Assembly: GCA_964016885.1 (NCBI GenBank)
Contig: OZ024759.1
Span: 3,596,001 to 3,660,000, forward strand
Length of the DNA: 64,000 nt
Direction: 5' to 3'
Source: Eledone cirrhosa
Lineage: Eukaryota
Shown: positions 1-64,000 of the stretch, in pieces
Position numbering within the stretch: position 1 is the first letter of the stretch
Layout of the letters: every line of letters starts with the position of its first letter
The notes under the pieces: generated by a model
What the model saw: the letters and a program-made list of their open reading frames with translations, nothing else
What the model was told of the DNA's origin: nothing
Database searches by the model: none
Program-made: the position numbers and the translations under genes

Positions 1-3000
1 GTGTCTACAGTGTCTGTGTGTCTACAGTGTCTGTGTGTCTACAGTGTCTGTGTGTCTACAGTGACTGTGTATCTGCAGTGTCTGTGTGTCTACAATGCCT
101 GTGTCTCTACATTGTCTGTGTCTACAGTGTCTGTGTGTCTACAATGTCTGTGTGTCTACAGTGTCTGTGTGTCTACAGTGTCTGTGTGTCTACAATGTCT
201 GTGTCTCTACATTGTCTGTGTCTCTACAGTGTCTGTGTCTACAGTGTCTGTGTGTCTACAATGTCTGTGTGTCTACAATGTCTGTGTGTCTACAATGTCT
301 GTGTGTCTACAATGTCTGTGTGTCTACAATGTCTGTGAGTCTACAATGTCTGTGTGTCTACAGTGTCTGTGTGTCTACAGTGTCTGTGTGTCTACAGTGT
401 CTGTGTTTCTACAGTGTCTGTGTGTCTACAGTGTCTGTGTGTGTACAGTGTCTGTGTCTACTGTGTCTACAGTGTCTGTGTCTACAGTGTCTGAGTCTAC
501 AATGTTTGTGTGTCTACAGTGTCTGTGTGTGTACAGTGTCTGTGTCTACAGTGTCTGAGTCTACAATGTCTGTGTGTCTACAATGCCTGTGTCTACAGTG
601 TCCGTGTGTCTGTGTCTACAGTGTCTGTGTCTACAATACCTGTGTTTACAGTGTCTGTGTGTCTACAGTCTCTGAGTCTACAATGTCTGTGTGTCTACAA
701 TGCCTGTGTCTACAGTGTCCGTGTGTCTGTGTCTACAGTGTCTGTGAATACAATGCCTGTGTCTACAGTGTCTGTGTGTCTACAGTGTCTGTGTCTACAG
801 TGTCTGTGTCTACAGTGTCTGAGTCTACAATGTCTGTGTGTCTACAGTGTCTGTGTCTACAGTGTCCGTGTGTCTGTCTACAGTGTCTGTGTGTCTACAG
901 TGTCTGTGTCTACAGTGACTGTGTGTCTACAGTGTCTGTGTGTCTACAATATGTGTCTACAGTGTCTGTGTCTACAGTGTCTGTGTGTCTACACTGTCTG
1001 TCTGTCTACAGTGTTTGTGTATCTACAGTGTCTGTGTGTCTACAATGTATGTGTGTCTACAGTGTCTGTGTGTCTACGTCTGTGTGTCTACAGTGTCTGT
1101 GTGTCTACAGTGTCTGTGTCTCTACATTGTCTGTGTGTCTACAGTGTCTGTGTCTACAGTGTCTGTGTGTCTACAGTGTCTGTGTGTCTACAGTGTCTGT
1201 GTGTCTACAGTGTCTGTGTCTACAGTGTCTGTCTGTCTACAGTGTCTGTGTCTACAGTGTCTGTGTGTCTACAATGTCTGTGTGTCTACAATGTCTGTGT
1301 GTCTACAGTGTCTGTGTCTACAGTGTCTGTGTGTCTACAGTGTCTGTGTCTACAGTGTCTGTGTGTCCACAGTGTCTGTGTCTACAGTGTCTGTGTGTCT
1401 ACAGTGTCTGTGTCTACAGTGTCTGTGTGTCTACAGTGTCTGTGTCTACAGTGTCTGTGTGTCTACAGTGTCTGTGTGTCTACAATGTCTGTGTGTCTAC
1501 AATGTCTGTGTGTCTACAATGTCTGTGTGTCTACAGTGTCTGTGTGTCTACAGTGTCTGTGTATCTACAGTGTCTGTGTGTCTACAGTGACTGTGTGTCT
1601 ACAATGTCTGTGTGTCTACAATGTCTGTGTCTACAGTGTCTGTGTATCTACAGTGTCTGTGTGTCTACAATGCCTGTGTCTCTACATTGTCTGTGTCTAC
1701 AGTGTCTGTGTGTCTACAATGTCTGTGTGTCTACAATGTCTGTGTCTCTACAGTGTCTGTGTGTTTACAATGTCTGTGTCTACAGTGTCTGTGTGTCTAC
1801 AGTGTCTGTGTGTCTACAATATCTGTGTGTCTACAATATCTGTGTGTCTACAGTGTCTGTATCTACAGTGTCTGTGTCTCTACAGTGTCTGTGTCTACAA
1901 TGTCTGTGTGTCTAAGGTGTCTGTGTGTCTACAGTGTCTGTGTGTCTACAATGTCTGTGTGTCTACAGTGACTGTGTGTCTACAGTGTCTGTGTGTCTAA
2001 AATGTCTGTGTCTACAGTTTCTGTGTGTCTACAGTGTCTGTGTGTCTACAATGTCTGTGTGTCTACAGTGTCTGTGTCTACAGTGTCTGTGTCTACAGTG
2101 TCTGTGTGTCTAAAATGTCTGTGTCTACAGTGACTGTGTGTCTACAATGTTTGTGTGTCTACAGTGTCTCTGTGTCTACAATGCCTGTGTCTACAGTGCC
2201 TGTGTCTACAATGACTGTGTGTCTACAGTGTCTGTGTGTCTACAGTGTCTGTGTCTACAGTGTCTGTGTGTCTACAGTGTCTGTGTGTCTACAGTGTCTG
2301 TGTGTCTACAATGTCTGTGTGTCTACAGTGTCTGTGTGTCTCTGTGTCTACAATGCCTGTGTCTACAGTGCCTGTGTCTACAATGTCTGTGTGTCTACAG
2401 TGTCTGTGTCTACAGTGTCTGTGTGTCTACAGTGTCTGTGTGTCTACAATGTCTGTGTGTCTACAATGTCTGTGTGTCTACAATGTCTGTGTGTCTACAA
2501 TGTCTGTGTGTCTACAATGTCTGTGTGTCTACAGTGTCTGTGTGTCTACAGTGTCTGTGTGTCTACAGTGTCTGTGTGTCTACAGTGTCTGTGTGTCTAC
2601 AGTGACTGTATATACAGTGTCTGTGTGTCTACAGTGTCTGTGTGTCTGTGTGTCTACAATGTCTGTGTCTACAGTGTCTGTGTGTCTAAAATGTCTGTGT
2701 CTACAGTTACTGTGTGTCTACAGTGTCTGTGTGTCTACAATGTCTGTGTGTCTACAGTGTCTGTGTGTCTACAGTGTCTGTGTGTCTACAGTGACTGTGT
2801 GTCTACAATGTCTGTGTGTCTACAATGTCTGAGTGTCTACAATGTCTGTGTGTCTACAATGTCTGTGTGTCTACAGTGCCTGTGTCTACAGTGCCTGTGT
2901 CTACAATGTCTGTGTGTCTACAGTGTCTGTGCCTACAATGCCTGTGTCTACAATGCCTGTGTCTACAGTGTCTGTGTGTCTACAGTGTCTGTGTCTACAG

Positions 3001-6000
3001 TGTCTGAGTCTACAATGTCTGTGTGTCTACAGTGTCTGTGTCTACAGTGTCCGTGTGTCTGTCTACATTGTCCGTGTGTCTACAGTGTCTGTGTCTACAG
3101 TGTCTGTGTGTCTACGTCTGTGTGTCTACACTGTCTGTCTGTCTACAGTGTTTGTGTGTCTACAGTGTCTGTGTGTCTACAATGTCTGTGTCTACAGTGT
3201 TTGTGTGTCTACCGTGTCTGTGTGTCTACAGTGTCTGTGCCTACAGTGTCTGGGTGTCTACAATGTCTGTGTGTCTACAGTGTCTGTGTGTCTACAGTGT
3301 CTGTGTGTCTACAGTGTCTGTGTGTTTACAGTGTCTGTGTGTCTACAGTGTCTGTGTGTCTACAGTGTCTGTGTCTACAGTGTCTGTGTGTCTACAGTGT
3401 CTGTGTGTCTACAAGATGTGTCTACAGTGTCTGTGTCTACACTGTCTGTCTACAACGTTTGTGTGTCTACAGTGTCTGTGTGTTTACAGTGTCTGTGTGT
3501 CTAAAGTGTCTGTGTGTCGACAGTGTCTGTGTCTACAGTGTCTGTGTGTCTACAGTGTCTGTGTGTCTACAAGATGTGTCTACAGTGTCTGTGTCTACAG
3601 TGTCTGTGTGTCTACAGTGTCTGTGTGTCTACAGTGTCTGTGTCTACAGTGTCTGTGTGTCTACAGTGTCTGTGTCTACAGTGTCTACAGTGTCTGTGTG
3701 TCTACAATGTCTGTGTGTCTACAATGTCTGTGTGTCTACAATGTCTGTGTGTCTACAATGTCTGTGTGTCTACAGTGTCTGTGTGTCTACAGTGTCTGTG
3801 TGTCTACAGTGACTGTGTGTCTACAATGTCTGTGTGTCTACAATGTCTGTGTGTCTACAGTGTCTGTGTCTACAGTGTCTGTGTGTCTACAGTGTCTGTG
3901 TGTCTACAATGTCTGTGTGTCTACAATGTCTGTGTCTACAGTGTCTGTGTATCTACAGTGTCTGTGTGTCTACAGTGACTGTGTGTCTACAATGTCTGTG
4001 TGTCTACAATGCCTGTGTCTCTACATTGTCTGTGTCTACAGTGTCTGTGTGTCTACTATGTCTGTGTGTCTACAGTGTCTGTGTGTCTACAGTGTCTGTG
4101 TGTCTACAATGTCTGTGTCTCTACAGTGTCTGTGTCTACAGTGTCTGTGTGTCTACAATGTCTGTGTGTTTACAATGTCTGTGTCTACAGTGTCTGTGTG
4201 TCTACAGTGTCTGTGTGTCTACAATATCTGTGTGTCTACAGTGTCTGTATCTACATTGTCTGTATCTACACTGTCTGTGTCTCTACAGTGTCTGTGTCTA
4301 CAATGTCTGTGTGTCTACAGTGTCTGTGTGTCTAAAATGTCTGTGTCTACAGTTTCTGTGTGTCTACAGTGTCTGTGTGTCTACAATGTCTGTGTGTCTA
4401 CAGTGTCTGTGTCTACAGTGACTGTGTGTCTAAAATGTCTACAGTGACTATGTGTCTACAGTGTCTGTGTGTCTACAATGTTTGTGTGTCTACAATGTCT
4501 GTGTGTCTACAGTGTCTGTGTTTCTACAGTGTCTGTGTGTCTACAGTGACTGTATATACAGTGTCTGTGTGTCTACAGTGTCTGTGTGTCTACAGTGTCT
4601 GTGTGTCTACAATGCCTGTGTCTACAGTGTCTGTGTCTACTGTGTCTACAGTGTCTGTGTCTACTGTGTCTACAGTGTCTGTGTCTACTGTGTCTACAGT
4701 GTCTGTGTCTACAGTGTCTGAGTCTACAATGTCTGTGTGTCTACAGTGTCTGTGTGTGTACAGTGTCTGTGTCTACAGTGTCTGTGTCTACAGTGTCTGA
4801 GTCTACAATGTCTGTGTGTCCGTGTGTCTGTGTCTACAGTGTCTGTGTCTACAGTGCCTGTGTCTACAGTGTCTGTGTGTCTACAGTGTCTGTGTCTACA
4901 GTGTCTGAGTCTACAATTTCTGTGTGTCTACAGTGTCTGTGTCTACAATGTCTGTGTCTACAGTGTCCGTGTGTCTGTCTACAGAGTCTGTGTGTCTACA
5001 GTGTCTGTGTCTACAGTGACTGTGTGTCTACAGTGTCTGTGTGTCTACAATATGTGTCCACAGTGTCCGTGTGTCTGTCTACAGTGTCTGTGTGTCTACA
5101 GTGTCTGTGCCTACAGTGTCTGGGTGTCTACAATGTCTGTGTGTCTACAGTGTCTGTGTGTCTACAGTGTCTGTGTGTCTACAGTGTCTGTGTGTCTACA
5201 GTGTCTGTGTGTCTACAGTGTCTGTGTGTTTACAGTGTCTGTGTGTCTACAGTGTCTGTGTGTCTACAGTGTCTGTGTCTACAGTGTCTGTGTGTCTACA
5301 GTGTCTGTGTGTCTACAGTGTCTGTGTGTCTACAGTGTCTGTGTCTACAGTGTCTGTGTGTCTACAGTGTCTGTGTCTACAGTGTCTGTGTGTCTACAGT
5401 GTCTGTGTGTCCACAATGTCTGTGTGTCTACAATGTCTGTGTGGCTACAATGTCTGTGTGTCTACAATGTCTGTGTGTCTACAGTGTCTGTATCTACATT
5501 GTCTGTATCTACAGTGTCTGTGTGTCTACAATGTCTGTGTGTCTACAATGTCTGTGTGTCTACAGTGTCTGTATCTACATTGTCTGTATCTACAGTGTCT
5601 GTGTGTCTACAGTGTCTGTGTGTCTACAGTGTCTGTGTCTAAAGTGTCTGTGTGTCTACAGTTTCTGTGTCTACAATGTCTGTGTGTCTACAGTGACTGT
5701 GTGTCTACAGTGTCTGTGTGTCTAAAATGTCTGTGTCTACAGTTTCTGTGTGTCTACAGTGTCTGTGTGTCTACAATGTCTGTGTGTCTACAGTGTCTGA
5801 TTCTACAATGTATGTGTGTCTACAGTGTCTGTGCCTACAATGCCTGTGTCTACAGTGTCTGTGTGTCTACAGTGTCTGAGTCTACAATGTCTGTGTGTCT
5901 ACAGTGTCTGTGTCTACAATGTCTGTGTCTATAGTGTCCGTGTGTCTGTCTACAGTGTCTGTGTGTCTACAGTGTCTGTGTCTACAGTGACTGTGTGTCT

Positions 6001-9000
6001 ACAGTGTCTGTGTGTCTACAATATGTGTCCACAGTGTCCGTGTGTCTGTCTACAGTGTCTGTGTGTCTACATTGTCTGTGTCTACGTCTGTGTGTCTACA
6101 CTGTCTGTCTGTCTACAGTGTTTGTGTGTCTACAGTGTCTGTGTGTCTACAATGTCTGTGTCTACAGTGTTTGTGTGTCTACAGTGTCTGTGTGTCTACA
6201 GTGTCTGTGTGCCTACAGTGTCTGGGTGTCTACAATGTCTGGGTGTCTACAGTGTCTGTGTGTCTACAGTGTCTGTGTGTCTACAGTGTCTGTGTGTTTA
6301 CAGTGTCTGTGTGTCTACAGTGTCTGTGTGTCTACAGTGTCTGTGTGTCTACAGTGTCTGTGTCTACAGTGTCTGTGTGTCTACAGTGTCTGTGTCTACA
6401 GTGTCTGTGTGTCTACAGTGTCTGTGTGTCTACAGTGTCTGTGTGTCTACAGTGTCTGTGTGTCTACAATGTCTGTGTGTCTACAATGTCTGTGTGTCTA
6501 CATTGTCTGTATCTACAGTGTCTGTGTGTCTACAGTGTCTGTGTCTAAAGTGTCTGTGTGTCTACAGTTTCTGTGTCTACAATGTCTGTGTGTCTACAGT
6601 GACTGTGTGTCTACAGTGTCTGTGTGTCTAAAATGTCTGTGTCTACAGTTTCTGTGTGTCTACAGTGTCTGTGTGTCTACAATGTCTGTGTGTCTACAAT
6701 GTCTGTGTGTCTACAGTGTCTCTGTGTCTACAATGCCTGTGTCTACAGTGTCTGTGCATCTACAGTGTCTGTGTGTCTACAGTGTCTGTGTGTCTACAAT
6801 GTCTGTGTGTCTACAATGTCTGTGTGTCTACAGTGTCTGTGTGTCTACAGTGTCTGTGTGTCTGTGTGTCTACAATGCCTTTGTCTACAGTGTCTGTGTG
6901 TCTACAATGTCTGTGTCTACAGTGTCTGTGTGTCTAAAATGTCTACAGTGACTGTGTGTCTACAATGTCTGTGTGTCTACAGTGTTTCTGTGTCTACAAT
7001 GCCTGTGTCTACAGTGCCTGTGTCTACAATGTCTGTGTGTCTACAGTGTCTGTGTGTCTACAGTGTCTGTGTCTCTACAGTGTCTGTGTCTACAGTGTCT
7101 GTGTGTCTACAGTGTCTGTGTGTCTACAATGTCTGTGTGTCTACAGTGTCTGTGTGTCTACAGTGTCTGTGTGTCTACAATGTCTGTGTGTCTACAGTGT
7201 CTGTGTGTCTACAGTGTCTCTGTGTCTACAATGCCTGTGTCTACAGTGCCTGTGTCTACAATGTCTGTGTGTCTACAGTGTCTGTGTCTACAGTGTCTGT
7301 GTGTCTACAGTGTCTGTGTGTCTACAATGTCTGTGTGTCTACAATGTCTGTGTGTCTACAATGTCTGTGTGTCTACAATGTCTGTGTGTCTACAATGTCT
7401 GTGTGTCTACAGTGTCTGTGTGTCTACAGTGTCTGTGTGTCTACAGTGTCTGTGTGTCTACAGTGTCTGTGTGTCTACAGTGACTGTATATACAGTGTCT
7501 GTGTGTCTACAGTGTCTGTGTGTCTGTGTGTCTACAATGTCTGTGTCTACAGTGTCTGTGTGTCTAAAATGTCTGTGTCTACAGTTACTGTGTGTCTACA
7601 GTGTCTGTGTGTCTACAATGTCTGTGTGTCTACAGTGTCTGTGTGTCTACAGTGTCTGTGTGTCTACAGTGACTGTGTGTCTACAATGTCTGTGTGTCTA
7701 CAATGTCTGAGTGTCTACAATGTCTGTGTGTCTACAATGTCTGTGTGTCTACAGTGCCTGTGTCTACAGTGCCTGTGTCTACAATGTCTGTGTGTCTACA
7801 GTGTCTGTGCCTACAATGCCTGTGTCTACAATGCCTGTGTCTACAGTGTCTGTGTGTCTACAGTGTCTGTGTCTACAGTGTCTGAGTCTACAATGTCTGT
7901 GTGTCTACAGTGTCTGTGTCTACAGTGTCCGTGTGTCTGTCTACATTGTCCGTGTGTCTACAGTGTCTGTGTCTACAGTGTCTGTGTGTCTACGTCTGTG
8001 TGTCTACACTGTCTGTCTGTCTACAGTGTTTGTGTGTCTACAGTGTCTGTGTGTCTACAATGTCTGTGTCTACAGTGTTTGTGTGTCTACAGTGTCTGTG
8101 TGTCTACAGTGTCTGTGCCTACAGTGTCTGGGTGTCTACAATGTCTGTGTGTCTACAGTGTCTGTGTGTCTACAGTGTCTGTGTGTCTACAGTGTCTGTG
8201 TGTTTACAGTGTCTGTGTGTCTACAGTGTCTGTGTGTCTACAGTGTCTGTGTCTACAGTGTCTGTGTGTCTACAGTGTCTGTGTGTCTACAAGATGTGTC
8301 TACAGTGTCTGTGTCTACAGTGTCTGTGTGTCTACACTGTCTGTCTACAACGTTTGTGTGTCTACAGTGTCTGTGTGTTTACAGTGTCTGTGTGTCTAAA
8401 GTGTCTGTGTGTCGACAGTGTCTGTGTCTACAGTGTCTGTGTGTCTACAGTGTCTGTGTGTCTACAAGATGTGTCTACAGTGTCTGTGTCTACAGTGTCT
8501 GTGTGTCTACAGTGTCTGTGTGTCTACAGTGTCTGTGTCTACAGTGTCTGTGTGTCTACAGTGTCTGTGTCTACAGTGTCTACAGTGTCTGTGTGTCTAC
8601 AATGTCTGTGTGTCTACAATGTCTGTGTGTCTACAATGTCTGTGTGTCTACAATGTCTGTGTGTCTACAGTGTCTGTGTGTCTACAGTGTCTGTGTGTCT
8701 ACAGTGACTGTGTGTCTACAATGTCTGTGTGTCTACAATGTCTGTGTGTCTACAGTGTCTGTGTCTACAGTGTCTGTGTGTCTACAGTGTCTGTGTGTCT
8801 ACAATGTCTGTGTGTCTACAATGTCTGTGTCTACAGTGTCTGTGTATCTACAGTGTCTGTGTGTCTACAGTGACTGTGTGTCTACAATGTCTGTGTGTCT
8901 ACAATGCCTGTGTCTCTACATTGTCTGTGTCTACAGTGTCTGTGTGTCTACTATGTCTGTGTGTCTACAGTGTCTGTGTGTCTACAGTGTCTGTGTGTCT

Positions 9001-12000
9001 ACAATGTCTGTGTCTCTACAGTGTCTGTGTCTACAGTGTCTGTGTGTCTACAATGTCTGTGTGTTTACAATGTCTGTGTCTACAGTGTCTGTGTGTCTAC
9101 AGTGTCTGTGTGTCTACAATATCTGTGTGTCTACAGTGTCTGTATCTACATTGTCTGTATCTACACTGTCTGTGTCTCTACAGTGTCTGTGTCTACAATG
9201 TCTGTGTGTCTACAGTGTCTGTGTGTCTAAAATGTCTGTGTCTACAGTTTCTGTGTGTCTACAGTGTCTGTGTGTCTACAATGTCTGTGTGTCTACAGTG
9301 TCTGTGTCTACAGTGTCTGTGTGTCTAAAATGTCTACAGTGACTATGTGTCTACAGTGTCTGTGTGTCTACAATGTTTGTGTGTCTACAATGTCTGTGTG
9401 TCTACAGTGTCTGTGTGTCTACAGTGACTGTATATACAGTGTCTGTGTGTCTACAGTGTCTGTGTGTCTACAGTGTCTGTGTGTCTACAATGCCTGTGTC
9501 TACAGTGTCTGTGTCTACTGTGTCTACAGTGTCTGTGTCTACTGTGTCTACAGTGTCTGTGTCTACTGTGTCTACAGTGTCTGTGTCTACAGTGTCTGAG
9601 TCTACAATGTCTGTGTGTCTACAGTGTCTGTGTGTGTACAGTGTCTGTGTCTACAGTGTCTGTGTCTACAGTGTCTGAGTCTACAATGTCTGTGTGTCCG
9701 TGTGTCTGTGTCTACAGTGTCTGTGTCTACAGTGCCTGTGTCTACAGTGTCTGTGTGTCTACAGTGTCTGTGTCTACAGTGTCTGAGTCTACAATTTCTG
9801 TGTGTCTACAGTGTCTGTGTCTACAATGTCTGTGTCTACAGTGTCCGTGTGTCTGTCTACAGAGTCTGTGTGTCTACAGTGTCTGTGTCTACAGTGACTG
9901 TGTGTCTACAGTGTCTGTGTGTCTACAATATGTGTCCACAGTGTCCGTGTGTCTGTCTACAGTGTCTGTGTGTCTACAGTGTCTGTGCCTACAGTGTCTG
10001 GGTGTCTACAATGTCTGTGTGTCTACAGTGTCTGTGTGTCTACAGTGTCTGTGTGTCTACAGTGTCTGTGTGTCTACAATGTCTGTGTGTCTACAGTGTC
10101 TGTGTGTCTACAGTGTCTGTGTGTCTGTCTACAGTGTCTGTGTGTCTACACTGTCTGTCTGTCTACAGTGTTTGTGTGTCTACAGTGTCTGTGTGTCTAC
10201 AATGTCTGTGTCTACAGTGTCTGTGTGTCTACAGTGTCTGTGCCTACAGTGTCTGGGTGTCTACAATGTCTGTGTGTCTACAGTGTCTGTGTGTCTACAG
10301 TGTCTGTGTGTCTACAGTGTCTGTGTGTCTACAGTGTCTGTGTGTTTACAGTGTCTGTGTGTCTACAGTGTCTGTGTGTCTACAGTGTCTGTGTCTACAG
10401 TGTCTGTGTGTCTACAGTGTCTGTGTGTCTACAGTGTCTGTGTGTCTACAGTGTCTGTGTCTACAGTGTCTGTGTGTCTACAGTGTCTGTGTCTACAGTG
10501 TCTGTGTGTCTACAGTGTCTGTGTGTCCACAATGTCTGTGTGTCTACAATGTCTGTGTGGCTACAATGTCTGTGTGTCTACAATGTCTGTGTGTCTACAG
10601 TGTCTGTATCTACATTGTCTGTATCTACAGTGTCTGTGTGTCTACAATGTCTGTGTGTCTACAATGTCTGTGTGTCTACAGTGTCTGTATCTACATTGTC
10701 TGTATCTACAGTGTCTGTGTGTCTACAGTGTCTGTGTGTCTACAGTGTCTGTGTCTAAAGTGTCTGTGTGTCTACAGTTTCTGTGTCTACAATGTCTGTG
10801 TGTCTACAGTGACTGTGTGTCTACAGTGTCTGTGTGTCTAAAATGTCTGTGTCTACAGTTTCTGTGTGTCTACAGTGTCTGTGTGTCTACAATGTCTGTG
10901 TGTCTACAGTGTCTGATTCTACAATGTATGTGTGTCTACAGTGTCTGTGCCTACAATGCCTGTGTCTACAGTGTCTGTGTGTCTACAGTGTCTGAGTCTA
11001 CAATGTCTGTGTGTCTACAGTGTCTGTGTCTACAATGTCTGTGTCTATAGTGTCCGTGTGTCTGTCTACAGTGTCTGTGTGTCTACAGTGTCTGTGTCTA
11101 CAGTGACTGTGTGTCTACAGTGTCTGTGTGTCTACAATATGTGTCCACAGTGTCCGTGTGTCTGTCTACAGTGTCTGTGTGTCTACATTGTCTGTGTCTA
11201 CGTCTGTGTGTCTACACTGTCTGTCTGTCTACAGTGTTTGTGTGTCTACAGTGTCTGTGTGTCTACAATGTCTGTGTCTACAGTGTTTGTGTGTCTACAG
11301 TGTCTGTGTGTCTACAGTGTCTGTGTGCCTACAGTGTCTGGGTGTCTACAATGTCTGGGTGTCTACAGTGTCTGTGTGTCTACAGTGTCTGTGTGTCTAC
11401 AGTGTCTGTGTGTTTACAGTGTCTGTGTGTCTACAGTGTCTGTGTGTCTACAGTGTCTGTGTGTCTACAGTGTCTGTGTCTACAGTGTCTGTGTGTCTAC
11501 AGTGTCTGTGTCTACAGTGTCTGTGTGTCTACAGTGTCTGTGTGTCTACAGTGTCTGTGTGTCTACAGTGTCTGTGTGTCTACAATGTCTGTGTGTCTAC
11601 AATGTCTGTGTGTCTACATTGTCTGTATCTACAGTGTCTGTGTGTCTACAGTGTCTGTGTCTAAAGTGTCTGTGTGTCTACAGTTTCTGTGTCTACAATG
11701 TCTGTGTGTCTACAGTGACTGTGTGTCTACAGTGTCTGTGTGTCTAAAATGTCTGTGTCTACAGTTTCTGTGTGTCTACAGTGTCTGTGTGTCTACAATG
11801 TCTGTGTGTCTACAATGTCTGTGTGTCTACAGTGTCTCTGTGTCTACAATGCCTGTGTCTACAGTGTCTGTGCATCTACAGTGTCTGTGTGTCTACAGTG
11901 TCTGTGTGTCTACAATGTCTGTGTGTCTACAATGTCTGTGTGTCTACAGTGTCTGTGTGTCTACAGTGTCTGTGTGTCTGTGTGTCTACAATGCCTTTGT

Positions 12001-15000
12001 CTACAGTGTCTGTGTGTCTACAATGTCTGTGTCTACAGTGTCTGTGTGTCTAAAATGTCTACAGTGACTGTGTGTCTACAATGTCTGTGTGTCTACAGTG
12101 TTTCTGTGTCTACAATGCCTGTGTCTACAGTGCCTGTGTCTACAATGTCTGTGTGTCTACAGTGTCTGTGTGTCTACAGTGTCTGTGTCTCTACAGTGTC
12201 TGTGTCTACAGTGTCTGTGTGTCTACAGTGTCTGTGTGTCTACAATGTCTGTGTGTCTACAATGTCTGTGTGTCTACAATGTCTGTGTGTCTACAATGTC
12301 TGTGTGTCTACAATGTCTGTGTGTCTACAGTGTCTGTGTGTCTACAGTGTCTGTGTGTCTACAGTGTCTGTGTGTCTACAGTGACTGTATATACAGTGTC
12401 TGTGTGTCTACAGTGTCTGTGTGTCTACAGTGTCTGTGTGTCTACAGTGTCTGTGTGTCTACAATGCCTGTGTCTACAGTGTATGTGTGTCTACAGTGTC
12501 TGTGTCTACAGTGTCTGTGTGTCTACAGTGTCTGTGTGTCTACAGTGTCTGTGTGTCTACAGTGTCTATGTCTACAGTGTCTGTGTCTACAGTGTCTGTG
12601 TGTCTACAGTGTCTGTGTGCCTACAATGTCTGTGTGTCAACAGTGACTGTGTGTCTACAGTGTCTGTGTGTCTACAGTGTCTGTGTGTCTACAGTGTCTG
12701 TGTGCCTACAATGTCTGTGTGCCTACAATGTCTGCGTGTCTACAGTGTCTGTGTGTCTACAGTGTCTGTGTGTCTACAGTGTCTGTGTGTTTACAGTGTC
12801 TGTGTGTCTACAGTGTCTGTGTGTCTACAATGTCTGTGTATCTACAATGTCTGTGTGTGTACAATATCTGTGTGTCTACAATGTCTGTGTGTCTACAATG
12901 TCTGTGTGTCTACAGTGTCTGTGTCTACAGTGTCTGTGTGTCTACAGTGTCTGTGTCTACAGTGTCTGTGTGTCTACAGTGTCTGTGTGTCTACAATGTC
13001 TGTGTGTCTACAATGTCTGTGTGTCTACAATGTCTGTGTGTCTACAATGTCTGTGTGTCTACAGTGTCTGTGTGTCTACAGTGTCTGTGTCTCTACATTG
13101 TCTGTGTGTCTACAGTGTCTGTATCTACAGTGTCTGTGTGTCTACAGTGTCTGTGTGTCTACAGTGTCTGTGTGTCTGTGTCTACAGTGTCTGTGTTTCT
13201 ACAGTGTCTGTGTCTACAGTGTCTGTGTGTCTACAGTGTCTGTGTGTCCACAATGTCTGTGTGTCTACAATGTCTGTGTGTCTACAATGTCTGTGTGTCT
13301 ACAGTGTCTGTGTGTCTACAGTGTCTGTATCTACATTGTCTGTATCTACAGTGTCTGTGTCTCTACAGTGTCTATGTCTACAATGTCTGTGTGTCTACAG
13401 TGTCTGTGTGTCTACAGTGTCTGTGTGTCTACAGTGTCTGTGTGTCTACAGTGTCTGTGTCTAAAGTGTCTGTGTCTCTACAGTGACTGTGTGTCTACAG
13501 TGTCTGTGTGTCTAAAATGTCTGTGTCTACAGTTTCTGTGTCTACAGTGTCTGTGTGTCTACAATGTCTGTGTGTCTACAGTGTCTGTGTCTACAGTGTC
13601 TGTGTGTCTAATATGTCTGTGTCTACAGTGACTGTGTGTCTACAGTGTCTGTGTGTCTACAATGTTTGTGTGTCTACAGTGTCTGTGTGTCTACACTGTC
13701 TGTGTCTACAATGTCTGTGTGTCTACAGTGTCTGTGTGTCTAAAATTTCTGTGTCTACAGTGACTGTGTGTCTACAGTGTCTCTGTGTCTACAATGCCTG
13801 TGTCTACAGTGTTTGTGTGTCTACAGTGTCTGTGTCTACAGTGTCTGTGTGTCTACAGTGTCTGTGTGTCTATAGTGTCTGTGTGTCTACAATGTCTGTG
13901 TGTCTACAGTGTCTGTGTGTCTACAGTGTCTGTGTGTCTACAGTGTCTGTGTTTCTACAGTATCTGTGTGTCTACAGTGACTGCATATACAGTATCTGTG
14001 TGTCTACAGTGTCTGTGTGTCTACAATGCCTTTGTCTACAGTGTCTGTGTGTCTACAATGTCTGTGTCTACAGTGTCTGTGTGTCTAAAATGTCTACAGT
14101 GACTGTGTGTCTACAGTGTCTGTGTGTCTACAATGTCTGTGTGTCTACAGTGTCTGTGTGTCTACAATGCCTTTGTCTACAGTGTTTCTGTGTCTACAAT
14201 GCCTGTGTCTACAGTGCCTGTGTCTACAATGTCTGTGTGTCTACAGTGTCTGTGTGTCTACAGTGTCTGTGTCTACAGTGTCTGTGTGTCTACAGTGTCT
14301 GTGTCTACAGTGTCTGTGTGTCTACAGTGTCTGTGTGTCTACAATGTCTGTGTGTCTACAATGTCTGTGTGTCTACAATGTCTGTGTGTCTACAATGTCT
14401 GTGTGTCTACAATGTCTGTTTGTCTACAATGTCTGTGTGTCTACAGTGTCTGTGTGTCTACAGTGTCTGTGTTTCTACAGTGTCTGTGTGTCTACAGTGA
14501 CTGTATATACAGTGTCTGTGTGTCTACAGTGTCTGTGTGTCTACAGTGTCTGTGTGTCTACAATGCCTGTGTCTACAGTGTATGTGTGTCTACAGTGTCT
14601 GTGTCTACAGTGTCTGTGTGTCTACAGTGTCTGTGTGTCTACAGTGTCTATGTCTACAGTGTCTGTGTCTACAGTGTCTGTGTGTCTACAGTGTCTGTGT
14701 GCCTACAATGTCTGTGTGTCAACAGTGACTGTGTGTCTACAGTGTCTGTGTGTCTACAGTGTCTGTGTGTCTACAGTGTCTGTGTGCCTACAATGTCTGT
14801 GTGCCTACAATGTCTGTGTGCCTACAATGTCTGCGTGTCTACAGTGTCTGTGTGTCTACAGTGTCTGTGTGTTTACAGTGTCTGTGTGTCTACAATGTCT
14901 GTGTGTCTACAGTGTCTGTGTGTCTACAATGTCTGTGTGTCTACAATGTCTGTGTGTCTACAATGTCTGTGTCTACAGTGTCTGTGTGTCTACAGTGTCT

Positions 15001-18000
15001 GTGTGTCTACAGTGTCTGTGTGTCTACAATGTCTGTGTGTCTACAATGTCTGTGTGTCTACAATGTCTGTGTGTCTACAATGTCTGTGTGTCTACAGTGT
15101 CTGTGTCTACAGTGTCTGTGTGTCTACAGTGTCTGTGTGTCTACAGTGTCTGTGTGTCTACAGTGTCTGTATCTAGTGTCTGTGTGTCTACAGTGTCTGT
15201 GTGTCTGTGTGTCTGTGTCTACAGTGTCTGTGTGTCTACAGTGTCTGTGTCTACAGTGTCTGTGTGTCTACAGTGTCTGTGTGTCCACAATGTCTGTGTG
15301 TCTACAATGTCTGTGTGTCTACAATGTCTGTGTGTCTACAGTGTCTGTGTGTCTACAGTGTCTGTATCTACATTGTCTGTATCTACAGTGCCTGTGTCTC
15401 TACAGTGTCTATGTCTACAATGTCTGTGTGTCTACAGTGTCTGTGTGTCTACAGTGTCTGTGTGTCTACAGTGTCTACAGTGTCTGTGTCTAAAGTGTCT
15501 GTGTGTCTACAATGTCTGTGTGTCTACAGTGACTGTGTGTCTACAGTGTCTGTGTGTCTAAAATGTCTGTGTCTACAGTTTCTGTGTCTACAGTGTCTGT
15601 GTGTCTACAGTGTCTGTGTGTCTACAGTGTCTGTGTCTACAGTGTCTGTGTGTCTAAAATGTCTGTGTCTACAGTGACTGTGTGTCTACAGTGTCTGTGT
15701 GTCTACAATGTTTGTGTGTCTACAGTGTCTGTGTGTCTACACTGTCTGTGTCTACAATGTCTGTGTGTCTACAGTGTCTGTGTCTACAATGTCTGTGTCT
15801 ACAGTGACTGTGTGTCTACAGTGTCTCTGTGTCTACAATGCCTGTGTCTACAGTGTTTGTGTGTCTACAGTGTCTGTGTCTACAGTGTCTGTGTGTCTAC
15901 AGTGTCTGTGTGTCTACAATGTCTGTGTGTCTACAATGTCTGTGTGTCTACAGTGTCTGTGTGTCTACAGTGTCTGTGTGTCTACAGTGTCTGTGTTTCT
16001 ACAGTATCTGTGTGTCTACAGTGACTGTATATACAGTGTCTGTGTGTCTACAGTGTCTGTGTGTCTACAGTGTCCGTGTGTCTGTCTACATTGTCCGTGT
16101 GTCTACAGTGTCTGTGTCTACAGTGTCTGTGTGTCTACGTCTGTGTGTCTACACTGTCTGTCTGTCTACAGTGTTTGTGTGTCTACAGTGTCTGTGTGTC
16201 TACAGTGTCTCTGTGTCTACAATGCCTGTGTCTACAGTGTTTGTGTGTCTACAGTGTCTGTGTCTACAGTGTCTGTGTGTCTACAGTGTCTGTGTGTCTA
16301 CACTGTCTGTGTCTACAATGTCTGTGTGTCTACAATGTCTGTGTGTCTACAGTGTCTGTGCCTACAATGCCTGTGTCTACAATGCCTGTGTCTACAGTGT
16401 CTGTGTGTCTACAGTGTCTGAGTCTACAATGTCTGTGTGTCTACAGTGTCTGTGTCTACAGTGTCCGTGTGTCTGTCTACATTGTCCGTGTGTCTACAGT
16501 GTCTGTGTCTACAGTGTCTGTGTGTCTACGTCTGTGTGTCTACACTGTCTGTCTGTCTACAGTGTTTGTGTGTCTACAGTGTCTGTGTGTCTACAATGTC
16601 TGTGTCTACAGTGTTTGTGTGTCTACAGTGTCTGTGTGTCTACAGTGTCTGTGCCTACAGTGTCTGGGTGTCTACAATGTCTGTGTGTCTACAGTGTCTG
16701 TGTGTCTACAGTGTCTGTGTGTCTACAGTGTCTGTGTGTTTACAGTGTCTGTGTGTCTACAGTGTCTGTGTGTCTACAGTGTCTGTGTGTCTACAAGATG
16801 TGTCTACAGTGTCTGTGTCTACAGTGTCTGTGTGTCTACACTGTCTGTCTACAACGTTTGTGTGTCTACAGTGTCTGTGTGTTTACAGTGTCTGTGTGTC
16901 TAAAGTGTCTGTGTGTCGACAGTGTCTGTGTCTACAGTGTCTGTGTGTCTACAGTGTCTGTGTGTCTACAAGATGTGTCTACAGTGTCTGTGTCTACAGT
17001 GTCTGTGTGTCTACAGTGTCTGTGTGTCTACAGTGTCTGTGTCTACAGTGTCTGTGTGTCTACAGTGTCTGTGTCTACAGTGTCTACAGTGTCTGTGTGT
17101 CTACAATGTCTGTGTGTCTACAATGTCTGTGTGTCTACAATGTCTGTGTGTCTACAATGTCTGTGTGTCTACAATGTCTGTGTGTCTACAGTGTCTGTGT
17201 GTCTACAGTGTCTGTGTGTCTACAGTGACTGTGTGTCTACAATGTCTGTGTGTCTACAATGTCTGTGTGTCTACAGTGTCTGTGTCTACAGTGTCTGTGT
17301 GTCTACAGTGTCTGTGTGTCTACAATGTCTGTGTCTACAGTGTCTGAGTCTACAATGTCTGTGTGTCTACAGTGTCTGTGTCTACAATGTCTGTGTCTAT
17401 AGTGTCCGTGTGTCTGTCTACAGTGTCTGTGTGTCTACAGTGTCTGTGTCTACAGTGACTGTGTGTCTACAGTGTCTGTGTGTCTACAATATGTGTCCAC
17501 AGTGTCCGTGTGTCTGTCTACAGTGTCTGTGTGTCTACATTGTCTGTGTCTACGTCTGTGTGTCTACACTGTCTGTCTGTCTACAGTGTTTGTGTGTCTA
17601 CAGTGTCTGTGTGTCTACAATGTCTGTGTCTACAGTGTTTGTGTGTCTACAGTGTCTGTGTGTCTACAGTGTCTGTGTGCCTACAGTGTCTGGGTGTCTA
17701 CAATGTCTGGGTGTCTACAGTGTCTGTGTGTCTACAGTGTCTGTGTGTCTACAGTGTCTGTGTGTTTACAGTGTCTGTGTGTCTACAGTGTCTGTGTGTC
17801 TACAGTGTCTGTGTGTCTACAGTGTCTGTGTCTACAGTGTCTGTGTGTCTACAGTGTCTGTGTCTACAGTGTCTGTGTGTCTACAGTGTCTGTGTGTCTA
17901 CAGTGTCTGTGTGTCTACAGTGTCTGTGTGTCTACAATGTCTGTGTGTCTACAATGTCTGTGTGTCTACATTGTCTGTATCTACAGTGTCTGTGTGTCTA

Positions 18001-21000
18001 CAGTGTCTGTGTCTAAAGTGTCTGTGTGTCTACAGTTTCTGTGTCTACAATGTCTGTGTGTCTACAGTGACTGTGTGTCTACAGTGTCTGTGTGTCTAAA
18101 ATGTCTGTGTCTACAGTTTCTGTGTGTCTACAGTGTCTGTGTGTCTACAATGTCTGTGTGTCTACAATGTCTGTGTGTCTACAGTGTCTCTGTGTCTACA
18201 ATGCCTGTGTCTACAGTGTCTGTGCATCTACAGTGTCTGTGTGTCTACAGTGTCTGTGTGTCTACAATGTCTGTGTGTCTACAATGTCTGTGTGTCTACA
18301 GTGTCTGTGTGTCTACAGTGTCTGTGTGTCTGTGTGTCTACAATGCCTTTGTCTACAGTGTCTGTGTGTCTACAATGTCTGTGTCTACAGTGTCTGTGTG
18401 TCTAAAATGTCTACAGTGACTGTGTGTCTACAATGTCTGTGTGTCTACAGTGTTTCTGTGTCTACAATGCCTGTGTCTACAGTGCCTGTGTCTACAATGT
18501 CTGTGTGTCTACAGTGTCTGTGTGTCTACAGTGTCTGTGTCTCTACAGTGTCTGTGTCTACAGTGTCTGTGTGTCTACAGTGTCTGTGTGTCTACAATGT
18601 CTGTGTGTCTACAATGTCTGTGTGTCTACAATGTCTGTGTGTCTACAATGTCTGTGTGTCTACAGTGTCTGTGTGTCTACAGTGTCTGTGTGTCTACAGT
18701 GTCTGTGTGTCTACAGTGACTGTATATACAGTGTCTGTGTGTCTACAGTGTCTGTGTGTCTACAGTGTCTGTGTGTCTACAATGCCTGTGTCTACAGTGT
18801 ATGTGTGTCTACAGTGTCTGTGTCTACAGTGTCTGTGTGTCTACAGTGTCTGTGTGTCTACAGTGTCTGTGTGTCTACAGTGTCTATGTCTACAGTGTCT
18901 GTGTCTACAGTGTCTGTGTGTCTACAGTGTCTGTGTGCCTACAATGTCTGTGTGTCAACAGTGACTGTGTGTCTACAGTGTCTGTGTGTCTACAGTGTCT
19001 GTGTGTCTACAGTGTCTGTGTGCCTACAATGTCTGTGTGCCTACAATGTCTGCGTGTCTACAGTGTCTGTGTGTCTACAGTGTCTGTGTGTCTACAGTGT
19101 CTGTGTGTTTACAGTGTCTGTGTGTCTACAATGTCTGTGTGTCTACAGTGTCTGTGTGTCTACAATGTCTGTGTATCTACAATGTCTGTGTGTGTACAAT
19201 ATCTGTGTGTCTACAATGTCTGTGTGTCTACAATGTCTGTGTGTCTACAGTGTCTGTGTCTACAGTGTCTGTGTGTCTACAGTGTCTGTGTCTACAGTGT
19301 CTGTGTGTCTACAGTGTCTGTGTGTCTACAATGTCTGTGTGTCTACAATGTCTGTGTGTCTACAATGTCTGTGTGTCTACAATGTCTGTGTGTCTACAGT
19401 GTCTGTGTGTCTACAGTGTCTGTGTCTCTACATTGTCTGTGTGTCTACAGTGTCTGTATCTACAGTGTCTGTGTGTCTACAGTGTCTGTGTGTCTACAGT
19501 GTCTGTGTGTCTGTGTCTACAGTGTCTGTGTTTCTACAGTGTCTGTGTCTACAGTGTCTGTGTGTCTACAGTGTCTGTGTGTCCACAATGTCTGTGTGTC
19601 TACAATGTCTGTGTGTCTACAATGTCTGTGTGTCTACAGTGTCTGTGTGTCTACAGTGTCTGTATCTACATTGTCTGTATCTACAGTGTCTGTGTCTCTA
19701 CAGTGTCTATGTCTACAATGTCTGTGTGTCTACAGTGTCTGTGTGTCTACAGTGTCTGTGTGTCTACAGTGTCTGTGTCTAAAGTGTCTGTGTCTCTACA
19801 GTGACTGTGTGTCTACAGTGTCTGTGTGTCTAAAATGTCTGTGTCTACAGTTTCTGTGTCTACAGTGTCTGTGTGTCTACAATGTCTGTGTGTCTACAGT
19901 GTCTGTGTCTACAGTGTCTGTGTGTCTAATATGTCTGTGTCTACAGTGACTGTGTGTCTACAGTGTCTGTGTGTCTACAATGTTTGTGTGTCTACAGTGT
20001 CTGTGTGTCTACACTGTCTGTGTCTACAATGTCTGTGTGTCTACAGTGTCTGTGTGTCTAAAATTTCTGTGTCTACAGTGACTGTGTGTCTACAGTGTCT
20101 CTGTGTCTACAATGCCTGTGTCTACAGTGTTTGTGTGTCTACAGTGTCTGTGTCTACAGTGTCTGTGTGTCTACAGTGTCTGTGTGTCTATAGTGTCTGT
20201 GTGTCTACAATGTCTGTGTGTCTACAGTGTCTGTGTGTCTACAGTGTCTGTGTGTCTACAGTGTCTGTGTTTCTACAGTATCTGTGTGTCTACAGTGACT
20301 GCATATACAGTATCTGTGTGTCTACAGTGTCTGTGTGTCTACAATGCCTTTGTCTACAGTGTCTGTGTGTCTACAATGTCTGTGTCTACAGTGTCTGTGT
20401 GTCTAAAATGTCTACAGTGACTGTGTGTCTACAGTGTCTGTGTGTCTACAATGTCTGTGTGTCTACAGTGTCTGTGTGTCTACAATGCCTTTGTCTACAG
20501 TGTTTCTGTGTCTACAATGCCTGTGTCTACAGTGCCTGTGTCTACAATGTCTGTGTGTCTACAGTGTCTGTGTGTCTACAGTGTCTGTGTCTACAGTGTC
20601 TGTGTGTCTACAGTGTCTGTGTCTACAGTGTCTGTGTGTCTACAGTGTCTGTGTGTCTACAATGTCTGTGTGTCTACAATGTCTGTGTGTCTACAATGTC
20701 TGTGTGTCTACAATGTCTGTGTGTCTACAATGTCTGTTTGTCTACAATGTCTGTGTGTCTACAGTGTCTGTGTGTCTACAGTGTCTGTGTTTCTACAGTG
20801 TCTGTGTGTCTACAGTGACTGTATATACAGTGTCTGTGTGTCTACAGTGTCTGTGTGTCTACAGTGTCTGTGTGTCTACAATGCCTGTGTCTACAGTGTA
20901 TGTGTGTCTACAGTGTCTGTGTCTACAGTGTCTGTGTGTCTACAGTGTCTGTGTGTCTACAGTGTCTATGTCTACAGTGTCTGTGTCTACAGTGTCTGTG

Positions 21001-24000
21001 TGTCTACAGTGTCTGTGTGCCTACAATGTCTGTGTGTCAACAGTGACTGTGTGTCTACAGTGTCTGTGTGTCTACAGTGTCTGTGTGCCTACAATGTCTG
21101 TGTGCCTACAATGTCTGTGTGCCTACAATGTCTGCGTGTCTACAGTGTCTGTGTGTCTACAGTGTCTGTGTGTTTACAGTGTCTGTGTGTCTACAATGTC
21201 TGTGTGTCTACAGTGTCTGTGTGTCTACAATGTCTGTGTGTCTACAATGTCTGTGTGTCTACAATGTCTGTGTCTACAGTGTCTGTGTGTCTACAGTGTC
21301 TGTGTGTCTACAGTGTCTGTGTATCTACAATGTCTGTGTGTCTACAATGTCTGTGTGTCTACAATGTCTGTGTGTCTACAACGTCTGTGTGTCTACAATG
21401 TCTGTGTGTCTACAGTGTCTGTGTCTACAGTGTCTGTGTGTCTACAGTGTCTGTGTGTCTACAGTGTCTGTGTCTCTACATTGTCTGTGTGTCTACAGTG
21501 TCTGTATCTAGTGTCTGTGTGTCTGTGTGTCTGTGTCTACAGTGTCTGTGTGTCTACAGTGTCTGTGTCTACAGTGTCTGTGTGTCTACAGTGTCTGTGT
21601 GTCCACAATGTCTGTGTGTCTACAATGTCTGTGTGTCTACAATGTCTGTGTGTCTACAGTGTCTGTGTGTCTACAGTGTCTGTATCTACATTGTCTGTAT
21701 CTACAGTGCCTGTGTCTCTACAGTGTCTATGTCTACAATGTCTGTGTGTCTACAGTGTCTGTGTGTCTACAGTGTCTGTGTGTCTACAGTGTCTACAGTG
21801 TCTGTGTCTAAAGTGTCTGTGTGTCTACAATGTCTGTGTGTCTACAGTGACTGTGTGTCTACAGTGTCTGTGTGTCTAAAATGTCTGTGTCTACAGTTTC
21901 TGTGTCTACAGTGTCTGTGTGTCTACAATGTCTGTGTGTCTACAGTGTCTGTGTCTACAGTGTCTGTGTGTCTAAAATGTCTGTGTCTACAGTGACTGTG
22001 TGTCTACAGTGTCTGTGTGTCTACAATGTTTGTGTGTCTACAGTGTCTGTGTGTCTACACTGTCTGTGTCTACAATGTCTGTGTGTCTACAGTGTCTGTG
22101 TCTACAATGTCTGTGTCTACAGTGACTGTGTGTCTACAGTGTCTCTGTGTCTACAATGCCTGTGTCTACAGTGTTTGTGTGTCTACAGTGTCTGTGTCTA
22201 CAGTGTCTGTGTGTCTACAGTGTCTGTGTGTCTACAATGTCTGTGTGTCTACAATGTCTGTGTGTCTACAGTGTCTGTGTGTCTACAGTGTCTGTGTGTC
22301 TACAGTGTCTGTGTTTCTACAGTATCTGTGTGTCTACAGTGACTGTATATACAGTGTCTGTGTGTCTACAGTGTCTGTGTGTCTACAGTGTCCGTGTGTC
22401 TGTCTACATTGTCCGTGTGTCTACAGTGTCTGTGTCTACAGTGTCTGTGTGTCTACGTCTGTGTGTCTACACTGTCTGTCTGTCTACAGTGTTTGTGTGT
22501 CTACAGTGTCTGTGTGTCTACAGTGTCTCTGTGTCTACAATGCCTGTGTCTACAGTGTTTGTGTGTCTACAGTGTCTGTGTCTACAGTGTCTGTGTGTCT
22601 ACAGTGTCTGTGTGTCTACACTGTCTGTGTCTACAATGTCTGTGTGTCTACAGTGTCTGTGCCTACAATGCCTGTGTCTACAATGCCTGTGTCTACAGTG
22701 TCTGTGTGTCTACAGTGTCTGTGTCTACAGTGTCTGAGTCTACAATGTCTGTGTGTCTACAGTGTCTGTGTCTACAGTGTCCGTGTGTCTGTCTACATTG
22801 TCCGTGTGTCTACAGTGTCTGTGTCTACAGTGTCTGTGTGTCTACGTCTGTGTGTCTACACTGTCTGTCTGTCTACAGTGTTTGTGTGTCTACAGTGTCT
22901 GTGTGTCTACAATGTCTGTGTCTACAGTGTTTGTGTGTCTACAGTGTCTGTGTGTCTACAGTGTCTGTGCCTACAGTGTCTGGGTGTCTACAATGTCTGT
23001 GTGTCTACAGTGTCTGTGTGTCTACAGTGTCTGTGTGTCTACAGTGTCTGTGTGTTTACAGTGTCTGTGTGTCTACAGTGTCTGTGTGTCTACAGTGTCT
23101 GTGTCTACAGTGTCTGTGTGTCTACAGTGTCTGTGTGTCTACAAGATGTGTCTACAGTGTCTGTGTCTACAGTGTCTGTGTGTCTACACTGTCTGTCTAC
23201 AACGTTTGTGTGTCTACAGTGTCTGTGTGTTTACAGTGTCTGTGTGTCTAAAGTGTCTGTGTGTCGACAGTGTCTGTGTCTACAGTGTCTGTGTGTCTAC
23301 AGTGTCTGTGTGTCTACAAGATGTGTCTACAGTGTCTGTGTCTACAGTGTCTGTGTGTCTACAGTGTCTGTGTGTCTACAGTGTCTGTGTCTACAGTGTC
23401 TGTGTGTCTACAGTGTCTGTGTCTACAGTGTCTACAGTGTCTGTGTGTCTACAATGTCTGTGTGTCTACAATGTCTGTGTGTCTACAATGTCTGTGTGTC
23501 TACAATGTCTGTGTGTCTACAATGTCTGTGTGTCTACAGTGTCTGTGTGTCTACAGTGTCTGTGTGTCTACAGTGACTGTGTGTCTACAATGTCTGTGTG
23601 TCTACAATGTCTGTGTGTCTACAGTGTCTGTGTCTACAGTGTCTGTGTGTCTACAGTGTCTGTGTGTCTACAATGTCTGTGTCTACAGTGTCTGTGTATC
23701 TACAGTGTCTGTGTGTCTACAGTGACTGTGTGTCTACAATGTCTGTGTGTCTACAATGCCTGTGTCTCTACATTGTCTGTGTCTACAGTGTCTGTGTGTC
23801 TACTATGTCTGTGTGTCTACAGTGTCTGTGTGTCTACAGTGTCTGTGTGTCTACAATGTCTGTGTCTCTACAGTGTCTGTGTCTACAGTGTCTGTGTGTC
23901 TACAATGTCTGTGTGTTTACAATGTCTGTGTCTACAGTGTCTGTGTGTCTACAGTGTCTGTGTGTCTACAATATCTGTGTGTCTACAGTGTCTGTATCTA

Positions 24001-27000
24001 CATTGTCTGTATCTACACTGTCTGTGTCTCTACAGTGTCTGTGTCTACAATGTCTGTGTGTCTACAGTGTCTGTGTGTCTAAAATGTCTGTGTCTACAGT
24101 TTCTGTGTGTCTACAGTGTCTGTGTGTCTACAATGTCTGTGTGTCTACAGTGTCTGTGTCTACAGTGTCTGTGTGTCTAAAATGTCTACAGTGACTATGT
24201 GTCTACAGTGTCTGTGTGTCTACAATGTTTGTGTGTCTACAATGTCTGTGTGTCTACAGTGTCTGTGTTTCTACAGTGTCTGTGTGTCTACAGTGACTGT
24301 ATATACAGTGTCTGTGTGTCTACAGTGTCTGTGTGTCTACAGTGTCTGTGTGTCTACAATGCCTGTGTCTACAGTGTCTGTGTCTACTGTGTCTACAGTG
24401 TCTGTGTCTACTGTGTCTACAGTGTCTGTGTCTACTGTGTCTACAGTGTCTGTGTCTACAGTGTCTGAGTCTACAATGTCTGTGTGTCTACAGTGTCTGT
24501 GTGTGTACAGTGTCTGTGTCTACAGTGTCTGTGTCTACAGTGTCTGAGTCTACAATGTCTGTGTGTCCGTGTGTCTGTGTCTACAGTGTCTGTGTCTACA
24601 GTGCCTGTGTCTACAGTGTCTGTGTGTCTACAGTGTCTGAGTCTACAATTTCTGTGTGTCTACAGTGTCTGTGTCTACAATGTCTGTGTCTACAGTGTCC
24701 GTGTGTCTGTCTACAGAGTCTGTGTGTCTACAGTGTCTGTGTCTACAGTGACTGTGTGTCTACAGTGTCTGTGTGTCTACAATATGTGTCCACAGTGTCC
24801 GTGTGTCTGTCTACAGTGTCTGTGTGTCTACAGTGTCTGTGCCTACAGTGTCTGGGTGTCTACAATGTCTGTGTGTCTACAGTGTCTGTGTGTCTACAGT
24901 GTCTGTGTGTCTACAGTGTCTGTGTGTCTACAATGTCTGTGTGTCTACAGTGTCTGTGTGTCTACAGTGTCTGTGTGTCTGTCTACAGTGTCTGTGTGTC
25001 TACACTGTCTGTCTGTCTACAGTGTTTGTGTGTCTACAGTGTCTGTGTGTCTACAATGTCTGTGTCAACAGTGTCTGTGTGTCTACAGTGTCTGTGCCTA
25101 CAGTGTCTGGGTGTCTACAATGTCTGTGTGTCTACAGTGTCTGTGTGTCTACAGTGTCTGTGTGTCTACAGTGTCTGTGTGTCTACAGTGTCTGTGTGTT
25201 TACAGTGTCTGTGTGTCTACAGTGTCTGTGTGTCTACAGTGTCTGTGTCTACAGTGTCTGTGTGTCTACAGTGTCTGTGTGTCTACAGTGTCTGTGTGTC
25301 TACAGTGTCTGTGTCTACAGTGTCTGTGTGTCTACAGTGTCTGTGTCTACAGTGTCTGTGTGTCTACAGTGTCTGTGTGTCCACAATGTCTGTGTGTCTA
25401 CAATGTCTGTGTGGCTACAATGTCTGTGTGTCTACAATGTCTGTGTGTCTACAGTGTCTGTATCTACATTGTCTGTATCTACAGTGTCTGTGTGTCTACA
25501 ATGTCTGTGTGTCTACAATGTCTGTGTGTCTACAGTGTCTGTATCTACATTGTCTGTATCTACAGTGTCTGTGTGTCTACAGTGTCTGTGTGTCTACAGT
25601 GTCTGTGTCTAAAGTGTCTGTGTGTCTACAGTTTCTGTGTCTACAATGTCTGTGTGTCTACAGTGACTGTGTGTCTACAGTGTCTGTGTGTCTAAAATGT
25701 CTGTGTCTACAGTTTCTGTGTGTCTACAGTGTCTGTGTGTCTACAATGTCTGTGTGTCTACAGTGTCTGATTCTACAATGTATGTGTGTCTACAGTGTCT
25801 GTGCCTACAATGCCTGTGTCTACAGTGTCTGTGTGTCTACAGTGTCTGAGTCTACAATGTCTGTGTGTCTACAATGTCTGTGTCTATAGTGTCCGTGTGT
25901 CTGTCTACAGTGTCTGTGTGTCTACAGTGTCTGTGTCTACAGTGACTGTGTGTCTACAGTGTCTGTGTGTCTACAATATGTGTCCACAGTGTCCGTGTGT
26001 CTGTCTACAGTGTCTGTGTGTCTACATTGTCTGTGTCTACGTCTGTGTGTCTACACTGTCTGTCTGTCTACAGTGTTTGTGTGTCTACAGTGTCTGTGTG
26101 TCTACAATGTCTGTGTCTACAGTGTTTGTGTGTCTACAGTGTCTGTGTGTCTACAGTGTCTGTGTGCCTACAGTGTCTGGGTGTCTACAATGTCTGGGTG
26201 TCTACAGTGTCTGTGTGTCTACAGTGTCTGTGTGTCTACAGTGTCTGTGTGTTTACAGTGTCTGTGTGTCTACAGTGTCTGTGTGTCTACAGTGTCTGTG
26301 TGTCTACAGTGTCTGTGTCTACAGTGTCTGTGTGTCTACAGTGTCTGTGTCTACAGTGTCTGTGTGTCTACAGTGTCTGTGTGTCTACAGTGTCTGTGTG
26401 TCTACAGTGTCTGTGTGTCTACAATGTCTGTGTGTCTACAATGTCTGTGTGTCTACATTGTCTGTATCTACAGTGTCTGTGTGTCTACAGTGTCTGTGTC
26501 TAAAGTGTCTGTGTGTCTACAGTTTCTGTGTCTACAATGTCTGTGTGTCTACAGTGACTGTGTGTCTACAGTGTCTGTGTGTCTAAAATGTCTGTGTCTA
26601 CAGTTTCTGTGTGTCTACAGTGTCTGTGTGTCTACAATGTCTGTGTGTCTACAATGTCTGTGTGTCTACAGTGTCTCTGTGTCTACAATGCCTGTGTCTA
26701 CAGTGTCTGTGCGTCTACAGTGTCTGTGTGTCTACAGTGTCTGTGTGTCTACAATGTCTGTGTGTCTACAATGTCTGTGTGTCTACAGTGTCTGTGTGTC
26801 TACAGTGTCTGTGTGTCTGTGTGTCTACAATGCCTTTGTCTACAGTGTCTGTGTGTCTACAATGTCTGTGTCTACAGTGTCTGTGTGTCTAAAATGTCTA
26901 CAGTGACTGTGTGTCTACAATGTCTGTGTGTCTACAGTGTTTCTGTGTCTACAATGCCTGTGTCTACAGTGCCTGTGTCTACAATGTCTGTGTGTCTACA

Positions 27001-30000
27001 GTGTCTGTGTGTCTACAGTGTCTGTGTCTCTACAGTGTCTGTGTCTACAGTGTCTGTGTGTCTACAGTGTCTGTGTGTCTACAATGTCTGTGTGTCTACA
27101 ATGTCTGTGTGTCTACAATGTCTGTGTGTCTACAATGTCTGTGTGTCTACAATGTCTGTGTGTCTACAGTGTCTGTGTGTCTACAGTGTCTGTGTGTCTA
27201 CAGTGTCTGTGTTTCTACAGTGTCTGTGTGTCTACAGTGACTGTATATACAGTGTCTGTGTGTCTACAGTGTCTGTGTGTCTACAGTGTCTGTGTGTCTA
27301 CAATGCCTGTGTCTACAGTGTATGTGTGTCTACAGTGTCTGTGTCTACAGTGTCTGTGTGTCTACAGTGTCTGTGTGTCTACAGTGTCTGTGTGTCTACA
27401 GTGTCTATGTCTACAGTGTCTGTGTCTACAGTGTCTGTGTGTCTACAGTGTCTGTGTGCCTACAATGTCTGTGTGTCAACAGTGACTGTGTGTCTACAGT
27501 GTCTGTGTGTCTACAGTGTCTGTGTGTCTACAGTGTCTGTGTGCCTACAATGTCTGTGTGCCTACAATGTCTGCGTGTCTACAGTGTCTGTGTGTCTACA
27601 GTGTCTGTGTGTCTACAGTGTCTGTGTGTTTACAGTGTCTGTGTGTCTACAATGTCTGTGTGTCTACAGTGTCTGTGTGTCTACAATGTCTGTGTATCTA
27701 CAATGTCTGTGTGTGTACAATATCTGTGTGTCTACAATGTCTGTGTGTCTACAATGTCTGTGTGTCTACAGTGTCTGTGTCTACAGTGTCTGTGTGTCTA
27801 CAGTGTCTGTGTCTACAGTGTCTGTGTGTCTACAGTGTCTGTGTGTCTACAATGTCTGTGTGTCTACAATGTCTGTGTGTCTACAATGTCTGTGTGTCTA
27901 CAATGTCTGTGTGTCTACAGTGTCTGTGTGTCTACAGTGTCTGTGTCTCTACATTGTCTGTGTGTCTACAGTGTCTGTATCTACAGTGTCTGTGTGTCTA
28001 CAGTGTCTGTGTGTCTACAGTGTCTGTGTGTCTGTGTCTACAGTGTCTGTGTTTCTACAGTGTCTGTGTCTACAGTGTCTGTGTGTCTACAGTGTCTGTG
28101 TGTCCACAATGTCTGTGTGTCTACAATGTCTGTGTGTCTACAATGTCTGTGTGTCTACAGTGTCTGTGTGTCTACAGTGTCTGTATCTACATTGTCTGTA
28201 TCTACAGTGTCTGTGTCTCTACAGTGTCTATGTCTACAATGTCTGTGTGTCTACAGTGTCTGTGTGTCTACAGTGTCTGTGTGTCTACAGTGTCCGTGTG
28301 TCTACAGTGTCTGTGTCTAAAGTGTCTGTGTCTCTACAGTGACTGTGTGTCTACAGTGTCTGTGTGTCTAAAATGTCTGTGTCTACAGTTTCTGTGTCTA
28401 CAGTGTCTGTGTGTCTACAATGTCTGTGTGTCTACAGTGTCTGTGTCTACAGTGTCTGTGTGTCTAATATGTCTGTGTCTACAGTGACTGTGTGTCTACA
28501 GTGTCTGTGTGTCTACAATGTTTGTGTGTCTACAGTGTCTGTGTGTCTACACTGTCTGTGTCTACAATGTCTGTGTGTCTACAGTGTCTGTGTGTCTAAA
28601 ATTTCTGTGTCTACAGTGACTGTGTGTCTACAGTGTCTCTGTGTCTACAATGCCTGTGTCTACAGTGTTTGTGTGTCTACAGTGTCTGTGTCTACAGTGT
28701 CTGTGTGTCTACAGTGTCTGTGTGTCTATAGTGTCTGTGTGTCTACAATGTCTGTGTGTCTACAGTGTCTGTGTGTCTACAGTGTCTGTGTGTCTACAGT
28801 GTCTGTGTTTCTACAGTATCTGTGTGTCTACAGTGACTGCATATACAGTATCTGTGTGTCTACAGTGTCTGTGTGTCTACAATGCCTTTGTCTACAGTGT
28901 CTGTGTGTCTACAATGTCTGTGTCTACAGTGTCTGTGTGTCTAAAATGTCTACAGTGACTGTGTGTCTACAGTGTCTGTGTGTCTACAATGTCTGTGTGT
29001 CTACAGTGTCTGTGTGTCTACAATGCCTTTGTCTACAGTGTTTCTGTGTCTACAATGCCTGTGTCTACAGTGCCTGTGTCTACAATGTCTGTGTGTCTAC
29101 AGTGTCTGTGTGTCTACAGTGTCTGTGTCTACAGTGTCTGTGTGTCTACAGTGTCTGTGTCTACAGTGTCTGTGTGTCTACAGTGTCTGTGTGTCTACAA
29201 TGTCTGTGTGTCTACAATGTCTGTGTGTCTACAATGTCTGTGTGTCTACAATGTCTGTTTGTCTACAATGTCTGTGTGTCTACAGTGTCTGTGTGTCTAC
29301 AGTGTCTGTGTTTCTACAGTGTCTGTGTGTCTACAGTGACTGTATATACAGTGTCTGTGTGTCTACAGTGTCTGTGTGTCTACAGTGTCTGTGTGTCTAC
29401 AATGCCTGTGTCTACAGTGTATGTGTGTCTACAGTGTCTGTGTCTACAGTGTCTGTGTGTCTACAGTGTCTGTGTGTCTACAGTGTCTATGTCTACAGTG
29501 TCTGTGTCTACAGTGTCTGTGTGTCTACAGTGTCTGTGTGCCTACAATGTCTGTGTGTCAACAGTGACTGTGTGTCTACAGTGTCTGTGTGTCTACAGTG
29601 TCTGTGTGCCTACAATGTCTGTGTGCCTACAATGTCTGTGTGCCTACAATGTCTGCGTGTCTACAGTGTCTGTGTGTCTACAGTGTCTGTGTGTTTACAG
29701 TGTCTGTGTGTCTACAATGTCTGTGTGTCTACAGTGTCTGTGTGTCTACAATGTCTGTGTGTCTACAATGTCTGTGTGTCTACAATGTCTGTGTCTACAG
29801 TGTCTGTGTGTCTACAGTGTCTGTGTGTCTACAGTGTCTGTGTGTCTACAATGTCTGTGTGTCTACAATGTCTGTGTGTCTACAATGTCTGTGTGTCTAC
29901 AACGTCTGTGTGTCTACAATGTCTGTGTGTCTACAGTGTCTGTGTCTACAGTGTCTGTGTGTCTACAGTGTCTGTGTGTCTACAGTGTCTGTGTCTCTAC

Positions 30001-33000
30001 ATTGTCTGTGTGTCTACAGTGTCTGTATCTAGTGTCTGTGTGTCTACAGTGTCTGTGTGTCTGTGTCTACAGTGTCTGTGTGTCTACAGTGTCTGTGTCT
30101 ACAGTGTCTGTGTGTATACAGTGTCTGTGTGTCCACAATGTCTGTGTGTCTACAATGTCTGTGTGTCTACAATGTCTGTGTGTCTACAGTGTCTGTGTGT
30201 CTACAGTGTCTGTATCTACATTGTCTGTATCTACAGTGCCTGTGTCTCTACAGTGTCTATGTCTACAATGTCTGTGTGTCTACAGTGTCTGTGTGTCTAC
30301 AGTGTCTGTGTGTCTACAGTGTCTACAGTGTCTGTGTCTAAAGTGTCTGTGTGTCTACAATGTCTGTGTGTCTACAGTGACTGTGTGTCTACAGTGTCTG
30401 TGTGTCTAAAATGTCTGTGTCTACAGTTTCTGTGTCTACAGTGTCTGTGTGTCTACAATGTCTGTGTGTCTACAGTGTCTGTGTCTACAGGGTCTGTGTG
30501 TCTAAAATGTCTGTGTCTACAGTGACTGTGTGTCTACAGTGTCTGTGTGTCTACAATGTTTGTGTGTCTACAGTGTCTGTGTGTCTACACTGTCTGTGTC
30601 TACAATGTCTGTGTGTCTACAGTGTCTGTGTCTACAATGTCTGTGTCTACAGTGACTGTGTGTCTACAGTGTCTCTGTGTCTACAATGCCTGTGTCTACA
30701 GTGTTTGTGTGTCTACAGTGTCTGTGTCTACAGTGTCTGTGTGTCTACAGTGTCTGTGTGTCTACAATGTCTGTGTGTCTACAATGTCTGTGTGTCTACA
30801 GTGTCTGTGTGTCTACAGTGTCTGTGTGTCTACAGTGTCTGTGTTTCTACAGTATCTGTGTGTCTACAGTGACTGTATATACAGTGTCTGTGTGTCTACA
30901 GTGTCTGTGTGTCTACAATGCCTTTGTCTACAGTGTCTGTGTGTCTACAGTGTCTGTGTGTCTAAAATGTCTACAGTGACTGTGTGTCTACAGTGTCTGT
31001 GTGTCTACAATGCCTTTGTCTACAGTGTTTATGTGTCTACAATGCCTGTGTCTACAGTGCCTGTGTCTACAATGTCTGTGTGTCTACAGTGTCTATGTCT
31101 ACAGTGTCTGTGTGTCTACAGTGTCTGTGTCTACAGTGTCTGTGTGTCTACAGTGTCTGTGTGTCTACAATGTCTGTGTGTCTACAATGTCTGTGTGTCT
31201 ACAATGTCTGTTTGTCTACAATGTCTGTGTGTCTACAGTGACTGTATATACAGTGTCTGTGTGTCTACAGTGTCTGTGTGTCTACAATGCCTGTGTCTAC
31301 AGTGTCTGTGTCTACTGTGTCTACAGTGTCTGTGTCTACAGTGTCTGAGTCTACAATGTCTGTGTGTCTACAGTGTCTGTGTGTGTACAGTGTCTGTGTC
31401 TACAGTGTCTGTGTCTACAGTGTCTGTGTCTACAGCGTCTGAGTCTACAGTGTCTGTGTGACTACAGTGTCTGTGTCTACAGTGTCTGAGTCTACAATGT
31501 CTGTGTGTCTACAATGCCTGTGTCTACAGTGTCCGTGTGTCTGTGTCTACAGTGTCTGAGTCTACAATGTATGTGTGTCTACAGTGTCTGTGCCTACAAT
31601 GCCTGTGTCTACAGTGTCTGTGTGTCTACAGTGTCTGTGTCTACAGTGCCTGTGTGTCTACGTCTGTGTGTCTACACTGTCTGTCTGTCTACAGTGTTTG
31701 TGTGTCTACAGTGTCTGTGTGTCTACACTGTCTGTCTGTCTACAGTGTTTGTGTGTCTACAGTGTCTGTGTTTCTACAGTGTCTGGGTGTCTACAGTGAC
31801 TATATATACAGTGTCTGTGTGTCTACAGTGTCTGTGTGTCTACAATGTCTGTGTCTACAGTGTCTGTGTGTCTAAAATGTCTGTGTGTCTACAATATGTG
31901 TCTACAGTGTCTGTGTCTACAGTGTCTGTGTGTCTACACTGTCTGTCTGTCTACAGTGTTTGTGTGTCTAAAGTGTCTGTGTGTCTACAATGTATGTGTG
32001 TATACAGTGTCTGTGTGTCTACGTCTGTGTGTCTACAGTGTCTGTGTGTCTACAGTGTCTGTGTCTCTACATTGTCTGTGTGTCTACAGTGTCTGTGTCT
32101 ACAGTGTCTGTGTGTCTACAATGCCTGTGTCTACAGTGTATGTGTCTACAGTGTCTGTGTGTCTACAGTGTCTGTGTCTACTGTGTCTACAGTGTCTGTG
32201 TCTACTGTGTCTACAGTGTCTGTGTCTACAATGTCTGTGTGTCTACAGAGTCTGTGTGTGTACAGTGTCTGTGTCTACAGTGTCTGTGTCTACAGTGTCT
32301 GAGTCTACAATGTCTGTGTGTCCGTGTGTCTGTGTCTACAGTGTCTGTGTCTACAGTGTCTGAGTCTACAGTGCCTGTGTCTACAGTGTCTGTGTGTCTA
32401 CAGTGTCTGTGTCTACAGTGTCTGAGTCTACAATGTCTGTGTGTCTACAATGCCTGTGTCTACAGTGTCCGTGTGTCTGTGTCTACAGTGTCTGAGTCTA
32501 CAATGTATGTGTGTCTACAGTGTCTGTGCCTACAATGCCTGTGTCTACAGTGTCTGTGTCTAAAGTGTCTGTGTCTACAATGTCTGTGTGTCTACAGTGT
32601 CTGTATCTACAGTGTCTGTGTGTCTAAAATGTTTGTGTGTCTACAGTGTCTGTGTGTCTACAGTGTCTGTGTCTACAATGTCTGTGTGTCTACAGTGTCT
32701 GTGTCTACAGTGTCTGTGTGTCTAAAATGTCTGTGTCTACAGTGACTGTGTGTCTACAGTGTCTGTGTGTCTACAATGTTTGTGTGTCTACAGCGTCTGT
32801 GTGTCTACAGTGTCTGTGTCTACAATGTCTGTGTGTCTACAGTGTCTGTGTCTACAGTGTCTGTGTGTCTAAAATGTCTGTGTCTACAGTGACTGTGTGT
32901 CTACAGTGTCTCTGTGTCTACAATGCCTGTGTCTACAGTGTCTGTGTGTCTACAGTGTCTGTGTCTACAGTGTCTGTGTGTCTACAGTGTCTGTGTGTCT

Positions 33001-36000
33001 ACAATGTCTGTGTGTCTACAATGTCTGTGTGTCTACAATGTCTGTGTGTCTACAGTGTCTGTGTGTCTACAGTGTCTGTGTGTCTACAGTGACTGTATAT
33101 ACAGTGTCTGTGTGTCTACAATGCCTTTGTCTACAGTGTCTGTGTGTCTACAATGTCTGTGTCTACAGTGTCTGTGTGTCTAAAATGTCTACAGTGACTG
33201 TGTGTCTACAGTGTCTGTGTGTCTACAATGTCTGTGTGTCTACAGTGTCTGTGTGTCTACAGTGTTTCTGTGTCTACAGTGTCTGTGTCTACAATGTCTG
33301 TGTGTCTACAGTGTCTGTGTCTACAGTGTCTGTGTGTCAAAAATGTCTGTGTCTACAGTGACTGTGTGTCTACAGTGTCTGTGTGTCTACAATGTTTGTG
33401 TGTCTACAGTGTCTGTGTGTCTACACTGTCTGTGTCTACAATGTCTGTGTGTCTACAGTGTCTGTGTCTACAGTGTCTACAGTGTCTGTGTCTACAGTGT
33501 CTGTGTCTACAGTGTCTGTGTGTCTACAGTGTCTGTGTGTCTACAATGTCTGTGTTTCTACAGTGTCTGTGTGTCTACAGTGACTGTATATACAACGTAT
33601 GTATGTCTACAGCGTCTGTGTGTCTACAGTGTCTGTGTGTCTACAATGCCTGTGTCTACAGTGTATGTGTGTCTACAGTGTCTGTGTCTACAGTGTCTGT
33701 GTCTACTGTGTCTACAGTGTCTGTGTCTACAGTGTCTGAGTCTACAATGTCTGTGTGTCTACAGTGTCTGAGTCTACAATGTCTGTGTGTCTATAGTGTC
33801 TGTGTGTGTACAGTGTCTGTGTCTACAGTGTCTGTGTCTACAGTGTCTGTGTCTACAGTGTCTGAGTCTACAGTGCCTGTGTCTACAGTGTCTGTGTGTC
33901 TACAGTGTCTGTGTCTACAGTGTCTGAGTCTACCATGTCTGTGTGTCTACAATGCCTGTGTCTACAGTGTCCGTGTGTCTGAGTCTACAATGCATGTGTG
34001 TCTACAGTGTCTGTGCCTACAATGCCTGTGTCTACAGTGTCTGTGTGTCTACAGTGTCTGTGTCTACAGTGTCTGTGTCTACAGTGTCTGAGTCTACAAT
34101 GTCTGTGTGTCTACAGTGTCTGTGTCTACAATGTCTGTGTCTACAGTGTCCGTGTGTCTGTCTACAGTGTCTGTGTGTCTACAGTGTCTGTGTCCACAGT
34201 GACTGTGTGTCTACAGTGTCTGTGTGTCTACAATATGTGTCTACAGTGTCCGTGTGTCTGTCTACAGTGTCTGTTTGTCTACAGTGTCTGTGTCTACAGT
34301 GTCTGTGTCTACAGTGTCTGTGTCTACAGTGTCTGTGTCTCTACATTGTCTGTGTGTCTACAATGTCTGTGTCTACAGTGTCTGGGTGTCTACAGTGTCT
34401 GTGTGTCTGTGTGGCTACAATGTCTGTGTGTCTACAGTGTCTGTGGTTCTACAGTGTCTGTGTGTCTGTGTGGCTACAATGTCTGTGTGTCTACAGTGTC
34501 TTAGTCAACAGTTTCTGTGTCAACAGTGTCTGTGTCTACAGTGTCTGTGTGTCTACAATGTCTGTGTCTACAGTGTCTGTATGTCTACAGTGTCTGTGTG
34601 TCTACAGTGTGTGTGTGTCTACAGTGTCTGTGTGTCTACAGTGTCTGTGTGCCTACAATGTCTGTGTGTCTACAGTGTCTGTGTCTACAGTGTCTGTGTG
34701 TCTACAGTGTCTGTGTGTCTACAGTGTCTGTGTGTCTACAGTGTCTGTGTCTACAGTGTCTGTGTCTACAGTGTCTGTGTGTCTACAGTGTCTGTGTGTC
34801 TACAGTGTCTGTGTGCCTACAATGTCTGTGTGTCTACAGTGTCTGTGTCTACAGTGTCTGTGTCTACAGTGTCTGTGTCTACAGTGTCTGTGTGTCTACA
34901 ATGTCTGTGTGTCTACAATGTCTGTGTGTCTACAGTGTCTGTGTGTCTACAGTGTCTGTGTGTCTACAGTGTCTGTGTGTCTACAGTTTCTGTGTCTACA
35001 GTGTCTGAGTCTACAGTGCCTGTGTCTACAGTGTCTGTGTGTCTACAGTGTCTGTGTCTACAGTGTCTGAGTCTACAATGTCTGTGTGTCTACAATGCCT
35101 GTGTCTACAGTGTCCGTGTGTCTGTGTCTACAGTGTCTGAGTCTACAATGCATGTGTGTCTACAGTGTCTGTGCCTACAATGCCTGTGTCTACAGTGTCT
35201 GTGTGTCTACAGTGTCTGTGTCTACAGTGTCTGAGTCTACAATGTCTGTGTGTCTACAGTGTCTGTGTCTACAATGTCTGTGTCTACAGTGTCCGTGTGT
35301 CTGTCTACAGTGTCTGTGTGTCTACAGTGTCTGTGTCCACAGTGACTGTGTGTCTACAGTGTCTGTGTGTCTACAATATGTGTCTACAGTGTCCGTGTGT
35401 CTGTCTACAGTGTCTGTTTGTCTACAGTGTCTGTGTCTACAGTGTCTGTGTCTACAGTGTCTCTGTCTCTACATTGTCTGTGTGTCTACAATGTCTGTGT
35501 CTACAGTGTCTGGGTGTCTACAGTGTCTGTGTGTCTGTGTGGCTACAATGTCTGTGTGTCTACAGTGTCTGTGGTTCTACAGTGTCTGTGTGTCTGTGTG
35601 GCTACAATGTCTGTGTGTCTACAGTGTCTTAGTCAACAGTTTCTGTGTCAACAGTGTCTGTGTCTACAGTGTCTGTGTGTCTACAATGTCTGTGTCTACA
35701 GTGTCTGTATGTCTACAGTGTGTGTGTGTCTACAGTGTCTGTGTGTCTACAGTGTCTGTGTGCCTACAATGTCTGTGTGTCTACAGTGTCTGTGTCTACA
35801 GTGTCTGTGTGTCTACAATGTCTGTGTGTCTACAGTGTGTGTGTCTACAGTGTCTGTGTGTCTACAGTGTCTGTGTGTCTACAGTGTCTGTGTCTACAGT
35901 GTCTGTGTCTACAGTGTCTGTGTGTCTACAGTGTCTGTGTGTCTACAGTGTCTGTGTGCCTACAATGTCTGTGTGTCTACAGTGTCTGTGTCTACAGTGT

Positions 36001-36184
36001 CTGTGTCTACAGTGTCTGTGTCTACAGTGTCTGTGTCTACAGTGTCTGTGTGTCTACAATGTCTGTGTGTCTACAATGTCTGTGTGTCTACAGTGTCTGT
36101 GTGTCTACAGTGTCTGTGTGTCTACAGTGTCTGTGTGTCTACAGTTTCTGTGTCTACAGTGTCAGTGTCTACAGTGTCTGTGTC
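1..36184. repeat. Large satellite array of interspersed 17-bp (TCTACAGTGTCTGTGTG) and 15-bp (TCTACAGTGTCTGTG) monomers with higher-order structure; begins before the window
   Basis: Monomers are visible throughout, with recurrent variants (ACAAT, GTGAC, CTAAAA, GAGTC). Identical variant blocks recur at kb offsets. The Cys/Val/Ser ORFs in all three + frames are translations of the repeat. Confidence 0.99.
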
Positions 36185-37227
36185 CCACTGTCCCTCTATA
36201 TTGTCCGACTCTAAATGCTCTTCCTTACTGTCGAAAGCATCAAGTAATATGCTTTGAAATTTATTTCTGGCTGTGGGGTCCTTTAGCTTCCATATTTTTC
36301 TCTTGAGGATAGTCCTCTTCTGCTGTCGAGTACGTCTCGTCCTGACTATGAGGTCGCTAATTATCAGTCTATGTTGGGAGGTGCTTTCTTCATGGGGGAG
36401 GGATTTAGTGTTTACAACAGACACTCTGTCACGTCTTCTGGTAAGGATATAATCTACCTGGCTGGTATGTTCCCCTGATCTGTAGATGATCAAGCGATTG
36501 TCTCGTTTTTTGAAGTTAGTGTTACAGATAGTTAGCCTATTTGCGTCACAGAATTCCAGGGTTCTGGAGCCTTCCTCATTTCTAGTACCAAACCCATAGC
36601 CTCCGTGGATTCCGTCATAACCGTCACAATGTTGTCCAATGTGACCATTTAGGTCGCCAGCAATAGTTATATAGTCACTGTCGGTTATTTGGGAGGTAGT
36701 GAGCATCAGTGTCTCATAGAATCTGTCTTTTATAGCGCCAGGCAGTCCGGATTGGGGCGCGTACGCAGATATTACTGTCACAGTAGTACTATTTTGAACA
36801 AGTCTTATTTTAATTATTCTGTCATTCACTCTATTTACGTCTATTATCTTATCCACCCATTTTTCTGCTAACATGATTCCTACCCCACCCAGCCCATTGT
36901 CATTTCCCAGCCAGAAAAGCTTATAGCATCGTTTTTACCCACAATGAATCTAGCAGACCCGCCCCTCCACCTGATCTCTTGGATACAGCAAACATCAACC
37001 TCCTTACGTTCAAGCATTTCTACAACCTCGTTAGAGCGGCCTTTTAAGGTGCCTACATTCATGGTACCAACTCTGAAGTTTTGGATTGCGTTTGGTGGGT
37101 AGAGCGCAGGGAGGGGTGAGGGGGATGGGGTTGGGGTTATGTTGGCCATCCGCGGCCGCAACAAAGAGGAGGAGGCCTTGCCCTTTCGTCCGGCAGCATG
37201 ACGTGAATTTGTCGTTATCTTTGGCAT
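36185..37227 (-). mobile_element. RTE-clade non-LTR retrotransposon 5' fragment (APE endonuclease), frameshifted, truncated by the satellite
   Basis: ORF 36880-37227 contains RVGTMNVGTL and DVCCIQEIRW. ORF 36122-36874 contains VISAYAPQSG, IAGDLNGHIG, SQVDYIL and SQHRLIISD, which are APE motifs of RTE type. The frame breaks near 36877. Confidence 0.9.
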
Positions 37228-37552
37228 TGTCTTCGAGTGTCCAGATTCTTCAGACTCTCCAGAAATTACTTAGTCCATCCATCATATCGAAAAGTAACCA
37301 GAAGTGATAGCATAGGCCGTTGACTTGTGATTGGTCCAAATAATAAAGGTGGAGAGTGGGGGAGGGAGGGGTATGGGGTAGTTAGCGAGGAGAAGATTAT
37401 TTAGAACAGTCAGACAGAATTATAGAATAGCAATTATGAAGTAGGATTTGGATTCTGGGCGATTATAGATATATGGATGAATGAACTGAAGGGTGGGAGA
37501 CAAGAAGAAAATGTTATTTATACATTACATTTCATATGTATATTTATATATT

Positions 37553-37599
<47 letters not shown>

Positions 37600-37732
37600 G
37601 GAAAAGATGAAACGATATTTCATTTCCCACTCTTAGTACGGCTGTTACTTAAATATAAGTATGTACACGTACACACATATATGCATACCGACGTACAGTA
37701 GTATGTATATATATATATACATACATGCACAC

Positions 37733-38078
37733 ATATATATATGCACATATGGATTCACCGAATATTTATTATAATGCTCGGTGTGTTTGTAAACAAACAT
37801 CCCGTATTAAGCCGTAGTGTCTAGCAACCACCGTTGCTCGTTTGTAGCCCGTTAATATGCATAAGGTAAGTATATACGTTCAACAATCTGGCAGGAAGGT
37901 ATACGTTGCTGACGATAGCTAACAAGCTTGAAACTAGTACAGCGTTCCTTTGTCAGTGTTGAACAAACGAGCAACGGTGGTTGCTAGACACTACGGCTTA
38001 ATACGGGATGTTTGTTTACAAACATTATAATAAATATTATAATAAATATTCGGTGAATCCATACGTGCATATATATAT
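37733..38078. repeat. Fold-back structure: ~110-bp inverted arms (37733-37845 / 37963-38078) around a ~117-bp spacer carrying a hammerhead
   Basis: GGATTCACCGAATATTTATTATAAT...CCGTTGCTCGTTTGT on the left is the reverse complement of ACAAACGAGCAACGG...ATTATAATAAATATTCGGTGAATCC on the right. Confidence 0.93.
37903..37945 (+). ncRNA. Type I hammerhead ribozyme, family A copy 1
   Basis: Stem I ACGUUG/CAGCGU; core CUGACGA (37909-37915); stem II (U)AGCU-AACA-AGCU(U); GAAA (37930-37933); palindromic stem III ACUAGU; GUA cleavage triplet (37937-37939). Confidence 0.8.
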
Positions 38079-38635
38079 TAATCTGTTATTTTAATAAATA
38101 TTTTCTCTACAGTTCTTATATATTTGATATATATTTATCCTTATTGAGCCCTCTTTGGATTTTAGTCTTCAATTTTATTATTATTACTATATATATATAT
38201 ATATATACACATATAATTGTGTATTCACACATTATCTTAGTAATGATATAATAATTTTAGTAAATTGTTCAAAATTCTTCATTAACCATTTTGGTAGAAA
38301 CCCAGCCAAAATAGGTTCTCGTTATATGGAAATGGTTCCTATCTAAATTAAAGTCTTCCAACGAAATTCTATATAACAACCATATGTTATGTTACTATGT
38401 TAGTAATTAACTAACAATTGTGATAAATAGCCCAAATTATTCATAATTAATTGAAATACGAGGTTCATAATTATAATAAAATCTTCGAACAGGCTACGAA
38501 GCCGGTAAACCTTAAAGGTACGCAACACACACATCGCTATAGCGTTTCACCAGCCAATTCATTCCTCAATCATTACATAGATGTGTGTGTATGTAATAAA
38601 TATTTTGTATTGTGTCTATTTATGAATATGTATGA

Positions 38636-40006
38636 GTAGATGTGTGTGTGTGTGTAACACAGTAGATGTGTGTGTGTGTGTAACACAGTAGATGTGTGTG
38701 TATATAACACAGTAGATGTGTGTATATCACACAGTACATGTGTGTGTATGTAACTCAGTAGATGTGTGTGTATGTAACCCAGTAGATGTATGTGTATGTA
38801 ACTCAGTAGATGTGTGTGTATGTAATACAGTAGATGTGGGTATGTAACACAGTAGATGTGTGTATGTAACATAGTAGATGTGTGTATGTAACACAGTAGA
38901 TGTGTGTGTATATAACACAGTAGATGTTTGTGTATGTAACACAGTAGATGTGTGTAACACAGTAGATGTGTGTGTATGTAACACAATAGATGTGTGTGTA
39001 TATAACACAGATGTGTGTGTATGTAACACAGTAGATGTGTGTGTATGTAACACAGTAGATGTGTGTGTATGTAACATAGTAGATGTGTGTATGTAACACA
39101 GTAGATGTGTGTATTGTAACACAATAGATGTGTGTGTATGTAACACTGTAGATCTCTGTATATGTAACACAGTAGATGTGTGTATGTAACACAGTAGATG
39201 TGTGTGTATGTAATACAGTAGGTGTGTGTGTATGTAACACAGTAGATGTGTGTGTATGTAACACAGTAGATGTGTGTGTATGTAACACAGTAGATGTGTG
39301 TGTATGTAACACAGTAGATGTGAGTGTATGTAACTCAGTAGATGTGAGTGTATGTAACCCAGTAGATGTGTGTAACACAATAGATGTGTGTGTATATAAC
39401 ACAATAGATGTGTGTGTATGTAACACAGTAGATGTGTGTGTATGTAACACAGTAGATGTGTTTGTATGTAACACAGTAGATGTGTGTGTATGTAACACAT
39501 TAGATGTGTGTGTCTGTAACACAGTAGATGTGTGTGTATGTAACACAATAGATGTGTGTGTATATAACACAGTAGAAACGTGTGTTTATGTAACACAGTA
39601 GATGTGTGTGTATGTAACCCAGTAGATGTGTGCGTATATAACCCAGTAGATGTGTGTATGTAACACAGTAGATGTATGTGTATGTAACCCAGTAGATGTG
39701 TGTATGTAAGACAGTAGATGTGTGTGTATCTAAGACAGTAGATGTGTGCATGTAACACAGTAGATGTGTGTGTATGTAACACAGTAGATGTGTGTGTATG
39801 TAACACAATAGATGTGTGTGTATGTAACACTGTAGATCTCTGTATATGTAACACAGTAGATGTGTGTATGTAACACAGTAGATGTGTGTGTATGTAACAC
39901 AGTAGGTGTGTGTGTATGTAACACAGTAGATGTGTGTGTATGTAAGACAGTAGATGTGTGTGTATGTAAGACAGTAGATGTGTGTGTATGTAACACAGTA
40001 GATGTA
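38636..40006. repeat. Minisatellite, ~24-bp unit TGTAACACAGTAGATGTGTGTGTA, roughly 55-60 copies
   Basis: The tandem unit is directly visible, with a variable (TG)n part. Confidence 0.97.
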
Positions 40007-40849
40007 TATATAACTAAAGTGTAACGTAAGTTAAAATGGACGACAAAATGACTTTAACTTGTTTTTTAACAATTGATGGTGGAAAAGATTTTAAATTGTC
40101 TTAACTCAGACCATAAAGGGCTGCAACACATGGTGTTTGACACTCTTACCGGCTACATAGCCAGGGATTCTATTTTACGGGGTCCGGTTACATAGCTTCT
40201 TCTTAAAAATCTTCCAACATAATTTTATACAAGAACCACATGTTAAGTTACTAATAAAATAATTAATAATTAAAAACTTCAGTAAATCCTTCAAATGATA
40301 TCTCAGTAATGAAATAATTAATAATTGTTATAAATACCTCAAAATTCCTCATTAATTAAACCCCAGACAGGTAAAAACTCCAGAGTCTTTCAGTCGGACA
40401 TGAAACAAATTCATTTCTAATGGAAAAAGTAAAGATTGTAAAGTCAGCCAAGGGAGATCACTCTCAGCGACTTATTGTAAATCTTGTTCGTGAATTAATC
40501 CGGATTAAATTATTCTGGTGTATTTTGTGTGGAGGAAACCGGGTTTACGCGGTGATAGCGCGTAATTCAAGAACGTATGGTTCGTGAGACCGGGTAGTCT
40601 GTGCGTTGGCCCCTTGAACAAAACATTTCTCCCAGCTGGCAAAACTAATAAGTTGTACCAGTAATTATAGGGTAACGTTGTTACATAGAATTGTCACACT
40701 GAATCTCTCTGAGAACAATGTCAACGGTACACGTGTCAATGAAATACCCAGACGCATTATAATATAAGATGGATTCTATATGTATTTAAAAAGGAAGGCA
40801 TGTCACACGTTTTGTCTCGCTGAATCTCCCTGTGAACTATGTAAATACT

Positions 40850-41797
40850 AGTGACTATCAGACATAGTGTATCTCGGACTACATTATCTAATGTACAGTA
40901 CAGTAGTTAGTATTAGTGGTTATCAGACATAGTATATCTAGGACTACATTATCTAATGTACAGTACAGTAGTCAGTATTACTGGCTATCAGACATAGTGT
41001 ATCTAGGACTACATTATCTAATGTACAGTACAGTAGTTAGTATTAGTGACTATCAGACATAGTGTATCTAGGACTACATTATCTAATGTACAATACAGTA
41101 GTTAGTATCAGTGGCTATCAGACATAGTGTATCTAGGACTACATTATCTAATGTACAGTACAGTAGTTAGTATTAGTGGCTATCAGACATAGTGTATCTA
41201 GGACTACATTATCTAATGTACAGTACAGTAGTTAGTATTAGTGGCTATCAGACATAGTATATCTAGGACTACATTATCTAATGTACAGTACAGTAGTTAG
41301 TATTAGTGGCTATCAGACAGTGTATCTAGGACTACATTACCTAATGTACAGTACAGTAGTTAGTATTAGTGGCTATCAGACATAGTGTATCTAAGACTAC
41401 CTTATCTAATGTACAATATAGTAGTTAGTATTACTGGCTATCAGACATAGTGTATCTAGGAATACATTATCTAATGTACAATATAGTAGTTAGTATTACT
41501 GGCTATCAGGCATAGTGTATCTAGGAATACATTACCTATTGTACAGTGTAGTAGTTAGTATTAGTGGCTACCAGACATAGTGTATCTAGGACTACATTAC
41601 ATAATGTACAGTACAGTAATCAGTATTAGAGGCTATCAGAGATAGTGTATCTAGGACTACATTATCTAATGTACAGTACAGTAGTTAGTATTAGTGGCTA
41701 TCAGGCATAGTGTATCTAGGACTACATTATCTAATATACAGTACAGTAGTTAGTATTAGTGGCTATCAGGCATAGTGTATCTAAGACTACATTATCT
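40850..41797. repeat. 65-bp tandem repeat, ~14.5 copies
   Basis: Unit AGTGGCTATCAGACATAGTGTATCTAGGACTACATTATCTAATGTACAGTACAGTAGTTAGTATT, starting at 40850 and 40915 and continuing. Confidence 0.97.
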
Positions 41798-41829
41798 TAA
41801 CTGCACATAGCATCCAACCCTGACAGTAT

Positions 41830-42072
41830 GGTGTCCTGGAAATATGTACATTCAAAGCAGAGACCTCACTCTTCAGTTGGTCCTCTTCACAATCTCCACA
41901 CAAGCCAGGTTACTGACGACCCAAGAAATGCACAGAATTCATTGTTGAAAGAAATGGAGGCATTTTCACTGTTGAAGACCAAAATGTACCATCTCCACCA
42001 CCTCTGACATCAGATTCTATTACAACTATGGAATTTAGACCTGCAATGCCACCTTACAAAACCTCTACGTAG
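41830..42072 (+). mobile_element. Degenerate CR1/L2/Jockey-group LINE ORF2 fragment (region preceding the RT domain)
   Basis: Manual translation gives SWKYVHSKQRPHSSVGPL...VTDDP and, after a frameshift, IFTVEDQNVPSPPPLTSDSITTMEF. This resembles the FWKY...GPL...FTxED linker of such elements. Confidence 0.5.
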
Positions 42073-42312
42073 TCTTTCTAACTGCTAGAAATAGCAGCGA
42101 TATTATCCATTACAACTTCGTTTTTTTGTTTAAAATATCCAAAGTTTAGTTATGAAATCAACAGCAAGTCCTTTGCACAGACTTCGGAATAAACTCGAAG
42201 ACCGTCAAAATATCATTCTCCTTCTCTCTCTCTTTAAACAAAGAATAGCTGCTTTCAACCTTAACGGGATCTTCTGAAACTCATTATTTTAATCAATAGT
42301 TGCTCTACGGCT

Positions 42313-42364
<52 letters not shown>

Positions 42365-42457
42365 GTAATTCCGTCGGAAAAGTGCAGGAAAAAAGAGTGC
42401 TCTATGTAGGCAACAGAGCTTAATTATTATTATGTAATAAACAACATAAGGCAATTA

Positions 42458-42517
42458 TTCCATTTACCAGTGGTTTCTTAAAAGCAAAAGGTTTTGCTTT
42501 CAATCCTCAGAATGAAA
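42458..42517 (-). ncRNA. Type I hammerhead ribozyme, family B copy 1
   Basis: Minus strand reads UUUCAUU-CUGAGGA-UUGAAAGCAAA(ACCU)UUUGCUUUUAA-GAAA-CCACUG-GUA-AAUGGAA, giving a 7-bp stem I, an 11-bp stem II and a short stem III. Confidence 0.78.
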
Positions 42518-42662
42518 AAATCCTGGTTTGTTTATTGAATTTGGATTTTAAAAAACAAAAATGCAAACTATATGAAAGTGAGGCTGGAGAAGGGAGAAGG
42601 AAAGGAAAAATAAAATAAAACTACACATGCAAACACACACACAAAAACACAAAAGCATACAT

Positions 42663-42727
<65 letters not shown>

Positions 42728-42977
42728 CACATATATATAAAAAAAAACATTGACACTCCTATGATAAATCAACCGCCTTGAAATCCTTCCCTGCTCTTTA
42801 CTTCTGCTACGGTTTTTATTTTGCTGATTCTACGTTCTGTACTCTTGTATATTTACTTATTTTTTTCTCCCTTACCTCCCCTTATATTTTATCTTTTCTT
42901 ATGCCCCCCCCCCCCATATATTCTGTTTGCCTTGCCCTTCACATACCTATGTGTATGTGTATGTATATTTGTGTGTA

Positions 42978-43046
<69 letters not shown>

Positions 43047-43123
43047 GTGTGTGTATGTGTATGTGTGTATATATATGTATATATTTGTGTGTGTGTATGT
43101 ATATGTGGATAAACCAGGGTTTT

Positions 43124-43183
43124 TTTCATTCTGAAGATTGAAGGAAAAATTTTTTGCTTTTAAGAAACCACTGGTGAATGGAA
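43124..43183 (+). ncRNA. Hammerhead family B copy 2, probably inactive (GUG triplet)
   Basis: UUUCAUU-CUGAAGA-stem II with one mismatch-GAAA-CCACUG-GUG-AAUGGAA. G at the cleavage position violates the NUH rule. Confidence 0.6.
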
Positions 43184-43344
43184 TAATTGCCTTATGTTGC
43201 TTTATTACTTTACTACTATATATACGTATATGTAAGGTTCATATGAATTATCTAAGACTGAGTCTTACACATACACACATGTATGTGTGTGTGTGTGTAT
43301 GTGTATGCATGTGTATATATATGTATGTATATGTATGTATGTAT

Positions 43345-44351
43345 GTAGCAGCAAGTGCCCACAAAATACTAGCTCTTTCAATTGCGCAGAGGGTTCTATA
43401 GAAATAGTGGACAGCTTCCGTTACCTGGGCGATAAAATCAGCAGTGGGGGAGGGTGCTCTGAAAGTACTGTAGCTAGAGTCAGAACTGGTTGGAAAAAGT
43501 TCAGAGAGCTTATACCACTATTAGCTGCTAAAGGGTTCTCCCTAAAAATGAAAGGCAGGTTGTACGATGCCTGCATACGAACAGCAATGTTGCATGGTAG
43601 TGAGACCTGGGCATTGTGTGCAGAGGATATACGCAGACTAGAGAGGAACGAAGCTTGCATGCTCCGCTGGATGTGTAACAGTAATATACGTGAACGGCAA
43701 AGCATAAACGAACTAAGGAAAAAATTAGAGATAAGAGGGATCAGATGTTGTTTACTCGAGAGAAGGCTGCGTTGGTATGGACACGTGATGCGCATGAAAG
43801 TCGATAGCTGTATTACAAAGTGCAGGGCAATAAAGATAGACGGTAGCCACGGAATAGGCAGACCTAGAAAAACATGGGATGAGCTGATAAACTCCGACCT
43901 CACACACTTACACCTCTCCAAGACAATGTCACTGGACCGTGACCTTTGGCGGTACTCAGTAACAGAGAAGACCCGCCTTGCCAGTAGGCATATCTAACAA
44001 AATACACCCCTCCCGCCGCCACCCCCACCCCATCCACACCACCCCGTTCTATGTAAAGTTATGTTGGTGCCGCGCCATCCAGGCCGAAACAAATGAGATC
44101 GTGTAGGTGTCACGACAAAAAAAACACACAGTCCACGCTGTAATGTGGCCGTGTAGGCAACACGGTAAAAACCTCCCAGACCCACACTGTAAATGTGGTT
44201 GGTGTTAGGAAGGGCATCCAACTGTAGAAAACCTGCCAGACAGTCCTATGCGAGCAAGACAATCACTCTTGCCTCAAGTGGGACTACCCCCGTCCAAACC
44301 CATGCAAGCGTGGAACACGGACGTTAAACGTTGATGATGATGATGATGATG
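43345..44351 (+). mobile_element. RTE-clade LINE 3' fragment (end of ORF, 3' UTR and (TGA)n tail)
   Basis: IEIVDSFRYLGD, KGRLYDACIRTAMLHGSETW, RRLRWYGHVMRM and GRPRKTW are typical post-RT RTE motifs. Stop at 43997; tail ACGGACGTTAAACGT(TGA)n at about 44317-44351. Confidence 0.9.
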
Positions 44352-44561
44352 ATATATATGTGTATATATATATATGTATATATATATGTGTGTATATGTA
44401 TGCGTGTGTATGTATATATGTATGTGTGTCTGTGTTTGTGTTTGTATTTGGTTGTGCGTGTTTATGATATGTACGTATTTGTATGTGTATAATTGTTTAG
44501 CTATGTATGTATATGTGTGTGTATGTATACGTATGTGTGTGTGTGTGCGTTTATATTTATG

Positions 44562-44632
<71 letters not shown>

Positions 44633-45042
44633 ATATAATTACATATACATATGTGTGTGTATATATTGTATACGTGTGCGTATTTGTGCATGTATGTGCA
44701 TGTATGTGTTTATGTATTTGTATATGTATATTTATGTGTGAGAGTGTGTGTATGTGTTTACGATTTCGTACGTATGTATACGTGCATTTGTGTGTATTAC
44801 TTACCACGCGTGTCTGTCCAGTTAGCTGCCTTATGTAATGGTGTCAAAAAATTTTTTTAATATATATATATATTTTTTCTTATATTTATTTGCGTGTGTG
44901 AATATGTAGAGGAGTGCATTTATGTATGTGTATGTACGTATGTATATATGTATGATTGTGTGAATGTATGTATGTATATATGTGTGTGTGTATGGCTATG
45001 TTTGTGTATGTGTATGCTTGTACACACATATATATATATGTA

Positions 45043-45091
<49 letters not shown>

Positions 45092-45198
45092 ATATGTGTG
45101 TGTGTATGTGTATGTATGCGTGTATGTATGTGTATATGTGTATGTATGTGCATGTGTATATTTGTGTATGTATATATATATGTGTATATGTATATATG

Positions 45199-45229
<31 letters not shown>

Positions 45230-45230
45230 A
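44352..45230. repeat. Compound (TA)n/(TG)n microsatellite region
   Basis: Directly visible low-complexity sequence. Confidence 0.95.
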
Positions 45231-45468
45231 TGTATGCTTTTGTGTTTTTTTGTGTGTGTGTTTGCATGTGTAGTTTTATTTTATTTTTCCTTTCCTTCTT
45301 CCTTCTCCAGCCTCACTTTCATATAGATTGCATTTTTGTTTTTTAAAATCCAAATTCAATAAACAAACCAGGATTTTTTCATTCTGAGGATTGAAAGCAA
45401 AACCTTTTGCTTTTAAGAAACCACTGGTAAATGGAATAATTGCCTTATCTTGTTTATTACATAATAAT
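45200..45468 (+). repeat. Near-identical inverted copy of 42425-42700 (hammerhead family B terminus)
   Basis: About 250 bp of non-microsatellite sequence is the reverse complement of 42425-42670, with only a few differences. Confidence 0.95.
45377..45436 (+). ncRNA. Type I hammerhead ribozyme, family B copy 3
   Basis: Stem I 45377-45383/45430-45436; CUGAGGA 45384-45390; stem II 45391-45401/45406-45416; GAAA 45417-45420; GUA 45427-45429. Confidence 0.78.
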
Positions 45469-45749
45469 ATTTTACATGGTAGACATTATTTGAATTTTGA
45501 AAATGTGAGACCAGAGAAATTGCTTCATGTGACACTGTAAGAAAACATTAAAAAATGAAATGTATATCTTCTTCTTTATCATTAAGTATGTCAGCAGCAG
45601 CAGCACCACACACACACACACATATATATATACAGAGAGAGAGAGAGAGAAGAGAGAGAGTAGTTAATAATAAATACAAAGACCAAAATCTAGAGAGGGC
45701 TCAATAAGATAAGAGTTTTATGTATATATATATATATACATATATATGT

Positions 45750-46076
45750 ATCATCATCATCATTTTACGTCCACTTTTCCCTGCTTGCGAGGGTGGGACG
45801 GAAACTGATTCTGGTTTGATTTCTACAGCTGGATGCCCTTCCTACCACCAACCTTATTTACAGTGAGTGCTGGGTGCTTTTTTGCTGTGGCACCTCCACG
45901 ACCACTTTGCAGTGGAATGATAGAGGCCCAAGTCCCTATCATCTCATTTCTACAGCTGAGTAAACTGGAGCAATGTGAAATAAAGTGTCTTGCTCAAGGA
46001 AACAACACATCACCCGGTTTGAGAATTGAACTCACAACCTTTCGATTGCAAGGCCAATGCTCTAACCACTAAGCCA
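45750..46076 (-). mobile_element. tRNA-derived SINE head plus an RTE-type 3' tail (composite)
   Basis: Minus strand has an A box TGGCTTAGTGG, a B-box-like GAGTTCAATTC and CTTGAGCAAGACAC. The tail CAAGCAGGGAAAAGTGGACGTAAAA(TGA)n matches 52607-52640. Confidence 0.75.
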
Positions 46077-46298
46077 TAGAGAGAGAGAGAAGTGAGAGAG
46101 TAGTTAATAATAAATAGAAACACCAAAATCTGGAGAGGGCTCAATAAGATAAGAGTTATATATATATATATGTATATATATAAGTTGAAAAAAATGAAAA
46201 CGAAATTTCATTTCTCACTCTTAGTATGGCACTTACTTAAATGTAAGTATGTATGTATACGTACATACATATATGTATACGGACGTACAGTAGCATGC

Positions 46299-46331
<33 letters not shown>

Positions 46332-46482
46332 TACAGGTACACATACATATATGCACGCATCAGTTTAGCGGACGCTTATTATAACGCCGCTTTGTTCGTT
46401 TGTCAACAAACTGAACAGCCTGAATTTATGCCATACGGTGTTAAGGTAACCACGTCACCTTTTTGTTCAACACTGACACAGG

Positions 46483-46527
46483 AACGATGTACTAGTTTCA
46501 AGCTTGTTAGCTATCATCAGCACCGTT
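46483..46527 (-). ncRNA. Type I hammerhead ribozyme, family A copy 2
   Basis: Minus strand reads AACGGUG-CUGAUGA-UAGCUAACAAGCUU-GAAA-CUA-GUA-CAUCGUU. The core is canonical and stem I is 7 bp. Confidence 0.85.
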
Positions 46528-46636
46528 TACCTATCTGCCAGATAGTTGAACGTTCGAAAGTATATTCTTTCCTTATCAAAATTAACGGCTGAGCAGCCTA
46601 ATTTGCATATTGAGTGAGTTAAATCGGTCAGGCATC

Positions 46637-47275
46637 AAATTTGTGTTCTTTTATTTTGTTTTTGATATGCTACCAAGGATTGGGGGTTAGAGTTGTGTTT
46701 GCATTCCTGTCCAGTTGTTATATGGTTTGGATGGCTATTCTAGTAGGCAGATATGAAGCAGGAGGTGCTATTGTTGCTGACATACTAGGGATGGTAAGTA
46801 GGTTAAGGTATCAAATTACCAGAGGGGTCAGTCATCACCCCACCCCCCGTTCATATATGTTAAAGAATTTGTTCGAATAATCTACTTATTTTTTTGTTTA
46901 TTTGAACTTTGTTTATTTGTTTGAACTACATAGCTATATATCCAGGCTGTGTATTATTAGAGAAGGTGATTCTTGTGTAACTATGTAAGGATGCATTAAA
47001 TGTATAGATTTAGTCATTATGTTCAGCTCTAGGTGGAAGTTAGCATGGAATGTGTTAACTATCTAATCTAAGGAAAGTTTTAGATATTTTATGCATACAA
47101 GTATTAACTCTTTAGCATTTACATTACTCTGTAATGTATTTTCTCTGTAAAGTCTTTACCTCACATAATAATCTCACATAATATCAAATCAACAAGATTT
47201 TGATATTATTTATTTTGAGAACAATACCTTAACATAAGTATGAGCAGCCAGTTACGGCTGGTTTGAACAGAAAAA
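46637..47275 (+). repeat. ~640-bp direct duplication of 52932-53570
   Basis: The sequences are nearly identical, about 5 substitutions by eye. ORFs 46641-46880 and 52936-53175 differ by one residue. Confidence 0.97.
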
Positions 47276-47320
47276 GGTGAGAGAATTCTGGCCGGATATG
47301 GCCGGTTTAAATGCTAAAGG
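47108..47320 (+). mobile_element. piggyBac-like MITE, unexpanded monomer
   Basis: TTAA-CTCTTTAGCATTTA...TAAATGCTAAAGG-TTAA; carries a single internal unit. Confidence 0.8.
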
Positions 47321-47473
47321 TTAAAGTGGTCAGAGCCTTTGTTAATTACTTCCTGTCTCCTATTAATAATGTGTTGAGCTTCCGTTGTACAGAGATCACA
47401 GCCACATGAAAAAGGATTCGCATAAATATGGAAATGCATTTGTGAGAATACGCCAAGAAAACGAGTACTGTAC

Positions 47474-47539
47474 CTGGTTCTGTTTTAGCCTCCTTATGAT
47501 TTAGCATAATTTCAGATAGCGCTGTGCTTCTTCTTCTGT
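47474..47539 (-). CDS. Possible small phase 1-1 exon downstream of the EGF exons
   Basis: 66-nt open segment (DRRRSTALSEIMLNHKEAKTEP) between AATAG and GTACAG. The acceptor is weak and there is no domain support. Confidence 0.2.
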
Positions 47540-47589
47540 CTATTCAGTTAAATGAGTGCTGATTGTACCATTTAACATACATACATATG

Positions 47590-48135
47590 TACATGGTGGC
47601 TGCCAACTCGTTTTCGAGTACGGCCACTACTTTATATCCATGTAGGAGAACCCCTACCGATGCGCTGAACAATAGTGACTTTTTAGTCCAGCCAGCGACT
47701 TGAAAATTCCTGTACAGAGAGATCTCCAGATACAAAGCAATGCCTGTGCCGTGAAGCTTTTATAGTGAGCAAAGGCACTGCACAAAGCCAGTCCCACTCT
47801 CTTAACTAAGATGATATTTACCAAAAGGAAGAACAAGTCAACATCATTGGATACCATCAGGGTTGCAGGTGTAATATTAGAGTTTTCCTTCTCCTAGAAT
47901 TCTGCCTTGAGAAAGGCTAAGGGGTCATTTCTCCCAGTGATTTTGGATGGCCATTGACACTTAAAAGCTCCGTTGCCCTTTCACAGGTTTTGTTTTTAGT
48001 CCTGCAGGATGTCCAAAGTCACCCTCCTCATCAAGAAACCTTGGTGGGGTTACCATTTCAGTCGCTAACGACCCGACCATGAGACAGGTTGTACTGGGAT
48101 ACATGTTACCAGTAGCACCAACTGGTGACCTGACA
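47590..48135 (-). mobile_element. Probable RTE 5'-UTR-derived non-autonomous repeat
   Basis: Minus strand contains CTAGGAGAAGGAAAACTC, reminiscent of RTE/BovB-type 5' UTRs. It is a GC-richer island between (CATA)n runs. Confidence 0.4.
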
Positions 48136-48203
48136 TATGTACATATGTACATATATACATACATACATAACCACTTTAAACTAAACAATTTTGTACCCTA
48201 GAA

Positions 48204-48522
48204 CAGGGGTGTGCAACATATTCCATTGGCGGGCCACTTTTGAACATTGGAACAATTATTAGGGCTATTATTATTTATTAAGCACTATTCCGAAGATTCA
48301 CCACAACTTCTTTCCATAACATGGAACTGGGAAAGTATAACACACATAACCCTATCAGTGAAGCCCTTTAGTATAGGTCAACTAACAGAAAATTGTATTA
48401 CGGTTATGAAAAAAATTGTAAATAGGCCTACAAGGTAAACATTTAAAATGGTCACCGCGGGCCACTTTGACTGGTCTGGCAGGGCGGATTGTGGCCCACG
48501 GGCCGCCTGCTACATGCCCCTG
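48204..48522. mobile_element. hAT (Charlie/Buster-like) MITE, 319 bp
   Basis: Termini CAGGGGTGTG...CATGCCCCTG; perfect 8-bp TSD CCCTAGAA (48196-48203 and 48523-48530) with central TA; GGGCC subterminal motifs. Confidence 0.88.
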
Positions 48523-48657
48523 CCCTAGAAGCAGGGGCAGTCTTATGTGGTTTGATGTAAAAAAAATTAAGGACTCATTGATTCTCAACATTTAAACAGT
48601 GTTGTTGTATGAAGGGATGGTTGTGTAAACAACGCTATCTGGTGGTAGGTTACTAAC

Positions 48658-48795
48658 CTGTCTGGCAGTTACTTCCCTTGTAACCAACTGCACATCCTCC
48701 ACTTGAACATATCCCTGACACTATATTACATTTACTGTTGTCTGCACAGTGGCACATATACTTGCAGTTAGGACCAAATGAACCAGATGCACACA
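48658..48795 (-). CDS. Exon (138 nt, phase 1-1) encoding an EGF/laminin-EGF-like repeat of a multiple-EGF (MEGF10/SCARF-like) protein
   Basis: ttgcag|...|gttagt; translates to VCASGSFGPNCKYMCHCADNSKCNIVSGICSSGGCAVGYKGSNCQT. Confidence 0.9.
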
Positions 48796-48880
48796 CTGCA
48801 ATGGAATAAAGCAACAACAACAGAAAACATGAGGATGAAGAAGAAAAAGAGACAATTATACAGACAGATGCACATGCATA

Positions 48881-49128
48881 GTGGAGGTGTGTGGCCTAGT
48901 GGTAAGGGTGTTGGACTTGCAATCATAATGTCATGGGTTCGATTCCTGGGCTGAGTTGTGCGTTGTATTCTTGAGCAAAACACTTCATTTCACGCTGCTC
49001 CAGTATACTCAGCTGAAAACGAGTACCAGCAATAGCTGGGGTTTTGACCCCACGATGGATTGGCGTCCTGTCCAGGGAGGAGTCTTGTACTCTCAGTCAT
49101 TTCACACCATAAAAATGGGATAAGCACC
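48881..49128 (+). mobile_element. tRNA-derived SINE
   Basis: A box TGGCCTAGTGG and B box GGTTCGATTCC; an inverted sister copy lies at about 55720-55965. Confidence 0.8.
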
Positions 49129-49186
49129 TACTATTGTCTTGACACAATATATTATGTTACAAAAAAAGCTATACTACACCACTTAC

Positions 49187-49324
49187 CTGTCTGACAGTTG
49201 CTACCTTCATAACCAGCAGCACATCCTCCACTTGAACACACACCTGTCTGTTTGTTACACCTGCTGTTGTCAGCACAGGGGCATGTGTTGCCACAGTTTG
49301 GTCCAAATTTCCCCTCTGGACATT
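49187..49324 (-). CDS. Exon (138 nt, phase 1-1), EGF-like repeat
   Basis: ttgtag|...|gtaagt; translates to KCPEGKFGPNCGNTCPCADNSRCNKQTGVCSSGGCAAGYEGSNCQT. Confidence 0.92.
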
Positions 49325-49436
49325 CTACAATGAAAGATCATGAGAAAACCTCTGCTCTTTTATCTCACTAAACATTTGTAAAAAAAATGAGGTTCAACTG
49401 AGTAAGAATACAAAGGATTAATAGGATTAATCAACC

Positions 49437-49660
49437 CTTACAATACTAAGGACCTTTGTTAAGTTATGTTCCAAATACCATCTTAACCGTTTTGATACCA
49501 AACTGCCAGATGTGGACCTTGTTCTTACAATACTAACAACCTTTGTTAAGTTATGTTCCAAATACCATCTTAACCCTTTTGATACCAAACTGCCAGATGT
49601 GGACCTTGTTCTTACAATACTAACAACCTTTGTTAAGTTATGTTCCAAGCACCATCTGAG
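49437..49660. repeat. 87-bp tandem repeat, ~2.5 copies
   Basis: Units start at 49437, 49524 and 49611. Confidence 0.85.
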
Positions 49661-49739
49661 ACCACTCTTGGCAGGTCTGTTGGATGTTGGCTTACCTGGG
49701 GCTAAACAACATCAACAATACCTACTACAATATGCAATA

Positions 49740-50030
49740 CCACCACCACTACCACTATCACCAGCAGCAGCAGCACCACCAACACCACCACCACACCAAC
49801 AACAACAAAACCAGCATCCTCCTCCTCACCACCACCACAACTACCTCCACTCCACCACCACCATCACCACCTACACTCCACTCCCACTATAACCACGACA
49901 GCCACCTACACTCCACCAACACCACCACCACCACCACCACCACCATCACCACCACCACCACCATCATCATCATCACCATCACCACCACCACCACCACCAC
50001 CAGTACCACCATCATCATCACCACCACCAT
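49740..50030. repeat. (CAC/CAT)n trinucleotide low-complexity tract
   Basis: Directly visible. Confidence 0.9.
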
Positions 50031-51345
50031 CTGGGAGATCCAAAATACTGTTGTGGTCCCATTCCATTACTTCACCAATCTTGTAGACCCTAAATATTGT
50101 AATGGTCACTGTCCTTTCTCTTCCACCAACCTGAGAGACCCTAAATACTGTTGTGGTCCATGTCCCTTCTCTTCCACCAATCTGGGAGTCCCTAAATACT
50201 GTCATGGTTCCTGTTCCTCCCTCCAGTAATCTTGGAGACCCTAAATACTGTTGTAGTACCTTCCCATTCCTTCCACTAATTTTGGAGACCCTAAATATTG
50301 CAATGGTTACTGTCCCTTCCTTCCTTCAATCTAGGGGACCCTAAATACTGTTCTGGTCCCTGTTCCTTCTCTTCCACCAATCAGTGAGTCCCTAAATACT
50401 GTCATGGTTCCTGTCCCTTACTTCTCTTCCACCAATCAGTGAGTCCCTTAATACTGCCGTAGTCCCTGTCTCTTCTCTTCCACCAATCAGTGAGTCCCTT
50501 AATACTGTTGTGGACCCTGTCTCTTCTCTTCCACCAATCAGTGAGTCTCTTAATACTGTTGTGGTCCCTGTCTCTTCTCTTCCACCAATCAGTGAGTCCC
50601 TAAATACTGTCGTGGTCCCTGTCTCTTCTCTTCCACCAATCAGTGAGTCTCTTAATACTGTTGTGGTCCCTGTCTCTTCTCTTCCACCAATCAGTGAGCC
50701 CCTAAATACTGCCGTAGTCCCTGTCTCTTCTCTTCCACCAATCAGTGAGTCCCTTAATACTGTCGTGGTCCCTGTCTCTTCTCTTCCACCAATCAGTGAG
50801 TCCCTTAATACTGTTGTGGTCCCTGTCTCTTCTCTTCCACCAATCAGTGAGTCCCTAAATACTATCATGGTCCCTGTCTCTTCTCTTCCACCAATCAGTG
50901 AGTCTCTTAATATTGTCGTGGTCCCTGTCTCTTCTCTTCCACCAATCAGTGAGTCCCTAAATACTGTTGTGGTCCCTGTCTCTTCTCTTCCACCAATCAG
51001 TGAGTCCCTAAATACTGTTGTGGTCCCTGTCTCTTCTCTTCCACCAATCAGTGAGTCCCTTAATACTGTCGTGGTCCATGTCTCTTCTCTTCCACCAATC
51101 AGTGAGTCCCTTAATACTGTTGTGGTCCCTGTCTCTTCTCTTCCACCAATCAGTGAGTCCCTAAATACTATCATGGTCCCTGTCTCTTCTCTTCCACCAA
51201 TCAGTGAGTCCCTAAATACTGTCGTGGTCCCTGTCTCTTCTCTTCCACCAATCAGTGAGTCCCTAAATACTGTCGTGGTCCCTGTCTCTTCTCTTCCACC
51301 AATCAGTGAGTCCCTAAATACTGTCGTGGTCCCTGTCTCTTCCCT
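50030..51345. repeat. 51-bp intronic minisatellite, ~25 copies
   Basis: Unit GAGTCCCTAAATACTGTCGTGGTCCCTGTCTCTTCTCTTCCACCAATCAGT; degenerate at the left end and homogeneous at the right. Confidence 0.97.
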
Positions 51346-51374
51346 CTCTAAAGGGTAAACAGATAAAAACTTAC

Positions 51375-51512
51375 TTGACTGGCAGCTGTGTCCCCTGTAA
51401 CCAGGTGAGCACCTTCCATTGATGCAGATACCATTGTCAGAGTAACATTTGCCATTATTCAGACAGTGGCACTTCTTCACACAGTTGACACCAAACATGC
51501 CATGGGCACATC
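51375..51512 (-). CDS. Exon (138 nt, phase 1-1), EGF-like repeat
   Basis: tctcag|...|gtaagt; translates to GCAHGMFGVNCVKKCHCLNNGKCYSDNGICINGRCSPGYRGHSCQS. Confidence 0.92.
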
Positions 51513-51540
51513 CTGAGAAAACAACTTCAATATGTAATTA

Positions 51541-52112
51541 CTGTATTTCCTGACGCCGAAGACACTTCGTCCTCGAGGACACACCCTAATTCTGACAACC
51601 AAAAATTTGAAAAAAAATAATTGTTTCTACTTTTGGCACAAGGCCAGCAATTATCCCAATGTATTACTGGTACTTTATTTTATCGACCCCGTAAGGATGA
51701 ATGGCAAAGTTAACCTCGGCGGGATTTGAACTCAGACCATAAAGGGACGTAACTCTTTGCTGCAAAGCATGGCGTCAGACCGATACTGCCAATCCACCGC
51801 TCTTTGAATTTGAAGAAAAATAATTGTTTCTACTATTGGCACAAGGCCAGCAATCACCCAGTACATTACTGGTACTTTATTTTATCGACTCCGTAAAGAT
51901 GAAAGGCAAAGTTAACCTTGGCAGGATTTGAACTCAGAATGGCAAGTGCTGTAACTCTATGCGTCAAAGCATGGCGTCCGACCCTCTACCGATACTGCCA
52001 ATTCACCGCCCTTTGAAGAAAAATAATAAACAACTTTCGGCCTCCAGGATGCATGGTAGATTTTTGAGACTTATTTTAGTAAAAGTAGCGTCTTTGACGC
52101 CGGGAAATACGG
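51541..52112. mobile_element. Tc1/mariner-superfamily (Tc2/pogo-like) MITE containing two nested minus-strand SINEs (~51617-51802 and ~51818-52012)
   Basis: Imperfect TIRs CTGTATTTCCTGACGCCGAAGAC / GTCTTTGACGCCGGGAAATACGG with TA on the left. The nested copies are reverse complements of the SINE at 54038-54262. Confidence 0.7.
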
Positions 52113-52284
52113 TGAGTTTAATTAATTCAAATTTCAGAGTTGTTATCTTTCATCCTTTGAGTGTATCCCATTTACAATAGTAACTCTATAACCCTGCATG
52201 TTGTAGAAAGAGCCTAAAATAGTTTGGCATCAAGAAGGGCATCCAGCAGCAAAATAATGCCTCAATACTATATATCATCATCAT

Positions 52285-52680
52285 CATTGGATGCGCAATG
52301 TCAATGTGCATGAATGAGCAAGCATAGACGAGTTGAGAAAGAAATTGTGTATAATAGGGATAAGCTGTAGTGTGTGGGAGAGAAGACTGCGTTGGTATAG
52401 ACATATGATGTGCATGGAGGATGACTGCTGGGTAAAGAAGTGCCAAGAAATCCCAGGAGAAAGAAGATGCAGTAGAGGAAGACCACGAAAATCATGGACG
52501 AAGGTGGTGAGATCTGACCTCAGATTGCTGAAGCTCATGGAGGAGATGACGAAAGACTGTGATGAATGGAGAGATGCTGTGCTGTATAGGACCCATCCCA
52601 CCCTTGCAAGCAGGGAAAAGCGGACGTAAAATGATGATGATGATCATCATCATGGTTATCATCATCATCATCATCATCAT
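52285..52680 (+). mobile_element. RTE-clade LINE 3' end with (TGA)n/(CAT)n tail
   Basis: ERRLRWYRHMM...CWVKKC...RGRPRKSW...DEWR, followed by GCAAGCAGGGAAAAGCGGACGTAAAA(TGA)n. Confidence 0.85.
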
Positions 52681-52861
52681 TGTTTAACATCCATCTTCCA
52701 CACTAGTCTGGATTAGATGGTTTTGTTCCACTTGAGGTGAGATTGGTCTGGAGACTGTGTCTTGCTTGTACAGAACTGTCTTTGGTAGGTTTTTTACCCC
52801 TGGAGGCCCTTCCTAACACCAACCACATTTACAGTGTACATCTTCTGTTTATTACATAATT

Positions 52862-52927
52862 CTGTTATACGTATTTCGAAGATGTCAGAGTGGTTGCATA
52901 ACTTTCTGACATGTTCTCTTCAGACAA
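52862..52927 (-). ncRNA. Type I hammerhead ribozyme, family C
   Basis: Minus strand reads UUGU-CUGAAGA-GAACAUGUCAGA...UCUGACAUCUUC-GAAA-UACGU-AUA-ACAG. Stem II is 12 bp with one mismatch and is closed by G-C; stem III is the palindrome AUACGUAU; the triplet is AUA; stem I is short. Confidence 0.72.
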
Positions 52928-52931
52928 GTTG

Positions 52932-53570
52932 AAATTTGTGTTCTTTTATTTTGTTTTTGATATGCTACCAAGGAGTGGGGGTTAGAGTTGTGTTTGCATT
53001 CCTGTCCAGTTGTTATATGGTTTGGATGGCTATTCTAGTAGGCAGATATGAAGCAGGAGGTGCTATTGTTGCTGACATACTAGGGATGGTAAGTAGGTTA
53101 AGGTATCAAATTACCAGAGGGGTAAGTCATCACCCCACCCCCCGTTCATATATGTTAAAGAATTTGTTCGAATAATCTACTTATTTTTTTGTTTATTTGA
53201 ACTTTGTTTATTTGTTTGAACTACATAGCTATATATCCAGGCTGTGTATTATTAGAGAAGGTGATTCTTGTGTAACTATGTAAGGATGCATTAAATGTAT
53301 AGATTTAGTCATTATGTTCAGCTCTAGGTGGAAGTTAGCATGGAACGTGTTAACTATCTAATCTAAGGAAAGTTTTAGATATTTTATGCATACAAGTATT
53401 AACTCTTTAGCATTTACATTACTCTGTAATGTATTTTCTCTGTAAAGTCTTTACCTCACATAATAATCTCACATAATATCAAATCCACAAGATTTTGATA
53501 TTATTTATTTTGAGAACAATACCTTAACAAAAGTATGAGCAGCCAGTTACGGCTGGTTTGAACAGAAAAA
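52932..53570 (+). repeat. Second copy of the ~640-bp duplication, including a truncated piggyBac-like MITE at 53403-53570
   Basis: Near identity to 46637-47275. Confidence 0.97.
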
Positions 53571-53706
53571 GCACCACCTACACTCCACTCCCACTATAAC
53601 CATGACAGCCACCTCCACTCCACTCCCACTATAACCACGACAGCCACCAACACTCCACTCCCACTATAACCATGACAACCACCTACACTCCACCACCACC
53701 ACTCAC

Positions 53707-53841
53707 CTTTACAAGTGTTATTCACATCAATATATCCATCTTTACATCCAGTCACACATTTGCCAGTCAATTGATCACATGTCTTTCTGCAGTTGTTGCA
53801 CTCTTCTTTACAATTTCTTCCATAGAATCCAGGGAGACATT
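53707..53841 (-). CDS. Exon (135 nt, phase 1-1), EGF-like repeat
   Basis: ttctag|...|gtgagt; translates to xCLPGFYGRNCKEECNNCRKTCDQLTGKCVTGCKDGYIDVNNTCK. Confidence 0.92.
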
Positions 53842-53878
53842 CTAGAAAGACAAACAATCTTAGTCATTATTTCAATCT

Positions 53879-54262
53879 AGGGCAGTGGATTGGCAGAATC
53901 GGTGGAGCATCGAACACCATGCTTTGCGGCATAAAGTTATGGCCCTTTATGATCTGAGTTCCAATCCCGCCGAGGGTAACTTTGCTTTTCATCCTTACGG
54001 GGTCTTGTGCCTATATAAGGAACCATTATTTTAATCAAGGGCGGTGGATTGGCAGTATCGTTAGAGTGTCGAACACCATGCTTTGCGGTATTGAGTTACG
54101 ACCCTTTCCATTCTGAGTTCAAAACCCGCCAAAGTTAGCTTGGCCTTTCATCCTTACGGGGTCGATAAAATAAAGTACCAGTCACACAATGGGGTCATTT
54201 AAATCGACTTTCCCCCTTCCCTTCAAATTACTGGCCTTGTGCCAACAGTAGAAACAATTATT
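53879..54262 (+). mobile_element. Two tandem tRNA-derived SINE copies, the first internally deleted
   Basis: GGGCGGTGGATTGGCAGTATCGTTAGAG...GAGTTCAAA...CTTTCATCCTTACGGGGTCGATAAAATAAAGTACCAG; at least five copies of this family occur in the window. Confidence 0.8.
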
Positions 54263-54296
54263 TCAATCTACACTTTGACAATGCTGTTTATTTTAA

Positions 54297-54934
54297 CCCT
54301 TTAGCATTTACATTACCCTGTATTTACTATTGTATTTTCATGGTAAAGGCTTTACCTCACATAATTATCTCATAACATTTACATTACTCTGTATTTACTA
54401 TTGTATTTTCATGGTAAAGGCTTTACCTCACATAATATCTCACATAACATTTACATTACTCTGTATTTACTATTGTACTTTCATGGTAAAGGCTTTACCT
54501 CACATAATTATCTCACATAACATTTACATTACCCTGTATTTACTATTGTATTTTCATGGTAAAGGCTTTACCTCACATAATATCTCACATAACATTTACA
54601 TTACTCTGTATTTACTATTGTATTTTCATGGTAAAGGCTTTACCTCACATAATTATCTCAAATAACATTTACATTACTCTGTATTTACTAATGTATTTTC
54701 ATGGTAAAGGCTTTACCTCACATAATTATCTCACATAACATTTACCTTACTCTGTATTTACTATTGTATTTTCATGGTAAAGGCTTTACCTCACATAATG
54801 TTGAATCTACAAGATTTTAATATTATTTATTTTGAGAACAAAACCTTAACATCAGTATGAGTGACCAGTTGCAGCTGATTTGAACAGAGGTTAGAGATTT
54901 CTGGCCGGATATGGCCAGTTTAAATGCTAAAGGG
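54297..54934 (+). mobile_element. piggyBac-like MITE with an internal 72/73-bp unit expanded to 7 copies
   Basis: TTAA-CCCTTTAGCATTTA...TAAATGCTAAAGGG-TTAA, with perfect 14-bp TIRs and a TTAA TSD. Confidence 0.9.
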
Positions 54935-55339
54935 TTAAACTGTTTACATTCCATTATAATTTCATGTAAGAACCTTTGTTAAGTTACATTCCAAACCACC
55001 TGAAACTGCCCCAGGTTCTATGCTACAAAATTGTTTATTCCAAAGCCTTTATATTATCTAAAAATCTTCCATCTAATTTCATGTAAGAACCTTTGTTAAG
55101 TTACATTCCAAACCACCTGAAACTGCCCTTATTCCACTTTAAGTTTACGGTTCATTTCTTTTTCATTTAGAATTGTCTCCTGCAAGAACATAGATGAAAA
55201 TGGATGAAAATGCACAAAAATTCAAACTGGTTATAATCAACAAGTAAAATCTTATTCATTTTTTTTTTTTTGGCATGGCATTGGAAAAGCATCACACTGT
55301 CTAAAAAAGTCTGTCTTAAACCAGAAGGCTTGTTAGGCC

Positions 55340-56475
55340 AATGCTTATCTCGGTTTCATGGCATGAAGCAACTTGAAGTACAAGACACCTTGCTGTGAAG
55401 GCACATGTCTTAGTGGTTAGAGCATTGGGCTTGCAATCGAAAGGTTGTGAGTTCAATTCTTGAGCAAGACACTTTATTTCACATTGCTCCAGTTTACTCA
55501 GCTGTAGAAATGAAATGATAGGACTGGGGTCCCTATCATTAAATTACTCTAGACACCTCCAACGAGATATACCTTGGAGGAGGCCAGCTAAACCTGCATA
55601 TGTGTGAGCTGTAACAACAACAACCTCGCTGGACAGGACACCAGTCCATCACAGGGTTAAACCTCCAGCTATTACTGGTACTCATTTTCAGCTATATAAT
55701 ACAATATATTTTTCGTTAGGCTGGTGCTTATCTCTGTTTCATGGCGTGAAGCGACTGGGAGTACAAGATTCCCCCCTGGACAGGACACCAGTCCATCACA
55801 GGGTTAAACTTCCAGCTATTACTGGTACTCATTTTCAGCTGAGTATACTGGAGCAATGTGAAGTGAAGTGTTTTGCTCAAGAACACAACATGTAACCCAG
55901 CCCAGGAATTGAACCCATGACATTATGATTCTAAGTCCAACACCCTTACCACTAGGCAATGCACCAAACTGTGCAACTCCTAAATATTTTTGTATCTCCT
56001 CGTGTTTGTGTTTTTGTAGTTTTTATGTCAAATGAATTCAGAGCATAATCGACATGTGATGATTTCAACTAAAACCTGTTTCCCTATAAATATGAAACAC
56101 CCTAATATATATGTATATATGTTAAAGGTATATTATAAAGAGAAAGGACCTGCTGGCTGAGCTCTTGCTCTTTATAAAATAGCCATGCTCTACTACCGCG
56201 GGCTTTGTGTTGTGTTCTTGAGCAAGACACTTTATTTCACGTTGCTCCAGTTCACTCAGCTGTGGAAATAGGTTGCGATGTCACTGGTGCCAAGCTGTAT
56301 CGGCCATTGCCTTTCCCTTGGACAATATCAGTGGCATAGAGAGGGGAGGCTGTTATGCATGGGCTACTGCTGGTCTTCCACAAAACAACCTTGCCCAGAC
56401 TTGTGCCTTGGAGGGGAACTTTCTAGACTCAAATTCTATGGTCATTCGTGACCGAAGGATCTCTTTACCTTTTAC
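55340..56475. mobile_element. Cluster of tRNA-SINE copies and fragments (+ 55397-55545; - 55627-55965; + 56195-56475)
   Basis: Shared CTTGAGCAAGACACTTTATTTCAC..GCTCCAG..ACTCAGCTG core and A/B boxes. Confidence 0.7.
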
Positions 56476-56582
56476 CCTTACTAACCCATGTATCGAATAC
56501 TCTGTTCAGTAATGGTCTAACTAGTTTTAAACTGGTTCTATCCTGATTTATGTTAAAGGTATAAAGGTATCTATATACTTAT

Positions 56583-56771
56583 GAAAGACCTCCACTTCAC
56601 ACATGCTAAGGCTAGGTCCTGACAGCAGAATTATTGTGATTTTGTTGCCCTTAACAGGACTAGAACATTGCACATCAATAACTTTTGTCTTCTCTAGATT
56701 GGAAATCTTCTCACATATTCTGTGTTTTTTGTCTTTTGATACCAACACTATTATTGAGAATTTATTTTGTG
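56583..56771 (-). CDS. Exon (189 nt, phase 1-1) encoding the C-terminal part of a galactose-binding-like/F-type-lectin-like domain; non-canonical donor
   Basis: Acceptor ttttctgcag|; translates to QNKFSIIV...ICEK...VQCSSPVKGNKITIIL...LSMCEVEVF. The L-x-x-CEVEV motif typically precedes EGF arrays. The in-phase donor reads ataagt. Confidence 0.8.
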
Positions 56772-57006
56772 CTGCAGAAAAACATGGTAAGAAAGTTAAA
56801 ACAAAAAACAAATAGCAATGGTATTTGGTGGTGATGGTGGTGAGGAGGAGGGAGATTTGGGTGAAGTTTAGTCAAAAACTGATTGGCAAACATGGGCTTG
56901 GACCAGTGCAAGATTTAGGGCACATGAAGCCCTGTGCTAGTTATGTTATGAGGCCTCTTACTCGTAAAAAATTCATCATAAAAAATTGTGCCAAATTTAG
57001 AATTAA

Positions 57007-58739
57007 CCCTTTAGCATTTAAACCGGTTGTATTCGGCCAGAATTTTCTCAACTCTTTCTATTCAAACTGGCTGTAACTGGACACTCATACTTATATTAAG
57101 GTATTGTTCTCAAGATAAATAACATCAAAATCTCATAGATTCGATATTATGTGAGATAATTATGAGGGCGGTGGATTGGCAGTATCGGTAGAGGGTCGGA
57201 CGCCATGCTTTGCTGCATAGAGTTACGGCCCTTTATGATTTGAGTTCAATCCTGCCGATGTTAACTTTGCATTTCATCCTTATGGGGTTGATAAAATAAA
57301 GTACCAGTCACTCACTGGGGTTGATTTAATCGACGTTCCCCCTACCCCAAAATTGCTGGCCTTGTGCCTATATAAAAAACCATTATGTGAGATAATTATG
57401 AGGTAAAGCCTTTACTGTGACAATACAATAGTATATATAGAGTAATGTAAATGTTGTGTGAGATATTATGTGAGGTAAAGCCTTTACTGTGACAATACAA
57501 TAGTATATATAGAGTAATGTAAATGTTATGTGAGGTATTATGTGAGGTAAAGCCTTTACTGTGACAATACAATAGTATATATAGAGTAAAGTAAATGTTA
57601 TGTGAGATATTATGTGAGGTAAAGCCTCTACTGTGACAATACAATAGTATATATAGAGTAATGTAAATGTTATGTGAGGTATTATGTGAGGTAAAGCCTT
57701 TACTGTGACAATACAATAGTATATATAGAGTAATGTAAATGTTATGTGAGATATTATGTGAGGTAAAGCCTTTACTGTGACAATACAATAGTATATATAG
57801 AGTAATGTAAATGTTATGTGAGATATTATGTGAGGTAAAGCCTCTACTGTGACAATACAATAGTATATATAGAGTAATGTAAATGTTATGTGAGATATTA
57901 TGTGAGGTAAAGCCTCTACTGTGACAATACAATAGTATATATAGAGTAATGTAAATGTTATGTGAGGTATTATGTGAGGTAAAGCCTTTACTGTGACAAT
58001 ACAATAGTATATATAGAGTAATGTAAATGTTATGTGAGATATTATGTGAGGTAAAGCCTTTACTGTGACAATACAATAGTATATATAGAGTAATGTAAAT
58101 GTTATGTGAGATATTATGTGAGGTAAAGCCTCTACTGTGACAATACAATAGTATATATAGAGTAATGTAAATGTTATGTGAGGTATTATGTGAGGTAAAG
58201 CCTTTACTGTGACAATACAATAGTATATATAGAGTAATCTAAATGTTATGTGAGGTATTATGTGAGGTAAAGCCTTTACTGTGACAATACAATAGTATAT
58301 ATAGAGTAATCTAAATGTTATGTGAGGTATTATGTGAGGTAAAGCCTTTACTGTGACAATACAATAGTATATATAGAGTAATCTAAATGTTATGTGAGGT
58401 ATTATGTGAGGTAAAGCCTCTACTGTGACAATACAATAGTATATATAGAGTAATGTAAATGTTATGTGAGATATTATGTGAGGTAAAGCCTTTACTGTGA
58501 AAATACAATAGTATATATAGAGTAATGTAAATGTTATGTGAGATATTATGTGAGGTAAAGCCTTTACTGTGACAATACAATAGTATATATAGAGTAATGT
58601 AAATGTTATGTGAGGTATTATGTGAGGTAAAGCCTTTACTGTGACAATACAATAGTATATATAGAGTAATCTAAATGTTATGTGAGGTATTATGTGAGGT
58701 AAAGCCTTTACTGTGAAAATACAATAGTATATATAGAGT
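57007..58739 (-). mobile_element. Inverted piggyBac-like MITE copy with a SINE insertion and ~19 tandem 72-bp units, interrupted by the Tx1 LINE
   Basis: TTAA-CCCTTTAGCATTTAAACCGG start; the unit is the reverse complement of the 54.3-54.8 kb unit, with fixed differences. Confidence 0.88.
57167..57381 (+). mobile_element. SINE insertion with a 21-22-bp target site duplication
   Basis: ATTATGTGAGATAATTATGAG occurs at 57146-57166 and 57382-57402. Confidence 0.88.
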
Positions 58740-58976
58740 GGTTTCTTTATTTGCCACTAGGGCACAAAAGGTAGGGACAGATACAAGGGGGGAAGTTTAC
58801 ATATAATTAACGAGTACAAAAATATAACAATGAAATAACAACAACAAACGAAGTCCTCAATAGGGAGGGGGCATTAACATGGGTCGCACACACCCCGGAA
58901 AAAATGTGCAACCCTTCTCCTCAGGAGCACAAAGAGTAGGTGCTTCCCTCGTCTCCTCTTTTTCCTGTTCTTTCAC

Positions 58977-61900
58977 CTACAGGCTGATATAGAGAGAAGA
59001 CCCATTCACTCTGGCCATTCTCCCTACTTTCACCCACCTTTCATAAAACTTGCTGGGGTAGAGCACCTCTCTCTCCATTCTGATCCTTCTTTTAAAATGG
59101 TATTTGAAAAAGAGGACCAGTTGTTGGCCGGAGAGAAAGGTGTCTGACCTCAGCCCTTTCAGCCTCGTCCACCATACAACTTCTTTAGCCATGGCTATCA
59201 CACAGAGAAAAACCGCCTCTCCTTCGTTTTTGAAAGGGGGAGGCGCTTTGATCGTGACAATGGACTCGGTGGTCAACCGGATTGGTTCCACCCTCAACAG
59301 TAGTCGTTCCACATAGCCCCACAGGTCAGCAATGCCTGGGCAGTGTACGAATGCGTGCGCAACGGTTTCGTCATCATGCACGCATCTCGGACAGATCTTA
59401 TTCAAAGGATCTCTACCTAGGCTCCCATGCCTGTGGAGCTTGTCTCGAACGGGTAGAGCCCCTCGGTAGCACTGCCAAGCCAGGGACTTTTGGAAGTTGT
59501 CCATCGGTCCAGGGCCAAACGTCCTACCGAACAGACTGGCCAGTTCATCTTCCTCTATGCCTAGAGCTTCTCCGAGAGCATCGTCGCACCTGCTGCGTAC
59601 CAACCCTCTATAGAATGTCGAGGTGGAGTCTCCACTGATTGCCGGGTCCGCTTTCCAGAGGGCCGTGAGCGCCTGGGCACATTCAATGTGCCAGTCGCCC
59701 ACTTTTCTCGGTCTTTGCTTGACCCAGGATTGCAGCTCGGTGAGCGAGACGAGTCTGGGAAAGGCTCGCCTCACAAACGGGGCCCACACCGGTTGACCGG
59801 TGAGGAATACCTGGAGGTGCCGTAGCCTTAATGCGTATTTACGCATCTGTAGCCACGGCATCCCCAGCCCTCCTTTCGAAGGGTGTTGACAGCAGATGGA
59901 TCTCCTCACCAAAGGGGTCCGCTTGTTCCAAAGAAATTGGAACAGCGCGCACTCCATTTTGGCGAGTCTTTTCACTGGGCAAGGCACGACGGTCAAGCGG
60001 TAGTAGATGACGGATGCTATATAAGTATTCGCCACCTCCGCTCGACCTTTCAGGGATAGTTTGCACTGGGCCCACTTCTGGGTGAGTGCAAACAGCCTGG
60101 CCGTTACCTCGTTCCAGTTTTTCTCCACCTGGAGGTCTGGTCCGAACCAGACCCCAAGCAGCTTCACCGGGCCCTCCGTCCAGCGTCCGAGGACGTCGTT
60201 GGAGGGCATCGGTTTGCCTCTCCATGTTCCGAGTTGCAAACCGACGGACTTGTCCCGGTTCAGCTTGGCTCCTGTAAACCTTTCATATTCCTCCAGTAAG
60301 GTGCCGATCTCACCGATTTGCGAGGTTTTCGACACCATTACTGTCACGTCATCGGCGTAGGCCGACGCCGCTTTCTGCAATCCCGGTTCCAAAGGGATGC
60401 CCTGCAACCGCTCCAACTTCCGCAGTAGTGGCTCAAGAGCCAGCACATACAGTAGGGAGGAGAGAGGGTATCCCTGTTGGATGGATCGCATGATTTGGAA
60501 TGGCTCCGAGAGGTGGCCGTTCACCTTGACCCTTGAGCAGACGTTGCTGCTGTGCATCGCAGCAATCCAACCCCTGAAAACGGGTCCGAAGCCTGCCGCC
60601 GCGAGCACCGCATCCAGGTAACGATGGTCAACCCTATCGAAAGCTTTAGATTGATCCAAGTTGATCAGGGCCCCACCCCAAAGCCGGTTTCATTCCCTAC
60701 CCTCTCTATGATGTATCGCATAAGGTGGAGATTGTCGTGAATGGACCTGGACGGGATTGTGCATGTCTGCGCTTCTCCCACCAGGTTTCCAACGACAAGC
60801 GCCAACCTCTTCGCTAACACCTTGGCCAAAATCTTTAACTCTGTATTTAGCAGAGTTATGGGCCTGAAGTTATTTATGTCATCCCCCTTGTTCTCATCCT
60901 TCCTCACCAGCGTAACTACGCCCTTGGTCACAGAACTGGGAATTCTCCCGTTCTGCTGCCAGTTGCAGTAGACAGCTTCGAAGATATCGGAGAACAAGTC
61001 CGGCATCGCTACATATAGCTCGTATGGTAGACCATCGAGACCCGGGGATTTGCGTTTGCTGCATTGGCTCAGCGCCGCCCCTATCTCAGCAGCTGAAATC
61101 GTCCTTTCGCAGGACTTCGCCTCCGCGTCCGAGAGGCGCGGCAGACCGTCGAGGTATGGATTGAAATCCATAGTCTCACCCGGCGCGCCGCCCCTCTCGA
61201 ACAGTCATGCAAAGTGCCACTGAAAGGCCGCACACATCTGCCCAGGTTCAAGGATCACACGCCCATCCTGGTCCTTCAAAGACCGAATCGTGGACTTGTT
61301 ACCACTTTTTGCCTCTGTCACTCGGGCCCAGCTCACAGCTTTGGCTCCCTCATTACCCAGAGCACGTATTTTACTCCTGACAACGCAGCCTTCATGCTTC
61401 ACCTCAAAGAACTGGTCTAAGGCCATTCTTGATGCCAGCACGCCGGCTACATTGCCACTCCTAATCGCCTCATCTACTCTATCTACTAATTCCCTTTCCG
61501 TCTTGTTCCTATCCCTTGCTAATTCCTGACTAAAACCTATCGATTCTATTCTAATTGCTCTCTTAAGAGAGATTCACCACCTGTTGTTGACAATTGCCCC
61601 TGTCAAACTCTGCTTAACTAACGTGCTAATCCGTTTACTGTAAGCTTTGCTTCTCGGTAAGGACAAGTTCAGCTTCCAGTAACCGGGTCCCTGTCTATGG
61701 GTTCTATCAAGGTTGGCTATGCAGGTCACTAACTTGTGATCCGAATAGTCAACCATGAACATTTTTGGACAGCTAAATGTGTCCCTATCCTTCTCTCTAA
61801 CTAGGACCCTATCTAGGTACGACCTAGATGTTCCACTGCGATTGGTCCACGTCCATAGTGGTACAGTCGGAAAATCTAGTCGATATCTATCGGCCAGGTC

Positions 61901-62424
61901 AAATCGGCCGATTAACCTTTTGAGGCTTTTACACCCCCCTCTATTGGCACATGCCCCTACATAGTCCCAACGTGCATCCAGGATACCATTCCAGTCCCCC
62001 ACTAAAAGCAAGGAGCGGGACGTTCCCAGAAAAGTTTCCAGACGTTGGAAGTATTCCGGCCGCGCTGCCCAAAAAGGGGCGTACACAGCTATTAGTCTAA
62101 GGGCTCCACTTTCACTACTGCCGACGTCTAAAACCACCAGTCGACCCTCCGGGTCCAGGTGCACCTTCTGTATGGCGAGGCCCAGGTGTTTTCGCAGCAG
62201 AACAACAACTCCACCCCCACCCCCCCCCCACCCGGTTGACAGAGAGATGCGAAGATCTCAAAGTCGTCGAAGAGGGGCGCCAGTTGGTGCTCGCTGCTGA
62301 TCCTGGACTCGCAAATAGCCATTACATCCATTCTATGCGACCTGAGATCGTTTAAAAGTTTGCCTTGTTTCCAAGACAGTCCCAGGCCGCGTACATTCAG
62401 ACACCCAACTCTTATATCAGCCAT
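58977..62424 (-). pseudogene. ORF2 (APE endonuclease-reverse transcriptase-zinc finger), disrupted
   Basis: Motifs CLNVRGL, VYAP, VGDWN, SYLDR, SDHK, KSPGLDGLP, FRPITLLN, DQSKAFDRVDH, QGYPLS, YADD and CPRC..ETVAHAFVHC. In-frame TGA stops at 61574 and 61205; frameshifts near 62215 and 60670. Confidence 0.92.
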
Positions 62425-62445
62425 GTTGGTTAAAAGAGGAAGGAC

Positions 62446-63806
62446 CTACCTGTTCGGCTCCTGAGGAGCAGGTTGCACAATATCCATGGGCGTATTGGAG
62501 GGGTTGTTTGGTGGGGTGTTGTTCTGTGGTGGAGTGGGGGTGTTTGGTGAGGTGTGGGTGGGGAAACGTTTCAAGAGGACGCGGTTATAGGGTCGAGTAC
62601 ATGTTTTCCCCACGTCCTCAGGAAAGTTCTCTCTTAGTTTTGCATAGGTGTCCATTGGGAGTCTTATCATTTTTAAATGCGGTTTGTTGGCCGCGCTTGC
62701 AAAGAATTGCCCTTCAGTTTCCACCGAAGGGTCTTTGTGTATTGTTTTTACTAGTTCTTTGTTATTTGTGTTAATGTATGTATACTGTTTTATTTGTGTT
62801 GTGTTTGTTTGTTGTTCTTGTGTGTGCTTACGTTTTGTTGTATGTGTTATGTTTTGGGGTGGGGCGGATTTTGTTTGTTCTGTTTGTTTTGTTTTTGTTG
62901 GTGGTTGTGTGTTTGTTTCGTTTATGTTCGAGTGGTGCTTTCTTTTTTTCCTTTTTACAGGTTGGAAGGGTTCCTCTTCTTCGTCACTAGGTGCCGTTTC
63001 AGCTGGGTCCTCGTCCGTGTTGTCGGGTAGTGGTGTATTTTGGGGTTTTGTTGTATTTGTGTGTGTTTTGGGAGTTGTTTTGGGTGGGGCCGTGTCTTGT
63101 GTTATTTTTCCGTGTTGTTTTTGTTGTTGTTGTGGTGGTGGCGGTGGTGGTGTGTGGGGTGTAGGCAAAAGAGCCTTTTTTTTGTCAATTGAGGACAAGC
63201 AGCCCTTAGATGACCCCTGCTTGAACAGTAGTAACATATGGGCCTCCTACCCTCGGCTGAAATGTATATAAATGTTTCTCCATCGAGGGACACCCTCTGT
63301 GGTATTCTAGCTATTCGTTCTGATCTCATTTGGACCAGAACCTCCACGCTCAAACCGCCGAAAACGTCTGTGGTGACTTCTCCTACTGAGAGGATTCCGT
63401 CCTCGTCTTCTAAAAATCCTGTTAGTACCCAGGAAATGCATGCATTTGGCCGGATTCCGGAGACCCTTATCTTCTGCGTTCTTTTCCCTAAATATGTGGG
63501 GAAAAATGTATGTAGCTTGGAAACAATTGGCGCCACAGAGTATTTCCTGGCCGTCAATTGATCCTTCATTAGGACCGTTATATTCCCATAGAGTGGCCCT
63601 TTTTGTATGAACGATATATCACTCCACACATTTTTTAGGACCAGCTCAATCTCTTTTTGGGATAATTGAGCTGGTTTCCTTGTTATGTTGGAAATTGTTC
63701 TGAAAGATATCGTTCTTAGCGTCGTGTCTCTTTTGATTTCTTGTGGGGAGGTGATTGTGAAGTCTCCTCCTTCTTTGAAAGTTACATACTGTTTCGCTTC
63801 CTTCAT
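62446..63806 (-). pseudogene. ORF1 (gag-like, zinc knuckle), frameshifted
   Basis: CYYCSSRGHLRAAC is a CX2CX4HX4C knuckle. The frame switches at the T-run 63176-63183 into a Pro/Thr/Lys-rich tail, which stops 21 nt before the ORF2 ATG. Confidence 0.82.
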
Positions 63807-64000
63807 CTTTTCTCTCAGAGTTGTAATGTCCAGTTGCTTGCAGGTTTGTGTTTTCCGGACCGCCTGTGCAAAGGAGGCACCAGTAGTGGGTTCGCTTTGT
63901 TTGGTGTTATCGTTATTTTTTCCTTGGTTGGTGTTGTGACTATTGCTGTTATTGTCGTTGTTGTTTTTGTCTGCGTTTATGTGACTTTCTGGGTTTTCAC

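Follow-up and report, generated by a model that had tools for sequence, protein, structure and literature searches.

Six hammerhead motifs in Eledone cirrhosa: two probable Hydra-clade Penelope-like elements and a retrozyme probably copied by enzymes of the same kind

The window analysed here, 64,000 nucleotides of Eledone cirrhosa contig OZ024759.1 (positions 3,596,001 to 3,660,000), carries six hammerhead ribozyme motifs, which represent four insertions of three elements. In the reading that we prefer, to which we assign a probability of roughly 85%, family B is a two-armed copy of a Penelope-like element (PLE), family C is the decayed 3' end of a PLE, and the two copies of family A were likely copied by PLE-type enzymes into TA microsatellites, the hammerheads being predicted to cut RNA in pairs.

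Six motifs and their conservation

Two descriptors together recovered all six type I topologies at the coordinates and on the strands given in a first-pass annotation of this DNA, and the copy at 43124 is, as reported there, a GUG variant. The first descriptor finds C and misses A and the GUG copy; the second found four NUH motifs and the GUG motif in the window, C having escaped it through a mismatch close to the foot of stem II. Five of the six motifs have the CUGANGA, GAAA and NUH core, the three-helix junction and an open helix I, and the sixth (43124) fails at NUH, position 43176 being the G of GUG. Cut sites predicted from the sequence lie at 37939/40 (+, GUA; copy A1) and 46490/89 (-, GUA; copy A2) in family A, at 42465/64 (-, GUA) and 45429/30 (+, GUA) in B, and at 52866/65 (-, AUA) in C. 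The number of motifs in the window is far above chance expectation: 300 dinucleotide shuffles of 36200-64000 averaged 0.003 motifs and never exceeded 1. The hammerhead density is ordinary for this genome, in which five hammerhead search patterns gave more than 23,000 matches in 3.0 Gb.

The Rfam search proposed as a check by the first-pass annotation failed to return a hammerhead family (0 of 49 matches, up to E=1). Its description of the motifs as minimal type I hammerheads with mostly palindromic stem III holds in part: B and C do have a long helix II and a short palindromic helix III, but A is canonical, and stem III, palindromic in A and C, is only a quasi-palindrome in B (ACCA-C-TGGT). 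The quasi-conserved G10.1-C11.1 pair is absent from A (U.U) and B (U-A or C.A), and C has G-C or G.U at these positions. U.U at 10.1/11.1 is common in published Hydra hammerheads (PMC8557442), so the missing pair does not exclude type I membership. There is conservation across genomic copies: core nucleotides and NUH are kept in diverged subfamilies, and the stems covary. Compensatory changes on both sides affect 6 of 15 pairs in A1, A2 and a relative (A/E; 0 of 500 shuffles), 3 of 20 in B (1 of 500) and 3 of 13 in C (covariation score reached in 1 of 500), counts that include related rows and, in B and C, stems I and III fixed by the search patterns.

Families B and C

Family B, which accounts for three motifs, appears from its sequence to be a single 5'-truncated, two-armed copy of an autonomous Hydra-clade PLE. 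Its features in the window are as follows.

42360..42737, minus strand: inverted arm, the 3' end with hammerhead and a tail of ~70 nt, outer end in (TA)n; 95.6% identity to 45157-45472 (self-BLAST)
42458..42517, minus strand: terminal hammerhead (GUA) of the inverted arm (descriptor, covariation)
42749..42781, plus strand: last 10 codons and stop of the 714-aa RT/GIY-YIG ORF (comparison with intact copies)
42782..45472, plus strand: microsatellite-rich 3' UTR, ending at the short 3' end (1.9 kb in an intact copy)
43124..43183, plus strand: B', an internal GUG hammerhead copy predicted to be uncleavable; it lies in ~100 nt duplicated from the 3' end of the element itself
43347..44353, plus strand: LINE 3' fragment, a later insertion in the UTR and not part of B (absent between B' and B in other copies)
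45377..45436, plus strand: terminal hammerhead (GUA) of the direct arm (descriptor, covariation, end survey)

The B unit spans 4.25 kb (4,253 nt), and its 714-aa ORF comprises RT and GIY-YIG. A genome-wide look linked the motifs of B and C to PLE ORFs. At other loci, the GIY-YIG ORF lies directly 5' of the UTR seen in the window, and open frames of 713-715 aa occur at 19 of the 150 RT matches that were scored. Twenty regions (18 distinct places) were picked for such open frames, and in 19 of them the ORF is followed on its own strand by hammerhead B, with a tandem spacing of 4.25-4.3 kb. The ORF carries YRDD at 346, a GIY-YIG-like motif at 574 and all Hydra motifs tested (RWK, DKT, the CxCX5C linker, and CxxC and CxH around conserved E and N); DKG and CX2-5CxxC are absent. 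A Pfam scan of fragments of the ORF gave no match; its homologs carry PF26215/PF28514. Assignment to the Hydra clade is based on these diagnostic motifs and on a by-eye comparison with Hydra-1_Obim. B also shows (TA)n insertion, a 3' hammerhead, head-to-head arms and an optional tail. Its unit exceeds the <3 kb usual in the Hydra clade, short length being a tendency of the clade and not a diagnostic character. Among B 3' ends in 81 distinct contexts (a few possibly duplicates), 41 were short, of which 3 were misfiled or broken, 28 had the tail and 12 continued; the insertion in the window pairs one short end with one tail end. The LINE fragment, some homologs of which carry RVT_1, is presumably RTE-like.

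B' is likely a disabled self-insertion in the B 3' UTR. A ~100-nt 5'-truncated B fragment would have inserted into (TA)n of its parent element's own 3' UTR, then lost its cut site and start signal, and been inherited afterwards. A hammerhead with GUG showed no cleavage in published work (PMC4191386).

Family C is, as far as its sequence indicates, the 3' end of an older Hydra-type PLE with a decayed endonuclease in the window, present as follows.

46637..47102, minus strand: 3' UTR, first tandem copy, the hammerhead missing where A2 sits; 99.2% identity to 52932-53571 (self-BLAST)
47103..47328, no strand assigned: MITE-like insertion, TTAA-flanked, splitting the C element (empty site in locus L088)
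47329..47590, minus strand: decayed C-terminal half of the Hydra-type GIY-YIG endonuclease (profile matches, domain E about 0.002)
52862..52927, minus strand: hammerhead C (AUA, long stem II, palindromic stem III), 3' end of the old Hydra-type PLE (descriptor, covariation, ORF link)
52928..53571, minus strand: 3' UTR and partial MITE, second tandem copy (self-BLAST, profile search)

The endonuclease remnant shows 62-69% DNA identity to the EN regions of loci L063, L069 and L088, and CxCX5C is visible in the ORF remnants of L063 and L088. Hydra-type ORF remnants lie upstream of C in 5 of 30 loci (three on the same strand, two on an inverted arm), and the other 25 have no Hydra ORF within 1.5 kb; no intact ORF copy of C was found among the loci examined. 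A Penelope/Poseidon-type RYIDD PLE was considered as the source of C and rejected: hammerhead C follows that ORF in none of 14 relatives, which carry their own hammerhead ~270 nt past the stop. The earlier statement that the window holds no Penelope ORF is correct for intact ORFs and overlooks two remnants, in B and C.

Family A, mechanism and alternative readings

Family A, the only non-coding family, is by the look of its sequence a retrozyme, a tandem repeat of 420-540 nt.

37595..37845, minus strand: A1 inverted arm, outer "tail" 3' end joined to (TA)n, stopping just short of the hammerhead (inverted repeat 37733-38078, self-BLAST)
37846..38078, plus strand: A1 direct arm, which covers part of a monomer of 422 nt and has its end in the TA tract inside that monomer (self-BLAST, junctions)
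37903..37945, plus strand: hammerhead A1, canonical type I, GUA, U.U at 10.1/11.1, palindromic stem III (extended helix I ~37878-37963)
46181..46636, minus strand: A2, a single 5'-truncated monomer, tail 3' end in (TA)n (self-BLAST, junctions)
46483..46527, minus strand: hammerhead A2, GUA (descriptors, covariation)

The motif has a 6-bp helix I, a 3-nt bulge, the extended helix I, a 4-bp helix II and the U.U. Exact core matches number 13,211 in the genome (control 0); tandem copies are spaced 420-538 nt, in one-directional arrays of two to seven. Monomers of 422 and 466 nt have GC contents of 0.38 and 0.36 (retrozyme criterion, below 45%) and longest Met ORFs of 51 and 112 aa, and the monomer fold has z = -7.8. 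Close opposite-strand pairs are head to head without exception (17/17), and each of the 14 two-armed insertions with both ends classifiable has one short and one tail end, a pairing that, by analogy, would be a PLE footprint. Comparison with B and C gave no autonomous partner having sequence in common with A, and alignment to the B 5' UTR was at chance level. The 3' ends of A and B align with scores above shuffles, probably reflecting TA/TG simple sequence; short AT-rich end motifs of A resemble those of B and C, the only resemblance found. On balance, we lean toward a Hydra-clade enzyme as the carrier of A.

A and B have in common two fixed 3' ends ~55-70 nt apart, joined to (TA)n. Published PLE biochemistry suggests that the GIY-YIG domain would nick AT-rich DNA and that the RT would initiate at two internal positions lying 3' of the hammerhead; the template would therefore have to be intact through the cut site. 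Such a template, either an uncut read-through multimer or a re-ligated circle, could give rise to tandem arrays and to short-end/tail-end pairs. The short palindromic stem III may leave each hammerhead with little activity by itself; paired as a double hammerhead it would be active and would cut multimers down to unit length. In co-folding, the double hammerhead was the minimum-energy structure for B/B (-31.4 kcal/mol) and not for A1/A1 or C/C. Internal initiation and the tail have been shown for the Poseidon element PAc, whose hammerhead required the protein for cleavage and for which RNA-seq gave no ends at the cut site (PMC11167929).

The first-pass annotation rightly saw the motifs as PLE- or retrozyme-type, (TA)n-associated and likely (by prediction) dimer-acting. 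It also took all three families for non-coding retrozyme or PLE-derived mini-elements, and indeed the window has no intact PLE ORF and many copies of both B and C consist of a short 3' fragment in (TA)n. For B this is refuted, since the UTR follows directly on the 714-aa ORF in 19 of the 20 selected regions and the last codons of that ORF are in the window; C has its endonuclease remnant, and neither B nor C has a short tandem monomer among the matches listed. We give that reading almost no credence and regard B and C as 3' ends of protein-coding Hydra-clade PLEs. A could instead be mainly a DNA-level satellite that owes its spread to segmental duplication and unequal crossing-over and carries a decayed hammerhead as passenger. 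A2 and C both lie within a segmentally duplicated block, A2 has been copied within a block found in five other places (98.5-99.9%), and A has U.U instead of G10.1-C11.1. The U.U is, however, the one common in Hydra hammerheads, the A hammerhead shows compensatory changes, and its frequent variants in one public sequencing run fall at N7, in loop 2 and on both sides of one stem I pair; the dispersed (TA)n insertions with fixed 3' ends and paired short/tail arms also argue against a satellite, which we consider very unlikely.

Two further alternatives concern function. B' might be kept as an uncleavable helper, the catalytic strand of an asymmetric double hammerhead in cis, so that a lone transcript would be cut once at the terminal GUA, and not internally, without a tandem copy, and the helper would co-evolve with its partner. 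B' has 627-629 genome matches, and a pattern that leaves the core unconstrained shows it intact in 97 of 100 among the matches listed. Of 20 fetched regions, picked mostly from older variants, 19 have the copy in an internal position. At N7, internal and terminal copies switch from T to G in step, a parallel change that a pure fossil does not explain. Yet B' is no better conserved than its surroundings: the identity of old to young copies is 88% in B', 85% and 89% in other UTR pieces and 92% in the terminal motif. In the young intact subfamily stems II and III of B' are decayed, and five loci, some with intact ORFs, have CUGUAGA as a variant of the core. B'/B co-folding gave a minimum of -28.0, compared with -22.9 for an imposed double hammerhead, which was not the minimum, and by our estimate ~6 lineage changes in 60 nt would spare 11 core positions by chance ~30% of the time. 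We therefore hold the helper to be improbable and retain the disabled self-insertion. It is also conceivable, if unlikely, that what is conserved in the hammerheads is an RNA fold or a signal for protein binding, with rare or no cutting in transposition. RT initiation past the cut site would leave the template intact there, hammerhead mutations in PAc left insertion in vitro unaffected (PMC11167929), and one of nine retrozyme dimers cleaved, eight being inactive in vitro (bioRxiv 10.64898/2026.07.22.740005). The retention of catalytic core nucleotides and NUH across diverged subfamilies, the loss of exactly the cut site in the internal copy, and self-cleavage and circularisation of related animal retrozymes (PMC7229834) favour cutting.

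Relation to known systems

The kinds of element described here are already known, and the result is therefore mainly one of annotation: hammerheads in PLEs, an octopus Hydra element with a similar hammerhead (in the supplement of PMC8557442) and animal retrozymes have been published. The main text of a recent Octopus vulgaris repeat annotation contains neither "ribozyme" nor "hammerhead" (PMC13282606), so these RNAs appear to be under-annotated in cephalopods. With its young Hydra-clade PLE, many copies of which keep an intact ORF, and a very abundant retrozyme bearing an apparent PLE two-start-site footprint, this genome would make a convenient test system, and the proposal that PLE enzymes mobilise animal retrozymes thereby becomes directly testable in vitro. 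The natural GUA/GUG pair offers a test of how dimeric PLE hammerheads work; were the helper real, B would carry a purpose-kept uncleavable (GUG) hammerhead as the enzyme half for its terminal GUA site.

B most resembles Hydra-1_Obim of Octopus bimaculoides (Craig et al. 2021, PMC8557442), a single ORF with RT and C-terminal GIY-YIG. With it and the Hydra clade, B has in common the RWK, DKT, CxCX5C linker, CxxC and CxH motifs, (TA)n targeting and a 3' type I hammerhead with an ACCA-N-TGGT stem III. It appears to be a separate family: a by-eye count against the printed supplement gives 73 identical residues out of 112 in a stretch of the RT core. None of the 27 listed Hydra entries (1.1-3.0 kb) reaches the 4.25 kb of the B unit, which owes its length to the 1.9-kb microsatellite-rich 3' UTR with the second, GUG hammerhead. 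B has tandem copies and intact ORFs; Hydra-1_Obim is noted as "no pLTR". Like the minimal hammerheads of PLE terminal repeats (Cervera and de la Pena 2014, PMC4209133), B and C have a long helix II and a short palindromic helix III, occur mostly as single motifs from truncated PLEs or as nearby opposite-strand pairs, and are predicted to act as dimers; B differs in its 7-bp helix I and in U-A or C.A rather than G-C at 10.1/11.1, and A in being canonical.

A resembles animal non-LTR retrozymes (Cervera and de la Pena 2020, PMC7229834; Li, Clavereau and Pollet 2026, bioRxiv 10.64898/2026.07.22.740005) in its non-coding, low-GC, structured tandem monomers, each with one canonical type I hammerhead, in its thousands of copies and in its proposed dependence on PLEs. 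Its monomer (420-540 nt) exceeds the coral, axolotl and mussel units (220-390 nt) in length and is inside the 51-972 range of Li et al., and it differs in its U.U at 10.1/11.1. Expression and circles have been shown for the published retrozymes, and A is described here from genomic sequence; its head-to-head arms and paired short/tail ends are junction-level evidence of PLE mobilisation, of which we found none in the consulted portions of those two reports. The closest biochemical parallel is PAc of Anolis (Frangieh et al. 2024, PMC11167929), with two internal RT start sites past the hammerhead (as we infer here), an optional tail and AT-rich targets. PAc belongs to another clade and is known from biochemistry, and its tail measures 30-40 nt, compared with 55-70 nt here, where the tail lies within the UTR and not at the ORF start.

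Hammerhead motifs of the window and the family A retrozyme

The first-pass annotation reported six hammerhead ribozyme motifs of three families, and all six are present in the window sequence as described:

37903-37945, plus strand: hammerhead A, copy A1
42458-42517, minus strand: terminal GUA hammerhead B
43124-43183, plus strand: internal GUG copy B'
45377-45436, plus strand: terminal GUA hammerhead B
46483-46527, minus strand: hammerhead A, copy A2
52862-52927, minus strand: hammerhead C

A relaxed descriptor recovered four NUH motifs and the GUG motif. Shuffling the window outside the satellite (27.8 kb) 300 times gave a mean of 0.003 and never more than 1; hammerhead C was detected by the first descriptor only and missed by the relaxed one. 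An Rfam scan of the window, which the annotation had proposed, returned solely microsatellite-driven miRNA-like noise, with the hammerhead family absent from the matches. The description of all three families as non-coding held for A, a retrozyme, but not for B, where a GIY-YIG ORF lies directly upstream of the UTR in other loci, nor for C, where Hydra-type ORF remnants were found upstream in 5 of 30 loci. A satellite whose units measure 15-17 nt and are strongly AT-skewed fills window positions 1-36183 as a 36-kb array.

Judged by its sequence, A is a retrozyme. Its genome copies were counted by sequence pattern, the 34-nt core giving 13,211 exact matches in this 3.0-Gb genome versus 0 for the control pattern. 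Arrays are spaced 420-538 nt, and the monomers are non-coding, have a GC content of 36-38% and are predicted to fold strongly (z = -7.8). The hammerhead is canonical by the definition in PMC4209133, and its U.U at 10.1/11.1 is shared with many published Hydra hammerheads (PMC8557442). A second abundant retrozyme family with a 469-nt monomer (e.g., L155-L184), homologous to A over its whole length, has the canonical G10.1-C11.1 and GUC and makes up most of the matches listed for a pattern with 3,635 matches (control, 19). Across A and this family, both sides have changed in 6 of 15 pairs (0/500 shuffles), the rows being related and thus representing few events. A public sequencing run containing the A repeat showed frequent hammerhead variants at N7, in loop 2 and on either side of a single stem I pair. 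One further run, presumed to be RNA, covered a simple-sequence piece alone and bears neither way on expression.

The end footprints of A and B are plain in the insertions themselves, which stop at two fixed 3' positions downstream of the hammerhead, the short and tail ends, joined to (TA)n. Measured from the predicted cut site, the ends of A lie at +219/+274 (A1) and +251/+309 (A2), implying that reverse transcriptase (RT) must read through intact cut sites. Opposite-strand neighbors within 700 bp were head to head in 17/17 cases (40 regions plus the window), and the two-armed insertions with both ends classified had one short and one tail end in 14/14, the remaining regions having one end or none classified. 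Among non-continuing tail-site junctions, 24/26 passed into (TA)n and 2/26 were mutated continuations. A tail sought downstream of the first-tested end was found in 0/74; the second end was found upstream. The tail 3' ends of A, B and C show a candidate shared motif, AT-rich and TTCA(A)TT-like; at their short ends, A and B show another, TTACAT-like and likewise AT-rich, ahead of (TA)n. Our searches revealed no partner element with clear sequence homology to A, and an alignment of A with the B 5' UTR was not significant.

Family B and its internal GUG copy

Family B in the window is a single insertion of a protein-coding Penelope-like element (PLE), and 42749-42781 holds the final 10 codons of its ORF. 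The B pattern gave 6,739 genome matches versus 0 for the control, and wider loci show a constant order of pyrimidine-rich piece, GUG copy, TG/TA-rich tract and terminal GUA copy. An RT query of the genome yielded 40,743 candidates, with 713-715-aa open frames in 19 of the 150 scored. In 20 regions picked around RT matches with such frames, hammerhead B follows a same-strand ORF in 19, and tandem units measure 4.25-4.3 kb. A Pfam scan of PLE fragments matched nothing relevant. The B protein has RWK, DKT, CxCX5C, CxxC and CxH and lacks DKG; these are Hydra-clade characters (PMC8557442, section 11), and B was assigned to that clade on this basis. Its closest described relative here, Hydra-1_Obim, is entered as 2,507 bp with (TA)n and the hammerhead stem III ACCA-A-TGGT (PMC8557442, supplement); B is close to it yet a separate family, with 73/112 RT residues identical as counted by eye.

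In 81 contexts, the B 3' end fell at about +33 to +40 in 41 (3 doubtful) and at about +100 to +105 in 28, and the next unit was entered in 12. These two end classes agree with the two internal RT start sites described for the anole PLE (PMC11167929). In the window copy, the inverted arm has the tail end and the direct arm the short end.

A LINE fragment at 43347-44353 was considered as a component of B or as the mobilizer and rejected, being missing from other B copies; it is a later arrival in the B UTR, and has weak matches in O. bimaculoides. SINE-like repeats in the window are of octopod type. Taken with the closeness of B to Hydra-1_Obim, these two observations make an octopus the likely source of the window. 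Degenerate B-like copies of a second kind (L108, L120, L132) keep GUA, have mismatched stems I and III and lie near intact-type RT matches. Other PLE families are nested in the microsatellite-rich B 3' UTR (L092, L093, L095, L096, L097), where an open frame of 619 aa and an additional hammerhead also occur, suggesting that PLEs target one another's TA tracts.

The B' pattern matches 627-629 genome positions. GUG is not cleavable by the hammerhead (PMC4191386). With the core left free in the pattern, it was kept in 97/100 copies among the matches listed; by our own count, N7 in the 100 was A in 77, G in 15 and T in 8. Twenty regions, most of them with T or G at N7, were retrieved: B' was internal in 19, and the remaining one held a mutated terminal copy; ORFs ahead of internal B' are 72-96% identical to the young family. 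Its boundaries are those expected of a small insertion that lacks its 5' part and has its short end within a TA tract, so the simplest reading is that B' is a disabled self-insertion of B.

Retention of B' as a helper ribozyme for the terminal hammerhead would fit the likeness of N7 in the two copies, both having T in the oldest variants and both G in most of the intermediate variants, although two loci break this agreement with G internal and C terminal. The idea is not supported by the remaining comparisons: B' is 88% conserved against 85% and 89% for other UTR parts, whereas the terminal motif reaches 92%; its stems are decaying; five loci carry a core variant; and in minimum-energy cofolds B/B forms a double hammerhead and B'/B does not. 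The matching N7, which a disabled self-insertion alone would not account for, suggests conversion or co-evolution.

Family C and its surroundings

Family C gave 139 diverged genome matches, and its stem II covaries. A tie to the RYIDD/YIGST ORF of locus L074 (78% over 576 nt of UTR) was rejected because hammerhead C occurred in 0/14 relatives of that ORF. In the window, a TTAA-flanked MITE, for which L088 provides the empty site, separates the Hydra-type remnant of C (47329-47590, minus strand) from the UTR. A 640-bp duplicate in the window (99.2% identity) reflects a 6.3-kb tandem unit; on another contig that unit has hammerhead C, UTR, MITE and ORF remnant contiguous. The block surrounding A2 was found at five further places in the genome at 98.5-99.9% among the fetched loci.

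About 1.1 copies of the 6.3-kb unit lie at window 46637-53571, and the unit is seen in L268 too. Its EGF-like exons include 51400-51537 (minus strand), and one exon is in frame with a 51-nt minisatellite; the block recurs on several contigs. The TTAA-flanked MITE family lies at 47103-47328, 53398-53571, 54300-54940 and 57003-58740; minisatellite arrays arise in it by expansion of an internal unit of 72-73 nt. At 58980-63998 (minus strand) is a nearly complete non-LTR retrotransposon with a few breaks and matches to RVT_1 and zf-RVT.

Proposed mechanism and relation to known elements

Insertion likely involves nicking of (TA)n by a PLE ribonucleoprotein, with cDNA begun at two internal sites of an uncut multimer or re-ligated circle, which would yield tandem, head-to-head insertions. 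The hammerheads likely work in pairs, trimming transcripts to unit length. Element structures and end footprints are observed here, and from these and published work we infer the catalytic step, the circles and A's carrier. Another candidate carrier for retrozymes is a young RYVDD-type PLE family (905 aa; L266, L267), which has intact ORFs and likewise lies in (TA)n. Near its 3' end, it has a hammerhead-like divergent core (CCGAAGA).

Two published results call for caution: the anole PLE still inserted in vitro when its hammerhead was mutated (PMC11167929), and 8/9 dimers of retrozymes failed to cleave (bioRxiv 2026.07.22.740005). The literature already describes PLE-end hammerheads (PMC4209133), a Hydra clade to which an octopus element belongs (PMC8557442), retrozymes in animals (PMC7229834) and the origin of these retrozymes from PLEs (bioRxiv 2026.07.22.740005). 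A search of largely open-access papers and preprints found no description of families A, B and C or of the internal GUG copy. Overall, A, B and C belong to element types that are already published.

What the first reader, a model, noticed from the sequence alone, without database searches (positions are those of the whole stretch)
37896..46532. Compensatory stem change between two diverged family-A hammerheads
The flanks of the two copies (37597-37845 vs 46180-46466) are visibly diverged, yet stem II, GAAA and stem III are identical. Stem I changes from ACGUUG/CAGCGU (U-G) to ACGGUG/CAUCGU (G-U), and the core differs only at the free N7 position (CUGACGA vs CUGAUGA). Both copies can extend stem I past an internal loop (AGG/CCU). 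This pattern is expected from selection on ribozyme structure. Stem II is closed by an unusual U-U in both copies.
Basis: seen in the sequence. Interest (0 to 1): 0.75.

Follow-up and report, generated by a model that had tools for sequence, protein, structure and literature searches.

The report
Two hammerhead retrozyme subfamilies, Penelope-inserted
These are two copies, from two subfamilies, of a very abundant non-coding jumping repeat that carries a predicted self-cutting RNA motif; the paired stem change is real but of a kind already published, and the more useful result is that the repeat's insertion ends match those of Penelope-type retrotransposons, which likely copy it.

Summary
Both hammerheads are real type I motifs with the described U·G/G·U change. 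They belong to subfamilies A1 and A2 of a retrozyme: tandem units of 420-540 nt, 13,716 exact core matches in this 3-Gb genome.

The change is not one direct swap. An older A-U lineage (about 3,100 matches) lies between them, and G·U arose twice from it. The flanks are not a neutral baseline: they keep one branched fold with their own paired changes. U·U closure is a family trait (C·A, G-C and A-U also occur) and is published for axolotl; compensatory stem I changes are published for cricket repeats.

The better result is the insertion footprint. 3' ends sit at two fixed sites 51-59 nt apart beside (TA)n, and 25 of 26 scorable two-armed insertions use one site at each end. A young autonomous Penelope-like element here shows the same rule with a 60-nt tail. 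Cleavage, expression, circles and the helper's identity are untested; three RNA runs gave no cover.

This scan found the same kind of element before on other DNA. New member of a known kind; interest 0.38.

The parts
37594..37845 (-). Inverted 5'-truncated arm of insertion 1 (subfamily A1, unit positions 24 to 275); ends at fixed site S2 against (TA)n 37534-37596
37849..38078 (+). Direct arm of insertion 1 (A1, unit positions 332-422 then 1-136); its 3' end is not at a fixed site and abuts the end of another repeat at 38079
37903..37945 (+). Type I hammerhead, copy 1; U·G at 2.3/1.3; predicted cut between 37939 and 37940 (GUA)
   Evidence: 1,820 exact genome matches of the 37-mer
37879..37964 (+). 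Extended stem I of copy 1 (internal loop, AGG/CCU and further pairs)
37970..37985 (+). Downstream hairpin P2 of A1; its counterpart in copy 2 (46444-46460, - strand) has other letters but still pairs
46180..46635 (-). Insertion 2, single arm (subfamily A2, unit positions 321-466 then 1-310); 3' end at fixed site S2 against (TA)n
46484..46526 (-). Type I hammerhead, copy 2; G·U at 2.3/1.3; predicted cut between 46490 and 46489
   Evidence: 10,329 exact genome matches of the 37-mer
46180..46238 (-). Tail of insertion 2: about 59 nt between fixed end sites S1 and S2 (limits blurred by TA microhomology)

Best explanation
The two motifs are copies of subfamilies A1 and A2 of a high-copy, non-coding tandem repeat (a retrozyme) whose insertions end at two fixed sites beside (TA)n, and whose RNA likely cuts itself with paired hammerheads, likely closes into a circle, and is likely copied into the genome by a Penelope-like enzyme. 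Shown: the motif, the families, the copy numbers, the tandem and head-to-head layout, the two-site end rule, the same rule in an autonomous Penelope-like element, and near identity of units within one insertion. Inferred: a tandem array is transcribed; two hammerheads pair through the palindromic helix III (ACUAGU) and cut; the monomer is ligated; the helper nicks both strands of (TA)n and starts reverse transcription at S1 on one strand and S2 on the other, 220-310 nt downstream of the cut site; it runs through the cut site for up to many turns; the two 5'-truncated copies join head to head. Only templates that still fold can found new lineages, so stems and flank helices change in pairs between subfamilies.
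For: Pairing kept at 2.3/1.3 in 173 of 178 copies. Over 10 monomers, 10 of 29 chosen pairs change on both sides; 91.7% of cells pair against 22-40% for slid controls. Circular monomers of A1-A4 and C fold into the same branched shape, z -4.3 to -14.3 with 20 shuffles each, although A and C are only 61-63% alike. Of 195 arm ends, 60 are at S1, 71 at S2 and 64 elsewhere; TA-rich sequence follows 53 of 60, 58 of 71 and 13 of 64. Of 55 head-to-head pairs, 26 have both ends at fixed sites and 25 of these are S1+S2 (P 4e-7; 24 of 25 without one duplicated locus). Families B and C have two end sites too. The autonomous element (ORF about 1,240 codons, YVDD, CX4CX2C, GIY-YIG-like end) ends at two sites 60 nt apart in 39 of 43 rows, the other 4 running into the ORF. 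Units differ by 0.2% within arrays against 1.8% (A1) and 3.5% (A2) between them; opposite arms differ by 0.23%. Inverted copy and tail are Penelope hallmarks (PMC8557442), and the tail lies between two RT start sites (PMC11167929).
Against: No RNA evidence: three RNA runs gave no cover on either subfamily. Double changes in the flanks are not significant on their own (P 0.07-0.27). Fold z-scores include the self-complementary (TA)n hairpin, and the opposite strand folds better in 3 of 11 monomers. The sequences are related, so the pair counts are few independent events. The monomers show no homology to the candidate helper beyond nested insertions and AT-rich matches. A Penelope hammerhead was not needed for insertion in vitro, and 8 of 9 Xenopus retrozyme dimers did not cleave. 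One family C array carries a patchy helix III variant, which points to some local amplification after insertion.
Confidence: 0.62

Rival explanations
1. Same element and same Penelope helper, but the template is an uncut linear multimer transcribed from a tandem array; the hammerhead is conserved for another step and circles play no part in copying.
For: In the Anolis element uncut RNA was the main substrate and hammerhead mutants still inserted. Weak helix III and U·U closure gave 22% monomer cleavage in one hour in axolotl. Insertions read through the cut site, which a multimer also allows.
Against: Units in one insertion, both arms included, are almost identical while insertions differ. Arms of 10 units occur (L139). 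The hammerhead and whole-unit fold are kept across lineages.
Confidence: 0.25
2. The units are stumps of a Penelope terminal repeat, dropped by an autonomous element and expanded on the spot like a satellite by unequal crossover; they do not move by themselves.
For: This route is proposed in 10.64898/2026.07.22.740005. Many copies are single and truncated, including both in this window. One array has patchy variants.
Against: Multi-unit arrays still end at S1 and S2 and have tandem units on both sides of the inversion. No sampled end continued past S2 into a shared ORF-like sequence. The one autonomous family examined has a different terminal repeat and hammerhead. Only one autonomous family was examined.
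Confidence: 0.08
3. The two stem I changes are drift in a young repeat; nothing selects on RNA structure.
For: One double change in 43 nt between units 17% apart is not rare by itself, and one flank stretch is as conserved.
Against: Pairing is kept through five pair types in family A and through both-side changes in stems I, II and the long-range helix in family C. Helix III stays palindromic with different letters in families A and B.
Confidence: 0.05

Closest known systems
Metazoan non-LTR retrozymes of coral, mussel and axolotl (Cervera and de la Pena 2020, PMC7229834; parts 2-4 of 6 read, supplement not readable)
   Same: Tandem non-coding units, GC under 50%, canonical type I hammerhead, self-paired predicted circle; axolotl HHR_Amex2 has a 2-bp helix III and a U·U at the base of helix II and cleaves well as a dimer
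   Different: Units here are 420-540 nt, at or above their 150-450 bp range, with an internal (TA)n hairpin of variable length; the two-armed layout and two-site ends are not described in the parts read; expression is not shown here
pDo500 hammerhead satellite of Dolichopoda crickets (Martinsen et al. 2010, PMC2837043; passages read)
   Different: There the changes are at 1.2/2.2 and 10.1/11.1; here at 1.3/2.3, and the rest of the unit is also structurally constrained
Endonuclease-bearing Penelope-like elements (Craig et al. 2021, PMC8557442, passages; Frangieh et al. 2024, PMC11167929, part 2 of 4)
   Same: Partial tandems, inverted 5'-truncated copy, tail at one end only, AT-rich or (TA)n targets, two RT start sites
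   Different: No RT or endonuclease; canonical rather than minimal hammerhead; tail 51-59 nt in family A, about 69 in C and 26 in B, against 30-40 bp
Vertebrate retrozymes as non-autonomous Penelope derivatives (Li, Clavereau and Pollet 2026, 10.64898/2026.07.22.740005; parts 1 and 3 of 5)
   Same: Same conclusion on origin and helper
   Different: They argue from co-occurrence and terminal-repeat homology and favour local tandem expansion; here the evidence is the insertion ends, and no homologous terminal repeat was found in the one family examined

Membership tests
Canonical metazoan type I hammerhead | Core CUGANGA, GAAA and NUH cleavage triplet | tested here: met
   CUGACGA or CUGAUGA, GAAA, GUA in both copies
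Canonical metazoan type I hammerhead | Helix I 6 bp, helix II 4 bp, helix III 1-2 bp with a small palindromic loop (PMC4209133) | tested here: met
   6 bp; U·U plus 3 pairs with a 6-nt loop; 2 bp with loop UA, palindrome ACUAGU
Canonical metazoan type I hammerhead | G10.1-C11.1 pair (usual, with published exceptions) | tested here: not met
   U·U in 148 and C·A in 27 of 178 family A copies; G-C in family C; U·U precedent in axolotl
Canonical metazoan type I hammerhead | Loop 1 to loop 2 tertiary contacts | tested here: inconclusive
   Internal loop UAU/UAA with a U, and loop 2 UAA(C/U)(A/G)A, recur in families A, B and C; contacts were not modelled
Canonical metazoan type I hammerhead | Self-cleavage | not testable with these tools
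   Needs an assay; Rfam has no hit at E up to 1
Non-LTR retrozyme | Tandem units of a few hundred bp, one type I hammerhead each, GC under 50% | tested here: met
   A1 420-433 nt (21 monomers), A2 464-538 nt (21 monomers), GC 0.32-0.38 in those folded; the two window copies themselves are partial units
Non-LTR retrozyme | No protein coding | tested here: met
   Only a low-complexity stop-to-stop frame on the opposite strand overlaps copy 2, none of 100 aa or more overlaps copy 1
Non-LTR retrozyme | Expressed as linear and circular RNA | tested here: inconclusive
   Three RNA runs, contigs only, small word share, 0 laid
Non-LTR retrozyme | Lack of LTR, PBS and PPT; target duplications when present | not tested
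   Ends lie in (TA)n, where duplications cannot be read
Penelope-type insertion | Inverted 5'-truncated copy joined head to head | tested here: met
   55 head-to-head pairs among 202 arms, window copy 1 included
Penelope-type insertion | Tail at one end only | tested here: met
   25 of 26 scorable pairs S1+S2; 4 two-armed family B insertions likewise
Penelope-type insertion | Microsatellite target bias | tested here: met
   TA-rich sequence after 111 of 131 fixed-site ends against 13 of 64 others
Autonomous Penelope-like element | RT and GIY-YIG ORF between terminal repeats | tested here: not met
   Units repeat head to tail with no ORF
Derivative of a known autonomous Penelope terminal repeat | Sequence homology to the helper's terminal repeat | tested here: inconclusive
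   None to the one family examined; other families not examined

The most novel reading that the evidence does not exclude
The whole 420-540 nt RNA, not only the hammerhead, is a conserved folded circle kept across families only 61% alike. It presents two start sites about 60 nt apart to one particular young Penelope-like element of this genome (60-nt tail, ends reading TAT|CG as at site S2 of families A and C). The mismatched U·U or C·A base of helix II damps cutting so that circles survive as templates. Parasite and helper could then be reconstituted together in vitro as a rolling-circle retrotransposition system.
Probability: 0.3. Interest if true: 0.68.

Novelty: new member of a known kind. 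Interest (0 to 1): 0.38.

Why it matters
The stem change itself adds little: such changes and the U·U closure are in print. The insertion ends matter more. Which enzyme spreads animal retrozymes has been argued from co-occurrence and homology (PMC7229834; 10.64898/2026.07.22.740005). Here three retrozyme families and an autonomous Penelope-like element in one genome obey the same two-site end rule in (TA)n, which names a candidate helper and the expected RT start points for an assay. The genome also holds a natural allelic series at helix II closure (U·U, C·A, A-U, G-C) among at least 45,000 pattern matches, useful for asking how weak hammerheads work.

Tried and rejected
Rfam scan: no hammerhead hit. 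DNA search of the genome with the 100-nt motif: nothing, the search skips very common words. One search used a stem II one base too long and returned only 24 stray variants. RNA evidence: runs X1-X3 held 5-7% of words and laid nothing on A2 or A1; X9 laid nothing on A1; this shows neither expression nor its absence. RNAalifold on the 10-row MAFFT alignment missed hairpin P2 because loop lengths differ, and the same misalignment counts real pairs as broken. A U·U copy at 2.3/1.3 (L157) sits between the U·G and A-U clades in the tree, but it shares an insertion with an A-U copy, so I do not count it as an intermediate. One of the two C-G copies (L158) takes its C from flanking DNA. No pile-up of 5' ends at the cut site was seen among 199 starts, but copies were found through their hammerhead, so the sample is biased. 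Pfam gave no hit on two full helper ORFs and a sub-threshold GIY-YIG hit on a related fragment; its clade (Neptune or Nematis) rests on the CX4CX2C motif and PMC8557442, not on a tree. Lünse et al. 2017 on dimeric Penelope hammerheads was not held and the supplement of PMC7229834 could not be read; either may list a cephalopod example. R-scape was not available.
Full report
Observation. Each has the core CUGANGA, a helix II of U·U plus three pairs under a 6-nt loop, GAAA, a 2-bp helix III within the palindrome ACUAGU, and a GUA site. Stem I is ACGUUG/CAGCGU in copy 1 and ACGGUG/CAUCGU in copy 2. Stem I extends well past AGG/CCU. Rfam has no hammerhead hit, but the layout fits the canonical metazoan type I form in PMC4209133.

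The family. The genome is 3.0 Gb. I take it for an octopus from recall of its repeats and from earlier scan notes; no call shows this. The 26-letter core plus stem II pattern has 13,716 matches and the reversed control 0. The exact 37-letter haplotype of copy 1 (A1) has 1,820 matches and that of copy 2 (A2) 10,329, together 89% of the total. Copies sit singly or in tandem units of 420-433 nt (A1) and 464-538 nt (A2), often as two arms joined head to head. Looser patterns found A3 (mostly A-U at the changing pair; 3,132 matches), A4 (mostly C·A closing helix II; 1,343), family B (310 nt, U·U; all 100 listed of 15,139 matches) and family C (466 nt, G-C closure; among 16,301 matches, control 36). 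C is homologous to A at 61-63%; B shares only the hammerhead region.

The stem change. In 178 distinct family A copies from 105 clusters, position 2.3/1.3 is G·U in 102, U·G in 40, A-U in 28, C-G in 2, G-C in 1 and unpaired in 5. The sample was shaped by my search patterns and comes mostly from contig C1. A tree of 114 rows (151 columns, bootstrap not settled) puts U·G copies next to the family C outgroup (U-A), then A-U copies, with G·U arising twice inside them: A2 (39 rows, 100/99) and A4 (22 rows, 96/98). So U·G and G·U are linked through A-U, and only one step needs both sides to change. Between A1 and A2 the motif differs at 3 of 43 columns and the flanks, without the AT hairpin, at 60 of 282 (P 0.011). 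However, 20 of 330 flank windows, all in one stretch, are as conserved.

The flanks. Folded as circles, 11 real monomers gave z of -4.3 to -14.3 against 20 shuffles each, and A1-A4 and C share one branched shape. The (TA)n hairpin inflates these scores. With A1's fold as reference and that hairpin left out, A2 breaks 14 flank pairs against 21.7 expected (P 0.007); the six comparisons gave P 0.004-0.061, while double changes alone were not significant (P 0.07-0.27). On 10 of my 36 representative monomers, 10 of 29 hand-chosen pairs change on both sides: 3 in stem I, 3 in helix II, 3 in a long-range helix and 1 in a further helix where family C is misaligned; slid controls pair at 22-40% against 91.7%. 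These rows are related, so the events are few. The fair reading is that the whole RNA is constrained.

The U·U closure. It is the family state (148 of 178), with C·A in 27. Family B shares it and has an A-U variant; C has G-C. Axolotl HHR_Amex2 has the same U·U, cleaves 22% in an hour as a monomer and much better as a dimer (PMC7229834). A hammerhead better conserved than its repeat, with compensatory stem changes, is reported for cricket pDo500 (PMC2837043).

The insertion ends. 3' ends cluster at two unit positions: 219 and 275 in A1, 251 and 305-310 in A2, 241 and 298 in A3, 228 and 279 in A4. Of 202 arms, 195 ended inside their locus: 60 at S1, 71 at S2 and 64 elsewhere, some of the last being stray AT-rich hits. 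Of 55 head-to-head pairs, 26 had both ends at fixed sites: 25 were S1+S2, 1 was S1+S1 (P 4e-7); 23 had at least one end elsewhere with neither cut by the locus edge, and 6 were cut by the edge. In family B, 13 of 17 ends lie at 139 or 164-170; in C, 8 of 8 at 229-234 or 302-304. Both window insertions have an S2 end. This matches the tail found at only one end of Penelope-like insertions (PMC8557442), which in Anolis is the stretch between two RT start sites (PMC11167929).

A candidate helper. A protein fragment beside one copy found 40,823 first-look candidates; the 150 scored were 96-100% identical, with open frames up to 1,261 codons. A full copy has terminal repeats, an inverted truncated arm, a YVDD motif, CX4CX2C and a GIY-YIG-like end, and by eye a minimal hammerhead in its terminal repeat. 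Of 43 rows, 19 end at one site and 20 at another 60 nt on, all against TA-rich sequence; 4 run into the ORF; 6 loci show one site at each end. Both ends read TAT|CG, as do S2 of families A and C. There is no real homology to the retrozyme and other (TA)n-targeting families exist, so this is a candidate only.

Mechanism. Units within an array differ by 0.2% (40 pairs in A1, 12 in A2) and opposite arms by 0.23% (17 pairs, A1 only), against 1.8% and 3.5% between arrays. Insertions start 220-310 nt downstream of the cut site and read through it. The simplest account is one ligated circle copied from two start points by a Penelope-like enzyme. An uncut multimer is the main rival. Cleavage, ligation and expression are inferred from relatives; the RNA runs available gave no cover. 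A run of another labelled organism holds family A pieces (6 contigs).

Novelty. Seven paper searches listed no description of cephalopod retrozymes and none that reads their helper from insertion ends. One key paper and one supplement could not be seen. After my analysis I found that earlier scan notes report the same kind of element and footprint on other DNA, this genome included; they are not independent support. Verdict: real, a new member of a known kind.

Noticed in passing
window 42422-42737 (-), 45157-45472 (+), and 43119-43190 (+): Another hammerhead family: cores at 42510 (-), 45384 (+) and a degenerate one at 43131, with an 11-bp helix II and a GUA site; the first two lie in 316-nt inverted arms. 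A 33-letter piece has 1,679 genome matches, with several opposite-strand pairs 4-5 kb apart, so it may be the terminal repeat of an autonomous element.
   Followed up: partly
G000:C11:10052000-10059700 (L245) and relatives: Young, very abundant Penelope-like family with ORFs to 1,261 codons, two end sites 60 nt apart and a minimal-hammerhead-like motif with a CUA site; Pfam does not recognise the ORF.
   Followed up: partly
G000:C1:5738327-5752443: Family C array of about 31 units on one strand plus one inverted unit.
   Followed up: no
G000:C1:14044536-14051131: Family C array in which 4 of 15 units have a non-palindromic helix III, in no regular period.
   Followed up: no
L002:183 (-), L107:2600 (+): A further hammerhead family with U·U closure and a longer helix III.
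   Followed up: no
L002 about 1820-1990; also L085, L152, L196: Another small fold-back element with two fixed ends against (TA)n.
   Followed up: no
window 1-36183: 17-bp satellite of about 2,200 copies.
   Followed up: no
window 36122-37269 (-), 43236-43997 (+), 58977-63246 (-): LINE fragments: endonuclease-like and RT-end pieces (labels recalled, no Pfam hit), and an element with RVT_1 and zf-RVT hits.
   Followed up: partly
window about 51390-51520 (-) and 56548-56871 (-): Possible exons of a minus-strand gene: a cysteine-rich EGF-like piece and a lectin-like piece (labels recalled; Pfam did not confirm them). The hammerhead copies may lie in or after this gene.
   Followed up: no
window 45900-46078: SINE-like repeat with a weak tRNA-like Rfam match at 46019-46076 (-), E 0.088.
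   Followed up: no
L123 (G000:C1:19620300-19626400): A whole two-armed A1 insertion appears twice, 2.6 kb apart, as a local duplication.
   Followed up: no
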